In this document: piece after piece, positions 1 through 64,000 of the stretch
How the letters are laid out: each line of letters starts with the position of its first letter
Numbering within the stretch: the stretch's first letter is position 1
NCBI RefSeq assembly: GCF_046119375.1
Contig: NW_027362765.1
Location: 440,076,001-440,140,000 of the forward strand
Direction: 5' to 3'
DNA length: 64,000 nucleotides
Source of the DNA: Phyllobates terribilis
Taxonomy: Eukaryota
Notes under the pieces: model-generated
Databases searched by the model: none
Seen by the model: only the letters and a program-made list of their open reading frames with translations
What the model was told of the DNA's origin: nothing
Made by a program: the position numbers and the translations under genes

Positions 1-1016
<1,016 letters not shown>

Positions 1017-1148
1017 NNNNNNNNNNNNNNNNNNNNNNNNNNNNNNNNNNNNNNNNNNNNNNNNNNNNNNNNNNNNNNNNNNNNNNNNNNNNNNNNNNNN
1101 NNNNNNNNNNNNNNNNNNNNNNNNNNNNNNNNNNNNNNNNNNNNNNNN
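1017..1148. other. Assembly gap (132 N)
   Basis: Run of N. Confidence 1.
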
Positions 1149-1770
1149 TTTGGACACACCTTCTCATTTAAAGATTTTTCTGTATTTTCATGACTATGAA
1201 AATTGTACATTCACACTGAAGGCATCAAAACTATGACTATAACACATAACACTTAACAAAAAAGTGTGAAACAACTGAAAATATGTCTTATATTCTAGGT
1301 TCTTCAAAGTAGCCACCTTTAGCTTTGATAACAGCTTTGCACACTCTTGGCATTCTCTTGATGAGCTTCAAGAGGTAGTCACCGGAAATGGTCTTCCAAC
1401 AATCTTGAAGGAGTTCCCAGAGATGCTTAGCACTTGTTGGCCCTTTTGCCTTCACTCTGCGGTCCAGCTCACCCCAAACCATCTCGATTGGGTTCAGGGC
1501 TGGTGACTGTGGAGGCCAGGTCATCTGGCGTAGCACCCCATCACTCTCCTTCTTGGTCAAAAAGCCCTTACACAGCCTGGAGGTGTGTTTGGGGTCATTG
1601 TCCTGTTGAAAAATAAATGATGGTGCAACTAAAAAGCAAACCAGATGGAATAGCATGCCGCTGCAAGACGCTGTGGTCGCCATGCTGGTTCAGTATGCCT
1701 TCAATTTTGAATAAATCCCCAACAGTGTCACCAGCAAAGCACCCCCCACACCATCACACCCCCTCCTCCT
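1149..1770 (-). mobile_element. Tc1 family A, 3' fragment with terminal repeat
   Basis: ORF 1288-1683 has FQQDNDPKH...SPALNPIEMVW...GGYFEEPRI. It matches the element at 56151-61270. Confidence 0.9.
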
Positions 1771-2300
1771 CAGTGTTGTCCTTTTCTTGGTGCTTCTTCA
1801 CAAGAGCTTGGACATCACATCTTGAAACCAGTCTTCTTTGGAATCTTTGCCCGGGATAGAACTTGCTGCTATAATATAACTACCTTGTGGCTTTTTGCTA
1901 TGCTCAGTCTTGTCTTATGACATGAAACTGACCTGAGCTGTCAAATGAAACTGTCTTTCATAACCTCACATTTCTAGCAGAGTTTGGTTGTTCTTCAACC
2001 ACTTTTAAGCCTCCTACATAGCTGTTTCCATTTCAGCTAATCATTATTTCAATCTACATATGAAAATAATGTTCACCTGTTTGGTATAACTGGTTATTCA
2101 TGCACCTGACTATGTTTCTACCAGTTGCCTGAACTGATGCTGGTTAGAAGGCATAGATGGTCACACCAAATATGGATTTGATTTAGATTTCTTCTTTTAT
2201 CATTCACTTTGCATTATAAAAATAAACTATTAACATTTTTGGTTTTGAAAGCATTCTTATTTTACAGCATTTTCTCCACATCTTCCTAAAACTTCTGATT
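1771..2300 (-). mobile_element. Degraded Tc1-like remnant
   Basis: Tc1-like subterminal sequence (ggtcacaccaaatat...cctaaaactt); no intact ORF. Confidence 0.35.
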
Positions 2301-3004
2301 CATATATTATGAGGCTAACAAAAATAGGATAATGTAAAAAGTGGATCTGTTGCATAACCGATGCAAACAAAAAGAGAGAAACCCCTTTGATTATTGTGGG
2401 ATCCGCTTTGGGTTAATTCTGCATCTTTTTTTAGAATGGAAGAAAAACTTCTGCAGGATGCACTTCTTCCACTTACAAAGGGAAAGTCATTATAGAAATG
2501 TGAATTTAGCCTTAATGTGATGTGTCAATAAAACAAGGTACAAATGTAACAAACTTACAACTTAAGATAATGCGATATATGTCATCAGAGCATTCATTCC
2601 GATATCCCTACCTTAACCATCAATTATTGGGTAGCTTGCAGTTTCTCTAGCTTTTACAAGATCTCTGCAGCCATTGAATAAGAAAATTGTTGAGGCTGAT
2701 ACCAAATGAAGGCCTCTATTCCATTTATTCTGCCATCTGTTTTTTTTCCCCTCTGTGTACCACAAAAATGCTGAAGTAAAAGAATTTGGGGAATGATTCC
2801 ATAGTTTTTTTTAATGAGATTCATCTTGCGTAACAGTTGTTGCAATGGACCCTTCGAGGAGGTAGATCCAAAATGTTCTCTCGTATACACAAGAACGCTC
2901 GGCTCAGACAAGCGCTCCTGTTTTCTCGTTGAGAGAGCCTCTGCCAGGCTCTTCTGGCAGAGGTTTATCTCAAAGCCGAACAAGAAGATTGGCCATTGGC
3001 CACC

Positions 3005-3473
3005 TCATGGGGTATCCTTGATCATGAGGAAGATGAGAGATCAGCCTAAAACTACACGGGGGGAACTTGTTAATGATCTCAAGGCAGCTGGGACCACAGT
3101 CACCAAGAAAACCATTGGTAACACATTATGCCTTAAAGGTTTAAAATCCTGCAGTGACTGTAAGGTCCCCCTGCTCAAGAAGGCACAAGTGCAGGTCCGT
3201 CTGAAGTTTGCCAATGAACACCTGGATGATTCTGTGAGTTATTGGGAGAAGGTGCTGTGGTCAGATGAGACAAAAATTGAGCTCTTTGGCATTAACTCAA
3301 CTCGCCGTGTTTGGAGGAAGAGAAATGCTGCCTATGACCCAAAGAACACCATCCCCACTGTCAAGCATGGAGGTGGAAACATTATACCTTTTAAATTATA
3401 GACTCGTCATGTCTTTGTCAGTGGGCAAACTTACAAAAACAGCAAGGGAACAAATAATTATTTCCTTCACTGT
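3005..3473 (+). mobile_element. Internally deleted Tc1 element (transposase fragment joined to right TIR)
   Basis: PKTTRGELVNDLKAAGTTVTKKTIGN...[16 protein letters not shown]...[10 protein letters not shown], then an abrupt join to a terminal repeat ending ...ttccttcactgTA. Confidence 0.85.
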
Positions 3474-3905
3474 ATATGGAGCACTATGTGGTACCTATTA
3501 TACTGTATGGAGCACTATGAAGGGTCATTATACTGTATGGAGCATGAGGCCATTATTCTGTATGGAGGACTATGTGAGGCCCATTATACTGTATGGAACA
3601 CTATGTGGGGCCATGATACTGTATGGAACACTATGTGGGGCCCATTATACTGTATGGAACACTATGTGGGGCCCATTTTACTGTATGGAGCACTATGTGG
3701 GGCCATTATACTGTATGGAGAACTATTTGGGGCCATTATTCTGTATGGAGGACTATGTGGGGCCCAGTATACTGTATGGAGCACTATGTGGGGCCATTAT
3801 ACTGTATGGAGGACTATGTGGGGCCATTATACTGTATGGAGGACTTTTTATGGCCATTATACTGTGTGGAGGGCTGTGTGGGGATTACAGTTGGAGAATC
3901 ATACT
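3470..3905. repeat. 30-bp minisatellite, about 14 units, consensus near TATACTGTATGGAGCACTATGTGGGGCCAT
   Basis: Tandem units are directly visible. The 30-bp period explains the open repetitive ORFs in all three + frames. Confidence 0.9.
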
Positions 3906-5789
3906 GTGATGGGGTCACCATTCTTTGTCAGGGGGATTGAGGGAGGGGGGTACAGTAGGGTGATTATACCGAGCGTGTGGAGGGTACTGTGGAGAAATTC
4001 ACTGTGGGGGTATCTTACTGTGTTTGGGGGCACTTTTGTTGGCATCATACTTTATTATCTGTATTATTCAAGTTTTTTTAACCTTTATTACTACCTGTTT
4101 AAATTAGGCCATTGGGCCATATGCTTTTTACTACTCTTACATAAAATATTATGTTATTCCAATATTTTATTCTAAGAACGATTAATTAAAATGTACTTTG
4201 TTTGTGGGACAACCCCTTTAAGTTTGTTTTCATGTGAAAAAGTTCATTGTTATATTTGATGATAAGACATTTTTTAAACAAATATCAGGGTTGGCCAGAA
4301 ACTTTTTCCACGCTTTTAATTTTGGCCCTTTGTGTATTTGAGTTTGACATCCCTGGTCTAAAGTGAGTGATGGGAGAATCTGGAAAGACAGCTGTCAATC
4401 AAACACTTGTCAACCTTCATCTTTTTTTATACAGCCTTAATCTATCTAAAAAGTGTGGGAACACTGTATATAGTTTTTGATTTATCATGTTTACTTTGCC
4501 CCATATAAAGCCTACAAGAAATTGAGTGTCCTCTACATTCTTCTCCACAAAATTGTAAGTATAAAAATGTGAATTTAAAGGGAGACTGTCACTCCCAAAA
4601 TGCATTTTTAACCAGCTGTACAGTGATATAGGGATTTTAGTCCCTCAAAATTGATATTAGCACTATACAGTTTAGTGGTACAGCGCCTGAGAAAATATTT
4701 GACAAATGCAAATATACCCTTAGCATAACCAAAGGCCCAGTGCACCAATACATCCCTCAATTTGTATTTTAGTGTGTTCCCTTGCTTCTGATTGACATCG
4801 CTTGCTTGCCAGAGCGGGTGCTGCTTGACCTCATCCCACATGTCTGTGTGTGCACTGACACTGCCAGAGCGCAGCCACATACTTGCATCGGTGCCGGCGG
4901 GCACAGTGTGGACAAACACTTTCTCCTCCTTGACTCCTGTCTGCAGCCATTTCTAGCTACACTGATATAACCGGAAGTTAAGCTTCAGAAAGGAGGAGAG
5001 GCCGGATCTAGGTCAGTACAATTATGGCGACACCAAACTTATCTAGTAGTTATTTTTATTTAAGTGGTGAAAAACAATTTGGATATATGTAGAAAAATGT
5101 TTTTCTCTTGTGTCACCATTTTTCAAGACCTGTAACGTATTAATTTCTATGTCTATGGAGCTGATTGAAGGCCTGTTTATTACATGGCGAGCTGATGCTT
5201 TCATTGATTCCATTTTGGTGTTAGTTGCCTATAAAAAAATAATACAAATATAATATAATTCTGGCAGAAAAACACAGCAATAAATTAATTTTCAAGTAAC
5301 ACTTCAAAATATAGTTATATACTTGCTAAATAACAAATATTATCCCCATAATATTGCTGAACAAAGTCCACTATAGCAAGACCAATATTACATATAATAC
5401 CACATACAAGAAACAAATACCACCACACCATGACCATATACTACCCCCAAATTGTGACCAAATAATACCACCACGCTGATAAAAATCACTGTCGTAACAC
5501 TAATATTTACCCCCATACAATGACGGTGTAATGGAAGGTATCAGCAAATTCAGTAGGAGTAACTCCAGATACTCCCCAGTGACGTCTTCAATTAAAGTAA
5601 TTAATTTTCTCTTTTCTTCACTCGACAAAGACCAATCTGACTTCTTCCTGCCAGGACTCATCTCTGAAAAATGTAACACACAGATATCTATGACTGATCA
5701 TTTCTAGATCACACTTTCCACAATTCTACAGTAACAGTACCTCCATTTTTGTCCTGCAATAACAGTATTGCCAAAAATAAAATCCAATA

Positions 5790-6270
5790 CAGTGAGTATA
5801 GTGATGCTCCCCTGAGTGTCCTCCATACAGTAGTATTGTTCACCTATTAAGCTCACATATATCTGTAACAACCCTCTTTGTAGTCCCCAATATTGTAGTA
5901 ATATTCCCATTTGTGGCCCTCATACATTACTAGTCTCCCCTTATGTGGACCCTAACACAATTATAATGTCAGCCTATGTGGCACCCATACAGTAATGATA
6001 TCTTCCTCTGTGGTCCCCAAACATTAATAATGTCCATGTAGGTGTCCACCTCATAGTAGTAATGTCCGCGTTATGGCTTCTTTATAGTAATAATGTATTT
6101 TTATGTGGCCGCAATATAATAACATTGTCTTCTAGGTGGCCACCATGTAGTATTAATGTCCCCTTATCTGGCCCCCATATAGAAATATTACCCTCTATGC
6201 GTCCCCCTTACATTATTAAAGTCCCCACTAAGTGAGTCACTAGTAATAATATATGGCTGTGTGGCCTCCA
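5790..6270. repeat. Degenerate minisatellite related to 3470-3905, opposite orientation
   Basis: Recurring ccatacag / gtggcccccata / tatgtgg motifs at roughly 30-bp spacing. Confidence 0.4.
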
Positions 6271-6864
6271 TACTTTAAAACCCCTTCACGACCGATGACA
6301 TATATTTACGTCATTAGCCGTGTCCCACACGCTGAGCTCTTATTTTTCGCCGCACTTGATGGCTGATTTAACAACCACGGGTAGATCCAAGACAATAATG
6401 ATGTGACAAGTAGGCTACCAGTCTGTAGTGATACCAGCATGCAGTGATACATAGCAAGGAAGTGTCACAAACACGTATTTCAATGGTCAAGAAAGTCTTT
6501 ACTTGTTTTTACCCACGAGGAGGCGTAACTACTGTATTACTAAAGCTTATCGTGAGGCAAGAAGCTTTATAGTTGCAAATACCAGTAAGGCACGATCTTT
6601 AAGACAGTCAGTCTTATAGATTGTAAGCTTGCAAGCTGGGCCCTCACTCCTAACTGTTGAACTATGTGTTACTTTGTATTGTTCTTATTGTCTGTACATG
6701 TCCGAGATTAATTGTAAAGTGCTGCCGAATATATAAATAAAATTATTATTATCTGTCAACTGAACAGTTCAACATTGCATGGCAATATAATCGACGGTAA
6801 GCCTTAGTCATATAATGGGGGAAAGGTTTATCCACCTGCAGCATGTAAGTCTGCCCCTCCAATT

Positions 6865-7240
6865 GTTTGTAAGTCACAAATCTGCAGCGATGCTAGTCAC
6901 TACTCACGGACAAACCGTTAGGGTGTGCAGTCAAGACGTCCGAGGTCAGAGACGAAGAGGGCTCATTATAAACAAAGGGGTAAAGCAAAGGCGTAGTCAA
7001 GTCACAGTCCAAGGTCAGAATGCTGGGAAGATAGCTGATCAAGACAAAAGGGCAAGGCAAACGGATGGTCAAAGGCAAGGTCCGAGTTTGGGAAACAAAG
7101 ATCAAATACAGGAACACAGAGTACAAAGCAAGTGCACACCACTTGAGCTAAGTAACAAATGGCACTAATTGGAGCTAAATAGCCAGTTCATCATTTGAAT
7201 AAGAGACACATGGAGAAAGACCTGGCACTCCCCAGTCCTG
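6865..7240 (-). mobile_element. Probable old solo Gypsy-type LTR remnant
   Basis: Purine-rich repetitive LTR-like composition. The motif gtcactactcac matches, in reverse, the gtgagtagtga near the end of the 27719-28179 repeat. No TSD recognised. Confidence 0.35.
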
Positions 7241-8139
7241 ATTGGACAGCTGGACTGTCACTCAACACCCTGACAACTCAGCACGCCCAGCCTCCGATTG
7301 GATGGCTGAGCTGTCCATTACCATACTGATAGCTCAGCATGCCCCTGTCCTAAATTGCATGGTTGAACTATCACTGATTGCTTCCAGACTAACTGATAGG
7401 CGGAATAGTGACACCTGCATTCACTTAGTGGGTATTTCCTGGTACCTCCTGTAGCAGTAGCAATACAGTTGTCACTCCTCAGAACACTCTTTATCATCAG
7501 CAACTTGTGACCTGTCATGCTTTTACTGTAACTTGCATTTCCTTCTCTAGGATGTCGGTCCTGACTTATGACTTAGCATTGCAACTTAGTAACTTTTTTG
7601 CAATTCTGGAGTTTCCTGTGTTGCCATAAGGCAAACCCCCACTTTATGCGCTTCTCACTGTATCTTTCTCTCACTGTTGCATGGCATACTTGCAAGGCTC
7701 TGTCTGCCTTTCTGGGGCCTCAGCTAAACAGCTAAACAGCTTCTCCAGTCACTCCATGTGGTCTCAGCCACACTATCTTTGTTTCCTCCTGCAAATTCTT
7801 ATAACTTATAACTTGGACACTTGGGGTCAAAAGTAGAGATTGGCAAATTTTTGAAATTCGAGTCTAGCACCCTGAGGTTTCCTAGTAAGAAACCATAGCT
7901 TTTTGACAAAATTATAGCTTTTTATCAAGTTGTTCAAAAATTATCTCTTTTTTTGAGTCAGTAATAGATTTGCTGTTTGGAAAATGAAAAAGCAATAGCT
8001 TTGTACCAAGCCATGAACAAATTATCCCATCAGTACAGGAGGGGATGTCGAGTTGAGTGGGGAGTATCGGCACTGGTGGCAGCAGAATAGTGTATGGAAA
8101 GGAAAGCAGATGCTACAGCCAATCTAATCATTCATTTTA

Positions 8140-9729
8140 TCAGCTGTATGTGCACTGATGCATGCCTGATTCATTTTGAAAAATGTAAGGTTTTTCACAC
8201 TAGTGGAGGACAATATGGTCCACTTGGGCGTGACATACTGAATACACTCTGACAGTACACTGGAGCCTGGATAAGAGCGTACACCCAAGGCAATCTGGGT
8301 CAGTTATTGCCACTGGTCCAATCTGCTAACTCAAAACTTCATGAAATTGAGGTTGGATAAAGGACACAATACAAGCATTGACTGAACCTGTCTGCTTAGG
8401 CAGTGCGTCTCTGTTTGCTAAAGTGCATCAGGTTGGCGCAGCAGCAGATAAAACATTTGGTCCATCATGTCATATATACTGTAATCGCTGCTGCCTTGGC
8501 TACTTGTTGTAGCCCTAATGTTGGCACAGATAGCGAAGCATTGGCTCTGAAAGGAACGGGCTCTACTGATCAGATGTCCAGCCATCAGGCATCGCCTCAG
8601 CAAAGCTTTGTTGAGAAGGGAATACAACTTATTCTGGTAATGCACCAATTTTGACTCTCTTTTGAAGCTGGAAAAAGATTGCAGATTTTGTTTTTATAAT
8701 GTGAGTCTAAAACATGGCTATCCAATAGTCATACCTTTGTTTGACGTTAACAATACAACTGTTATCCCACAATTAATTTAGCATACAGCATGCCTTGCTC
8801 ACACTTCACACTCACTGTCGGCCTCATTTCCTGCCTGTGCCCAGGATAACTCAATGTCTCCCTTTACATCCACCTACTGCTGCTACTTATCCTCCTACCA
8901 TCAATCTTCTTCCTGCTGCATGTAATATTGACCTTGAGGGCCTCCAACAGCCCAGTGTGGCGATGAGCAAAAACACTGAGGTAGGGGAGTTGATGCAATG
9001 GTTGCTATGTTGCTGCTGGGCATGGGATCATGTCTATTGAGAAGGATGCAACGGATGTGTATGAGTTGGAAGATAACCACAGTTTGTCAGTAGAACCAGA
9101 CCTAGCACCTAATGGTGGAGGCTTCACCACCTGTCTTGAGTACTGTGATGTATCGCTGATGTTCAAAACATTTACCCAATGAGTTGTGAAAGACATGCAC
9201 TGTTCATGGTCAAAGTTGCTACTCCATGTTTCTACAGTGCAGGGCACTTTCAAGCCTAATGCCAAGTCAAGAAAGCAGCCTATGTGCTCCTGCACATGAG
9301 AGCACAGAGCAGGCACCCCTTTCTGCAAGAAATAATGGCAGAGGGGTATCTTCCAGTGAGACTAAGTGCATGCCATGGTTTCTTGAAATGTAGCGGAATC
9401 CACTAAGTGGCAAGACTATGACTGCAACTTGACAAGGTGGGAATTGGGTTAGCTCTCAAGAAGATGACTGGGAGCGCATACCTGTTTCCTAGATACACAA
9501 TCAGGGATGGATATCTGGTGGTACGATGGAGAAGGAGGAAGATTTGGAATATAACAAGCAGTAGTCTGGATGACGATGATGGCACCAACGAGGTACTATT
9601 TTAGGATGCAATCTTTTTTACAAGAAAGATAGGCTAAGATGAAAGCTTGAGCAATGCTTATATTGCTGGCCAGCTTGGCTTTTCCAGTTGAACAGGTGAT
9701 GTTACTTGATGTGCTGATAGAGAGGCATC
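8140..9729 (-). pseudogene. hAT transposase remnants
   Basis: Broken frames give LVDSATFQETMAC..HWKIPLCHYF, ETWSSNFDHEQCMSFTTHWVN and a C-terminal dimerisation-like end ...LTFFKMNQACIS. Many stops and frameshifts. Confidence 0.75.
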
Positions 9730-10152
9730 TGTTATGATCTGCTACAAGCACTAAGGAAAGAAAGGAGATCTGTCCCTACAATAGAACTAAGCTAGATCCC
9801 TACGATGTAACGGGGAACTTGATCCTGCGATCAGACCCACTAAAGTCCTCGGCTAGTCTGTACGAAGACCTATAGATGCAAGGGAGGGATCTCTACAAGA
9901 ACTAGGGACTGGGATAAAGTTGGACACCTCCTAGCAGAAATTGTAGCAGTAAACGACAAACACACAACAAAGAACAGAAAGATCTGAAGACCTAGCTAAA
10001 CTGACTGAGAAAGGTAACTAAGCACCAGGCTAGCTAAAGAGTAGAAATTACAAAGAAGTCCAGCAAGGCCAGGAGGGCGGAGCAGGACTAAATAGGCAAA
10101 AAAGGTCATGTGACCAGCAAGATAGAAAAAAACTAACAGGAGAGTTCTAACA
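9730..10152 (-). repeat. 3' LTR of element A
   Basis: About 11 substitutions versus 19239-19661 by eye (about 2.6%). Confidence 0.95.
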
Positions 10153-10164
10153 GTACCCCCTCTT

Positions 10165-10876
10165 CTATGAGGATCCTCCGGATCCCCTAGGCCCAGGCTT
10201 ATCAGGAAACCTCTTGTGAAACGCTCTGACAAGTCTGGAAGCAGAAACATCATCCGCCCTCACCCATTCGTTATCCTCGGGTCCGAAACCCTTCCAAGCG
10301 ATGAGATACTGCAAACTCCCTCTATACCGTCTAGAATTTAGGATGCGAGAAATTTCGTATTCCCCGTCCTCCACCACCGGAGGAACAGTGGCAGAGGTGT
10401 CTCCATCCGACACATAAGCTCTTTTCAACAGAGAAACATGAAACATCGGATTAATCTTCCAGGAGGTAGGAACCTCCAACCTAACAGCAGATTGGTTAAC
10501 TACCTGAAGCACCTTAAAGGGCCCTACAAACTTGGGACCCAATTTTTTAGAAGGAATCCTCAACCGCAGATTCTTAGAGGACAACCAAACCATGTCACCA
10601 ATAGCAAACAAAACCTCTTGCCGTTTCCTATCAAAGTACCTCTTAGATTTTTTGTTAGCCTCCTGAAGATTACCACGCACATCCGTCCAAACTCTCTCCA
10701 AATCACCGGAAAAACTCTCCTCCTCAGGCACAGCCGATACCAATTTGGAGAATGACCCAAAAGACGGATGTCTCCCAGAACAACAAAAAAAAGGTGAACA
10801 ACCAGCAGAAGAGGATGTATGGTTGTTAAGAGCAAACTCAGCAAGTGGCAGAAACTCAGACCACCCCTCCTGATTG
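10165..10876 (-). pseudogene. pol: Element A pol 3' end: integrase C-terminus, GPY/F region and chromodomain
   Basis: QEGWSEFLPLAEFALNN...KLGPKFVGPF...YEISRILNSRRYRGSLQYLIAWKGFGPEDNEWV. It resumes the frame broken by X1. Confidence 0.92.
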
Positions 10877-12100
10877 TGTAGCACCCTGAGGATTCGGCTG
10901 CTACAGGGGTACTGCACCTCAACCAGAGGTGTGGTATTCCACTCCCGGGTAAGGATGGAGTGTGGATCTGAGCTCAGTAAGCTGCATGCACTACACACAT
11001 CCCATTTCCGAGGAACAGACCAACAGTACTCCCACTTAGAAATGTGCAGGTACGACCGAGTCTGTTCCTGGCTGGAGTGGGAGGGGGGTGGTACATCCCA
11101 GTAGTGTAGGGGCAGATAGGGGGAGCAGCCTGGGTAAAGATAGGAGCTCATTGGGTGCTGGTCACCTGAGCTCACACATAGAGGGAGTATTTAAGGTGGG
11201 CACCATCTAAGATCAGGGTCAGTCTGTGAGAGGTCAGTCAGTCAGGGTCAGTCTGTCAGTCTTTTGCAGAGCAGTGGAAGAAAGCAGAGGAGCAGAGCAG
11301 CCCCAGGCCCAGAGTGAGAGTGGAGCAAGAAAGACCCAGAGAGGGAGACAGAAGGAACTCTGAGAACCCACATACAAACACAGGGTGAAGAGTTGGCAAC
11401 AGGGTACCGGATCCCAAACTGGTGGGGGCTAAAGCATACCTCAGCCAGAGACCGGAGGCCGTGGGCAGGATCTGCCACGGCCACCCACCACATCCACCCT
11501 GAAGGCAAACCACGTGTAGGGTCAGGGAACCCAAGGCCAAGGGTCTCCCAACAGAAGGCCCGAGGGAGCTGGACCTAGGTGGATCCCTGGTGGGGACGGC
11601 CAGAAGAAAGGACAAGAAGGAGGGCTCAGGGACACGCTCCGGACTTGCTTGGGGGTTGGCTGAATCCAGGACCTGGTGGACGCAGCACGGCTCGGGTGGT
11701 CACTCAAGGCCGGAGTGACCGGAATATCTGCAGTAAGTAAACACCCTGAACTGCACAACCCGACTCTGTCTTTAATTATCATCTACGCTGCACCACCACA
11801 ACCCCCATCCTCTGCACCTGACCCCCTGAGGCCATACCCCTCCCGTTGGGGGTTATACTATCTAAAGCTGCACCAACACCATCAGCCTCAGCGGACCCTG
11901 CTGCAGCGGCGGCCGTAGTGACCGCAAATCAGCGGGTGGCGTAGTCGACACAAAAGAACATCTAGTAACATCATAAGGACTGCCACACACTGAGCTTGAC
12001 ACCCTGGGCACGGACCGGGTCACAGCCACTCGGAGACTACAACCCCCATCTGATCCGGCTCCGGGTATTCCCTAAAGAATATGGCCCAGGGGGCGCGTCA
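10877..12100 (+). repeat. 5' LTR of X1 (1224 bp)
   Basis: TATA-like TATTTAA at about 11188; AGTAAA poly(A)-like signal at about 11737; near-identical to 14605-15829. Confidence 0.95.
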
Positions 12101-14132
12101 ACTTTGGCGTAGTCGGCAGGATCTCGTGCCCGCAACACCCGGGTACTGCGTGCCTGAAGAAAAGAACAAGTTTACCTCAAAAAGAAGTCTCCTGCCGGTT
12201 CCGGAGGGTCCCCGCCATCGGACCCCATCACAGGTCGTTTCCCGCCGGTTGTCCGCCATTAACAGCTTTTTCCCGCCATCTGCAGAGTTTCCCGCCACTG
12301 GGAGACGATTCCCGCCATTTCCAAAGGTTTCCCGCCTTGGGGGAGCGGACGCCATTATGGGCGTGCCAGAGGGTGGCAAGAGGCCACCTCCCATCGTGGG
12401 CCAGGACCGAAAATGGCGCCAAAAGTGGAAACCGCCCCCACCAACAGAGACTGTGATGCTAGAGGTGTCTGTCAGCGTGAAAGAACTGCCCCTGGAGCTG
12501 ACAATCACCAAGTGGCCCCGGGACCGCCCTCGAAGTGGGAGGACTGAGAAGAAGAGAACAAAGATGGGTGTCGCCTGGAGCAGTCTGGAGAGAGCGCACC
12601 CGGAGACAAGAAGCCTAGAGCTGAGTCCAGAAGAAGCTTACCCGGAGATGGAAGAAGAGCAGAGCAGCACCGGCCCGCTGGCCAGGAGCCTGCTGGAGAC
12701 AACGGAAAGAGAGCAGAGCAGCACCGACCCGTTGGTCAGGAGCCTGCTAGAAGCAACGACCCCACTAGGCTTAGTGGAGGTCCTGGCACAGCTCCCCCGA
12801 GATCGGGAGTGTGCGCAGACTGCGCTGGAGGGCCTCGCACGGAGGATGGCCCGGGTGCAACGAGAGACATTGGCGGAGTGGAGCCGAGAGATGGCCCAGC
12901 GGACCGAGACTCGTCAGCGGAGCACGCCACCCGAGACGAGGAGACAGACCGCCTCTGAGGATGGCGCAGGAGGACTGAAGGCCGGAGACGGCGCCGAGAA
13001 GGGAGCCGAACGAAAGGAGGCAGGTAAAGGGGACGTTTCTACCCCAAACCGGGAAACCGCGTACCTGCCCCAGCTCCCCGTCGCAGAGCCCGAAGTACCC
13101 CCTGCCGTGCCCGTAACCGCAACGTCACTGCCACAGACTAGGCCTCAACCGGAAGCCGAAGCCGCGACCCCTGTGACGTCACACGCCTCGACCCCGAGCG
13201 TGACCAAGCAGGAAGTACCACCAGCCTGGTCGCAAGGCCTAGTACCCCCGGGCGCCGCAATACCAACAGCGCCCCCTACCTCCGCGGAGCCACCGGCCTG
13301 GTCGCAGGGCCAAGTAGCCCAGGGCGCCGCCGTCCTTACGGTGCCCTTCACTTTCCAGGTGCCCCAGGCCTGGCCGCAAGGCCTGGGCAACCCGGGCGCC
13401 ACCACCACCGCGCCCATAAAACCAAGAGTGCCGCATCTGGGAGAAGATCTGTTCGCCCAACACACATGGCCGGACGGGCAGCCCTTTGTGTGGCCCAGGG
13501 AGTACTACGAACAAGAGCTCCAAAAGAGGACAAGGCCCATGTGTGAGCCCCTGATCCCGGCTCCGAAGCCCGTAAAAAGGACCTCGCCCCCGCTAGAGGA
13601 GGCACAGTTTGAGTGGGACCCCACCGGAGAAGACCTCATGGGGTTCACTCAGGAGACTCGGGCAGCCGCAGCGGATCGTGCAGAGTGCTGCCGCCAGCAG
13701 CTCGAGGTCTTTGAGAGGGAGCAGAGAGAGAGGCGGGTCCGGGAACAACAAGCCCAAATAAAGAGCGCGGAGCAGAAGAGCCGGGCCAGGAGGAGTCCCC
13801 GTGCAGCTCATGGTCCCCCTTCCACCGGGACTGTGATCAAGTTTAATATGCAGCACGGGTGGGGCTTCATCCGAGATCACCGCACCCCAGGCGACGTCTT
13901 CGTGACAAGAAGAGACGTTGAGTCCCACCTACCGGAGGGACACAGAGGACGTGACCTGTATATAGGGGACGAGGTCACCTTCACCCGGCACAAGTGTGCC
14001 AAAGGACCCTACGCCCTCCATGTGCATCGCCTGACGGAGGAGGAGCTGCGGTGTGAAGAGGAGCAAGAGGACCCGGACGGGTCTGAAGCTAAAGTGAATC
14101 ACAAAGAAAGAGCAGGAGGACGTCGTCGTTGA
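12081..14132 (+). CDS. Cold-shock-domain protein encoded by X1 (683 aa from the first ATG; 591 aa from the better-context ATG at 12357)
   Basis: CSD at about 13824-14030: TGTVIKFNMQHGWGFI (RNP1-like), DVFVT (RNP2-like), LYIGDEVTF...KGPYALHV. It is preceded by Pro/Ala-rich repeats and a charged coiled-coil-like stretch, and followed by an acidic then basic tail. Confidence 0.85.
   Translation: MAQGARQLWRSRQDLVPATPGYCVPEEKNKFTSKRSLLPVPEGPRHRTPSQVVSRRLSAINSFFPPSAEFPATGRRFPPFPKVSRLGGADAIMGVPEGGKRPPPIVGQDRKWRQKWKPPPPTETVMLEVSVSVKELPLELTITKWPRDRPRSGRTEKKRTKMGVAWSSLERAHPETRSLELSPEEAYPEMEEEQSSTGPLARSLLETTEREQSSTDPLVRSLLEATTPLGLVEVLAQLPRDRECAQTALEGLARRMARVQRETLAEWSREMAQRTETRQRSTPPETRRQTASEDGAGGLKAGDGAEKGAERKEAGKGDVSTPNRETAYLPQLPVAEPEVPPAVPVTATSLPQTRPQPEAEAATPVTSHASTPSVTKQEVPPAWSQGLVPPGAAIPTAPPTSAEPPAWSQGQVAQGAAVLTVPFTFQVPQAWPQGLGNPGATTTAPIKPRVPHLGEDLFAQHTWPDGQPFVWPREYYEQELQKRTRPMCEPLIPAPKPVKRTSPPLEEAQFEWDPTGEDLMGFTQETRAAAADRAECCRQQLEVFEREQRERRVREQQAQIKSAEQKSRARRSPRAAHGPPSTGTVIKFNMQHGWGFIRDHRTPGDVFVTRRDVESHLPEGHRGRDLYIGDEVTFTRHKCAKGPYALHVHRLTEEELRCEEEQEDPDGSEAKVNHKERAGGRRR
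12105..12122 (+). promoter_or_regulatory. Primer-binding site for tRNA-Ser
   Basis: TGGCGTAGTCGGCAGGAT is the reverse complement of the vertebrate tRNA-Ser 3' end (...ATCCTGCCGACTACGCCA) and lies 4 nt after the LTR. Confidence 0.9.
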
Positions 14133-14604
14133 GTACAGCGGAGTAGAAGCTGTATATAGTTGCCCGTCGGGGCACAGTGAACCGTTGCTGCTAATATAGT
14201 CCCCGTTGGGACCAGAGAATTGAACTGTTACCCGTATTTCCCTTAATCCCACTGACCGAGGACTGAGAGCGGTCATCCCTTTCCTAAATATCTGGCCGAG
14301 GACTGAGAGCGGCCATATCCCTTTGTATATAGTTGCGCGTCCTAAAGCGCCCCCTACTGGTTTTACAGGAAAACCATTTTTCTAGAGAAACTGTTGCATT
14401 TTTCCCGGGCACACGTTGCACAGTGTCCGGAGGAGGAGCTAGAAGCGAGGAAAAGTCTACAAGAATGTTTTATATGAAAAGTTTTATTGATATATATATA
14501 TATAATGTTTTATATGATGTTTTATATGTTTATGCAAAAATTGTATGTTTGTGGTGTTTATTCTTTTACAGCCCGAGGACGTGCTGTGATTTACCAGGGG
14601 GGAA

Positions 14605-15829
14605 TGTAGCACCCTGAGGATTCGGCTGCTACAGGGGTATTGCACCTCAACCAGAGGTGTGGTATTCCACTCCCGGGTAAGGATGGAGTGTGGATCTGAG
14701 CTCAGTAAGCTGCATGCACTACACACATCCCATTTCCGAGGAACAGACCAACAGTACTCCCACTTAGAAATGTGCAGGTACGACCGAGTCTGTTCCTGGC
14801 TGGAGTGGGAGGGGGGTGGTACATCCCAGTAGTGTAGGGGCAGATAGGGGGAGCAGCCTGGGTAAAGATAGGAGCTCATTGGGTGCTGGTCACCTGAGCT
14901 CACACATAGAGGGAGTATTTAAGGTGGGCACCATCTAAGATCAGGGTCAGTCTGTGAGAGGTCAGTCAGTCAGGGTCAGTCTGTCAGTCTTTTGCAGAGC
15001 AGTGGAAGAAAGCAGAGGAGCAGAGCAGCCCCAGGCCCAGAGTGAGAGTGGAGCAAGAAAGACCCAGAGAGGGAGACAGAAGGAACTCTGAGAACCCACA
15101 TACAAACACAGGGTGAAGAGTTGGCAACAGGGTACCGGATCCCAAACTGGTGGGGGCTAAAGCATACCTCAGCCAGAGACCGGAGGCCGTGGGCAGGATC
15201 TGCCACGGCCACCCACCACATCCACCCTGAAGGCAAACCACGTGTAGGGTCAGGGAACCCAAGGCCAAGGGTCTCCCAACAGAAGGCCCGAGGGAGCTGG
15301 ACCTAGGTGGATCCCTGGTGGGGACGGCCAGAAGAAAGGACAAGAAGGAGGGCTCAGGGACACGCTCCGGACTTGCTTGGGGGTTGGCTGAATCCAGGAC
15401 CTGGTGGACGCAGCACGGCTCGGGTGGTCACTCAAGGCCGGAGTGACCGGAATATCTGCAGTAAGTAAACACCCTGAACTGCACAACCCGACTCTGTCTT
15501 TAATTATCATCTACGCTGCACCACCACAACCCCCATCCTCTGCACCTGACCCCCTGAGGCCATACCCCTCCCGTTGGGGGTTATACTATCTAAAGCTGCA
15601 CCAACACCATCAGCCTCAGCGGACCCTGCTGCAGCGGCGGCCGTAGTGACCGCAAATCAACGGGTGGCGTAGTCGACACAAAAGAACATCTAGTAACATC
15701 ATAAGGACTGCCACACACTGAGCTTGACACCCTGGGCACGGACCGGGTCACAGCCACTCGGAGACTACAACCCCCATCTGATCCGGCTCCGGGTATTCCC
15801 CTAAAGAATATGGCCCAGGGGGCGCGTCA
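14605..15829 (+). repeat. 3' LTR of X1
   Basis: Direct repeat of 10877-12100, preceded by the PPT. Confidence 0.95.
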
Positions 15830-15833
15830 ATTG

Positions 15834-18295
15834 TCTGCCACAAAACAACGCAAGAACTGCTCAACATCCTGATTCTTCCTTTCTGTCTGGCCATTAGACT
15901 CAGGATGATATCCGGATGAAAACGACAAATGAACTCCCAACCTGTCACAAAAAGCACGCCAAAAACGAGCCACGAACTGAGGTCCCCTATCCGAAACAAT
16001 GTCAGTAGGAACGCCATGTAGTCTGACAATTTCCTTGACAAAGGCCTTAGCGAGTGTCTTAGCGCAGGGCAGTTTGATGAAAGGAACCAAGTGACACATC
16101 TTGCTAAAACGGTCCACGACCACCCAGATGACCGTGAAACCCTCAGAGGGGGGAAGGTCAGTAATAAAGTCCACAGCCAGATATGTCCAAGGTGCACTAG
16201 GAACCTCCAGAGGGCAAAGCAACCCCGCTGCAGGAGTATGTGAAGACTTAGATCTAGCACACACCGTACATTGATGCACCCACTTAATGACTTCCTTCTG
16301 CCATCCAGGCTACCAAAAACTGCGACCCACAAGTCTCTTGGTCTCAGAAATTCCTGGATGACCTGCCAACCGAGACTCATGACACTCGACAAACAAATCT
16401 CTCCTAAAGGTCCTAGGCACAAACAACCTCCCATGGGGAGTGTTAGATGGGGCATTCTCCTCTGCTTTAAGAATCTCATCTTCCAAAATGGAGTCCAAAG
16501 CAGCAATCACAACACCTTCTTGTAAAATGCTCCCCTCCTCCTCAGCACCGACCATGGGAGAAAAGCTGCGAGACAAAGCATCAGCTTTAACATTCTTGGT
16601 ACCCGGGATGTAAGTAACGGAAAAATTAAACTGCGAGAAAAAAAGTGCCCACCTAGCCTGACGGGCATTCAAGCGCTTGGCAGCATCAAGATAGATCAGA
16701 TTTTTATGATCAGTGAAAACCTGAATGGGAAATTCAGCACCTTCCAAGAGATGACGCCAATGTTCAAATGCGAGTTTAATAGCCAGCAATTCCCGATTAC
16801 CAATATCGTAATTAAGTTCAGTCTCAGAAATTTTTTTTTAAAAAAAAGCACAGGGATGTACTCCATCCTTGTTTTTCTGAGACAACACCGCACCGACCCC
16901 CACCGAAGAAGCATCAACCTCAACCAAAAACGGCTTAGTCACATCAGGCTGCATAAGGATGGGAGCAGAGCTGAACCTCTCCTTTAGAAACACAAAAGCT
17001 TCAATGGCCTCAGTAGTCCACTGAACCGTATTAGCACCTTTCCTGGTGAGATCGGTCAGTGGTTTGACAATAATAGAAAATTTTTTAATGAATTTTCTGT
17101 AATAATTGGCGAAACCCAAAAACCTCTGTATCGATTTCAAATCAATAGGCCTAGGCCATTCCAGCACAGCTTGAACTTTCACCGGGTCCATCTCAAAGCC
17201 CTCGCTGGAGATAATGTAGCCCAAAAAACTAATTCTCTGTACAGCGAACTCACATTTCTCCAGCTTAGCAAAAAGCGAATTGTCAATTAATAACTGTAAT
17301 ACCTCACGTACGCTCCGCCAATGAGACTCCAGATCCGGTGAATAAATCAAAATGTCATCCAAATACACAACCACATTTTTGCCGATCAAAGGTCTAAGGA
17401 TGTCATTAATAAGATTCTGAAAAAATGCTGGAGCATTGGTAAGACCAAAAAGCATAACCAGATTCTCAAAATGACCCACAGGAGTGTTAAAAGCAGTCTT
17501 CCATTCATCACCCTCCTTCATGCCCAACAAATTGTATGCCCCCCGGAGATCAATTTTAGAGAACAACTTGGCCCCCACTAACTGGTTAAACAAATCAGGA
17601 ATCAATGGCAGTGGGTAAGGATTGCGTACAGTAATTTTATTAATCTCACGAAAATCCAGACAAGGCCGTAAACCGCCGCCCTTTTTTTTAACAAAAAAAT
17701 ATCCAACAGCCACAGGAGACTTGGAAGGCCTAATGTGACCGGCGGCCAAGCTTGTCTGTATGTATTCCTCCAAAGCCTTTCTCTCAGGAATAGTAAGATT
17801 AAATAAACCACTTTTAGGAAGAGTCGCTCCAGGGAAAAATTCAATGGTACAATCATAGTCTATATGGGGAGGCAAAATTTGTGACTCCTCCTCAGAAAAA
17901 ACTCTCCAAAAATCCTGAATAGGTACAGGTAATTCCTCTTTTTCCACCGCAGCAATACGTCCGTTACAACACTTGTCATAACACTTAGGGCTCCAGGACT
18001 TAATTTCATTAGTAGACCAATCCAGTACAGGATTGTGCAATTTTAACCAGGGCAACCCCAAAACTACTGGAGAAGGCAAATTATTTAATACTACCAAATC
18101 CAAATTTTCTTGGTGAATACCATTAATAGTGAGGGGAAATTCACAGACCTTGTGAGTAACACTCTTCAAGGGAGAGCCATCGACAGAAACCACAGCAATA
18201 GGGGATGACAAAGGTTTGGGTTTTAATTTAAGTTTTTCCAAGAATCCCCCATCAATCACATTCAGAGTAGAACCACAATCCACAAATACTCAAAA
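15834..18295 (-). pseudogene. pol: Element A pol (PR-RT-RH-IN core) with stops and frameshifts
   Basis: Protease VFVDCGS; RT VVVYLDDIL; RNase H VEVDASSVGVGAVL and DHKNL; integrase VDFITDL...VVVDRFSK...SDRGPQF...NGQTERKNQ. Split over ORFs 16838-18283, 16310-16789 and 15827-16279. Confidence 0.95.
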
Positions 18296-18301
18296 TTCAA
18301 T

Positions 18302-19189
18302 TCATTTTTCCTGAGCAGCAGTAGTAGCAGAAAGAAATACACCCTTAGTGTTTAAACAGGCTATACGGGCATAACTGACCTTTTTTTTTTCTTTGTTCAT
18401 ACGAAGCACACAGTTCTTAATAAAATGGTCAGATTTCCTGCAATAAAAGCACAAACCTTCAGAAGACCTGTGGTCTTTTTCCTGAGAGCGGGGTACCATC
18501 GCCCCAATCTCCATCGGCTCTCCAATGTCAGAACAGACCCTCTCAAGACTCGGAGCTGACATGGCAGAGGATTTACTCTCATTAACCCTTGCACGCAGTC
18601 TCCTGTCCACCCGTATAGCTAATTGAATTGCCTCCTGCAAGTTTCCAGGTGTGGGATAAGCAATCAGCAAATCCTTAACCCTTTCACCTAGCCCCGCAAG
18701 AAACAAACTTTTCAAAGCTGAATCGTTCCACCCCACCTGGGCAGACCACCGACGGAAGTGAGAACAATATTTTTCCACATTACCTGATCCCTGACTCAAA
18801 AGTCTCAATTCAGTCTCAGCTGATGAGACACGATCAAGATCATCATACAACAAACCCAAAGCAGAAAAAAAACTATCCACTGATCTAAAGCATGGATCAC
18901 TAGGTTGGAGAGAAAAGGCCCATCCCTGAGGTTCTTTGCGCAAAAGTGACATTATGAACCCTATGCGCTGTGATTCATCACCAGAGGATCTGGGTCTGAA
19001 ACGAAAATGCAACAAACAAGCATTTTCAAAGGAAAAAAATTCTTGTTGATCACCAAAAAATAAATCAGGCAAACGTACCTTTGGCTCCACAAAATGTGCT
19101 CCAGAACAGCTACTCACGTGTTGTTGGAGCTCGGCCACCTCCAGAGAGAGTCCCTGCAGGCGTTGAGCCAAATCCTGAAACGACACCAT
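18302..19189 (-). CDS. gag: Element A Gag (PEG10/sushi-like) with CCHC knuckle
   Basis: EPKVRLPDLFFGD...LSQGSGNVEKYCSHF...CFYCRKSDHFIKNC. Confidence 0.9.
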   Translation of the reverse strand: MVSFQDLAQRLQGLSLEVAELQQHVSSCSGAHFVEPKVRLPDLFFGDQQEFFSFENACLLHFRFRPRSSGDESQRIGFIMSLLRKEPQGWAFSLQPSDPCFRSVDSFFSALGLLYDDLDRVSSAETELRLLSQGSGNVEKYCSHFRRWSAQVGWNDSALKSLFLAGLGERVKDLLIAYPTPGNLQEAIQLAIRVDRRLRARVNESKSSAMSAPSLERVCSDIGEPMEIGAMVPRSQEKDHRSSEGLCFYCRKSDHFIKNCVLRMNKEKKKVSYARIACLNTKGVFLSATTAAQEK

Positions 19190-19238
19190 AATGGAAACTG
19201 GAAGTCTTTCCTTAGAGATATTTTTGGGCTGGACTTAC

Positions 19239-19661
19239 TGTTATGATCTGCTACAAGCACTAAGGAAAGAAAGGAGATCTGTCCCTACAATAGAACTAAG
19301 CTAGATCCCTACGATGTAACGGGGAACCAGATCCTGCGATCAGACCCGCTAAAGTCATCGGCTAGTCTGTACGAAGACCTATAGATGCAAAGGAGGGATC
19401 CCTACAAGAACTAGGGACTGGGATAAAGTTGGACACCTCCTAGCAGAAATTGTAGCAGTAAACGACAAACACACAACATAGAACAGAAAGATCCGAAGAC
19501 CTAGCTAAACTGACTGAGAAAGGTAACTAATCACCAGGCTAGCTAAAGAGTAGAAATTACAATGAAGTCCAGCAAGGCCAGGAGGGCGGAGCAGGACTAA
19601 ATAGGCAAAAAAGGTCATGTGACCAGCAAGATAGAAAAAACCTAACAGGAGAGTTCTAACA
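19239..19661 (-). repeat. 5' LTR of element A
   Basis: Direct repeat of 9730-10152, followed by TSD GCATC. Confidence 0.95.
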
Positions 19662-21607
19662 GCATCGTCCCATTCACTGCTTATTTTCCTCTTGCAGAGC
19701 CTGAACACTGCAAAAAATTTGTAGGTCTGCAGCATAGAAAAGAATTCCCACACCCAAGATGCCTATACTTAAGACTTGCCACCACCACAATGACACCAAG
19801 AGCTTTCAGGCACTGTTGAACCTCTGCTCCACCTTAATCACCTGCTCCAAAACTGACTGCGGAAGAAGCAGATCTACTGGCTGAATGTCAGCTCTTTATG
19901 GCTGAAGGCAACACCCTCCTCCTCTGATGACCTCTCCTACTCGTCATCCCCAAAAAAAGATCATAGGTCTTTTCCTTCACACCACCATCATCATCCTTAA
20001 CTTTGCTAACAGTTGCCTCAATGTGGGAAATGTCCTAAGATCCTTGCCTCCCGCCTCTAGATTGGCCACATCTAAAGCCATGTGAGCCTTCGGCCTTTGG
20101 TGGCTGATGTATCTTCTGTAATGTGTAAAATGGTGGTGGCACAAATTATTTAATTTCAGAGGTATTGTGGGATTTCTACTCAATTGAGTGCGATGGGAGG
20201 CAAAACAGGAAGCGCTTCCATTTAAAGGTCCATTCTGGTTTATTGTGGTGTCATAAACCAGCCATAAGCAAAGGAAAATAAATGGCCTTAGTTCAGGAAA
20301 ACAAACTAATCAGTTTGTTTTGAAAAGTCTCTTGAGAGCCTGTCCTGGTCACACAGGCTGGATAGTATCCAGTACACCGGTTCAGTTTGAAGATAACATG
20401 CAGGAGGACCTCTTCCTCCTCACATAGAGACCATGTGCCAAATAACGGCCTCCATTTTAACTTGTTAACCACACCTAGAGGTGAGGTATGTGGCCAGCCA
20501 GACCTGTCCATCTCTCTGGCTACCCGTAAAACCTGGCCCAGATGCACCAAACAATCCTCTTAGTATTTATGTGTAGAGTAATGTAGAGTAATATTCCAGG
20601 ATTATATCACAGATAACAACCATCTCTGTGATACATACCTCCCATCAACTCTGTGTCCTTGAGATACCTTACAGTACCTAAAACTTTCATGAATTTCTGT
20701 TATGATCTGCAACATGTACTAAGGAAAGATAGGGGAAAGCTGTCCCTACAGTAAGACTAAGCTGAATCCCTACAATGTAGCGGGCTGCCTGTTCCTAGTG
20801 AACAGACCCGCCTTAGTCCTCAGCTAGTCTGAACGAAGACATATAGAATTAAAGGAGGGGTCCCTAAAAGCACTAAGGACTGGGACAAAAATGGGACACC
20901 TCCTAAACAGAGAAGTTGTTGCAGAACACAAAAAGACAAACTGACAAAAATGTACTAGAGGTCCCAGAGGACCAAGCGAACTTGACAGAGAAAGCACCAG
21001 GCTAGAGAAACAGTCAAACACTGAAGTCCAGCACAGCCACAAGGGCGGAGCTGGAATATAAAGGCAGATGGTCACGTGACCGCAAAACACAAGATAGAAA
21101 AAACAAACAGGAGGGTTCTAACAGTACCCTCTCTTTTATGAGGATCCTCCGGATCCTCCAGGCCCAGGCCTATCCGGAAACCTCCTGTGGAAAGCTTTAA
21201 CAAGCTTAGGAGCAGAGACATCATCCGTCCTTACCCAGGAGTTGTCTCCGGGACCGAAACCCTTCCAGGAGACAAGATACTGTAATCTCCCTCTATGCCA
21301 TCTAGAATTCAAGATACGAGAAATTTCATATTTGCCGTCTTCCACAACAGGAGGAACTGTGACAGTAGCGACCCTATCAGATACATCAGCCTTTTTCAAC
21401 AAGGAAACATTAAACACAGGATTAATCTTCCAGGAAGTAGGGACATCCAACCTAACAGCAGATGGGTTAACAACCTGAAGCCCTTTAAATGGACCCACAA
21501 ACTTAGGACCCAGTTTTTTAGAGAGATTTTCTGGGGACTAGGACCTGGCATTACCTCATTGAGCCTGCACCTCAGTCTCTTGTCTATACGAACAGCTAAC
21601 TGCATAG

Positions 21608-24600
21608 TGATGCGCCCCCTGGGCCATGTTGTGCAGCGTTGCGCATGCGGGGAATACCCGGAGCCGGATCTGATAGGGGTAGTAGTCCTCGTGGCGGTGA
21701 CCCAGTCCGTGCCCAGGGTGTCAAACCAAGTGGCAGAACTTAGAGTAAGATGTTATATTGTTCGACTACGCCACCCGTTGATTGCGGCTATGAAGCCGCC
21801 GCTGCAGGGCAGACCGCTGAGGCCGGTGGTACGGGTGTGCAGCGTGGATAGTATAACCCCCAACGGGAGGGGTATGGCCCCAGGGCAGCAGGCGAAGAGG
21901 GGATGATGGTAGTGATGTTATAGTAGTCCCCGTCCTAATAGTGCTAATGCGACAAGGAATCAGTGAGACGTACAGCTGCAGTTTTCAATGCTTTACTCAC
22001 AGTTCTTTATCAGGTCCCTTGTGCGCAGTCAAGACCGCCCGAGTCATGCTGCGTCCACCAGGTCAGGGACTCAGCCAACTCCCAGGCAATTCCAGAGCGT
22101 GGTCCAGAGCTCCCCTCTCTTCCTTCCTACTGGCCGTCCCCACCAGGGACCCACCTTTGTCCGGCTCCCTCGGGCCTTTTGGTGGCGAAGCCTTTCCCGG
22201 TTTCCCTGACCCTATACGGTATGCCTTCCTGGTGGATATGGTGAGGGGTCGCGCCAAGACTTGACCACGACCTCCGGTTCCTGGCTAAGGATAATTGGCC
22301 TCCACCAGTTTGGGATCCGGTACCCTGTTCTGCCAACCCTTCACCCGTTATTCCGTGGGATCTTAGGGTTCCCTCTTTTCTTGCGTCTCTGGGCCTTTCC
22401 TGGTGTTTATGTTCCTTCTTCCTCTTACTTCTCTCTCTCTCTCTGCTTCAGGCCTCCACTTCAGGCCTGGCTCTGGAGCTGGGCCCGGACTGAGCCACAG
22501 CTCCCTGTCAGCCCTCTCTGGCTGAACTCTCTCAGACTGCACTCCTCTGCACCTCCTCTGCACCTCCTCCCCGTTCTATCATGGTGCCCACCTTTTATAC
22601 TCCCTTCTGACACCCGAGCCCAGGTGACCAGCACCCAATGGGCTCCTACCTATGCCCAGAGTCCCTCCCCTGTCTGCTCCTACACCACTGGGATATTCCT
22701 CCCCCCTCCCCACTCCAGCCAGGGACAGACGCTGTCGTACCTGCACATCTATCTGGTGGGAGTACCGTTGATCTGTCCCCCGGAAATGGGGTGAGTGTAG
22801 TGTATGCAGCTAACTGAGCCCCGTTCCACACTCCATCCTTACCCGGGAGTGGAATACCGCACCTCTGGTTCGAGGTGCAATACCCCTGCAGCAGCCGAGT
22901 CCTCGGGGTGCTACATTCCCCCCTGGTAAATCACAGCACGTCCTCGGGCTGGAATAGAATAAAAACATTTTAAACATACAAATATTTTTAAAGTGCACTC
23001 GCATATAAGACATTAACTATGAACTCATCCCCTTTATGAGAGGTACTCTTTTCTTCTTAACGTTACTGGCATAAAACATTTTTAAAACATTCTACTAATG
23101 CCACCGGAACTCTTTTGTAAAACACTATATAAAACTTTTGGCATTATCATTTTAGCAGCATATTAAACTTTCCATTATAAGACATTTTTTTTACACAAAC
23201 ATTTTCAACACATATGCTTGAGCTCCGGCCACTGTGCAACTTGCGACCAGGTAAAGTGCAACAGACACTACTTCCAAGGTAGAAAGGCAGTTCTTATAAA
23301 ACCAATAGGGGGCGCTTTAAGAAACGCAACTATGTACAAGGGTATGGCCGCTCTCAGTCCTCGGCCAGTGGGAATAGGGGAATGGCTGCTCACAGTCCTC
23401 AGCCTGGTTAGGGATTAGGGGCACACAGGTAACAGTTCTTTAACAGTTCCATACTAGTCCCAACGGGGACCACACTTCAATCAGCAAGAGTCCTTGTACC
23501 CCGACGGGTAACTATATACAGTTCCACTTTACCATTCTCTAATAATGGTGTCCTCCTTGTTCTTCCGGGTAGTCTTCAGGTCTGTTCGGACCCTCGATGT
23601 ACTCTGTTTCTTGGTGGTACTGTAGCTCCTCCTCCGTGAGCCTGTGAACGTGGAGGGTGTATGGTCCTTTGGCACCCTTGTGCTGGGTGAAGGTGACCAC
23701 ATCACCCGGGTAGAGATCACGTCCGTGGTGTCCCTCCGGCAGGTGGCTGTGGCAGTGAAGCTCTCCTCTGTATCCGACATCCTCCTCCCCCTAGTGGACC
23801 GTGGCCTACCTTGCGATGATCCTCTTCCGTAGGCCGCGGCTCCGCAGTGGATCGTCAGGGTTGAGGACCTTCCGTCGCGCTCCTGTGACGTCGGCGTCTG
23901 CTGGGCTCCTTCCAGGACCTTACGCAACGTCCGGACGTGAGGCGGAGCTTCAGTTCTCGGGCGCTTTCGGAGTCCACGCCCCTCTTCTTCCCGCGCGGCG
24001 TCCTCAAGATGGCGTCCAATGGCGGGAAAACTCCACGGATGGCGGGAAGAAGGCAGAAGATGGCGTCGGATGGCGGGAAAACTCCACGGATGGCGGGAAT
24101 CCTCTGGAATTGGCGGGAGACTTCTTTTTGAGGTACATGTGAACTTTTCTTCAGGCACGCAGTACCCGGTGGTTGCGGGCACGAGATCCTGGGCCCCCTG
24201 GGCCTGTGCTGCTGCTGCTGTGCAGGGGGAATACCCGGAGCCGGATCTGATAGGGGTAGTAGTCCTCGTGGCGGTGACCCGGTCCGTGCCCAGGGTGTCA
24301 AACCAAGTGGCAGAACTTAGAGTAAGATGTTATATTGTTCGACTACGCCACCCGTTGATTGCGGCTATGAAGCCGCCGCTGCAGGGCAGACCGCTGAGGC
24401 CGGTGGTACGGGTGTGCAGCGTGGATAGTATAACCCCCAACGGGAGGGGTATGGCCCCAGGGCAGCAGGCGAAGAGGGGATGATGGTAGTGATGTTATAG
24501 TAGTCCCCGTCCTAATAGTGCTAATGTGACAAGGAATCAGTGAGACGTACAGCTGCAGTTTTCAATGCTTTACTCACAGTTCTTTATCAGGTCCCTTGTG

Positions 24601-25492
24601 CGCAGTCAAGACCGCCCGAGTCAGGCTGCGTCCACCAGGTCAGGGACTCGGCCAACTCCCAGGCAATTCCAGAGCGTGGTCCAGAGCTCCCCTCTCTTCC
24701 TTCCTACTGGCCGTCCCCACCAGGGACCCACCTTTGTCCGGCTCCCTCGGGCCTTTTGGTGGCGAAGCCTTTCCCGGTTTCCCTGACCCTATACGGTATG
24801 CCTTCCTGGTGGATATGGTGAGGGGTCGCGCCAAGACTTGACCACGACCTCCGGTTCCTGGCTAAGGATAATTGGCCTCCACCAGTTTGGGATCCGGTAC
24901 CCTGTTCTGCCAACCCTTCACCCGTTATTCCGTGGGATCTTAGGGTTCCCTCTTTTCTTGCGTCTCTGGGCCTTTCCTGGTGTTTATGTTCCTTCTTCCT
25001 CTTACTTCTCTCTCTCTCTCTGCTTCAGGCCTCCACTTCAGGCCTGGCTCTGGAGCTGGGCCCGGACTGAGCCACAGCTCCCTGTCAGCCCTCTCTGGCT
25101 GAACTCTCTCAGACTGCACTCCTCTGCACCTCCTCTGCACCTCCTCCCCATTCTATCATGGTGCCCACCTTTTATACTCCCTTCTGACACCCGAGCCCAG
25201 GTGACCAGCACCCAATGGGCTCCTACCTATGCCCAGAGTCCCTCCCCTGTCTGCTCCTACACCACTGGGATATTCCTCCCCCCTCCCCACTCCAGCCAGG
25301 GACAGACGCTGTCGTACCTGCACATCTATCTGGTGGGAGTACCGTTGATCTGTCCCCCGGAAATGGGGTGAGTGTAGTGTATGCAGCTAACTGAGCCCCG
25401 TTCCACACTCCATCCTTACCCGGGAGTGGAATACCGCACCTCTGGTTCGAGGTGCAATACCCCTGCAGCAGCCGAGTCCTCGGGGTGCTACA
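21608..25492 (-). mobile_element. Element X2: non-autonomous relative of X1, with a gag start fused to the 3' half of the CSD gene
   Basis: LTRs 21608-22915 and about 24191-25492; flanking duplication CATAG; PPT complement TTCCCCCCT after 22915; 3' UTR homologous to X1; PBS largely deleted at about 24190. Confidence 0.92.
23539..23748 (-). pseudogene. C-terminal half of the CSD protein in X2 (69 aa plus stop), out of frame with the upstream gag ATG at 23780
   Basis: SHLPEGHHGRDLYPGDVVTFTQHKGAKGPYTLHVHRLTEEEL is 36/42 identical to the X1 protein. Confidence 0.9.
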
Positions 25493-27390
25493 CATAGCAT
25501 CCTGCAGAGTCTCAGGTGCAGGGAATGCAATTAGCAGATCCTTAACCCTTTCACTCAGACCAGCAAGAAATAAACATCTCAGCGCAGGATCATTCCACTT
25601 AACTTCTGAAGCCCATCTCCTGAAGTGTGTGCAATCATATAATAGCCCCATAGCAGAAAAAAATTCTTCAACAGACCTTAAACACAGATCATTAGGTTGG
25701 AGATAAAAGGCCCACCCCTGTGGTTCGTTGCGCAAAAGTGACATAATAAAACCAATGCGCTGTGATTCATTCCGAGAGGACCTTGGTCTCAAACGAAAAT
25801 ATAACAAACAAGCATTTTTAAAGGAAAAAAAATCTTGCTGTTTACCAGAAAAAACATCAGGCAGTCCTACCTTGGGTTCGACAAAATGAGCTCCAGAACA
25901 GCTACTCACGTGTTGCTGAAGCTCGGCCACCTCCAGAGACAATCCCTGCAGGCGTTGAGCCAAATCCTGGATGGAAACCATACTGATCCCCGAATTTCTT
26001 TCCTTTTCGTTTTTTTGGGCTGGACTTACTGTTATGATCTGCAACATGTACTAAGGAAAGATAGGGGAAAGCTGTCCCTACAGTAAGACTAAGCTGAATC
26101 CCTACGAGGTAGCGGGCTGCCTGTTCCTAGTGAACAGACCCGCCTTAGTCCTCGGCTAGTCTGAACGAAGACCTATAGAATTAAAGGAGGGATCCCTAAA
26201 AGAACTAAGGACTGGGACAAAAATGGGACACCTCCTAAACAGAGAAGTTGTTGCAGAACACAAAAAGACAAACTGACAAAAATGTACTAGAGGTCCCAGA
26301 GGACCAAGTGAACTTGACAGAGAAAGGCACCGAAGCACCAGGCTAGAGAAACAGTCAAACACTGAAGTCCAGCACAGCCACAAGGACGGAGCTGGAATAT
26401 AAAGGCAGATGGTCACGTGATCGCAAAACACAAGATAGAAAAAACTAACAGGAGGGTTCTAACAATTTTGACATGAATTCAATTCACATCAAATCAATTT
26501 GCTTATCTCAACATTGAACAAAATCATGATACTAAGTATTAACAAGTCATCACTCTGCAAATATACAATAAACAGGCAATTAGATTAGCATATGACATAA
26601 TAAATATAGAAATGAAATTTAGAAGATTTTGCTAATACAACTTTTACTTCTGATTAAAAAAAATAATTTAGGGAAAAGGCCTTTTAATTTTACAGCACAA
26701 TACTTAGAATCTATTGGTTCTTTTGTACTTTGCTGAAGACCATCAGAAATAGTTTAAAACGTCCTTAAGAGAATTGGGCACTGGGCTGCAATATACATAT
26801 TATTTAATAATAAGACTATGCTCCCAGTGTGTCACTTGTATTTATGCATAGAGAGTTGTAATAGGAATATGCTGATATCACTGGGTCTTCCTCCAGCCAG
26901 AAAGGGGAAGGTTGTGTCAGGGCAGCCAAAAGCTGAGCCAGCTTTCCTCTTTAACTTTGCACTAATAGTTGTGATCTAGCTGTCATGTCAGGTTGTATTA
27001 AAACTATACTACAATTTTCTTTTTTGCTGTAATGCCAAAGAAATGTGGGGCATGTTATTGATGTAACACGCCACATGTCCATACGGCGAAACAAATATAA
27101 CAGAATGGTTCTGAAATGGTTTTAGAACGAATTTAGCCAGGAATGTTGCCAAACTCTACTTTCTGCCAATTCTGCTATACGGATGTCAAATTTTCGTTAA
27201 TTGGCATGCCGGACCATAAATAAAATAGATTTTTTCAGATGTTTTTTATACCATGTTAGATTTCACAAAATGTTCTGAAACACTTTTTGGCAGTACAAGG
27301 CCAATAGTTATGATTCACATTATGTTTTCTCAATAATTTCTGGATTTACTCTATTTCTGAAGTTACTCCTCTTTAACCATACCTCAATAT

Positions 27391-27607
27391 TAGGGATCAG
27401 CAGACCAGTGGAAGTTCGGGTTCTGGTAACCTACCCGAACTTTATTCCAAAGTTCGGTTCTGATACGCGAACTTTACCCGAACTTGAACCAGAATCCAAA
27501 CCCCCTTGAAAACATTTCCAGGGAAAGTCCGTGTTTGGCTTTTAGCACCAGACAGTAGCTCTTCAGTATGAACGCCAAACTTTTAACTTATGGCTCGCTC
27601 ATCTCTA
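27391..27607. mobile_element. hAT-type non-autonomous element
   Basis: Ends TAGGGATCAGC...GCTCATCTCTA; degenerate 8-bp TSD CTCAATAT/TTCAGTAT; GTTCGG/CCGAAC subterminal motifs. Confidence 0.7.
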
Positions 27608-27718
27608 TTCAGTATTTAAAAGAATAGCGGTGGAGTTTATTACGAGGGAGCCAATAAATCTACTATTACTGAAGTTAGAAAACAGCTCAAATTGTAGTAC
27701 AAGTCTTGACTAGGGTAT

Positions 27719-28179
27719 TGTAAAGTGTCTGCATTTTGATTGACAGCCCTGCTAAATCTAACCTAGCCTGCCGGCGTTCCTCCAGGCGCCTCCCATTCTT
27801 AATTAATTGCTAGCTATTTAGCTGGCTAGCTATGAGCAGACCATTGTTAGTTGTAGCTTTGCTCTGTGATGTGTGTTCTTTTCTCTGTGTCTGATTCCCT
27901 GATCTTGTTGCCAGACCTTGGATTTGCGTTACTATTCGTGTTATCCCTTTTGCTCTTGACACTCTCTGACCTCAGGTACCTGACATCGGACTTGGCCTCT
28001 GACTATCCATTTCTCTTATCCCCTTATTTTGACATTCCCTCCTGGCATTTGACCCCGGACTGTTACTTGACCATGCCTTTGTACTGCCCCTCTGTACTAC
28101 GAGCCTGCCTTGTATCTGACCTCGGACCTCTTGACTACCCTGTCTCTCAGCTAGTCTGTGAGTAGTGATTCACCGTCAC
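27719..28179 (+). mobile_element. Probable solo Gypsy-type LTR
   Basis: TGTAAAG...CGTCACA ends with pyrimidine-rich internal repeats (gacc.cggac.tg..tctgactac). TSD not matched. Confidence 0.45.
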
Positions 28180-29184
28180 ACAAATAAGACACAATGCTGA
28201 GTGACGAGGAAATATATGGCCACAGCAGCCTTTATTACTTACAACATATATCAAAACCAACCATAATACACTTTCTTCTTTAAGGAGATCCTGGATGGCC
28301 TAACACTGGATAGCACCATAATAAATACTCCCCTGTAGCATCACTCCAACTCGTGGTTGACAAATGTCATGGTATTGTCCTCTCTACAACTTTTTCATTT
28401 GTTCACCAGGAACTGTCTCAACAGGAGCTAAACCATAACTCAATAACGAAGGGTCAATGTACCTATGATGTGACCCTACCCCATAAATCAAGGCCATCAC
28501 TGCTGTGACATAACTATAAAAATAGTCCAAACCAACACACCACCACCAGAATTTTATGGTAGCAGAATGAAGAAAATAACATAAGGGCAGGTGGATGGGT
28601 CGTTCACTGGTCCTGGATTCACAGGGAAGACAATGGTCCAACGGCTTCTATTCTTTTTTATAAGGTACCCGCATCTTTTACAGACCCCTTGCCATAACTT
28701 CATACCCAATACTAAGCTGAATCCCAACCTATGTGACCCGGATTCTAACCCTACACCCCCTAACTTTATTTTATGGACATGCAAAACTACCTATTAACCC
28801 TTTCCTGGCCTTCTTCTTCCAAACCTCTGTCATGTCCGGGCCTCCACTCTAGCTACGCCTGTTGCAGCCCTATCTATTCCTGCTCATATCAGACATACCT
28901 TCATATTATGGTGGAAGGACAATCAAATTTATTAAAGGGAATCTGTCACCACTATGGAGTTATCAGACCTCTGCTATGGCCATACAGGGTATAGAAAAGT
29001 AAATCTATACATACCTGTATGGCCTATAGTAGAGGTTTGATTGCAGAGAAAAGCGCTTTAATCAATTCTATTTTGTACAGGCTTGGCGTCTGGGGAACAG
29101 GAAGAAATCCCCGCCTATGTGCTCATTATTACCCTAAATCCCCGCCTATATGCTTAATTATCATATTCCCCCCTCCGCTGAACA

Positions 29185-29486
29185 TCACAGGGCCCTGTGC
29201 ACTGTGCTCCCTGACTTCCCGAGCATGCGCAAAGCGCCGCTCACATAGAGCTCACACCGCTCACATAGAGCGTACTTTGCTTCATCCCAGCCCCATCTGC
29301 TTGTGCAATGCGCTGCAGGGTTCTATTGTGCAGGTGTCGGGGGGTCACTCTCACTTCCCGGCGCCTGCGCAATAGAACCCTGCAGCGCAGAGCACATAGA
29401 GACGGGGCTGGGATGAAGCACAGCGCGCTCTATGCGAGCGGTGCTTTGCGCATGACCGGGAAGTCAGGGAGCACAGTGCCCTGTGA
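29185..29486. repeat. About 300-bp imperfect palindrome, probably the core of a T2-type MITE starting TTAAAGGGAATCTGTCA at 28932
   Basis: Arms CACTGTGCTCCCTGACTTCCC...CTGCAGGGTTCTATTG and CAATAGAACCCTGCAG...GGGAAGTCAGGGAGCACAGTG. Confidence 0.8.
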
Positions 29487-29605
29487 CTTGCAGGGGAGGG
29501 GTGGGAATATCAGTTAAAATCTTCTGTGCTTTTACATTTTCTAATAGATTTTTTATAGCTCAGTTTTTTTATACAGAATTTCAAATCCTAAGAATGGCCA
29601 TAGGG

Positions 29606-30051
29606 TTAAAGGGAATCTGTTAGAAGGTTTTTGACATTTAATCTGAGAGCAGCATGATGTAGGGGCAGAGAGCCTGATTTCAGGATGTGTCACTTGCTCA
29701 GTAGCTTGCTTTAGTTTCAATACAATCAGTGTTTTATCAGCAGAATATTATCACTACAGGCGTAGGTGTCACGTGTCAGGCAGTCCAGCTAATCTGTTTA
29801 ACCCCACCCCTATCACTGATTGGCAGCACAATGTGCAGTGTGCACAAGAAACTGCCAATCAGGGGTGTGGGCGTGGTTATACACAGCTCAGCACTGCTAC
29901 ATCTGCAGCAGAGAAAACAGGGATTCTATCAAAATTACAAATTATACCAAGCAGCCCAGTAAGTAATACATTGCTGGAATCTGGCTCTGTGCCCCTACAT
30001 CATTCAGCTCTCAGATTCCATAGCAAAAACCTCCTGACAGATTTCCTTTAA
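29606..30051. mobile_element. T2/Kolobok-type MITE
   Basis: TTAAAGGGAATCTGT...ACAGATTTCCTTTAA; internal inverted repeats. Confidence 0.8.
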
Positions 30052-31152
30052 ATTATAAACTTTTTTTCAGCCACCACTAGGGGGCACTTAGGAGCTTACT
30101 GAATACTGCTTTATTATTACATTAAATGTACAATCAGTATGCAGTAACTGCTATGTTTCCTCCAGTGGTGGCCGCAGGCAGCCATAGACTTAGCATTTAT
30201 CTTCATATCATTTAGTGGATTTGGAGCTCTGTACTAGAGATGAGAACAAAAATTGATGTAAGGATACATTGAAAAATTACTTAGTGTATAATTTTGGACT
30301 TATTTATGCAAATTAGTTCACCTTCAGAAGAAAGAAATCAGTTTTTTTTCAAGTGCCACTTATAGGATATTACCCTACAATAAAAGAAAAGAGAACAAGT
30401 AGCTTTCATAGACCTATCTAGATAAATAAATGTCTTCATTTTAAGGCATTGTAACTATCCATATAGTATTATTCTTGGAGGTTGCTCTGACTTTTTATAT
30501 TACATTGTTTTGCATGGCGCAGAGCTCTATGGTACAGAACATTAATTACATTGGTGATCATGGCAACCTTGTCTGTCACACATCAGGAGGGACACTTGGG
30601 AAATTTCCTAGTCAATGTTACGAAGGGCAGGACAAACCTCCCGAGACAAGACCCTTATTATACAGAAGGATTTCAAGCGCTTGATTAAATAAACTTTTAA
30701 AACTTATCTACTGGAAGAAGAAGAAGGGAAAAAAAATCACCTATTCTCATTATGCTGCTTTTGAGACTTATCCACAATTGCAATTAAATGATGGAACTGT
30801 GATGAAGTGGTTAAAGTTCTATGACAATAACAATATAACTTTGGTAAAGCGGTGGGACATGTAAATCTAGACTTTTTAATTGAGGACTTATCCTTAAAAC
30901 ACACCTAAACAAAAACTTCTTAATTGTTTATTCAGACCCAGCGCCATATGCAAAATTATGGCTGTGTCTGGTACTATAGTTCACATGAGTTCAATGTGCG
31001 TAACTAATCCTCTACCAATCCTTCATAAAGGATAATAGATAGTAATAAAAATGTTGGCAAATCTTGGTATTTGCAGCAATTTTAGTAAAATTGTAGCTAA
31101 AATGTTATTTAAGAAACGAGAGTATATTCTTAACTCCTGGTTTACAGGTTCA

Positions 31153-31517
31153 TTAAAGCGGTGTTCTCAAGCTTGAAAGTTATCACCTAATCATAGGATA
31201 GGAAACAACTTTCCAATCACTGGAGGTCATGACTTTCAGTGATCCTGACCACCATGACTCTGAAGAGCCCCACCTGAATGGAGTGGAAGTCAATAATGTG
31301 CACTACCGCTCCATCCATTCTTAATGGGAGTGCTAGAGATAGCTGAGTGCTGCTGATCTTCACTGCTCTCATAAGACTGAATGAGCGTCAATGCGCATGA
31401 TCGACCTTCACTCCATTGAGCCCAAGAGCTCCTGATTTCAGGATCGCTGGGGGTCTCGACAGTCAGACCCTCAGTTATCCCCTATCCACTATTTCAAATT
31501 TGAGACCACCCCTTTAA
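31153..31517. mobile_element. T2/Kolobok-type MITE
   Basis: TTAAAGCGGTGTTCTCAA...TTGAGACCACCCCTTTAA; internal inverted repeats. Confidence 0.7.
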
Positions 31518-32098
31518 CCTCCACCAGTGCTGTTGTTCTGCCAAGTAAATTTGGGCATGATGAAACTAATTCAGCATTTTAAATGCATCGCAAGTTTTGT
31601 TAAACAGAAGGGGGGGGATGTACATTTGCGTCTGCAGAAAAATTTCCACACAAATTGCAACATTGCATTGTTGTAAATGCCTGGGTCAAATTTATCAATG
31701 GAATAAAAAAGGTGGTGTGATTAACTTTTTGGTATCAAGTACGACATATTTATGATTAGATTTCTAAAATCAAAGTCACAAAATATTTGCATACTGTAGA
31801 CGTCTTAAAAAAGGCAAGGAATAAATACATTTATTTTTAATATGCATAAAAAGTTACAATTTGCACAAAATTCGACATTAGCGTGCTACATTTCAATCAC
31901 TGGTCACAGGCTGTTTCCTTACATTGAGAAATATACCAATTAACATGCATAAAGAGTTGCACTTTGGACAAAAAATATTTTTTTACATTGACTTGTGACA
32001 CAATCGTTTCAGGCTCTTATCTAAGATTGGAGAGTGTACTACTATGTTTAAAAAGTTGGCGCTGGTGCCTCTTATGGCCAGAAATGAATGCTATTTAC

Positions 32099-32677
32099 TG
32101 TCACGCACAGTGTGGGAAAGACTAAGTGGAACACGAAGGGATGAGGGGAAGGGAGCCCAGACACTAGGAAAAGGGGGGAGTGGAGACCCCTAGACTGATC
32201 TAATAATACCCTGCCTACCCTACCGTCCCTATATGGATTCCACACCAATCATCGAGCAGGAAACCTAAACCGTGTATAATCCTAGAGATAGGCCCGAGAT
32301 AGGGAGAGGGGGTGAGCACTGGTCAGTCCCCACTATAAACTAAAACAACAAGGGAGACAAACAAAGGGGGGAAAATGTAGCTTGAAAAAACACCAGAGGG
32401 ATAACATCAAACATCCTCCAAGGGCACCAGAGAGGAAGCTAGCCGACTGCTATAGCTCCAAGCCTTCACAAGGGAAAATGAGAATATCACCGGCGACTCC
32501 CTGAAGCAGACTGAGAGTTTATAAACACCCAGACCAGGGTGTCAAACAGAGCAGTAGGGAGGTTGCCGCTGGGTCCAAAAGTCAGAAAGATTAAGAAGGC
32601 ATCTGCAATGCTAACGCATTGACCTTCTGCAGCCAGATGCAGAGCGACTGTCTGTTACATCTGACACACTCGTCACA
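32099..32677. mobile_element. Solo Gypsy-type LTR
   Basis: TGTCACG...CGTCACA termini; near-TSD TTTAC/TTTAA. Confidence 0.6.
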
Positions 32678-32696
32678 TTTAACTGCAGATATAGGG

Positions 32697-33562
32697 TTAA
32701 AGAGAACCTATCAGGTGATTCATGCTGCCCAAACCACAGACAGCCTGAATCGCAGCTTGGCTGCACAATTGCATCCAGGTATATTTAAAAATATACTTAG
32801 AAAATCCCGCTTTTCCCAGCACTACTCTAGGTGGCCTATCCCTAGTTGCCCAGGGTTGGCACCAGACTAGTCCTGTCTCTTCCTATGGTCACTGCCCGGA
32901 TCTTCAAAGAATATTTTCTCTGAATCCGGTAACATTTCAGAAAACCTGGCTGCAACTCATGCGGTTTGGGCAGCATTAATTGCCTGATTGATTTTTAATC
33001 TGCAGGTAAATGTGGCTAAAATCACATTAAGCTGCCTTATTGGAAGAGCAGCTACAGGGAAAAAATGAATTTATATCCTCCTTGTAGCTCATGAGGGCTG
33101 TGCAGTCACTGCTGACTACGCAGTGAGCACACTGTTATCACTCCCCAGCTCTTTGATTGACAGCCGACTCTGCAGGATGTTTGTGCAGTGTGTGTATGTA
33201 GAGCATGCTGTCAATCAAAGTGCAGGGGAGTGATTAAAGCGGTACTTCCTGCACTGCCCCTATGATTAAAAGTGAGCGGCTACTGAGAAGCTATAAGTTC
33301 ATTTTCTGTCTGTAGCCGCTGCTTCAGGTGTAAAGTTGAGTTCCAAAAATGAGCTTTTAATGAGTTTTTGATGTTGCAGATATTCTGCACCTATTAATTA
33401 AAATAGGTTACTTCCAGTTTTTTAGAAGATTTGCAACATCAAAAGCTCAACAAATACCGATCTTGGGAATATAGTCTAGCATGATTTGGGTGCTGTTTAC
33501 CTGCAGATTAACCCTATATCTGCAAGTAGAAAGCATTTTTGGACATGACAGGTTCCTTTTAA
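32697..33562. mobile_element. T2/Kolobok-type MITE
   Basis: TTAAAGAGAACCTATCA...TGACAGGTTCCTTTTAA; central inverted repeat TCACTCCCC..TTTGATTGACAGC/GCTGTCAATCAAA..GGGGAGTGA. Confidence 0.75.
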
Positions 33563-36500
33563 GGTATAAAGTTTAAAAAATATGGTGTGGCTAAAAGTAA
33601 AAAGTGAGTACACTAAATATTTGGTGGAAAGTCACCATTTTTGATACATTGGGTTATTGTGTATTACAGAAGATAGATCAGTGGAGTGAAAACCGAATCT
33701 ACTGACCTGATAAGTATTTTTCACTCTTTATTCATATGATCGGTAAGCAGAACGGTAAGCAGACACGTATCAATGGACTGTAACATCATAAATGAATGTT
33801 TACATTGTGAATATATGGTTAGATAATATTGCGATAACATAACATGCAAATTTGTACATTCATTTTGATTAACATATTTATCACTAATTAGAAAAAAATA
33901 CACACAATTACGTTTTAATTACAAAGTTATTATGAAAGTGAGATTTAACGATATATTGACATTATTTCCCATATATAATGTTAACAGCAGGGATCCTGAA
34001 ATAAGACATATTCTTTTATGTGTTCCTGTTTTATACTACATTTATTTGATTGGTTATAGCATCTAAAAACTATTTTTCAGATCTGTAACATAATAAAAAA
34101 TGGGAAATATTTTTCTGAGATTTATGAAAAATTGGCTACTACAGAGAATGTGTTTGATAAAAAAAACAAACAAGCAAAAAACTCAAAGGGTATATGCAGA
34201 TTGAGATTTTTTTGCTGATTTTTTGGAGCAGAAACTTGATATGGGCACACACATTTTTTTTGCTGAGTTTTTGGAGCAGAAACTTAAAGATATTGAGGAG
34301 TTTTGAGATTTCGAGGATGATTTGGAGAGTTTCCACTCAGTTTTCACATAGTTTTCATTCCAATAACTTCAAAAAGCTCTGCCACTGAGCATAATCCATA
34401 AGTTTCTCAGAAGCTTTTGCTTTTTTGTGGAGGATTTGGAGAGTTTCCGCACTTCTTGAAATCTCTGTATGCTCATAGGCCAAGCAAACAAAACAAACAA
34501 CTATCCTTACTTTGTTTAATGGAATCTGTCAGGCCGACCTGATAGTCTAAACTAAGCACATAGTCTTGTGGGGGATATAGTCCCTATAAAAATTAGTGTT
34601 CTAATAGCTTTCTGCATTCTGAAGAAACTGGAATTTAAAGGGGTTGTTCTTAGGATAGGTCATCAACATGTGATTGGTGGGGTTGTGACACCCGCCATCC
34701 CCGGTGATCAGCGGTTTCCATCAGCAGAGGCCAGACCTGCTCATCATAGAGCTGCACAGCGCAGCTCTGTCTACTTGAATAGAGGCTGCATTTATTTAAA
34801 TAGGGGGTAGATATGCAGTACCCCGCTGTGGCCACTATGCAGTTGATGGCGCTGCTCTGTACCAAATAGAGAACTAAGGAGTATCAGTGAACATGTTAGG
34901 GACACAAGGAATGGAAGGGACACCTCCATTGCTAGATATATTAGGGAACACCATCAGAGAAATAGTAGGGTTTTGTCATTCTGTGTTTTAGAAGTTGTTA
35001 AACAACACACCGGAAAAGGTGAATGGGATCAACTGGTACTTCAGAAGTAAAGATGAGCGAACTCCGAACAGTGTTTTAAAGTTCGGCGTTCCGAGGGAAG
35101 TCCGGGGACGAGAGAAAAAGAGAGAGAGATATAGCAAGTTCAGGCCAGTGGATATTCCGACTTGGCTTGCTTTTCCCCCAATGGTCTGAACGAGCAAATA
35201 TTATACAATTGCTTCATTTAAGAATCTTTTGAATTAACCCGAAAAAGTTCCTTGCTGTACAATGACTCCACTCATGAGAGCTAGAAGAGTACATCTATAT
35301 GACGTTATCATAAAAACTTAGCACCTATTAGGATGCTGATTTTTTGCATCTTATTTAATATCCAGTTGAACATGCTTGCACTAATTCTAATTATATTATG
35401 ATTATATTTAAAAAAACAACAACACAATTGCTGTGATTCTTACCATATACTCATTAAATATATCATATATGCAATTACTGATAGCGGAATATGACATACA
35501 TAAATACACTATTTAGTTGCTGTGGGAATTGTAGATGGCTATAATGTTATGCATGCTTGATTTTTTATCATGATTTTCTAGCCAGTTTGGAATCTCCTCG
35601 GATCTATTGCACATGCGCGAGCACCGAAGCGTTAACCGCAGTGTGCAATTACAATGAGGAAGTAATCATTCTCTATGCGCATGTGGGTAAGAATCTCCCG
35701 GATCATATGTGTGACGCCTCTACTCGGAAGAAGCCCTTTTCTTTACCCTGGGAGATGGGGGACTCAGAGTCGGGTCCTGTGATGTAGAGATGGGGTGCAG
35801 CCGTGGCCCGGACCCGACCCATGCTTAGGGCCGTCACAATTTAAAAGGATGGTGTGGGCTTATCCGGGTTGAGTGGCTGATTTACGACTACGCCACCTGT
35901 GGCACCTGGTGAAGGCCACCAGCGCCGCTGCAGTCCGCTGAGGCATGGTGGTATGGCGGCCATAGCTATTACTACTCCCCACAGGCGGAGCAAGGCCTCA
36001 GGGCAGAGGGACAGGATGGAGGGGGTAGTAGTAGAGGAGAACGGATGCCGCGTCGCGCGGTGTGGCGCAGAATAAACAGTCCAGAGGCCATAGGGGTGAA
36101 CTTCCAAGGCTTTACTCACTTTAGAGTTGGCAGAAGGAAGGCGACTCCCTGCTCCCCGCAGAGTCCTGCGGTCACCAGGGACGGGGGTCCGACCACCTCC
36201 GAGTAAGTCCATCATTCCATCGGGACCCTACACCAGAGTGTTCCTGAACTACAGACCGAATCCTTTCCTGTCCGTGTGTGTGAATAGGCCGGGTCTCCCT
36301 CTGAGCTCCTCTCAGAACAAGGGTACGGGTGGCAGCTCCGCTCCTTCCGATACCTGGTGGGATCCTCAGGGCCTACCGGGCTTTCCCGACCAGGACATGG
36401 AGTAGCAAGGTCGGGTGTCGGGCGCCGGACTCCCTCTGAATATATCAGTTGGTGAGGACAGGTGGCGTATGCCGCTCCGTCTGCATCCTCCCCGGGATCC

Positions 36501-37987
36501 ATTTGCTATGGAGCCACACTCTTAAGCTCCGGGCCTTCTTGGTCCTGGTTCTTGACCGGGTCGAGACATTCCTTGTCTACAACCCGCCCCTCGTCCCAAG
36601 GCCGGGGTACGAGGGCTGTGTCTCCATCCGATGCAGGCCCACACAGGATCCGCGTTAGGGTGGGAGATCACAGACCACTCAGCAATTGACAGCATAAAGA
36701 CAGTCAATGTATCATCCAAGAACCCAGACCCAAAATGGCTTTTTTATTAAATATGAAATTTAAAGTGTAACTAAATTGTAAGTCCTCCACCCTCACCCAC
36801 TAACTGGTTCCCCTCACTCTTGGTTCCCCAGTCTCCCTGTAACCAGGAGGGCAGCACCTAGTGCCTACTAGCCCCCTCTGGTGGAGAAATGTGGTGTTGG
36901 ATGCAAAGTTTGGGTCACGACTATCACACTGTTCTTACCTCAGAGGAGGAACACTATGTAGCGTCGGCATCCCTGCCTCCTGCTAGGCAGAGACGCCGTT
37001 CCTCTCACCTCCCTGCTCCGTCCTCGGCATCCTCTTCCCGCGCTGCTGGCAGCGCTCGCCGCTTCCCGGGCACTGTGCTTAGGGCGCACGCGCTCCCTCT
37101 CTCTTAAAGGGGCCACGCACGCCGTCCTAAGGAGTCCCCGGCCAATTGCCGGTGGAGCTCCCATATATAAGGCACCTCCTCCAAAATGGAGGTGCCCGAG
37201 CAAAGTTGTTGCAAAGCCTTTCACCTCTGCTTCAGCCCTCAGGTCCGATTGCCAGTCTGCTTTCCAGCTCTGTCTACCTGCTTGCATTCCTGCGGTCCGA
37301 CAGTCTGTCTACCTGCATCCGCCAGTCTGTCTATGGACCAGTCCGCCGGCGGATCAGGAAGCACCTGCCTGATACCTGCCTGATACCTGCCTGAGACCAC
37401 CTGCCAGCCAGCCGAGTGACTCTTACCCGCTCACCTGGGAGCGCTCACCTGCTACCCGCCAGCTAGCCTACCTGGAGGCTCCGCTGTCACTTGCCGTGAC
37501 CACCTGCCTTTCCAGAGACTCTTGCCTGCTCACCTGGGAGCGCTCACCTGCTACCCGCCAGCTAGCCTACCTGGAGGCTCTGCCGTCACTTGCCGTGACC
37601 ACCTGCCAGCCAGCCGAGAGACTCTTACCTGCTCACCTGGGAGCGCTCACCTGCTACCCGCCTGCTAGCCTACCTGGAGGCTCTGCCATCACTTGCCGTG
37701 ACCACCTGCCTGTCTAGAGACTCTTACCTTGCTGTCACATGCCGTGACCATCTGCCTGTCTAGAGACTCTTACCCTGCTGTCACTTGCCGTGACCACCCG
37801 CCTGTCAAGAGACTGTTCCCGTCACTTGCCGTGACCTCCTGCCCTTCTACCCAGAGACTGTTCCTGTCACTTGCCGTGACTACCTGCCCGCCTTCTCTGG
37901 GAGCCTCCCACTTCCTTACAAGGACTGCCCCTTTGTATAGTAGCTCAGAGGTTCCACCTCCCAGACCAGTTACAGTTTGCTCGGGCC

Positions 37988-38938
37988 ATGGAACCCGGTG
38001 GCACCCAAACTCCCTCGCTCTCGGACCTATGTCATGAACTTTCCCGTCAGAGGTCCCAACAGGACTCCATCTTGGGCCACCTGCGCAGTGTTCACGCCTA
38101 CCTGGACACACTGACTGCCTCGTCGGGAGCTGCTTCCACTCGCACAACTACTACCCCGGCAGCGCCGCTGCCCATCAATACCATGGCATCCCTTCCCGGT
38201 CCCCGCCTTTCCACCCCGCCTCGTTTTGGTGGAGATCCCGGTCAGGCACGGGGCTTCATTAACCAGTGCACCCTGCACTTTGAACTTTTGGCACACCAGT
38301 TTTCCACCGACCGAGCCAAAGTGGCCTTCATCATGTCCCATCTCACTGGGGAGGCGCTGGCTTGGCTAAATCCTCTATGGGAGAGAGGAGACCCCCTGGT
38401 GTCCAACCTGCCAGCCTTTCTCATGGCCTTCCGGAAAGTCTTCGACGAACCAGGACGAAAGACCTCATCCGCCTCATCTCTGCTACGCCTCCGTCAAGGG
38501 AGTCTCACCGTGGGCCAATATGCCATACGGTTCCGTACCCTTGCTTCTGAGCTTGCCTGGGATAACGACGCCCTGGTGTCTGTCTTCTGGGAGGGTCTAT
38601 CCGGCCAGATTAAGGATGAACTTGCCGGTTGGGACATTCCTACCACTCTCGAAGATTTAATAACACTTGCCACCCGGATTGACATCCGGTTCCAGGAGCG
38701 TACCAAAGAGGTCACCCGTGAGAGGAGGTTTCCTTGCCTTGCTCCTACCTTCCAGAATCCCGTCACTTCCTCTGTTACTCCCCAGGCGCACTCACCCGAG
38801 CCTATGCAGGTCGACCAGACCAAGGTGGTCAAAACCTGTCAAGAGTCACGCCGTGCCGAGGGGAGCTGCTTCTACTGTGGCAGTAAGGAGCACCGGATCC
38901 GTTCCTGCCCGGAGAGGTCGGGAAACGCCTGTGTCTAG
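37988..38938 (+). CDS. gag: Element F Gag
   Basis: PRLSTPPRFGGDPGQARGF...LRLRQGSLTVGQYAIRF...CFYCGSKEHRIRSC. Confidence 0.93.
   Translation: MEPGGTQTPSLSDLCHELSRQRSQQDSILGHLRSVHAYLDTLTASSGAASTRTTTTPAAPLPINTMASLPGPRLSTPPRFGGDPGQARGFINQCTLHFELLAHQFSTDRAKVAFIMSHLTGEALAWLNPLWERGDPLVSNLPAFLMAFRKVFDEPGRKTSSASSLLRLRQGSLTVGQYAIRFRTLASELAWDNDALVSVFWEGLSGQIKDELAGWDIPTTLEDLITLATRIDIRFQERTKEVTRERRFPCLAPTFQNPVTSSVTPQAHSPEPMQVDQTKVVKTCQESRRAEGSCFYCGSKEHRIRSCPERSGNACV
38920..38926 (+). promoter_or_regulatory. -1 ribosomal frameshift slippery site G GGA AAC
   Basis: Same heptamer as PEG10/sushi elements, at the gag end; pol is in the -1 frame. Confidence 0.85.
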
Positions 38939-38988
38939 GATCGCTCAGAGAGGTCGTCCTAGACAAGAATAAACCCTCTCCATCTCTG

Positions 38989-41900
38989 ATGCTGTCGGTC
39001 TCTATCATCTGCGGGGAGAACCGTTACTTTGAACTAGCTCAACTGGATTCTGGAGCTGCCGGAAATCTTATCTCTCAGTCCCTGGTAGAGAAATACCGCA
39101 TTCCCACCAAACCTCTGGCCGCACCCTTATCTGTCGCCTCCGTGGACGGGGGTCTCTTACCGCATCCCATCCAACTTATCACCGAACCCATAACTCTGCA
39201 GGTGGGAATGATGCACTCTGAGAGCATCTTCTTTCATGTTCTACCTGGACTCTCTCATGCCCTTTTGCTTGGCCTACCTTGGCTCCAGAGACATGCACCC
39301 GTGCTTGATTGGCAGACCGGAGAAGTCCTTCGCTGGGGACAGGACTGCCATAAGACTTGTTTAGTTCCCGTTCGTCCTGCCCATCCTTCTCCTCCCCCAG
39401 CCAATCTACCCGGCCTGCCGGTACCCTATTGGTCTTTTGCTGATGTCTTTAATAAAAAGGAAGCAGAGACATTACCTCCTCATAGACCATACGATTTCCC
39501 TATCAACTTGGTACCTGGCGCTACTCCGCCCCGAGGGCGTATCTACCCTTTGTCCGCTGCTGAGACCTGGTCCATGTCTGAATATATCGAGGAGAACCTG
39601 GCCCGGGGATTTATCCGGAAATCTACCTCCCCGGCGGGAGCAGGCTTCTTCTTCGTTAAAAAGAAGGACGGCTCACTTCGTCCCTGCATAGACTAAAGAG
39701 GCCTTAACCAGATCACGGTGAAGAATAAATACCCCCTTCCGCTCATTCCTGAATTATTTGACCGTCTGAGGGGTGCTAGAATCTTCACCAAGCTGGATCT
39801 CCGTGGGGCCTATAACCTGGTTCGTATCCGTCAGGGGGATGAATGGAAGAAGGCATTCAACACCCGGGACGGCCACTATGAATACCTCGTAATGCCCTTC
39901 GGTCTCTGTAATGCTCCCGCCGTCTTTCAAGAGTTGGTCAATGATATCTTCCGCGACCTTCTCTACTCCTGTGTGGTGGTATACCTGGACGTCATCTTGG
40001 TCTTCTCTCCGGATCTCCCCACACACCGGAGGGACGTTCGTCAGGTCCTGCTCAGGCTCAGGCAAAACCACCTCTACGCAAAATTTGAGAAGTGCCTCTT
40101 TGAGCAGACCTCGCTTCCATTTCTGGGCTACATCATCTCTCAGACCGGTCTACGAATGGATCCTGAGAAACTTTCTGCCATCCAGAAGTGGCCCCGACCG
40201 GAGGGGTTGAAGGCTATCCAGCTTTTCCTGGGCTTCACCAACTACTACAGCCTCTTCATTCCGCACTTCTCTTCCCGGACTGCCCCTATCTCTGCGCTCA
40301 CCCGTAAGGGCGCTAATCCCAAAGAATGGCCGCCCGAGGCAGAGGAGGCCTTCCTGTCTTTGAAACAAGCTTTCTCCTCCGCTCCTGTGCTGCACCGTCC
40401 GGACAGCAACAAACAATTCTTCTTTGAAGTAGACGCTTCCTCCTCCGGAGCTGGAGCGGTGCTCACCCAAAAGTCGTCATCCGGAAGAATGGTAACCTGC
40501 GGCTTCTTCTCCAAACTCTTCTCATCATCTGAGTGCAATTATTCTATAGGAGACCGAGAATTGTTAACCATTAAGTTGGCACTGGAGGAGTGGCGTTACC
40601 TGCTCGAGGGGGCTCTTCACCCGGTAATAATCTACACGGATCACAAAAACTTGGCTTATCTCCAGAGTGCCCAAAGACTTAACCCGCGCCAAGATCGGTG
40701 GTCCTTGTTCTTCGCCCGCTTTGATTTCATTCTTCATTGTCGCCCGGCAGACAAAAATATCAAAGCTGATGCCTTGTCCCGATCCTTTTTGTTCTCCGAT
40801 CTAGAGGAGGAGCCAAAGCACATCATCGACCCCGCCAAGGTAATGCTGGTGGCTCCCGTGGATCTAAATCGTCTTCCACCCGGTAAGACGTTCGTAACAG
40901 TGCCTGATCGTGAGAAAGTCCTACACTGGGGACATTCGTCTAAGCTAGCTGGCCATGCTGGCCAGAAAAAGATCCTCCTGCTTATTACCCGGCATTACTG
41001 GTGGCCTACCCTGCACAAGGACGTAATAGACTTTGTCTCAGCTTGTGCGTCCTGCGCCCGCAACAAGGTTCCTAGACATCTGCCAGCCGGCCGCCTTCTG
41101 CCTTCTGCCCCGTGGCAGCATATAGCCATGGAATTTATAACGGATCTCCCTGTCTCTGCTGGTTGAACGGTCATTTGGGTGGTCGCTGACCGCTTCTCTA
41201 AGATGGCTCACTTCATTCCGCTGCCGGGTCTTCCGTCTGCATCCGAATTGGCTAAAGACTTTATCCATCATATTTTCCGTCTTCATGGTCTCCCTCTCCA
41301 CATCGTATCCGACCGAGGAGTTCAGTTCACCTCTCGCTTCTGGAGAGCCATGTGTAAACTGCTGGGGGTCACCTTGGACTTCTCCTCTGCTTATCACCCA
41401 CAGTCTAATGGTCAAGTAGAGCGGATCAACCAAATTTTAACCAGTTACCTCCGGCACTTTGCTAATGCCCACCATTCCGACTGGGTGGATCTTTTACCGT
41501 GGGCCGAATTTTCCTATAATAATCACGAGAGCGAGTCTTCCTCCAAATCCCCGTTTTTTATTGTCTACGGTCAACATCCTCGGATCCTGTTTCCCGTCTC
41601 CGCCTCAGTGGATAATCCAGCCGCTGAATCTCTTGCTAGCGAATTCTCCTCCATTTGGGAGAGTACCAGATCCGCACTTCTTCAGTCCTCCGAGCGGATG
41701 AAGAAACAGGCTGACAAAAGACGTCTGGATCCGCCCCAATTCCGTCCTGGAGATAAAGTCTGTCTCTCGTCCAAGTATGTCTGGCTCAAGATTCCTTCCT
41801 ACAAGTTAGGGCCTCGGTTCATCGGCCCACTGGAAGTTATCAAACAAATCAACCCGGTGGCCTATAAATTGAAACTCCCGGCCAACTTGCGGATCCCTAA

Positions 41901-42345
41901 CTCCTTCCATGTATCTCTCCTCAAACCTGTGGCACTTAACTCTTTTTCCAAGTCTACAGGTACGCCTCCTGCTCCTGTTTCCGCTGAAGACGAGTTTGAG
42001 GTAGAGAGCATTCTGGCCACCAAAAGGATAAGAGGAAAGACCTTTTTTCTAGTGGATTGGAAGGGGTTTGGTCCTGAGGAGAGAACGTGGGAGCCCCGGG
42101 AGAACATCCATGCCCCGCTCATCCTTGATAAATTTCTCTCCGGCCTAAAAAAGGGGGGGCCTAAAGGGGGGGGTACTGTAGCGTCGGTGTCCCTGCCTCC
42201 TGCTAGGCAGAGACGCCGTTCCTCTCACCTCCCTGCTCCGTCCTCGGCATCCTCTTCCCGCGCTGCTGGCAGCGCTCGCCGGGCACTGTGCTTAGGGCGT
42301 GCGCGCGCTCCCTCTCTCTTAAAGGGGCCGCGCACGCCGTCCTAA
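38989..42345 (+). pseudogene. pol: Element F Pol (PR-RT-RH-IN-chromodomain), one frame with two nonsense codons
   Basis: ORFs 38989-39696, 39718-41166 and 41179-42345 share a frame. Protease QLDSGA; RT motif mutated to YLDV; chromodomain FEVESILATKRIRGKTFFLVDWKGFG. Confidence 0.93.
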
Positions 42346-43701
42346 GGAGTCCCCGGCCAATTGCCGGTGGAGCTCCCATATATAAGGCACCTCCTCCAAA
42401 ATGGAGGTGCCCGAGCAAAGTTGTTGCAAAGCCTTTCACCTCTGCTTCAGCCCTCAGGTCCCGTTGCCAGTCTGCTTTCCAGCTCTGTCTACCTGCTTGC
42501 ATTCCTGCGGTCCGACAGTCTGTCTACCTGCATCCGCCAGTCTGTCTATGGACCAGTCCGCCGGCGGATCAGGAAGCACCTGCCTGATACCTGCCTGATA
42601 CCTGCCTGAGACCACCTGCCAGCCAGCTGACTCTTAACCGCTCACCTGGGAGCGCTCACCTGCTACCCGCCAGCTAGCCTACCTGGAGGCTCTGCCGTCA
42701 CTTGCCGTGACCACCTGCCAGCCAGCCGAGAGACTTTTACACGCTCACCTGGGAGCGCTCACCTGCTACCCGCCTGCTAGCCTACCTGGAGGCTCTGCCG
42801 TCACTTGCCGTGACCACCTGCCTGTCTAGAGACTCTTACCTTGCTGTCACTTGCCGTGACCATCTGCCTGTCTAGAGACTCTTACCCTGCTGTCACTTGC
42901 CGTGACCACCCGCCTGTCAAGAGACTGTTCCCGTCACTTGCCGTGACCTCCTGCCCTTCTACCCAGAGACTGTTCCTGTCACTTGCAGTGACTACCTGCC
43001 CGCCTTCCCTGGGAGCCACCCGCTTCCTTACAAGGACTGCCCCTTTGTATAGTAGCTCAGAGGTTCCACCTCCCAGACCCGTTACACACTACACTCCATT
43101 AAAGAAGTGCAGCATCCCTGTGGCGGTCGAACACTCAGGGGCGCCACACATATATCTTCTACTGTACGTGCGCGAGTCCCGGAGAGGCCCTTACCGTGCG
43201 AGTACTACGGGGGGTGTATCCATCCACTCTGCGCATGTGCTGATTTTTTGCACCAAACTACGCATGCGTCAGTGACGTATGTTTCTGCAGGGCCTTCTGG
43301 TGTATGTGGCGCTATGCGCATGCGCCCAGCTATATTATCACTAAGTTAGAAGCATGCGCCTTGGGAATTTGGAGACACACAAGTCTGTGGTGATTGTCTC
43401 TCTAGGAATTGGAGAGACAAATGCGTCATTAGAGTGGGACATTTAAAGATGTTGACTAGTCACAGAAAGACTGAGCACATTATCAACAGGTCATCTATTC
43501 CTATACTGTGCATCCTACATATTTTAGCCTCCTGATGAAATTATATCTTAAAGGGAAAACGCGTCAAAGCACTTCATGTGGACTGATGAGTTCTAATATG
43601 ACACGTTTGTTTGGACTACCTACAGTGTAGTTTTGAAGGTACAAATATGTTTCTATAATATGATTTGTGGATCTTGAGATATTATGGGCACACGCTATAT
43701 A

Positions 43702-44107
43702 CAGTCATGACTGAAAGTGTTGGCACTCTTGAAATTGTTCCAGAAAATGAAGTATTTCTCCCAGAAAATTATTGCAATTACACGTTTTGTAATACACACT
43801 TATTTCCTTTGTGTGTATTGGAACAACACAAGAAAATTAGAAAAAAAGGGCAAATTGGACATAATTTCACACAAAACCCACAAAATGGGCCGGACAAGAC
43901 TATTGGCACCCTCAACTTAATATTTGGTTGCACACCCTTTGGAATACATAACTGCAATAAATCCCTTCCTATAACCATCAACAAGCTTCTTATACCTCTC
44001 AACTGGAATTTTTGACCACTCTTCTCTTGCAGACTGCTCCAGGTCTCTCATATTTGAAAGGCGCCTTCTCCCAACAGAAATTTTAAGATCTCTCCACAAG
44101 TGTTTAA
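43702..44107 (-). mobile_element. Tc1 3' fragment with IR/DR terminal repeat
   Basis: TA-CAGTCATG end; repeated TTGGCAC(T/C)CT; C-terminus WRDLKISVGRR...EEWSKIP...KGCATKY. Confidence 0.85.
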
Positions 44108-44394
44108 TCCTAGTCTATTTCATCATTACATCGACTTGGATTCCTCTCGTACATTATTCTGACAGGCGAGCAGCGCAGTCTGATGCCCCATTCTCTTCAC
44201 CCAACAAAGGATCATTGCTTCGGGGTTTGCAGCAGCCGCCAATGCTAAGTACATTGGTTGTGCCTTACACAACCCTAATAAGTGAGTGAATTTGAATTAT
44301 CTTTCACGAATATTCCTTTTATCTCGGATAAGACCCTATGTGTGCTCTATATTCCTTCTAGTTACCTTGTTACACAGGTGTTTAATGGGATTTA

Positions 44395-45222
44395 CAGTGT
44401 GGGCCATTTATATGGATACACCTAAATTAAATGGGAATGGTTGGTGATATCAACTTCCTGCTTGTGGCACATTAGTATATGGGAGGGAGAAAACTTTTCC
44501 AGATGGGTGGTGACCATAACGGCCATTTTGAAGTCGGCCATTTTGGATCCAACTTTATTTTTTTCAATGGGAAGAGGGTCATGTGACACATCAAACTTAT
44601 TGAGAATTTCATAAGAAAAACAATGGTGTGCTTGGTTTTAACGTAACTTATTGAGGATTTCATAAGAAAAACAATGGTGTGCTTGGTTTTTACGTAACTT
44701 TATTCTTTCATGAGTTTTTTACAAGTTTATGACCACTTATAAAATGTGTTCAAAGTGCTGCCCATTGTGTTGGATTGTCAATGCAACCCTCTTCTCCCAC
44801 TCTTGACACACTGATAGCAACATCGCAGAAGAAATGCTGCGGTGTTGCCATCAGTGTGTCAAGAGTGGGAGAAGAGAGTTGCATTGACAATCCAACACAA
44901 TGGGCAGCACTTTGAACACATTTTATAAGTGGTCATAAACTTGTAAAAAACTAATGAAAGAATAAAGTTAGTTACATTAAAACCAAGCACACCATTGTTT
45001 TTCTTATGAAATCCTCAATAAGTTTGATGTGTCAAATGAACCTCTTCCCATTGAAAAAAATAAAGTTTGATCTAAAATGGCCAACTTCAAAACGGCCACC
45101 ATGGTCACCACCCATCTGGAAAAGTTTTCCCCCTCCCATATACTAATGTGCCACAAACAGGAAATTGATATCACCAACCATTCCCATTTAATTTAGGTGT
45201 ATCCATAAAAATGGCCCACCCT
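44395..45222. mobile_element. 828-bp foldback MITE made of two 3' ends of a mariner-like element
   Basis: TA flanks; TIR CAG(T/G)GTGGGCCATT; arms pair to an 8-nt loop at 44829-44836; each arm encodes SVCQEWEKRVALTIQHNGQHFEHIL*. Confidence 0.92.
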
Positions 45223-45352
45223 GTAGATCCGGACTCATTGCTACCACTTCAGAACTCACTATTGATAAAAATCAATTGTGATAACATACGTACGTACATA
45301 AAAAGTGCAAATATGACAATAAACTGGTTACAAACAAATCATTTTATATATA

Positions 45353-46047
45353 CAGGGTGGTCCAAAAGTAGGTAGACATAAAATGTAATAAGGTTATGAA
45401 GGGGGAGATTTATCAAACAAAATCCAGTAATTTCAGATAACATTATGTGGAGTGATGAAGCTTCTTTCAAATTATCCAGCCATATTAACAGACATAATTG
45501 TATTTACTGGTATAATAAGAACATGCATTTAACATTAGAGCAACAACTAAATGAGCCTGGTGTCAATGTTTGGGGTGGTATTTCAAGTTTTGGTGTTTTA
45601 GGACCAATATTTTTTGATGGAACAGTCACAGGAGATAAGTATCTCGAAATTCTAATGAATCAAGTTGTTTCCCAGTTACAGCAACAGCCTAATTCAAATG
45701 ACCTTTATTTCCAACAAGATGGGGCCCCTCCACATTATTCAAGAGTAGTCCGCGAGTATCTTGATGAAACATTTCCTAATAAATGGATTGGCCGAAGAGG
45801 CCCACTTGATTGTCCGGCACGTTCACCAGACTTGACCCCAATGGATTTTTTCTTTTGGGGAGTACTCAAGGACAAAGTTTATAGTCGAAAACCAAAAAGT
45901 GTCAGTGATTTGAAAAATTACTTAAGAGATGCATTTCAAGAAATTAATACCCAAAGAGACTTGTGCAAAAAAGTTTGTCGAAGCGTAAGAGGCAGACTTC
46001 AAAGCTGTGCAAATTGCAATGGAAAACAGTTTGAGCACCTGCGTTGA
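45353..46047 (+). mobile_element. DD41D (rosa/Visitor-type) Tc1/mariner fragment; catalytic domain ORF 45445-46047, DNA-binding domain deleted
   Basis: TA-CAGGGTGGTCC end; WSDEA...QQDGAPPH...SPDLTPMDFF with 41 residues between the second and third Asp. Confidence 0.85.
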
Positions 46048-46065
46048 TAAAATTTAAGCTTGAAG

Positions 46066-46313
46066 CTTGAAGCTCATCAAGAGAATGCCAAGAGTGTGCA
46101 AAGCAGTCATCAAAGCAAAAGGTGGCTACTTTGAAGAACCTAGAATATAAGACATATTTTCAGTTGTTTCTCACTTTTTTGTTAAGTATATAATTCCACA
46201 TGTGTTAATTCATAGTTTTGATGCCTTCAGTGTGAATGTACAATTTTCATAGTCATGAAAATACAGAAACATCTTTAAATGAGAAGGTGTGTCCAAACTT
46301 TTGGTTTGTACTG
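46066..46313 (+). mobile_element. Isolated terminal repeat of Tc1 family A
   Basis: LKLIKRMPRVCKAVIKAKGGYFEEPRI* followed by the TIR ending GTACTG-TA. Confidence 0.9.
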
Positions 46314-46365
<52 letters not shown>

Positions 46366-47907
46366 GACGCGCCCCCTGGGCCTGTGTTGTGCGGGGGAAC
46401 CCGGAACCGGGCCTGTTGTAGAATGCTGGGGGTTGTAGACTCCGTGTGGCGGTGACCTGGTCCGTGCCCAGGGTGGTCGAACCAGTGGCAGTCTAAATGT
46501 TGTAATAAGTGTCCGACTACGCCACCCGTGGATTGCGGTCAGTGGGGACCGCCGCTGCGCTGCCGACCGCTGAGGCTGATGTTGGTTGCGCAGCCGAGTA
46601 TGGGATAACTCCCCACGGGAGAAGTATTGCCTCAGGGCAGCTAATGTGGAAGATGATGGGAGTGATGGTGTGAGGGTCCCAGTGCTAATGGTGCAGGAGC
46701 GGCAAGGAATCACAGAGACGTGTGGTGCAGTTCAGGGTCTTTACTGATGGTACAAGGCAGACCCTCCCGGGAGTACTGGCTAGTATAAGGGGCCTGGTCA
46801 GTCTGCGAGCAAGCAGGAGTTCCCCTGGCCAGGTGGAGTTGTAGGCCTCCCCGTTTATCTGCACTCTTCCTGGCTACCTTGCTGTCAGCGGTTACAAGTA
46901 GCCCACGTCCCTGAGTATACCGTGTGGTGCTCACCCGTATGGCTGGTGACTTGGGGCCTTCTGTTAGCCTCCGCTCCTGGATGGCGGCGCTGGTCCCTTC
47001 TTTGTGACTGAGCCTCCGGGCTTCTATGGCCAGAGGACCTGGAATCCCCTGCCGGCTGGTTTCTGCTGCTGGGTGTATATCAGTCCCCACAGCCTCGGAC
47101 TCCTGTGTCCGGTTTTAGTGTCTTCGTCCAGGGCGAGCTCTGCTCAGCTCCAGCCCCTGGACTTCAGCTACTGCTCCTCCAGAGCTCCTGATCTCACTTT
47201 CCCTCTCCAGACTCTGACTCTGTCTGCAGCTTCACTCTCTAATCCCGCCCCAGACCCAGTTTATAAGGGCAGATTCCTCCCCTCCCAGGTCTGGGTGGGC
47301 CGTGTTGCATGTTTAGGGCTCCTGACCAGAGAAACCTCCCACTTGCTCTCAGACATAATATCTCTATTACTGTGGCAACCAGACCCCTGGGGTGTCACAT
47401 TCCCCCCTAGTAAATTTTAGTACTCTGGGACTAAACACATTTTTTTTTAAAGAAACATAAATACAGGGTATAATAATAATACAATAACATATTCACAAGA
47501 AACTTTAGTCTGTAGAGGTCACGGCGTTTCTGTGACCGGGTGTCCATATCACCCAAGGTGAAGTTTATGAAGCAAAGGGGGTGTCCATGTCACCCAACAA
47601 GGCGAAGTCTTGGCACAGAATAGGGGACCTGTCCAAAGCAAACCCCTTGCGTTGTCCTTGGGCGTGGCTGCAAGGGTAGACTAACTACTTTGGGCCGCAA
47701 GGAGGCCACGCCAGACAGGTTTTCTCTTCCGCGGCCGTCTTCACAAGAGGCACCAAGGTGCAACTATCTACAAAACTGTTCCGGTTATCCAGTGTCCATA
47801 ACCTGTTAGTCCAAATAAATCTGCAGGGTAACTGAGAAACATAATTAGTAACAGGCAACAAACATAAACCATAAACATTTAAACAGATAAATTCACAGTG
47901 CATTGGT

Positions 47908-50900
47908 TTAGATTCTCCAGCGAGCGGGCATCTGACCTCTAGTGACTCTAGTGGACCTACGGAGCTCACTAACTGGTTCTGCACTACAGGGTGTAGGAGG
48001 TGTTATGGGCAAGCTGGGCAGCTTTCTGCGCACTCTTTGGCTCACTAGGGGCACGGCAGGCTCACTACTAGCAGAGGGTTGATCCTCCTGTACTGCTGGT
48101 GTGGACTCTTCTGCCTCTTGGGCCGGCTGCTCTTCCAGCTCTACCGGTTCCTCTGTAGGCACTTGCAGGGCTGGCTGGAGAAAGGTGAGGACGGGTACCA
48201 CGACAGCGCCGTTTACTTGTGTCCAAGACCGGGGGAAGTCTCCGAGTATGGTACTGATCATTTCTTCCCTTTCCTCTGCGGGTTGAGGGTTTTCTTGATC
48301 TTCTTCAGGGCTTTGCAGCTGCTCGGGACACTTCTTCAGGTGGTCTCTGGAGACAATGGCTGTGGTTTCTCCTCCATCCTTACTGATTACGCAGATTTTT
48401 GGGTTCTCATGGCTTGATGGCAGTACGGTGTACGGGTCCTTCTCCCACTGGTCGTCCAACTTGTGGAGCCGCCTCTTCCTCTTCAAGACCTGCTCTCCAT
48501 GTACCAGGGGAACAGCGGGAGCATACTGGTTATAAGCCTTCTCTTGCCTTTCTCTAGCTTGAGACAGACTTCGCTCGACGCTCTCCTGTACTTTCCGATA
48601 CTGCTGCTGCCGTTCTGTATCCCAGTCTGCCTCTGGCGAGGTGTCCTCAGGCGTCAGGACTCCCATATCCAGGTCAATAGGCAGCTTACCAGGTCTTGCT
48701 CTCATTAGGTAAGCTGGGGTACAGTTGGTGGAACTTACAGGGATGTGGTTATACAGGTCCACCAGATCGGGCAGTTTCTCAGGCCACAGACTGCGTTCTT
48801 CCAGGGGCAATGTTTTTAGCAGATCTATCACCACCTGGTTCATCTTCTCGCAGAGTCCATTGGTTTGAGGGTGATAGGGCGTTGTTCTTATCTTCTTGCA
48901 GCCATACAGGTTGCAGAACTCCTGGAAGACCTCCGCTTCGAAGGCTGGTCCTTGGTCTGTCAACACTTGGTCCGGGTACCCGTGTGGACGGCAGAAGTGC
49001 TGCTGGAAGGCTCTAGCTGCTGTTTGAGCCGTTAAGTCCTTGACCGGGACCACCACCAGGAACCGGGAGTAATGATCTACGATTGTGAGGGCGTAGACAT
49101 ACCCAGATCTGCTTGGAGCCAGTTTCACATGGTCCAGGGCTACCAGTTCCAGTGGCTGTCTGGTGATGATGGGCTGCAAGGGAGTCTTCTGGCTGGCTCG
49201 GTCTTTTCTTCTCAGGTGGCACGGGCCACAGTCTCTGCACCACCTCTCGATGGCTCCTCTCATGCCTACCCAGTAGAACCGTTCACGCAACAAGAACTCC
49301 AGCTTCTTCCATCCGAAATGCCCAGCTCCGTTGTGGTATGCCTCCAGAACCATAGCCGCGTCTCGTCTTGGGACCACTACCTGCCAGGTCAACTCATGTG
49401 TTCGAGAGTTAACCATTCTCCGGCACAGCTTCTCCCTGTAGAGGAACAGCTTACTTTTCTCCTTCCACAGTTGCTTGGTCTCCTCCGGAGCATCTGGGTC
49501 AAGACGGGCATCGGCCTGGGTCAGCATTTCCTTCACCAAATGGACTGCGGGATCACTGTCTTGCGTCTCCGCCCAGTTGTAGTGGGGCAAGGGATTGAAC
49601 GTCACGGAGCGCCTGTCCTTCACACGGTGGGAATACAGGGTAATCCCATGACGGTGGAACGCAGGGAGCTCAACTTCTTCCAGATCTTCTGGATCTTCCC
49701 CTACGTCCGGTAAGTTCGGTATTCTAGACAGGGCATCCGCGTTGGCATTTGAGCGTCCTGCCCGGTATTTGATGGTGAATTCAAAGTTGGACAGGCGGGC
49801 CATCCATCTCTGTTCCAGGGCACCGAGCCTTGCAGTGTCCAGGTGTGTCAACGGGTTGTTATCCGTGTACACGGTGAATTTGGAGGAGGCAAGGTAATGC
49901 TTGAAACGTTCGGTCACTGCCCACACTACTGCCAGGAACTCCAGCTTGAATGAGCTATAATTCTCAGGGTTCCTCTCCGTGGGCCGTAGCTTTCGGCTGG
50001 CGTAAGTGATTACCCGTTCTTTCCCTTGCTGGATCTGGGACAGTACGGCTCCTAGCCCGATGTTGCATGCGTCCGTGTGGAGGATAAAGGGCTGGCTGTA
50101 GTCTGGATATGCCAGGATTTCATCCCCCGTGAGGGCCATCTTCAGCTGGCAGAAGGACTCCTCTTCCAGCTTTTCCCACCTGAAGGGCGGCTTCTGGTTT
50201 TTGGCTTTCCGAGATTGACCTATCAGGAGGTCCTGCATAGGGGCTGCCATTTTGGTGAAACCGGGAATGAATCTTCGGTAGTAGCCTACCAACCCGAGGA
50301 ACTGCCGCACTTCCTTTATGCTGGAGGGTCTTGGCCAGTCCTTAATCACAGTGATCTTATCAGGGTCGGGAGCCACTCCGTCAGCACTCACCACGTGTCC
50401 CAGGTACTGCACCTTTGGTTTCAGGAGGTGACACTTGGAGGGTTTCACCTTTAGGCCGTAATTCGCCAGAGCTTCGAAAACTTCTGCCAGGTGTTTCAGG
50501 TGGTCCTCGTAGGTCTTGGAATAGACGATGACATGTCCAGGTATAACAGGACCGTCTCGAAGTTCCGGTGTCCCAGACAGCATTCCATCAACCGTTGGAA
50601 GGTTCCTGGTGCGTTGCAGAGCCCAAACGGCATGCAGTTAAATTCACTGAGACCCATCGGGGTGGTGAATGCGGTCTTCTCCCGGTCCGCCTCTGCTACA
50701 GGAACCTGCCAGTACCCGCTAGTGAGATCCAAAGTAGAGAAGAAGTTAGCAGATTTTAATGCAGCTAAGGACTCTTCTATCCTTGGTAACGGGTACGCAT
50801 CTTTGTGTGTGATACGGTTGACCTTCCTGTAGTCTACACACATTCTCATGGTGTTGTCTTTCTTTTTCACTAAGACTAGTGGAGCTGCCCAGGGGCTACA

Positions 50901-52163
50901 GCTGTCCCTGATTACCCCAGCCTCCTTCATGTCTCTAAGCATCCCCTTGGCGTGTTGGTAGTGTGCCGGGGGTACGGGTCGGTATCTCTCCATTATGGGA
51001 GGATGGTCTCCCGTGGGGATGTGGTGTTCTACCCCCTTTACTCGCCCGAAGTCTAGCGGGTGTTTACTAAACACTCTCTCGTACTCTCGAACCACCCGAT
51101 AGACTCCCTGTTTCTGGTGTGAGGGAGTGGAGTCAGTACCCAAATGCAGTTGCTGACACCAGTCCTCCATTGGTTTCTTAGAGCCGTTACCTTCCTCTGG
51201 TTGAGATGGAGGCAAGGGTTCCACGGCCTGTACAGAATTCTGGTTTATGGTGAACAATTTGGCTAGCGTGGCATACCGGGGCAGGTGTACTTCTCTCTCC
51301 CCGATATTTATGATGCGAACGGGCACCCTCCCATGGCGTACATCGACCACCCCCCGTGCTGTCAAAATGGTGGGCCTACTGTCTGAGTAGACGGGTTCTA
51401 CCATTGCTTGGTAGTCTCTACCTCTTAGACCAATAGCTGCCCGGCACCAAATCATCATCTCACTTTTTGGGGGCATGGCAATAGGGAACGGGTCACACAT
51501 TCTCACGCTACCTATCTCACCACCAGATAGTTCCACCTGTTGCCGCTTCATCAGTGCCCGGATCTCTTTTTGGAGCACACGCTGCTGGCCGGAACTGGCG
51601 TTCTTGGCAACCTGCTGTAAAATGAGAATCACCTCTGCAAGACAATTTTCAATCACATTACTTCCCAAGGTTATTCTAGGGTGACTCTCATGACGGTCTA
51701 TGTCCACTATAATCAGTCCTTGTGCCGCCAGTTCGACTTTACCGATCTTAATGGTCACCTCTTTGAATCCCACCTGCGGCACGGGCTGACCATTGCTGGC
51801 GATGATACTCAGGTCGTCATCTGGGTAGCGGGTTATGTCCGAGTCATTCCAGTACTGCTTGAAGAGCACGTACGGGATGGTGGTGACCTGTGACCCGGTG
51901 TCTAGTAGGGCACTCATAGGAATGCCATCCAGTACCACAGGCAAGATTGGACGTCCCCCTACGTATTTATCACGCCAGTTTGATGGGCCTGATGGTCTTA
52001 TGCCTGGGGGTTGGCCCTCTACCCCAGGTTGTGCCCGTTTAAATGACAGTACCTTGCCACATGTCCGGGTTGATTGCAGTGGCGGCAGATGGGTCGTCCG
52101 TCCTCGTTGTATCTGTCGCTGGGTCTTCCTCTGGCCAGTGGGGTCCTCCTCAGTCGGTGCCAC
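47908..52163 (-). CDS. pol: Element C Pol (PR-RT-RH-IN) with one 1-nt deletion in the YLDD codons at about 50534
   Basis: ORFs 50496-52163 and 47908-50583. Protease LLDTGSQ; RT LDLTSGYWQ, FGLCNAPGTFQR; RH LHTDAC, TDNNPL; IN H-H-C-C zinc motif, ALDH, TDQG, NGLCEKMN. No chromodomain. Confidence 0.93.
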
Positions 52164-53002
52164 GGGACGTCCTCCGGTCCGGATGCCAGCTGGATCTTTC
52201 CTGGAGAAGAGACCTGTAAAGACTGCACAGTTCTGGTTAGCGCGGCAACGCTCTTAGTCAGCTCTTGGACCTGATGGTGCAGGTCTGTAGCCGGGTCACT
52301 GTTTAAAGCCTGCGCATCAGCTCCCACAGGCCCTGCAGACAAGGGCGCCGTCTCCTGGTGGTAAGTGATAGCAGGGCGCCTGTGGGTCACAGCGCCACCT
52401 GGTGCCGGTTCTCGGAGCACCCGGATGGCTCTGTCCTTAAACTGTGCAAAGTCCAGGTCAGGGTCCTGTAAGGCCATTGCCCGCAACTGGGTTCGGTGGG
52501 CATTGCACAGTAGACCCTCAATAAATTGTTCAGTCAACAGCTTATCTTCATTTCCCATGCTGTCAGGGTCTGCCTGCTTAATGGCTCTCAGGGCCTCTTG
52601 TAGGTTTAGAGCATAGTCTCTTATACTCTCATGTGCCCGTTGTTTGCACCCATAATATCTTAGTTTTATTTCGGCTGAGGTGCGGGTGTCAAATGTGTCT
52701 TTCAGCCGGGTTAGTATGTCTCTGACAGTCCTCTTCCTCCCAGGTGGCCAGGACTTTACCTCCCTTTGGGCTGCCCCGATTAATTGGGCCACCAGGATGC
52801 TCACTTTTTGCTCTTCTGTGAGGGGGTACACCTGGAAGAGGCTATCCAGTCTTTCTCTAAAGTCATTTAGAGTATGTGACTCCCCTGAGTACTGGGGTAG
52901 CCAGGTTGCCCCCGGGATATAGGGCATGGTGAATGGCATGACTGCTGCAGCGGTTGCGCTGGTGGTAGCTGTGGCAGTGGAGCTCCCCTCGGTATCCGGC
53001 AT
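52019..53002 (-). CDS. gag: Element C Gag (PNMA-like) with CCHC knuckle
   Basis: PWLPQYSG-like capsid start (TWLPQYSGE); CRHCNQPGHVARYC; slippery T TTA AAC at 52043-52037 with pol in the -1 frame. Confidence 0.92.
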   Translation of the reverse strand: MPDTEGSSTATATTSATAAAVMPFTMPYIPGATWLPQYSGESHTLNDFRERLDSLFQVYPLTEEQKVSILVAQLIGAAQREVKSWPPGRKRTVRDILTRLKDTFDTRTSAEIKLRYYGCKQRAHESIRDYALNLQEALRAIKQADPDSMGNEDKLLTEQFIEGLLCNAHRTQLRAMALQDPDLDFAQFKDRAIRVLREPAPGGAVTHRRPAITYHQETAPLSAGPVGADAQALNSDPATDLHHQVQELTKSVAALTRTVQSLQVSSPGKIQLASGPEDVPWHRLRRTPLARGRPSDRYNEDGRPICRHCNQPGHVARYCHLNGHNLG

Positions 53003-53433
53003 CCTCCTCCCCCCTAGTGGACCGTGGCCTACCTTGCGATGCTCTTCTTCCGTAGGCCGCGGCTCCGCAGTCGATCGTCGGGGTTGAGGACCTGGCGTCG
53101 CGCTCCGATGACGTCAGCGTCGCTCTTCCTCCCTTCCAGGACCTTGCGCAGCGTCAGAGCGTGGGGCGGAGCTTCGGATCTCGTGCGCTTTCGGCGTCCA
53201 CGCCCCTCTTCTTCCCGTGCGGCGTCCCGAAGATGGCGTCCGAAGGCGGGAAGCAGCTGCGGATGGCGGGAAGAAGGCAGAAGACGGCGGGAAACGGTCC
53301 AAGATGACGTCTGATGGCGGGAATCGGCTCCGGATGGCGGGAAAAACGACTCCGGACGGCGGGAAACTTCACCACAGGTAAGTATAAAAGTCTCTTTTTC
53401 AGGCACGCAGTACCCGGTGGTTGCGGGCACGAA

Positions 53434-53451
53434 ATCCTGCCGACTACGCCA
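53434..53451 (-). promoter_or_regulatory. tRNA-Ser primer-binding site of C
   Basis: The plus strand reads ATCCTGCCGACTACGCCA, identical to the tRNA-Ser 3' end. Confidence 0.92.
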
Positions 53452-54516
53452 AAGTTGACACGCCCCCTGGGCCTGTGTTGTGCAGGGGAACCCGGAACCG
53501 GGCCTGTTGTAGAATGCTGGGGGTTGTAGTCTCCGTGTGGCGGTGACCCGGTCCGTGCCCAGGGTGGTCAAACCAGTGGCAGTCTAAATGTTGTAATAAG
53601 TGTCCGACTACGCCACCCGTGGATTGCGGTCAGTGGGGACCGCCGCTGCACTGCCGACCGCTGAGGCTGATGTTGGTTGCGCAGCCGAGTATGGGATAAC
53701 TCCCCACGGGAGAAGTATTGCCTCAGGGCAGCTAATGTGGAAGATGATGGGAGTGATGGTGTGAGGGTCCCAGTGCTAATGGTGCAGGAGCGGCAAGGAA
53801 TCACAGAGACGTGTGGTGCAGTTCAGGGTCTTTACTGATGGTACAAGGCAGACCCTCCCGGGAGTACTGGCTAGTATAAGGGGCCTGGTCAGTCTGCGAG
53901 CAAGCAGGAGTTCCCCTGGCCAGGTGGAGTTGTAGGCCTCCCCGTTTATCTGCACTCTTCCTGGCTACCTTGCTGTCAGCGGTTACAAGTAGCCCACGTC
54001 CCTGAGTATACCGTGTGGTGCTCACCCGTATGGCTGGTGACTTGGGGCCTTCTGTTAGCCTCCGCTCCTGGATGGCGGCGCTGGTCCCTTCTTTGTGACT
54101 GAGCCTCCGGGCTTCTATGGCCAGAGGACCTGGAATCCCCTGCCGGCTGGTTTCTGCTGCTGGGTGTATATCAGTCCCCACAGCCTCGGACTCCTGTGTC
54201 CGGTTTTAGTGTCTTCGTCCAGGGCGAGCTCTGCTCAGCTCCAGCCCCTGGACTTCAGCTACTGCTCCTCCAGAGCTCCTGATCTCACTTTCCCTCTCCA
54301 GACTCTGACTCTGTCTGCAGCTTCACTCTCTAATCCCGCCCCAGACCCAGTTTATAAGGGCAGATTCCTCCCCTCCCAGGTCTGGGTGGGCCGTGTTGCA
54401 TGTTTAGGGCTCCTGACCAGAGAAACCTCCCACTTGCTCTCAGACATAATATCTCTATTACTGTGGCAACCAGACCCCTGGGGTGTCACATATATATATA
54501 TATATGTATATATACA

Positions 54517-56070
54517 CACTGCTCAAACGAATAAAGGGAACAGTCAAAATATTCTCATTGAATACTTTGTTCTGTGCAAAGTTGAATGTGCTGACAACAA
54601 AATCACACAAGAATCATCAATGGAAATCAAATTTATTAACCAATGGAGGCCTGGATTTGGAGTCACCCCCAAAATTAAAGTGGAAAAACACACTACAGGC
54701 TGATCCAACTTTGATGTAATGTCCTTAAAACAAGTCAAAATGAGGCTCAGTATTGTGTGTGGCCTCCACGTGCCTGTATGACCTCCCTACAACGCCTGGG
54801 CATGCTCCTGATAAGGTTGCAGATGGTGTCCTGTGGGACCTCCTCCCAGACCTGGACTAAAACATCCGCCAACTCCTGGACAGTCTGTGGTGCAATGTGA
54901 CGTTGGTGGATGGAGCGAGACATGATGTCTCAGATGTGCTCAATCGGATTCAGGTCTGGGGAACGGACAGGCCAGTCCATAGCTTCAATACCTTTATCTT
55001 GCAGGAACTGCTGACACACTCCAGCCACATGAGGTCTGGCATTGTCCTGCATTAGGAGGAACCCAGGGCCAACCACACCAGCATATGGTCTCACAAGGGG
55101 TCTGAGGATCTCATCTCGGTACCTAATGGCAGTCAGGCTACCTCTGGCGAGCACATGGAGGGCCGTGCGGCCCTCCAAAGAAATGCCACCCCACACCATT
55201 ACTGACTCACTGTCAAACCGGTCATGCTGAAGGATGTTGCTGGCAGCAGATCGCTCTCCACGGCGTCTCCAGACTCTGTCACGTCTGTCACATGTGCTCA
55301 GCGTAAACCTGCTTTCATCTGTGAAGAGCACAGGGCGCCAGTGGCGACTTTGCCAATCCTGGTGTTCTGTGGAAAATGCCAAGCGTCCTGCACGGTTTTG
55401 GGCTGTGAGCACAACCCCCATCTGTGGACGTCGGGCCCTCATATCACTCTCATGGAGTCGGTTTCTAACCGTTTGTGCAGACACATGCACATTTATGGCC
55501 TGCTGGAGGTCATTTTGCAGGGCTCTGGCAGTGCTCCTCCTGTCTGTTCCTCCTTGCACAAAGGTGGAGGTAGCGGTCCTGCTGCTGGGTTGTTGCCTTC
55601 CTACGGCCCCCTCCACGTCTCCTGGTGTACTGGCCTGTCTCCTGGTAGCACCTCCAGCCTCTGGACACTACACTGACAGACACAGCAAACTTTCTTGCCA
55701 TAACTCGCATTGATGTGCCATCCTGGATGAGCTGCACTACCTGAGCAACTTCTGTGGGTTGTAGAGTCCGTATCATGCTACCGCGAGTGTGAAAGCACAA
55801 CAAACATTCAAAAGTAACCAAAACATCAGCCAGAAAGCATTGATACTGAGATGTGGTCTGTGGTCCCCACCTGCAGAACCACTGCTTTATTGAGTGTGCC
55901 TTGATAATTGCCAATAATTTCCATCTATTGTCTATTCCATTTGCACAACAGCATGTGAAATTGATTGTCAATCAGTGTTGCTTCCTAAGTGGACAGTTTG
56001 ATTTCACAGAAGTTTGATTTACTTGGAGTTATATTCTGCTGTTTAAGTGTACCATTTATTATTTTGAGCA

Positions 56071-56073
<3 letters not shown>
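54517..56073 (-). mobile_element. Tc1 family H copy 1, decayed
   Basis: TIR CACTGCTCAAA..ATAAAGGGAAC; ORF 54930-55616 has [27 protein letters not shown]. Confidence 0.92.
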
Positions 56074-56143
<70 letters not shown>

Positions 56144-56150
56144 ATATATA
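56073..56150. repeat. (TA)n microsatellite; others at 46314-46364, 54491-54514 and 61270-61327
   Basis: Directly visible. Confidence 0.95.
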
Positions 56151-57572
56151 CAGTACAGTCCAAAAGTTTGGACACTCCTTCTCATTTAAAGATTTTTCTG
56201 TATTTTCATGACTTTGAAAATTGTACATTCACACTGAAGGCATCAAAACTATGAATTAACACATGTGGAATTATATACTTAACAAAAAAGTGTGAAACAA
56301 CTGAAAATATGTCTTATATTCTAGGTTCTTCAAAGTAGGCACCTTTTGCTTTGATGACTGCTTTGCACACTCTTGGCATTCTCTTGATGAGCTTCAAGAG
56401 GTAGTCACCGGAAATGGTTTTCACTTCACAGGTGTGCCCTGTCAGGTTTAATAAGTGGGATTTCTTGCCTTATAAATGGGGTTGGGACCATCAGTTGTGT
56501 TGTGCAGAAGTCAGGTGGATACACAGCTGATAGTCCTACTGAATAGACTGTTAGAATTTGTATTATGGCAAAAAAAGCAGCTAAGTAAAGAAAAACGAGT
56601 GGCTATAATTACTTTAAGAAATGAAGGTCAGTCAGTGTGAAAAATTGGGAAAACTTTGAAAGTGTCCCCAAGTGCAGTTGCAAAAACCATCAAGCGCTAC
56701 AAAGAAACTCGCTCACATGAGGACTGCCCCAGAAAAGGAAGACCAAGAGTCACCTCTGCTTCTGAGGATAAGTTTATCCGAGTCACCAGCCTCAGAAATC
56801 GCAGGTTAACAGCAGCTCAGATTAGAGACCAGGTCAATGCCACACAGAGTTCTAGCAGCAGACACATCTCTACAACAACTGTTAAGAGGAGACTTTGTGC
56901 AGCGGGCCTTCATGGTAAAATAGCTGCTAGGAAACCACTGATAAGGACAGGCAACAAGCAGAAGAGACTTGTTTGGGCTAAAGAACACAAGGAATGGACA
57001 TTAGACCAGTGGAAATCTGTGCTTTGGTCTGATGAGTCCAAATTTGAGATCTTTGGTTCCAACCACCATGTCTTTGTGCGACGCAGAAAAGGTGAACGGA
57101 TGGACTCTACATGCCTGGTTCCCACCGTGAAGCATGGAGGAGGAGGTGTGATGGTGTGGGGGTGCTTTTCTGGTGACACTGTTGGGGATTTATTCAAAAT
57201 TGAAGGCATACTAAACCTGCATGGCTACCACAGCATCTTGCAGCGGCATGCTATTCCATCCGGTTTGCGTTTAGTTGGACCATCATTTATTTTTCAACAG
57301 GATAATGACCCCAAACACACCTCCAGGTTGTGTAAGGGCTATTTGACCAAGAAGGAGAGTGATGGGGTGCTATGCCAGATGACCTGGCCTCCACAGTCAC
57401 CAGACCTGAACCCAATCGAGATGGTTTGGGGTGAGCTGGACCGCAGAGTGAAGGCAAAAAGGCCAACAAGTGCTAAGCATATCTGGGAACTCCTTCAAGA
57501 TTGTTGGAAGACCATTTCCGGTGACTACCTCTTGAAGCTCATCAAGAGAATGCCAAGAGTGTGCAAAGCAGT

Positions 57573-60500
57573 TGACGCGCCCCTGGGCCTGTGTCGCGCT
57601 GCGTTGCGCACGCGGGAGCTTACCCGGAGCCGGATCTCTTGAGGGTTGTAGTCTCGTGGCGGTGATCCGGTCCGTGCCCAGGGAGTCAGACTAAGTGGCG
57701 CTGTATTAGCGGTAGATGTTGGACGACTACGCCACCCGTTGAGTACAGCTAAGGAGCTGCTGCTGCAGGGCAGACCGCTGAGGCCGGTGGTAGGATTATG
57801 CAGCGTGATAGTATAACCCCCAACGGGAGGGGTATGGCCTCAGGGCAGCCGACGTGGATGATGGGGGTAGCAGGAACCACTCGGAGACGGTACGGTGTAG
57901 TTCAGGGTCTTTACTGGTGACAAAGATAGACCCTCCCGGAGTACTGGCTAGCGATTGGGGCCTGGTCAGTCCTTGAGCAGATGGGAACTCCCCTGGCCAG
58001 GCGGAGTTGTAGGCCTCCCAAACTAACGATACTCTTCCGGCTACCTTGCTAGGGGCGGGTATAAGTAGCCCACGTCCCTGAGTGTACCGTGTGGTGCTCA
58101 CCCGTATGGCCGGTGACTCGGGGCCTTCTAGTAGCTTCCGCTCCACGACGGCGGTGCTGGTCCCACGCGTGTGACCGTGCCTTCGGGTTTCTGGGCCAGA
58201 GGACCTGCAATCCCCTGCCGGTCGGTTTCTGCTGCTGGATAGGAGTTAGTCCCCACAGCTTCGGACTCCGGGTCCGGTAAGATATCTTCTCAGTCAGGGC
58301 GAGCTCTGCAGCTGCCAGCCCCTGACTCCTTGTAACACTTCTCCCACAGAGCTCCTGTTGTTTCTTCCCATAGCTGCTTCTCTTCTCTGCCTCTACTTCT
58401 GGCATGGCCCAGGAGCTGGGCCCAGCCGGTGCCACAGCTCCCTGTCAGCCCTCCTGGCTGAACTCTCCCTCTGAACTCCCTCACCCTGCCTCAGCCCCAG
58501 GTTTATATAGGGGAAGTTCTTCCCCTCCCAGGACTGGGCAGGAGGTGTGGCATGCACAGGATCCCTGACCAAGAGACCTCCCACCTGCTCTCAGACATAA
58601 CATTGCTGTTACTGTGGAAACCAGACCCCTGGGGTGCCACATTCCCCCCTAGTGAAATTTAGTACTCCGGGACTAAACATATTTTTAGAAAAACATAACA
58701 AGGTATAAACAATAATAATACAATAAGAAAAACACATAAAGATGGTTACGGCATGTCCGCAACCGGGTTCAGTCTTTGAAGAAAAGCAAGGTGTCCATTT
58801 CACCAAAACAGGGAGACGTAACCAGGTAGGGGTCTGTCCTGCCCCGAGTCCTTAACAGTCTTTAGTCCATTCCTGGGTTACGCTCCAACCATGTACAAAG
58901 GATTCCCGGTAAATCCACCAAAGACTCCCATAAATTACTGGAAACACATAATTATTTACAGGATATGGCCGCTCTCAGTCCTCGGCCAGTGGGGATAAGG
59001 AATGGCTGCTCACAGTCCTCAGCCTGGTTTAAGATAGGGGCACATGGGGAACAATTCACTAATCCCAACGGGGACCATATTTTAATTAGCAGCAGTCCTT
59101 GTACCCTTACGGGTAACTATTTACAGCTCTTTATTCACGCTACTTCCCTTCAGTAGCTATGTCCTCTTTGTGCTCCCTCCTGAGGGTAGTCCTCAGACCC
59201 GTCCGGGTCCTCTTGGCTTTCCTCGTATTGGTAGTACTGCAGCTCCTCCTCGGTTAGCTGGGTTAGTATCTCTGCGACAGTCCTCCTCCCAGGTGGCCAG
59301 GACTTTACCTCCCTTTGGGCTGCCCCGGTTAATTGGGCCACCAGGATGCTCACTTTTTGCTCTTCTGTGAGGGGGTACACCTGGAAGAGGCTATCCAGCT
59401 TTTCACTAAAGTCATTCAGGGTATGTGACTCCCCTGAGTATTGGGGTAGCCAGGCTGCTCCCGGGATATAGGGCATGGTAAAAGGCATGACTGCAGCAGC
59501 GCTGGCGCTGGCGGGGGTTGAGGCAGTGAAGCTCTCCTCCGTATCCGACATCTTCCTCCCCCCTAGTGGACCGTGGCCTACCTTGCGATGATCCTCTTCC
59601 GTAGGCCGCGGCTCCGCAGTGGATCGTCAGGGTCGAGGACCTTCCGTCGCGCTCCTGTGACGTCAGCGTCTGCTGGGCTCCTTCCAGGACCTTACGCGAC
59701 GTCTGGACGTGAGGCGGGGCTTCAGTTCTCGCGCGCTTTTGGAGTCCACGCCCCTCTTCTTCCCGCGCGGCGTCTTCAAGATGGCGTCCAACGGCGGGAA
59801 AACTCCACGGAAGGCAGGAAGAAGGCTGAAAATGGCGCCGGATGGCGGGAATCTTCACCAATGGCGGGAAGAAGGCTGAAGATGGCGCCGGATGGCGGGA
59901 ATCTTCACCACTGGTAAGTTTGAACAGTCTTTTTCAGGCATGCAGTACCCGGTGGTTGCGGGCACGAGATCCTGCCAACTACGCCAAAAGTTGACGCGCC
60001 CCTGGGCCTGTGTCGCGCTGCGTTGCGCACGCGGGAGCTTACCCGGAGCCGGATCTTTTGAGGGTTGTAGTCTCGTGGCGGTGATCCGGTCCGTGCCCAG
60101 GGAGTCAGACTAAGTGGCGCTGTATTAGCGGTAGATGTTGGACGACTACGCCACCCGTTGAGTACAGCTAAGGAGCTGCTGCTGCAGGGCAGACCGCTGA
60201 GGCCGGTGGTAGGATTATGCAGCGTGATAGTATAACCCCCAACGGGAGGGGTATGGCCTCAGGGCAGCCGACGTGGATGATGGGGGTAGCAGGAACCACT
60301 CGGAGACGGTACGGTGTAGTTCAGGGTCTTTACTGGTGACAAAGATAGACCCTCCCAGAGTACTGGCTAGCGATTGGGGCCTGGTCAGTCCTTGAGCAGA
60401 TGGGATCTCCCCTGGCCAGGCGGAGTTGTAGGCCTCCCAAACTAACGATACTCTTCCGGCTACCTTGCTAGGGGCGGGTATAAGTAGCCCACGTCCCTGA

Positions 60501-61060
60501 GTGTACCGTGTGGTGCTCACCCGTATGGCCGGTGACTCGGGGCCTTCTAGTAGCTTCCGCTCCACGACGGCGGTGCTGGTCCCACGCGTGTGACCGTGCC
60601 TTCGGGTTTCTGGGCCAGAGGACCTGCAATCCCCTGCCGGACGGTTTCTGCTGCTGGATAGGAGTTAGTCCCCACAGCCTCGGACTCCGGGTCCGGTAAG
60701 AAATCTTCTCAGTCAGGGCGAGCTCTGCAGCTGCCAGCCCCTGACTCCTTGTAACACTGCTCCCACAGAGCTCCTGTTGTTTCTTCCCATAGCTGCTTCT
60801 CTTCTCTGCCTCTACTTCTGGCATGGCCCAGGAGCTGGGCCAAGCCGGAGCCACAGCTCCCTGTCAACCCTCCTGGCTGAACTCTCCCTCTGAACTCCCT
60901 CACCCTGCCTCAGCCCCAGGTTTATATAGGGGAAGTTCTTCCCCTCCCAGGACTGGGCAGGAGGTGTGGCATGCACAGGATCCCTGACCAAGAGACCTCC
61001 CACCTGCTCTCAGACATAACATTGCTGTTACTGTGGAAACCAGACCCCTGGGGTGCCACA
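57573..61060 (-). mobile_element. Element D: non-autonomous mosaic of C-like and X1/X2-like sequence
   Basis: 1069-bp LTRs 57573-58641 and 59992-61060 (about 10 differences by eye); 4-bp TSD CAGT; PBS with one mismatch 59969-59986; PPT 58642-58650. Confidence 0.95.
59150..59551 (-). CDS. In-frame fusion: C-like Gag N-terminus plus the acidic tail of the CSD protein (133 aa)
   Basis: AAAVMPFTMPYIPGAAWLPQYSGESHTLNDF...VKSWPPGR matches C Gag. LTEEELQYYQYEESQEDPDGSEDY matches the X1/X2 tail (LTEEEL..QEDPDGSE). Confidence 0.75.
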   Translation of the reverse strand: MSDTEESFTASTPASASAAAVMPFTMPYIPGAAWLPQYSGESHTLNDFSEKLDSLFQVYPLTEEQKVSILVAQLTGAAQREVKSWPPGRRTVAEILTQLTEEELQYYQYEESQEDPDGSEDYPQEGAQRGHSY

Positions 61061-61276
61061 CAGTCATCAAAGCAAAAGGTGGCTACTTTGAAGAACCTAG
61101 AATATGAGACATATTTTCAGTTGTTTCACACTTTTTTGCTAAGTATATAATTCCACATGTGTTAATTCATAGTTTTGATGCCTTCAGTGTGAATGTACAA
61201 TTCTCATAGTCATGAAAATACAGAAAAATCTTTAAATGAGAAGGTGTGTCCAAACTTTTGGTCTGTACTATATACA

Positions 61277-61328
<52 letters not shown>

Positions 61329-61873
61329 ATTATCTAACAACATATACATGATAAAACACAATTAAGAAGTACTTTCTGTTAATTCATTGAGATCTTCAGG
61401 AGTTAGAGGGGATGTCGGCCTTAGGCTACAAGTCTGCAGTCACTCCTGCACTCTGCGCTGTATGTTCTGGTGCTGAGAGCAAGTGATTATGTGACCGCAA
61501 GTAAGCGATTTGCATACTTCTGGCCACATTCCGACTAGACGTGCCTGGCATTGCTCAATGCACTTGCATTGAGCGAGGCCGTGCTTATCTGGTGGGCACG
61601 TGACCGCATGTATGCAAATACGTGCCAGCTGCTGATGCCGACACTGGAGAATCCTCACAGCAAACACTACAATACATCAAGCATGTGACAGCTGCAGCCA
61701 ATCACTTGTCTCAGCGGTTATGCATTTTATGTTTAGGCTTGGCCACAATGGACAATGATTGGTTGCAGAGGTCATGTACATGATGTATGGCACATGATTG
61801 CTGCAATAAGTAAGCAGATACAGGCAGGTACCACCGCAGCGACAGTGCTGGAATAGAAATATATAAGAATTTA

Positions 61874-63454
61874 CACTGCTCAAAAAAATAAAGGGAACAG
61901 TTAAACAACAGAATATAACTCCAAGTAAATCAAACTTCTGTGAAATCAAACTGTCCACTTAGGAAGCAACACTGACTGACAATCAATTTCACATGCTGTT
62001 GTGCAAATGGAATAGACAATAGATGGAAATTATTGGCAATTATCAAGACACCCTCAATAAAGGAGTGGTTCTGCAGGTGGGGACCACAGACCACATCTCA
62101 GTACCAATGCTTTCTGGCTGATGTTTTGGTCACTTTTGAATGTTGGTTGTGCTTTCACACTCGTGGTAGCATAAGACGGACTCTACAACCCACAGAAGTT
62201 GCTCAGGTAGTGCAGCTCATCCAGGATGGCACATCAATGTGAGCTGCGGCAAGAAGATTTGCTGTGTCTGTCAGCGTAGTGTCCAGAGCCTGGAGGCGCT
62301 ACCAGTAGACAGGCCAGTACACCAGGAGACATGGAGGGGGCCGTAGGAGGGCAACAACCCAGCAGCAGGACCGCTACCTCCGCATTTGTGCAAGGAGGAA
62401 GAGGAGGAGCACTGTCAGAGCCCTGCAAAATGACCTCCAGCAGGCCACAAATTTGCATGTGTCTGCACAAACGATTAGAAACCGACTCCATGAGGGTGGT
62501 ATGAGGGCCCGGCGTCCACAGATGGGGGTTGTGCTCACAGCCCAACACCGTGCAGGACGCTTGGCATTTGCCACAGAACACCAGGATTGGCAAAGTCGCC
62601 TCTGGCGCCCTGTGCTCTTCACAGATGAAAGCAGGTTCACACTGAGCACATGTGACAGACGTGACAGAGTCTGGAGACGCCGTGGACAGCGATCTGCTGC
62701 CTGCAACATCCTTCAGCATGACCGCTTTGGCAGTGGGTCAGTAATGGTGTGGGGTGGCATTTCTTTGGAGGGCCGCACAGCCCTCCATATGCTCGCCAGA
62801 GGTAGCCTGACTGCCATTAGGTACTGAGATGAGATCCTCAGACCCCTTGTGAGACCATATGCTGGTGCGGTTGGCCCTGGGTTCCTCCTAATGCAGGACA
62901 ATGCCAGACCTCATGTGGTTGGAGTGTGTCAGCAGTTCCTGCAAGATAAAGGCATTGAAGCTGTGGACTGGCCCGCCCGTTCCTCAGGCCTGAATCCGAT
63001 TGAGCACATCTGGGACATCATGTCTCGCTCCATCCACCAACGTCACGTTGCACCACAGACTGTCCAGGAGTTGGCGGATGCTTTAGTCCTGGTCTGGGAG
63101 GAGATCCCACAGGAGACCATCCGCAACCTCATCAGGAGCATGCCCAGACGTTGTAGGGAGGTCATACAGGCACGTGGAGGCCACACACAATACTGAGCCT
63201 CATTTTGACTTGTTTTAAGGACATTACATCAAAGTTGGATCAGCCTGTAGTGTGTTTTTCCACTTTAATTTTGGGGGTGACTCCAAATCCAGGCCTCCAT
63301 TGGTTAATAAATTTGATTTCCATTGATGATTTTTGTGTGATTTTATTGTCAGCATATTCAACTTTGTACAGAACAAAGTATTCAATGAGAATATTTCATT
63401 CATTCAGATCTAGGATGTGTTATTTGAGTGTTCCCTTTATTTTTTGGAGCAGTG
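61874..63454 (+). mobile_element. Tc1 family H copy 2, full length (1581 bp), decayed
   Basis: TA-CACTGCTCAAAAAAATAAAGGGAAC...GTTCCCTTTATTTTTTGGAGCAGTG-TA; transposase split by stops (ORFs 62453-62827 and 62849-63196). Confidence 0.95.
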
Positions 63455-64000
63455 TATTTTGTAGCAGTTATTTATTTTGTATTTTTAAAAACATATGTGA
63501 GGGTGGCCACATCGGAGGCCCACATGTCTTTCCTGCACTCTCTGTATATACAGTCCAGCAGCGTGGGCAGAGGCAATGAATGAGGGATTGGTCAGAGAAA
63601 TATCTAATACAATTTCCAGGAAGCGTAGTAGGATAGCCTTCTCTTCTAGAGACCAGAGAATGACGGGGGAGCTGCATTAGGAGCATTAGGGATTTGTACA
63701 CATCTTACCTTATCTAGGTCATTAGCAAAATGAGAGCTGACATTAAATCTGCCACCGTCAGCTGATTATGACCAAGTCTACACAGCAAAGCTGGTAAGTA
63801 ACCAACAGAAAGCAGGGAAAATCTGTTTAAGGTAACTGCTCAAGCTTTGTTGTGTGAAAACTGTAAAACATTTTTTTACCTAAAAAGTAACCAAATATAA
63901 AGAAAACATGAAAATAAAAAATATATATCTTTGTAATAAAATCCTGATTTAATTATGTCATTTTTGGATGATACGTTCCCTTTATAGAAACACAGCATCA

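Follow-up and report, generated by a model that had tools for sequence, protein, structure and literature searches.

A non-autonomous Ty3/Gypsy-type LTR element of poison frogs whose only gene encodes a cold-shock-domain protein

Introduction

Why would an LTR retroelement with neither gag nor pol carry, as its only gene, one for a protein ending in a cold-shock domain (CSD)? The question is raised by an element in a 64,000-nt stretch of the Phyllobates terribilis genome (hereafter the window, whose positions are used throughout). Non-autonomous LTR elements generally count as hitch-hikers that code for nothing; in this case a host-type RNA-binding protein is kept on a dependent element, and a literature search, which covered mainly listings and abstracts with most subscription journals lying outside it, found no relevant paper. 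The explanation that we favor, on balance and with some reserve, is that the element is a non-autonomous Ty3/Gypsy LTR satellite with a single CSD gene, which is likely copied by helpers with a PNMA-like gag and whose protein likely binds its own RNA, aiding the survival or packaging of the latter.

Anatomy of the element

The window contains an intact LTR element at 10877-15829 (4953 nt), nested in the integrase region of an older chromovirus:

9729-19662, minus strand: older chromovirus hosting the element (LTRs differ at 11/425 positions)
10873-10876, no strand: left target-site duplication (TSD), ATTG
10877-12100, plus strand: 5' LTR, 1224 nt, TG...CA ends
12081-14132, plus strand: single ORF from the first ATG, 683 aa
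12105-12122, plus strand: primer-binding site (PBS), 18 nt, complementary to the 3' 18 nt of tRNA-Ser
14133-14595, plus strand: 3' untranslated region, non-coding
14596-14604, plus strand: polypurine tract (PPT), AGGGGGGAA
14605-15829, plus strand: 3' LTR, 1225 nt, TG...CA ends
15830-15833, no strand: right TSD, ATTG

The first-pass annotation had described near-identical 1.2-kb LTRs, a 4-bp TSD, a tRNA-Ser PBS and a PPT, and coordinates and alignment bear out each of these. The two LTRs are separated by two substitutions and one indel, and the insertion is recent. The PBS starts four bases past the end of the 5' LTR and is complementary to the 3' end of a tRNA-Ser(TGA), encoded in the same genome, with CCA added. 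With paired TG...CA LTRs, a short TSD, a tRNA PBS and a PPT, no reverse transcriptase (RT), RNase H, integrase or protease, and a partner with common cis signals (see below), the element belongs with the non-autonomous Ty3/Gypsy LTR retrotransposons. The 5' LTR contains a TATA-like box at 11188 and AGTAAA at 11736, and the stretch 11188-12080 is free of ATGs (9.6 expected; 12 on the opposite strand). Between the ORF and the PPT (14133-14595), omega is 0.95-1.34 in all three frames and most indels are not multiples of 3. No Rfam families were found in the window; leader repeats CCCGCCAT in the element are a candidate RNA motif for the CSD protein. All 30 bins of the element are covered by contigs from four runs whose type is unrecorded or guessed, a coverage that cannot show transcription.

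A single ORF with a cold-shock domain

A single stop-to-stop frame of 692 codons (12054-14132) opens inside the 5' LTR. Its first ATG, at 12081, precedes the PBS and is a candidate start only, with further in-frame ATGs at 12357, 12456, 12564 and 12648. The intronless ORF comprises conserved helices and a Pro-rich linker before the CSD, and a short basic C-terminal tail after it:

12735-12908, plus strand: conserved segment in the N-terminal part, residues 228-285; omega about 0.25; looks helical and matches no family
13599-13808, plus strand: conserved, charged residues 516-585 ahead of the CSD (omega about 0.10); a long helix is predicted
13824-14039, plus strand: cold-shock domain (omega about 0.08), with a Y-box-like loop length

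That one 2-kb ORF ends in a CSD, with no gag or pol in the element, had been proposed from the letters alone, and both parts of the proposal stand: the sole Pfam match of the ORF is the CSD family PF00313 (residues 591-658, nt 13824-14027; E = 5.3e-8, 33.1 bits vs a curated cut-off of 27), and the Pfam search found no gag, protease, RT, RNase H or integrase family in it. Over residues 10-586 the best match reaches only E = 0.043, and blastp against the helper Gag gives a best E of 0.37, so that any gag homology of the N-terminal part would have to be very remote.

An alignment-based model of the CSD (pLDDT 81) predicts the five-stranded OB fold of the family, with a Foldseek match to CspA at E = 9e-7 (TM 0.88 by target); the top rows of a VIA search with this model are all cold-shock domains (Z 8.6-10.1). 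It supersedes an earlier, weak single-sequence fold (pLDDT 66.5, no Foldseek E below 0.001). In the ESM Atlas, the C-terminal part matched only generic cold-shock clusters under 0.9 and the N-terminal part gave no usable match, and homodimer prediction for the helix plus CSD scored 0.02.

Purifying selection on the ORF

Shared synonymous and non-synonymous variants (S:N) were counted over 30 copies plus the window copy, with one divergent copy left out. The CSD (75:15, omega 0.08) and the helix before it (residues 516-585; 67:19, omega 0.10) are under strong amino-acid constraint, followed by residues 228-285 (45:26, omega 0.25), whereas residues 18-175 evolve almost freely (35:72, omega about 0.8); selection acts only from about residue 228 on. 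The contrast between CSD and leader is pronounced (P = 5e-13), the other reading frames across the CSD give an omega of about 3, and shared differ from singleton variants (P = 0.005). Indels are in-frame in 23/29 cases in the ORF vs 41/145 in the 3' UTR (P = 7e-7). For comparison, helper pol yields 146:32 (omega 0.08) and helper gag 90:53 (omega 0.23). A second CSD family with unrelated LTRs (14 sequences) repeats the pattern in its CSD (48:12, omega 0.10), and none of its 12 junction elements is autonomous. The CSD profile and fold matches on which the initial reading depended are both there; the domain is real and under strong purifying selection.

Copy number and population structure

A CSD protein search of the same genome returned 37,153 first-look candidates, with all 150 that were scored being 100% identical over the 78-aa CSD; a PF00313 search returned 33,380, and exact LTR-PBS junctions number 35,093 genome-wide (control 0). 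Twenty copies sharing the identical CSD were fetched, and each has an LTR pair and a PBS with no gag or pol inside; the ORF is far from confined to this locus. Among copies chosen by CSD score, 9/28 of which the pattern did not score, a perfect 4-bp TSD flanks 16 of the 19 scorable ones, with a median LTR divergence of 0.16%.

A sample drawn without regard to content (the first 60 junctions listed, 59 usable, all within the initial 16 Mb of a single chromosome) comprises 31 full CSD elements, 21 gag-pol elements, five deleted satellites and two others, which extrapolates to about 18,400 CSD elements (95% 14,000-22,700). The CSD-less satellites (5/36 sampled) have five different breakpoints with the deletions clustered in one region, and all are singletons in the sample, 36 being too few to exclude amplified CSD-less subfamilies. 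By ORF coordinates, one open frame spans the N-terminal segment, the CSD and everything between them in 27/31 full-CSD copies; counts by regex (22/31) and alignment (19/30) are too low because of motif and gap artefacts.

A helper element and helper-satellite chimeras

The window also contains an autonomous Ty3/Gypsy element of helper type (element C) and two chimeras:

46365-54491, minus strand: element C, same PBS as the satellite, no CSD
11794-12165, plus strand: region common to satellite and element C (76% identity), spanning the 3' part of the LTR, the PBS and the start of the leader
21608-25492, minus strand: chimera B, with the 5' part of a satellite-type LTR, then a leader and the beginning of gag of helper type (91% to helper)
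57570-61060, minus strand: chimera D, with helper LTR, leader and 5' part of gag (96% to helper)

Element C encodes a PNMA-like Gag with a zinc knuckle (one CCHC knuckle, of weak score) and a pol of PR-RT-RH-IN order, frameshifted within RT in this copy. The common region likely contains the cis signals for priming and packaging. Chimera B continues into the 3' half of the CSD and the 3' UTR (82% to satellite), and chimera D into the tail of the satellite ORF and part of the 3' UTR (82-83%), followed by a helper-type 3' end. In both, identity switches from helper to satellite within a few bases, and their presence points to co-packaging. The 76% identity, the same PBS, the C-type helpers making up 21/59 junction elements and the two chimeras lend support to the earlier suggestion that a C-like helper mobilizes the satellite; element C and these 21 elements are the putative autonomous partners as judged from sequence.

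The CSD was found in none of eight helpers followed to the 3' LTR, and the gene itself is absent from all nine examined. A native gag-pol-CSD architecture, suggested by one locus, was rejected as the general pattern: none of nine close relatives has pol within 1.5 kb upstream, and the join falls inside the integrase C-terminus, with no CSD in the eight helpers.

Relatives and origin of the CSD

Searched against the PDB, the family profile scores best with YB-1/YBX2 (57-58 bits, without gaps), followed by bacterial Csp (up to 41.5 bits), Lin28 (23) and CARHSP1 (22.5), a 16-bit margin for YBX to be read alongside differing structure ranks and a tree lacking an intact YBX. In the structure searches, Foldseek ranks bacterial Csp and VIA ranks CARHSP1 on top, without singling out Y-box proteins. 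Named homologues come only from poison frogs of three genera. As potential donors, host CSDE1 retrocopies and a single-copy, decayed YBX pseudogene were rejected as falling outside the element group in the tree, and a low-copy CSD cluster because it is nested within that group.

In YB-1, W65 and H87 contact nucleic acid (PMC7498358). In all 31 aligned copies their equivalents are K and T, respectively, while those of F74, F85 and K118 are retained and Y72 is replaced by W; the domain thus departs from Y-box proteins, with their near-invariant CSD bearing W65, F74, F85 and H87, and canonical nucleic-acid binding is not assured. Clade I has additional invariant residues (R619, R620, H630, R633 and Y653), and across 22 divergent sequences F40, G47 and G94 never vary and the RNP1 Phe hardly does. 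The loss of two canonical stacking residues, and the presence of this domain in several unrelated LTR families, had been overlooked by the first-pass annotation.

Discussion

We propose a transcription start close to the TATA-like box at 11188, which would make the first ATG of the genomic RNA that of the ORF; the ORF would then be translated from this RNA in the position that gag occupies in the helper. The helper Gag-Pol would package the satellite RNA and prime on tRNA-Ser, with the satellite protein acting preferentially in cis and the conserved helices perhaps serving self-association or contact with the helper Gag. A Y-box (YBX) mRNA would have been the source of the domain, with capture predating the dendrobatid/aromobatid split and the binding surface altered since. 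Action in cis is invoked because a diffusible benefit would let broken copies multiply equally, eroding constraint among amplified variants. The roles first suggested for the protein (packaging, stabilization, annealing, storage and counter-silencing) are all candidates, and the selection pattern favors a cis benefit. A kin-structured benefit, in which close relatives of the satellite within one cell profit from its protein, might likewise keep the ORF without strict cis action.

Action in trans strikes us as rather unlikely. The protein would here mimic a Y-box protein or suppress silencing in oocytes, hiding retroelement RNA from decay or the piRNA pathway to the equal benefit of helpers and satellites, with the satellite as a mutualist of the helper family. 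The Y-box-like profile, the youth and abundance of helpers and satellites alike, the abundance of Gypsy RNA reported from ova of the poison frog Oophaga pumilio (PMC6278860) and the proposal of such roles for retroelement accessory proteins elsewhere (PMC6338049) are consistent with this, but a public good is hard to hold at an omega of 0.08 over many lineages, 0/9 helpers examined have the gene, and the deleted satellites sampled are all singletons. It is quite improbable that the altered CSD is mainly a protein-binding or parasitic module, e.g., one that binds the helper Gag or a host RNP factor and diverts particles, with RNA binding in a lesser role: the retention of the F74, F85 and K118 equivalents, an aromatic replacement at Y72 and the conservation of F40, G47, G94 and, nearly, the RNP1 Phe across divergent sequences argue against it, even if the lost W65 and H87 equivalents, the extra invariant residues of clade I and the equally strong constraint on the adjoining helix would suit such a role.

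As CSDs bind single-stranded DNA besides RNA (PMC7498358), the domain might alternatively be a nucleic-acid chaperone in the particle or pre-integration complex, acting in primer annealing, strand transfer or single-stranded DNA binding and supplementing the helper zinc knuckle. The single weak CCHC knuckle of the helper Gag and the basic tail of the satellite protein fit this, but we give it a small chance: without gag homology (best blastp E 0.37) the protein has no evident route into the particle, and helpers replicate without encoding a CSD. Hardly credible, finally, is a neutral passenger, in which the ORF, whether a piece of a captured gene or a frame open by chance in GC-rich sequence, would simply have been copied along with a non-coding satellite. 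Neutral evolution is indeed seen over residues 18-175, but two independent families each show purifying selection specific to this frame, indels tend to preserve it and 27/31 copies have it intact, which already contradicts this reading.

Returning to the proposed cis action, a constraint equal to that on reverse transcriptase implies a selected, element-encoded step, either in competing for the machinery of the helper or in the survival of RNA in the germline. The element also lets one test how a gene can be retained by selection where cheaters easily arise, and provides a natural Y-box domain variant whose binding face has changed. Some 18,000 full copies at 4.9 kb each would amount to roughly 90 Mb, about 1% of the 10.6-Gb genome. 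Pol-based counts have been used to tie Ty3 activity to frog genome size (PMC12822217), and CSD satellites are invisible to such counts; one poison-frog study gives 62.6% of repeat reads as unclassified (PMC12208295). The broader picture, to which we assign even chances, is of an old, diversified class of poison-frog satellites with a captured and retooled Y-box CSD as sole gene, acting in cis for packaging or germline RNA survival, outnumbering their helpers, riding on at least three unrelated LTR backbones and adding measurably to genome gigantism.

Comparison with known systems

One published rule defines LARDs as non-autonomous LTR elements above 2 kb without a retrotransposon domain (PMC6022998). 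At 4953 nt and with no such domain the satellite falls within it, and resembles LARDs and TRIMs in having LTRs, PBS, PPT and TSD with no gag or pol domain. LARDs are further defined by an internal region without a functional protein gene; the satellite ORF is under purifying selection, and, unlike in LARDs and TRIMs, described as lacking coding domains, its gene is constrained as strongly as pol. The plant TR-GAG elements and the mammalian MaLRs are likewise non-autonomous LTR elements with one retained ORF in the gag position. The satellite ORF differs in ending in a host-type cold-shock domain and in not being gag-derived, as judged from the absence of gag Pfam families and the above blastp result, any gag homology of the N-terminal part being at most very remote.

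Accessory ORFs of autonomous LTR retrotransposons are described for Cer1 (CERV; PMC10309623) and bdelloid elements (DEDDy/GDSL ORF3; PMC5408684), and an m6A demethylase ORF for an orchid LTR element (PMC9289625). These too are extra non-gag/pol genes acting, or proposed to act, on element RNA, but there the gene rides with gag-pol, whereas the satellite is a separate, dependent element and its helpers lack the gene.

The satellite CSD shares its fold with YBX1 and YBX2/FRGY2, its best profile matches, and aligns with them over 71-75 columns without a gap, even across the longer beta3-beta4 loop. It differs from them in being only about 31-35% identical, in the replaced W65 and H87, in its lack of introns and its other flanks, and in being multicopy and mobile. 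Hepatitis delta virus and phage P4 are satellite agents with a nucleic-acid-binding protein of their own that borrow a helper particle. Unrelated to them in sequence, and an endogenous LTR retroelement, the frog satellite offers a functional parallel by analogy only, in that it, too, would combine cis signals and one protein of its own with borrowed replication or packaging.

Anatomy of the element and its relatives in the window

The LTR element at 10877-15829 (+), hereafter the satellite, lies inserted in an older chromovirus, whose integrase it splits. The LTR pair, TSD, PBS and PPT read in the first-pass annotation were all located, and its cold-shock domain (CSD) is recovered by Pfam as the only match in the sole long frame.

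Features of the satellite and related elements
10877-12100 and 14605-15829 (+): LTRs, differing by 2 substitutions and 1 indel
ATTG: TSD
12105-12122 (+): PBS
14596-14604 (+): PPT
12054-14132 (+): sole long frame; its CSD (residues 591-658) scores above the curated cut-off
46365-54491 (-): element C, with a PNMA-like gag that includes a zinc knuckle, and pol arranged PR-RT-RH-IN
21608-25492 (-): B, helper-satellite chimera
57570-61060 (-): D, helper-satellite chimera

A tRNA-Ser(TGA) gene in this genome (L190) has a 3' end that fits the PBS. The same tRNA search found, elsewhere in the genome, several LTR ends next to which a longer stretch of the tRNA-Ser 3' half, CCA included, has been copied (L101-L104, L188, L189), in one case as far as the anticodon loop; these are a direct trace of the tRNA-Ser primer, by primer read-through during reverse transcription. 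A second PBS-like 11-mer lies inside the LTR (11937-11947 and 15665-15675), occurs also in B, C and D, and is conserved in helper and satellite. The leader (~12200-12400) carries a repeated CCCGCCAT motif common to element C, a candidate packaging signal. Also nested in the window are a chromovirus with gag-pol (36957-43086, +), a chromovirus derivative containing B (20698-26464, -) and Tc1-like transposase fragments (56641-57642, + and 2805-3401, +).

An abundant family and its probable helper

Querying the 10.57-Gb Phyllobates terribilis genome with the CSD protein gave 37,153 first-look candidates, which is not a copy number; the 150 that were scored all encode the identical CSD. The expected LTR-flanked relatives exist: 20 of 20 fetched copies with an identical CSD have an LTR pair and PBS with no gag or pol inside. 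Of 19 copies scorable for TSDs, 16 have a perfect 4-bp one, and median LTR divergence is 0.16%. To avoid picking copies by their CSD, we sampled by the exact LTR-PBS junction (35,093 genome-wide; control 0). The first 60 listed (59 usable) comprised 31 elements with full CSD, 21 with gag-pol of element C type, 5 deleted satellites and 2 others, which scales, from one chromosome end, to ~18,400 CSD elements (14,000-22,700) versus ~12,500 helpers. Internal identity of the 31 CSD copies to the window copy spans 71-94%, meaning that numerous lineages are active in parallel. Head-to-tail tandem arrays of CSD satellites with common LTRs (period ~3.6-3.8 kb) occur at G000:C3:186266881-186278451, C1:797277042-797284664, L068 and L177.

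The proposal of a C-like helper is supported by those 21 junction elements and by 76% identity between satellite and element C over the LTR 3' part, PBS and leader start. Vertebrate Metaviridae are known to include elements with a PNMA-type gag (PMC10516033). No CSD was found inside element C or in any of 8 further helpers traced to the 3' LTR, the one CSD match near a helper belonging to a neighboring element outside its LTR. In chimera B, internal bases 1-448 are 91% identical to the helper and 442-1274 are 82% identical to the satellite; in chimera D the helper part (1-733) stands at 96% and the satellite part (728-1039) at 82-83%. Switches of this kind are the known product of template switching between co-packaged RNAs, and we infer this origin for B and D.

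Selection on the ORF

In 30 sampled copies and the window copy, single-base codon variants were scored relative to the most frequent codon of each column; shared variants (in at least two copies) are types rather than events, and the copies are kin, hence P values from codon counts and indels are indicative only. Shared variants in the CSD are 75 synonymous to 15 non-synonymous (omega 0.08), with corresponding counts of 67:19 for residues 516-585, 49:35 for 456-515, 45:26 for 228-285, 70:97 for the Pro-rich linker and 35:72 for residues 18-175. For comparison, omega is ~3 in the other two CSD frames, ~1 in the 3' UTR, 0.08 in helper pol and 0.23 in helper gag. Singletons are nearer neutral than shared variants, as expected after insertion, and 23 of 29 ORF indels are in-frame versus 41 of 145 in the 3' UTR. 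Because no ATG lies in the LTR from the TATA-like box to 12080 (9.6 expected), and the helper likewise lacks any ahead of gag, the ORF appears to come first among the frames of the genomic RNA, in the place of gag. Across 30 copies the ATG at 12081 is present in 20, that at 12357 in 27, and those at 12456 and 12564 in all.

Further CSD elements

Family 2 combines unrelated 1.03-kb LTRs with the window element's PBS and a CSD ~30-40% identical (538 junctions); 12 of 12 sampled are non-autonomous and 10 of 12 have the CSD. Shared variants in the family 2 CSD stand at 48:12 (omega 0.10). Family 3 (L181) has 0.6-kb LTRs, a different PBS and older copies. At L185 (G000:C3:193023500-193032000) a broken pol of another Gypsy lineage is joined directly to a CSD frame of family 3; this is likely a helper-satellite recombinant and points to that family's helper. 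Many near-identical broken family-3 copies are concentrated on unplaced contigs (e.g., C84, C94, C139, C286), which suggests amplification inside a larger repeat. Additional CSD types are present at L061/L064, L176 and L182-L184; the PBS of L061 and L064 is unlike the window element's and presumably matches another tRNA-Ser isoacceptor.

A tree of 22 element CSDs and 12 others sets the elements on one side of a branch at 90/96, a separation that is not starred; they show a deep split at 100/100. Nested within the element group are three intronless CSD frames in a tandem cluster of low copy number (L041/L165, L166; G000:C4:791.48-791.52 Mb), which keeps the RNP2 His, has one copy with stops, and shows no LTR pair in 10 kb. 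L165 and L166 differ by 10 synonymous and 20 non-synonymous changes, with 9 multi-hit codons in 110; the cluster may be a domesticated or decaying copy. Host-type relics comprise a partly duplicated intronless CSDE1 retrocopy (L031-L036, G000:C1:734.43-734.45 Mb) and a decayed Y-box-like pseudogene (L051, G000:C11:349.41 Mb). The named homologs found are gene models from Phyllobates, Ranitomeya and Anomaloglossus, in keeping with a poison-frog host; since repeat-masked annotation conceals such ORFs and the two latest searches were confined to 8,000 scored candidates, other animals may have them too. Several of the models are chimeric with host or other transposon genes.

A probably retooled Y-box domain and its possible role

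The alignment-based structure prediction matches cold-shock domains (pLDDT 81), agreeing with the fold anticipated earlier. Y-box proteins rank first with the family profile from the narrower alignment (50 bits versus 45 for CspA) and with that from the broader one (58 versus 41.5, gapless), their lead thus widening as the alignment broadens. Of the YB-1 nucleic-acid contacts given in PMC7498358, the satellite CSD has equivalents of F74, F85, N67 and K118; Y72 is replaced by W, W65 by K and H87 by T, the last two replacements being invariant in 31 copies. As the W65 and H87 equivalents are replaced though other contacts are kept, the domain has likely been retooled from a Y-box domain and is not a plain copy, and m5C reading via W65 would not be expected of it.

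We propose that the protein made from satellite genomic RNA binds that same RNA, and would then shield it or carry it to helper Gag. Such a benefit in cis would be the simplest account of the strong constraint on the sole gene of a dependent element. The protein may instead act in trans as a Y-box mimic in the oocyte, may have a protein-binding role, or may serve as a chaperone inside the particle. The five CSD-less satellites, few as they are, have breakpoints that differ in each, in line with their being dead ends.

Among the papers searched, we found no description of a CSD in an LTR retrotransposon, and a Repbase/Dfam consensus may exist; the word 'cold' is absent from the main text of PMC13524379, PMC6278860, PMC12208295 and PMC5408684. 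The satellite with a CSD as sole cargo is real: a non-autonomous LTR element whose cargo, probably host-derived, is under selection.

Follow-up and report, generated by a model that had tools for sequence, protein, structure and literature searches.

How did the start of a gag gene come to be joined, out of frame, to the end of a cold-shock-domain (CSD) gene inside a single LTR element of the frog Phyllobates terribilis? The element, X2, lies in a 64,000-nucleotide stretch of contig NW_027362765.1 (hereafter the window), which also contains X1 (an LTR, one long open reading frame (ORF) ending in a PF00313 match, and an LTR), the gag-pol Gypsy element C and a short element, X3. A sequence-only reading of the window had tied the CSD gene to the gag-pol lineage and left two options for the junction, a parent element with a third ORF or a template-switch chimera.

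X2 occupies 21608..25492 on the minus strand (3,885 bp, TG...CA ends) and is flanked by a 5-bp target-site duplication (21603-21607 and 25493-25497). Its 5′ LTR (24190..25492, minus) is of the CSD-element type. The leader that follows (23781..24189, minus) originates from a gag-pol family, GP2 (99% identity to loci L190/L191), and its first ~100 nt are also identical in a CSD-only sibling. The leader runs into the start of a GP2 gag (23742..23780, minus; ATG at 23780; 13 codons, MSDTEESFTATAT), which overlaps at the heptamer AGCCACC (23742..23748, minus), 7 nt common to both parents, with the tail of a CSD ORF (23539..23745, minus). This tail comprises the last 68 codons and stop, that is, the C-terminal half of the domain and an acidic tail, out of frame with gag; it begins past RNP1 and RNP2, lacks the N-terminal half of the CSD and gives no Pfam match alone. 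The 3′ UTR and polypurine tract (22916..23538, minus) are 98-99% identical to a CSD-only sibling family, and the 3′ LTR (21608..22915, minus) is of the CSD-element type, with a TATA-like motif at LTR nt 317 and AGTAAA at nt 919. The out-of-frame junction at AGCCACC is thus as the sequence-only reading had described it in coordinates and content, and its homology between the 3′ UTRs of X2 and X1 holds (72% over 13925-14432 versus 23746-23223). Its 69 CSD codons are 68 plus a stop, and its 13 gag codons are present, with GP2 rather than a C-like gag as donor. The hybrid X2 is dead as a coding sequence, and its copy in the window also lacks the primer-binding site (PBS). The LTRs of this copy have only 5 differences over 1,250 nt, yet their last ~45 nt diverge (24185-24235 versus 21608-21655) and the 5′ LTR end looks gag-pol-type, either because another exchange took place there or because the assembly is locally wrong. 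The first 10 nt of the PBS recur within U5 of the 3′ LTR (LTR nt 1143, window ~21764-21773, minus), and do so in GP2 as well.

The neighbours of X2 represent the two kinds of element that are joined in it. X1 (10877..15829, plus) is an intact CSD-only LTR element with a 4-bp target-site duplication, and belongs to a subfamily other than that of X2. From an ATG conserved across subfamilies, its ORF (12648..14132, plus) encodes 494 aa arranged as a helix, a Pro-rich linker, a long helix, the CSD (PF00313, ~13824-14027) and an acidic tail. X1 interrupts a different Ty3/Gypsy element (10165-19662) within its integrase region; the pol of that element resumes at 15830, and its C-terminus we take to be chromodomain-like. 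Two read runs cover the X1 stretch wholly; the RNA nature of these runs is a guess, so transcription is not thereby shown. Element C (46365..54491, minus) has a PNMA-like gag and PR-RT-RH-INT, is without a CSD ORF, and belongs to a sister family of GP2. Both GP2 and C consist of gag followed by PR-RT-RH-INT without env, and the integrase stop lies ~366 nt from the 3′ LTR, which places them in Ty3/Gypsy. CSD-only elements, here called passengers, and X2 are non-autonomous LTR elements, with paired TG...CA LTRs and a target-site duplication (X1 and 11 of 12 X2 copies) and no pol inside the LTR pair. A PBS, presumably matching tRNA-Ser, was found in 31 of 40 sampled passenger loci, and a polypurine tract is present.

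The junction is real. A 33-nt pattern spanning it has 10 exact loci genome-wide and 12 at up to two mismatches, distributed over nine contigs, with no control matches. Each of the 12 copies has its own LTR pair with 98.5-99.8% identity, which corresponds to roughly 0.3-3 million years at 2.5e-9 per site per year (the rate given in 10.1101/2023.11.06.565769). Target-site duplications flank 11 copies, ten of 4 bp and that of the window copy of 5 bp; one copy has none. Evidence for the junction consists of these separate genomic copies: contigs from four public runs are too short to span it, and an assembly artefact, which the sequence-only reading had raised against its own proposal, gains from the fact that no public contig bridges the junction. 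The probability of an artefact is nonetheless negligible because 12 copies occur on nine contigs, 11 of them with a target-site duplication of their own, and they differ in their flanks and carry private mutations. X2 is a small family of hybrids that itself transposed.

This family has two parents. The best 150 protein matches to the X2 tail include many ORFs of 500-840 codons; 15 such loci, taken whole, read LTR, CSD ORF, UTR, LTR, without internal gag or pol; those nearest to X2 are 97-99% identical to it in LTR and UTR (comparisons cover all 15 except L084). Matches to the X2 leader point elsewhere: 28 of the 30 listed loci continue into the gag of GP2, the other two being X2 copies, and the whole leader is found in five gag-pol elements that run on into full gag. 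When the sister copy L089 is compared in 100-nt steps, it is 97-100% identical to the CSD-only locus L073 except over nt 1401-1760, which are 98-100% identical to the gag-pol locus L190, and AGCCACC is present at the crossover in both parents. X2 is a mosaic with LTRs, CSD tail and 3′ UTR from a CSD-only element and leader and gag start from GP2. In three GP2 copies (L125-L127) the end of gag carries the same nested insertion, so insertion and element may have been copied together.

A mosaic of this order could also be left by internal deletion of a gag-pol-CSD parent, with CSD-only elements as deletion derivatives or copies of subgenomic RNA. In favour of this are the order gag, CSD, UTR, the known cases of extra ORFs downstream of pol and before the 3′ LTR (PMC7264820), and the CSDs of bird ERVs (PMC12287698). 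No such parent was found in any of three samples: a CSD ORF was seen in none of the 22 gag-pol elements readable to the 3′ LTR (26 fetched), gag or pol lay between the repeats in none of the 38 repeat-flanked loci among 40 CSD loci sampled by position (taken from the first 42 CSD motif matches listed), and a same-strand integrase motif lay within 7 kb upstream of none of 74 CSD motifs (compared with 100 integrase motifs over the initial 25.7 Mb of contig C1). These samples cover well under 1% of ~24,000 CSD and 29,000 integrase motif matches, a coverage that leaves room for a rare three-ORF element. Direct repeats enclose 38 of the 40 CSD loci, and the succession LTR-PBS-ORF-LTR was seen directly in 31. 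CSD and gag/pol did coincide in seven of 80 long loci, six of which proved to be neighbouring or nested insertions, outside the CSD LTR pair or on the other strand; at L246 both RT matches are on the other strand. Two much more divergent CSD ORFs with long branches (L218:1462-1956 and the centre of L257) have no gag/pol match nearby. The GP2 elements with X2's leader carry a gag-pol-type U3, unlike X2, and the CSD-only architecture holds across subfamilies that are only 37-60% identical in protein, and is therefore old and stable. Descent of X2 from a three-ORF parent is thus very unlikely, and of the two options in the sequence-only reading a template-switch chimera is favoured; such a parent could still be the remote origin of the passenger. 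The proposed tie between the CSD gene and the gag-pol lineage survives as a partnership, in which two kinds of element recombine, and not as descent from a three-ORF parent, none of which turned up in the samples.

X2 is not the only hybrid. X3 (57573..61060, minus) is a second, independent chimera in which gag-pol LTRs enclose ~97 gag codons in frame with the acidic tail that follows the CSD; in its 3′ part, ~190 nt of CSD-type UTR are succeeded by gag-pol UTR and LTR. The X3 pattern has 2,447 matches genome-wide, often in tandem, and at least 26 of 30 inspected matches have the same fusion, the other four having an upstream stop. A third case, L194 (position 2820-3455; ~376.83 Mb on the window's contig), is present once, flanked by a target-site duplication of its own, and joins ~60 gag codons in frame, at a 6-nt match, to the long helix and whole CSD. 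There are at least three independent chimeras, in each of which a 5′ piece of gag is followed by a 3′ piece of CSD origin, with other breakpoints in L194 and X3 than in X2. Passenger U5 tracks the gag-pol partner: in X2's sibling family it is 91-92% identical to GP2 and 71% to C, and in subfamily L081/L082 it is 91% identical to C and 73-76% to GP2. The U5 of the X1 subfamily has a best match of 79%, with no close partner among seven tested, and U3 is not common to passengers and gag-pol partners. Short derivatives (L217, L230 and L232; more widely L239, L246 and L248) have an ATG directly before a whole CSD and an ORF of ~100-120 aa; that at L248 sits between LTRs, and they may represent a minimal CSD-only form.

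We consider X2 to be the likely product of template switching between a co-packaged passenger RNA and the RNA of a gag-pol helper, GP2. Strong-stop DNA would have been primed on the passenger RNA and the passenger 3′ end copied up to the heptamer AGCCACC, where reverse transcriptase would have jumped, at the 7-nt match, to the co-packaged GP2 RNA. A single cycle of reverse transcription would be enough, since one switch in minus-strand synthesis would give the exact structure of X2; X3 needs two crossovers under the same model. Switches of this kind between RNAs packaged together are documented (PMC6894440, PMC4997597). Gag and the CSD ORF often match over seven bases (172 positions), so the heptamer fits a template switch but is no proof of it. 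The main competing explanation is that a broken genomic CSD element was repaired at the DNA level from a GP2 copy, with entry somewhere within the ~100 nt that follow the PBS and are identical in both parents, and exit at the heptamer, and that the product then transposed. Sequence alone cannot separate an RNA-level switch from such repair. The 5′ boundary does fall within a stretch identical in both parents, CSD and gag-pol families are both abundant, and the 5′ LTR end of the window copy may have undergone yet another exchange. Repair has to contend, however, with at least three independent chimeras that all have the polarity expected from minus-strand synthesis, with U5 exchange between partner families, and with 12 later insertions that required a helper anyway, and we regard it as unlikely.

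Which part of this system is under selection is a separate question. For X1 and X2 the sequence-only reading had counted 14 synonymous and 6 non-synonymous differences in 42 codons; we found 13 synonymous and 6 (41 codons) or 7 (42 codons) non-synonymous. The resulting dN/dS is 0.15-0.17 (Nei-Gojobori), with 5/5/15 differences by codon position, and none of 20,000 neutral simulations had seven or fewer replacements (mean 15.8). Other frames gave 1.2-1.9 in four of five cases and 0.29 in the antisense in-register frame. Between subfamilies, represented by groups picked by score, dN/dS is 0.04-0.21 for the CSD, 0.08-0.27 for the long helix, 0.13-0.48 for the first helix and 0.35-0.71 for the Pro-rich linker. 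Upstream of the conserved ATG, which lies in a strong context, the leader-like part has values of 0.55-1.1 in six of seven comparisons; an ATG in U5 was rejected as the true start of the passenger ORF on the basis of these mostly high upstream values and the position of the conserved ATG downstream. The CSD value across 30 position-sampled copies is 0.10, far from 1, as computed from 435 non-independent pairs with seven codons fixed by the search motif. CSD variants shared between these copies number 198 synonymous and 26 replacement, private ones 20 and 22, and 18 of the 30 are open from the conserved ATG. The between-subfamily comparisons and the sampled copies bear out the proposal, first made from X1 and X2, that purifying selection acted on the CSD protein during subfamily divergence.

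The same cannot be said of X2 as a gene copy. Its tail has 4-5 changes relative to full-length siblings, all of them replacements, and variants within the X2 family (11 of 12 copies, L090 left out) comprise 4 synonymous and 8 replacement changes, close to the 27% synonymous expected under neutrality. It is the intact passenger that is selected; the half-domain in X2 drifts neutrally. A functional fusion protein, read from the U5 ATG through the leader into the CSD tail, would contradict this, and in 8 of 12 copies that ATG does open a 229-codon frame in register with the tail. The frame is absent from the other four, including the window copy; it traverses a leader-like stretch with dN/dS near 1, X2 has lost the conserved start, which is located farther downstream, and the encoded fragment would have neither RNP1 nor RNP2 and a tail with neutral-looking variants. 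A fusion protein is extremely improbable, and we read the 229-codon frame as incidental.

The intact passenger encodes a protein of 410-520 aa. In a predicted structure of mean pLDDT 53, residues 24-74 and 305-349 form confident helices and 358-428 a barrel, and the linker is disordered. The CSD (PF00313, 33.1 bits versus a cut-off of 27) is the only domain above its Pfam cut-off, and the best Foldseek matches of the barrel are CspA and YB-1. RNP1-like GWGFI and RNP2-like DVFV motifs are kept, and the beta-1 Trp and RNP2 His of YB-1/CspA are replaced; RNA binding is predicted for the domain, in which two of the usual contact residues differ. Homology of the ORF to Gag (TR-GAG, 1a11 type) was rejected (hhalign probability 0.1%). 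A degenerate RNP1 pattern has 24,071 genome matches (control 3) and the integrase pattern of the helper clade has 29,219 (control 0). At ~4.9 kb each, ~24,000 passenger copies would make up roughly 1% of the 10.6-Gb genome. The only close protein homologues found are from Phyllobates, Ranitomeya and Anomaloglossus, and those with the same loop are in Ranitomeya variabilis, R. imitator and Anomaloglossus baeobatrachus. A CSD tree, with long branches and no YBX or Lin28 rows, did not place the donor gene, and neither searches for shorter homologues nor a protein-atlas search (best score 0.82, a lead only) yielded usable matches. The gene model "R3H and coiled-coil domain-containing protein 1" (P0002) starts with CSD-element sequence in residues 1-140, which is either an annotation error or exonisation. 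Intron-less tandem multi-CSD sequences at L208-L213 (C1, ~734.44 Mb), which we take to be CSDE1/Unr-like, are apparently processed copies, with exonic pieces at L214-L215.

Mobilisation of the passenger in trans by an autonomous partner is inferred because of the chimeras and the common U5 and PBS. Gag-pol partners, which have U5, PBS and polypurine tract in common with the passengers, would lend them particles and enzymes, and GP2 would do so for the passenger subfamily of X2. The junction is then a fossil record that two RNAs likely occupied one particle, and it names the helper of one passenger subfamily. The passenger is unusual in that it cannot move alone yet keeps a single non-gag gene under strong selection. 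Selection on such a gene would be best explained by a protein acting for its own RNA, and theory ties purifying selection in transposons to proteins of this kind (PMC13558583). The CSD protein might bind its own RNA as it is made, raising the chance that this RNA is stabilised or packaged, a proposal for which we see the balance as about even. X2 and X3 gained the helper leader and spread without an intact CSD, which is consistent with the leader replacing the job of the protein. It is doubtful, though conceivable, that the CSD element is instead the second segment of a two-part retrotransposon, with the protein an RNA chaperone or export factor that the partner also needs; the RNAs would then travel together, U5/PBS ends would stay matched and the copy ratio would be near 1:1, compared with the 24,071 CSD and 29,219 integrase matches. 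The family would lend itself to testing cis-preference in LTR elements. It is also a candidate contributor to giant frog genomes, in which much repeat content is unclassified (10.1101/2023.11.06.565769).

No paper on CSD-only LTR elements in frogs turned up in the literature searched, and a repeat catalogue may contain an entry for them; the term is absent from PMC6278860, a bioRxiv dyeing-frog paper and PMC6338049. Related systems are known in part. Soybean SNRE, in work by Du and colleagues from 2010, is reportedly an autonomous/non-autonomous LTR partnership with recombination. Other plant pairs that recombine include rice Dasheng/RIRE2 and barley BARE2 (PMC4079214). These resemble the passenger in that a pol-less element reaches high copy number and swaps LTR parts with a gag-pol partner; the passenger differs in its non-gag ORF under strong purifying selection, its shared U5/PBS with distinct U3 and its vertebrate host. 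Copy-choice recombination in retroviruses and LTR retrotransposons likewise yields mosaic insertions with a switch at a short match, and VL30 is packaged by MLV as a passenger, as outlined in PMC6894440 and PMC4997597. The X2 junction is mechanistically nothing new in comparison, although here such products are fixed in the germ line as 12 (X2) and ~2,400 (X3) copies. In birds, 46 ERVs with PF00313 are reported to reflect several independent captures and are proposed to be adaptive (PMC12287698); as presented there they are rare retroviruses identified by RT, in contrast to the frog passenger, which has the CSD ORF as its sole gene, a Ty3/Gypsy partner and tens of thousands of copies. Xenopus 1a11 and Xretpos are, like the passenger, single-ORF frog LTR elements without pol, and are expressed in embryos; the 1a11 product is Gag-like and its copies number in the tens, on the evidence summarised in PMC4585706, whereas the passenger ORF has no Gag similarity. 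The cold-shock fold is common to the passenger and to Y-box proteins and CspA (PDB 6ktc, 1mjc, 5o6f), and its long loop has the length of that in YB-1; the passenger CSD is only ~30% identical to them, has the beta-1 Trp and RNP2 His replaced and lies as a C-terminal domain behind a long helix. The junction is a known kind of event, and the new part is the evidence that the chimeras give for a helper.

Follow-up and report, generated by a model that had tools for sequence, protein, structure and literature searches.

A Ty3/gypsy element of a poison frog combines blocks of a helper retrotransposon family and of a cold-shock-domain satellite

How does a retrotransposon without a pol gene come to join the front of one family's gag to the last part of another family's only reading frame, and then move? 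This question is raised by an element, here called D, in a window of 64,000 nucleotides of Phyllobates terribilis DNA (contig NW_027362765.1). The window is animal DNA, rich in Tc1 and Ty3/gypsy elements, and the nearest named proteins for its ORFs come from poison frogs. D occupies positions 57573..61060 of the minus strand, on which all of its parts given below also lie, and is 3488 nt long, with TG...CA ends and paired LTRs (5' LTR 59992..61060, 1069 nt; 3' LTR 57573..58641). As the original prediction held, D has its own TSD and matching LTRs: CAGT is found on both sides (plus strand, 57569..57572, within a Tc1 transposase ORF, and 61061..61064), and the LTRs are identical at 1059 of 1069 positions, with 10 mismatches and no gaps. 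The flanks, once joined, make one Tc1. D is a genuine non-autonomous Ty3/gypsy element that inserted in Tc1 recently; it is without pol, and a related autonomous family is present. The Tc1 that bears D is itself flanked by two Tc1-like copies, 54547-56094 and 61853-63396, which are inverted and 95% identical. An assembly gap of 132 N (1017-1148) is distant from D.

The signals expected of a mobile element are in place. The PBS (59969..59986), which we take to be a match to tRNA-Ser, is as in elements C and X1 (described below) except for one base, the PPT is the same as C's, and both adjoin the LTRs. The limits of U3, R and U5 are placed by a TATA-like box in U3 (60923-60928) and an AGTAAA poly(A)-like signal in R (about 60329-60334) that occurs in the LTRs of all four related elements.

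Those four elements are D and three others in the window. Element C (46365..54490, minus strand) encodes a PNMA-type gag (PF14893, E 5e-6) with a zinc knuckle, followed by PR-RT-RH-IN, and has no cold-shock-domain (CSD) ORF; it is a relative of the helper and not the donor. C gag is 96.6% identical to a Phyllobates terribilis protein. No ORF follows its pol, which is separated from the LTR by about 500 nt and is split by an RT frameshift near the YLDD motif, though the LTRs of C differ by only 6 bases. C is inserted in a (TA)n run at a Tc1 end. Element X1 (10877..15829, plus strand; TSD ATTG) is a satellite with one ORF of more than 600 aa that ends in a cold-shock domain (about 13824-14027; PF00313, E 4.3e-8), and is young, with 2 LTR mismatches. 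Element X2 (21608..25492, minus strand; TSD CATAG) has an X1-type U3 and 3' end, together with a leader of the type that we assign below to an unseen family, C'. In X2, gag breaks off at codon 13 and the second half of the CSD follows in another frame, the switch lying at a CCACC microhomology after that codon. The TSD of X2 is 5 nt, versus 4 nt in D and X1, and about 21 nt are missing at its 5' LTR end and PBS, leaving the PBS partly deleted. Since the LTR pairs of C, D, X1 and X2 have only 2-14 mismatches, all four insertions are young. Two stretches, 9729-26464 and 36957-43086, contain further gypsy elements whose integrase ends are chromodomain-like, and X1 and X2 are nested inside the first.

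Is D a mosaic of such elements? Its blocks were aligned locally with C, X1 and X2, with 30 shuffles per pair, and the shuffle maxima were 24-33. The U3 (60899..61060) is of the C-family type, matching C at 128/155 positions (83%, score 160) and neither X1 nor X2, and the greater part of R (60303..60776) is also of the C-family type (394/460 to C, 86%, score 467). A C-like U3 and R had been predicted, and this stands for U3 and most of R; what was overlooked is a purine-rich block of 91 nt at the start of R (60808..60898), which is X2-like (78/91) and absent from C. The U5 (59992..60286) had been called X2-like. X2 is indeed the nearest (249/288, 86%, score 315, versus 206/240 for X1 and 221/269 for C; quartet sites D+X2 16, D+C 5, D+X1 3), but the module is common to all four elements and is only moderately closer to X2. 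The leader and gag start (59516..59851) are of the X2 type, with 317/335 matches (95%) to X2 versus 272/316 (86%) to C, and with 36 informative sites uniting D and X2 as against a single one for D and C.

The gag block of D matches C at 237/255 positions (93%, score 411). It had been described as nearly identical to C, which overstates the likeness: of 98 codons, 15 carry a replacement and 9 a silent change, 8 of the replacements fall within the first 19 codons, and C is not the parent. Next comes a CSD-satellite piece of about 300 nt (58957..59255), made up of the part of the satellite ORF that follows the domain and a 3' UTR with the GAGGACTGAGAGCGGCCAT motif. The ORF tail matches X2 at 72/89 and X1 at 51/56 positions (score 54 each), the 3' UTR matches X2 at 152/173 (score 195), and identity of tail and UTR to X1 and X2 is 81-91%; the proposed X1/X2-like 3' UTR is borne out, both of the motifs quoted for it and for the C-like end being present. 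The cold-shock domain itself is absent from D (0 Pfam families), which has only sequence downstream of the domain. A 26-nt motif of the 3' UTR gave 0 matches in metagenome and viral contigs. Which satellite is nearer? In a MAFFT alignment the tail and UTR of D lean to X2 over X1 by 37 sites to 20 (p 0.03), in a cruder pairwise projection by 30 to 26, and the tail holds an X1-like run (runs p 0.015). It may thus represent a third satellite lineage, with an X1-like run inside an X2-leaning tail.

The element closes with a C-family 3' UTR and polypurine tract (58642..58956). The whole of these 315 nt had been thought C-like; the last 85 nt are (74/81, 91%, score 96), and 58771-58819 match C weakly, but 58881-58961 have no match to C, X1 or X2 above shuffles. 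The 3' crossover is located within about 58880-58957.

The mosaic is real: every block has one neighbour that it matches well beyond the shuffle level, and the distances to C and to X1/X2 are far from uniform along D. Less clear is who the donors were. The best identities of C, X1 and X2 to the blocks of D are 81-95%, and on this ground we reject all three as direct parents. Because their LTRs differ by 2-14 bases, against a distance of 5-19% between D and its neighbours, they are better regarded as cousins of the donors. The picture of a multi-crossover mosaic of C, X1 and X2 therefore survives as a mosaic, with unseen relatives as donors, and one of its crossovers, in the leader, probably dissolves, as we now discuss.

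Part of the interior of D is present in 20 of the 24 outside sequence runs listed, and 8 DNA runs from 2 studies hold 75-84% of its sampled 31-mers. When contigs from 4 of those runs were aligned to D at 82% likeness, one from a second organism (run X17, record 17) was found to bridge the gag/satellite junction; it covers 59010-59301, 292 nt, with 6 differences and no gaps, and 44 nt of it lie on the gag side. It is the one contig among the 32 matches listed that supports the junction. As it is gap-free and comes from a second organism, the junction is no artefact and is not confined to one organism. One might suppose that in a genome so rich in repeats D is a chimera of the assembly, and none of the contigs listed spans all of it. 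That reading has to contend with the TSD, the matched mosaic LTRs and the restored Tc1 flanks, besides the 31-mers and the bridging contig, and we regard it as exceedingly improbable. The central claim of the original prediction, that D is a recombinant of helper and CSD satellite that later transposed, is upheld by the TSD, the LTRs, the block matches and the bridged junction.

Other contigs depart from D at 59256 and run on as ordinary gag. Compared by eye, these loose ends have 27 of 30 letters as in C and the 3 differences are silent, so that there is a helper distinct from C. Summed contig depth, which is not copy number, was in two DNA runs 91k and 1.08M for gag, 89k and 1.15M for the leader, 181k and 2.13M for R, and 4.5k and 83k for the tail; a single bin at the 3' end gave 96k and 1.05M, its neighbours being about 4-fold lower in DNA run X1. 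The leader is thus at the gag level, R is about double, and the tail is 20- and 13-fold below gag; in the other two runs the tail is 6- and 26-fold lower. This shape, across leader, gag, R, 3' end and tail, points to a full-length family without the tail. We call it C', and judge from the contig pools, which are the form in which it is known rather than as a whole element, that it would be an abundant full-length sister family of C with a leader of the D/X2 type, ordinary gag and no CSD tail.

The leader of C' bears on the number of crossovers. At both of the sites separating C from X2 in the leader among the 40 rows listed of 240, the X2 base accounts for 92-97% of the depth. So large a pool of leaders could not come from the satellite, given the scarcity of its tail, and the X2-type leader would be native to C'. 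The X2-like leader of D, then, is probably native to C' and was also taken up by X2, and the leader is rejected as a crossover block because the abundant pool that shares gag has the X2-type leader too. The purine-rich block that opens R has an intermediate standing: many contigs of the family are without it, as in the joints 60761->60899 and 60819->60894, and its depth in DNA runs is 6-9x above the tail and 3-7x below R. It may be a variable block, or a further exchange of either direction. Single contigs of run X10 with the joints 59214->59522 (side 22) and 59332->59536 (side 38) are weak hints of more junction types.

What path led to D? The account that we consider probable is that D is a C' element for which reverse transcription in a C' particle changed template twice, at short microhomologies, so that about 300 nt of CSD satellite took the place of everything between gag codon 99 and a point shortly after pol, and that D is mobile in trans. 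A C' particle would have taken in an X2-like CSD-satellite RNA along with its own. While the minus strand was being made, reverse transcriptase would quit the C' template within the 3' UTR, copy the satellite's 3' UTR and the tail of its ORF over some 300 nt, and return to C' inside gag at a microhomology of a few bases; about 4.8 kb, comprising all of pol and the greater part of gag, would be lost. The LTRs, PBS, leader repeats and PPT of C' would be retained, so that helpers could keep mobilising the product, and the present copy would have jumped into Tc1 recently. X2 would have arisen independently through exchange of this sort, and is built the other way round, from a satellite body and a helper leader. 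The template switching and the order of these events are our reconstruction.

Co-packaging is suggested by the PBS and U5 that the elements share and by the TTCCCGCC repeats of their leaders. D has four of the latter (59793..59901), and all 19 matches in the window lie in the leaders of C, D, X1 and X2, 4-6 in each (12239-12336 in X1, 24021-24099 in X2, 53245-53365 in C), as against a chance expectation for the window of 1.18 on average and 5 at most. Judged by its distribution, the repeat is a candidate shared signal for packaging or dimerisation. The leader of D is predicted to fold with mild stability only (z -1.74).

A different history would make D and X2 separate internal deletions of a rare or extinct parent that carried gag, perhaps pol, and the CSD ORF, with only the U3 and 3' ends swapped later. 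D and X2 do have different gag/CSD junctions, as had been claimed (codon 99 in frame in D, codon 13 out of frame in X2), and neither could be derived from the other by deletion, D keeping more of gag and X2 more of the CSD. In every block that they share (R block, U5, leader, tail, UTR) D is also closest to X2, and this fits a common ancestor of the two as well. Their divergence, however, is not uniform (leader 5.3%, U5 13.9%, R block 14.3%, UTR 12.1%, tail 19.1%; Fisher p 0.01-0.0001), although part of the unevenness is due to constraint on the leader, where C and X2 differ by 11%, against 16% in U5. Further, pol is the last ORF of C, DNA runs show the tail at a 13-20-fold lower depth than gag, and the CSD relatives of five frog species are single-domain proteins with no fusion found among proteins, which are blind to a separate downstream ORF. 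Finally, the U3 and 3' ends of X2 and D differ, so that at least one recombination between families is needed regardless. A gag-pol-CSD parent is disfavoured, for an abundant family more than for a rare one, and we rate this history as unlikely.

Might the exchange have taken place in DNA? A satellite could have inserted in the same orientation into a C' copy, and two deletions or gene conversion could have left the 300 nt, which were then transcribed and moved. Nesting is common in the window (X1 and X2 in LTR elements, D in Tc1), and microhomology suits deletions as well. Yet the retained piece is exactly collinear, with the end of an ORF and its 3' UTR standing where a 3' UTR belongs. Nothing remains of a satellite LTR end, and a second collinear swap is seen in X2; an origin in DNA seems quite improbable. 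We return, then, to template switching in a C' particle, and to its product.

The switch in D lies at 59256..59258, at a microhomology of Arg/Gln-Leu codons with a GCT core common to D, C and X2. The in-frame passage from ILTQ to LTEEEL that had been reported is present, and D is in frame because the Arg-Leu codons occur in the same frame in gag and in the satellite ORF. The resulting ORF of 133 aa (59150..59551) consists of gag residues 1-99, a putative capsid N-lobe, and an acidic tail of 34 aa with 11 D/E and 1 K/R. One might be tempted to take the open frame as proof of function, an argument that we reject as the X2 junction is out of frame. In a low-confidence model of C gag (pLDDT 49) the junction falls in helix 93-105, just before the helices of the C-lobe; the best matches of this model are the PNMA2, Arc and PEG10 capsids, and are weak (E 0.03 and above). 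A PDB sequence search with C gag gave nothing relevant. The model of the D protein (pLDDT 57) had as its best fold match an unrelated structure (Z 5.2), and the matches of an atlas search were all under 0.9. None of 70 candidates was a relative of the D protein at its own length; a search at longer lengths, in which 6 of 1390 candidates scored, gave only gag-type proteins, none with a CSD, which is weak evidence. Among the listed runs with part of D, none is recorded as RNA; one contig of guessed-RNA origin covers the D tail and stops short of the junction.

The ORF is most likely a by-product. It may act as a dominant-negative capsid fragment, by analogy to RTL8 in the literature: RTL8, according to PMC11684626, is a fragment corresponding to the capsid N-lobe; it joins PEG10 particles and reduces them. 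The D product would share the N-lobe character of RTL8, but RTL8 is a domesticated gene. The Ty1 inhibitor p22, as PMC4599808 describes it, is a C-terminal Gag half made from an internal transcript, and so is the opposite half of Gag from that in D.

How novel is all this? LTR swapping was reportedly seen in soybean by Du et al. in 2010. Recombination between LTR families by way of cross-packaging is documented in PMC6894440, and chimeric non-autonomous LTR retrotransposons, including those of sugar beet, in PMC6894440 and PMC13570524. To judge by these, D resembles such chimeras in being a mosaic of autonomous and dependent elements with shared cis-ends that was mobile after recombination. 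D differs from them in being a vertebrate Ty3/gypsy element whose partner has its own cold-shock-domain ORF, and in that not only the LTR but also the interior was exchanged. Its helper relative resembles the amphibian PNMA-clade Ty3/gypsy elements (Metaviridae) of PMC11011659 in the PF14893 gag, the zinc knuckle and the PR-RT-RH-IN order, while D, unlike them, retains gag residues 1-99 only and no pol. Mixing of helpers and satellites is known in plants and yeast, and D is a further case of known recombination. A bolder reading is that poison frogs harbour an undescribed helper-satellite system in which LTR satellites with a captured cold-shock protein repeatedly trade cis-modules with their helper, and that D is a selected, RTL8-like brake on copy number in at least two species, its capsid N-lobe with acidic tail entering helper particles and spoiling them; we give it a slim chance.

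The partner deserves comment. CSD relatives in the five frog species (Phyllobates, two Ranitomeya, Anomaloglossus and Bufo) are stand-alone proteins that the annotations list as host genes, either uncharacterized or Y-box-like, and we infer that they likewise lie within LTR elements. None of the 152 matches of the CSD search resembled C gag or pol. In one Phyllobates terribilis model, XP_073510849, a CSD piece is joined to the front of the R3HCC1 gene, by a gene-model artefact or by exonisation. We found no description of a CSD-bearing LTR element in the literature, from which Repbase, most subscription papers and supplements lay apart and may hold one, and the satellite looks undescribed.

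What does D mean for these genomes? It presents block exchange between a helper and a satellite of vertebrate Ty3/gypsy type, with copies that can be dated, and the 8-nt leader repeat offers a packaging signal that can be tested. Derivatives like D may account for some of the repeats in these genomes that are still unclassified. More promising as a lead is the CSD satellite, an LTR element whose sole ORF ends in a cold-shock domain.
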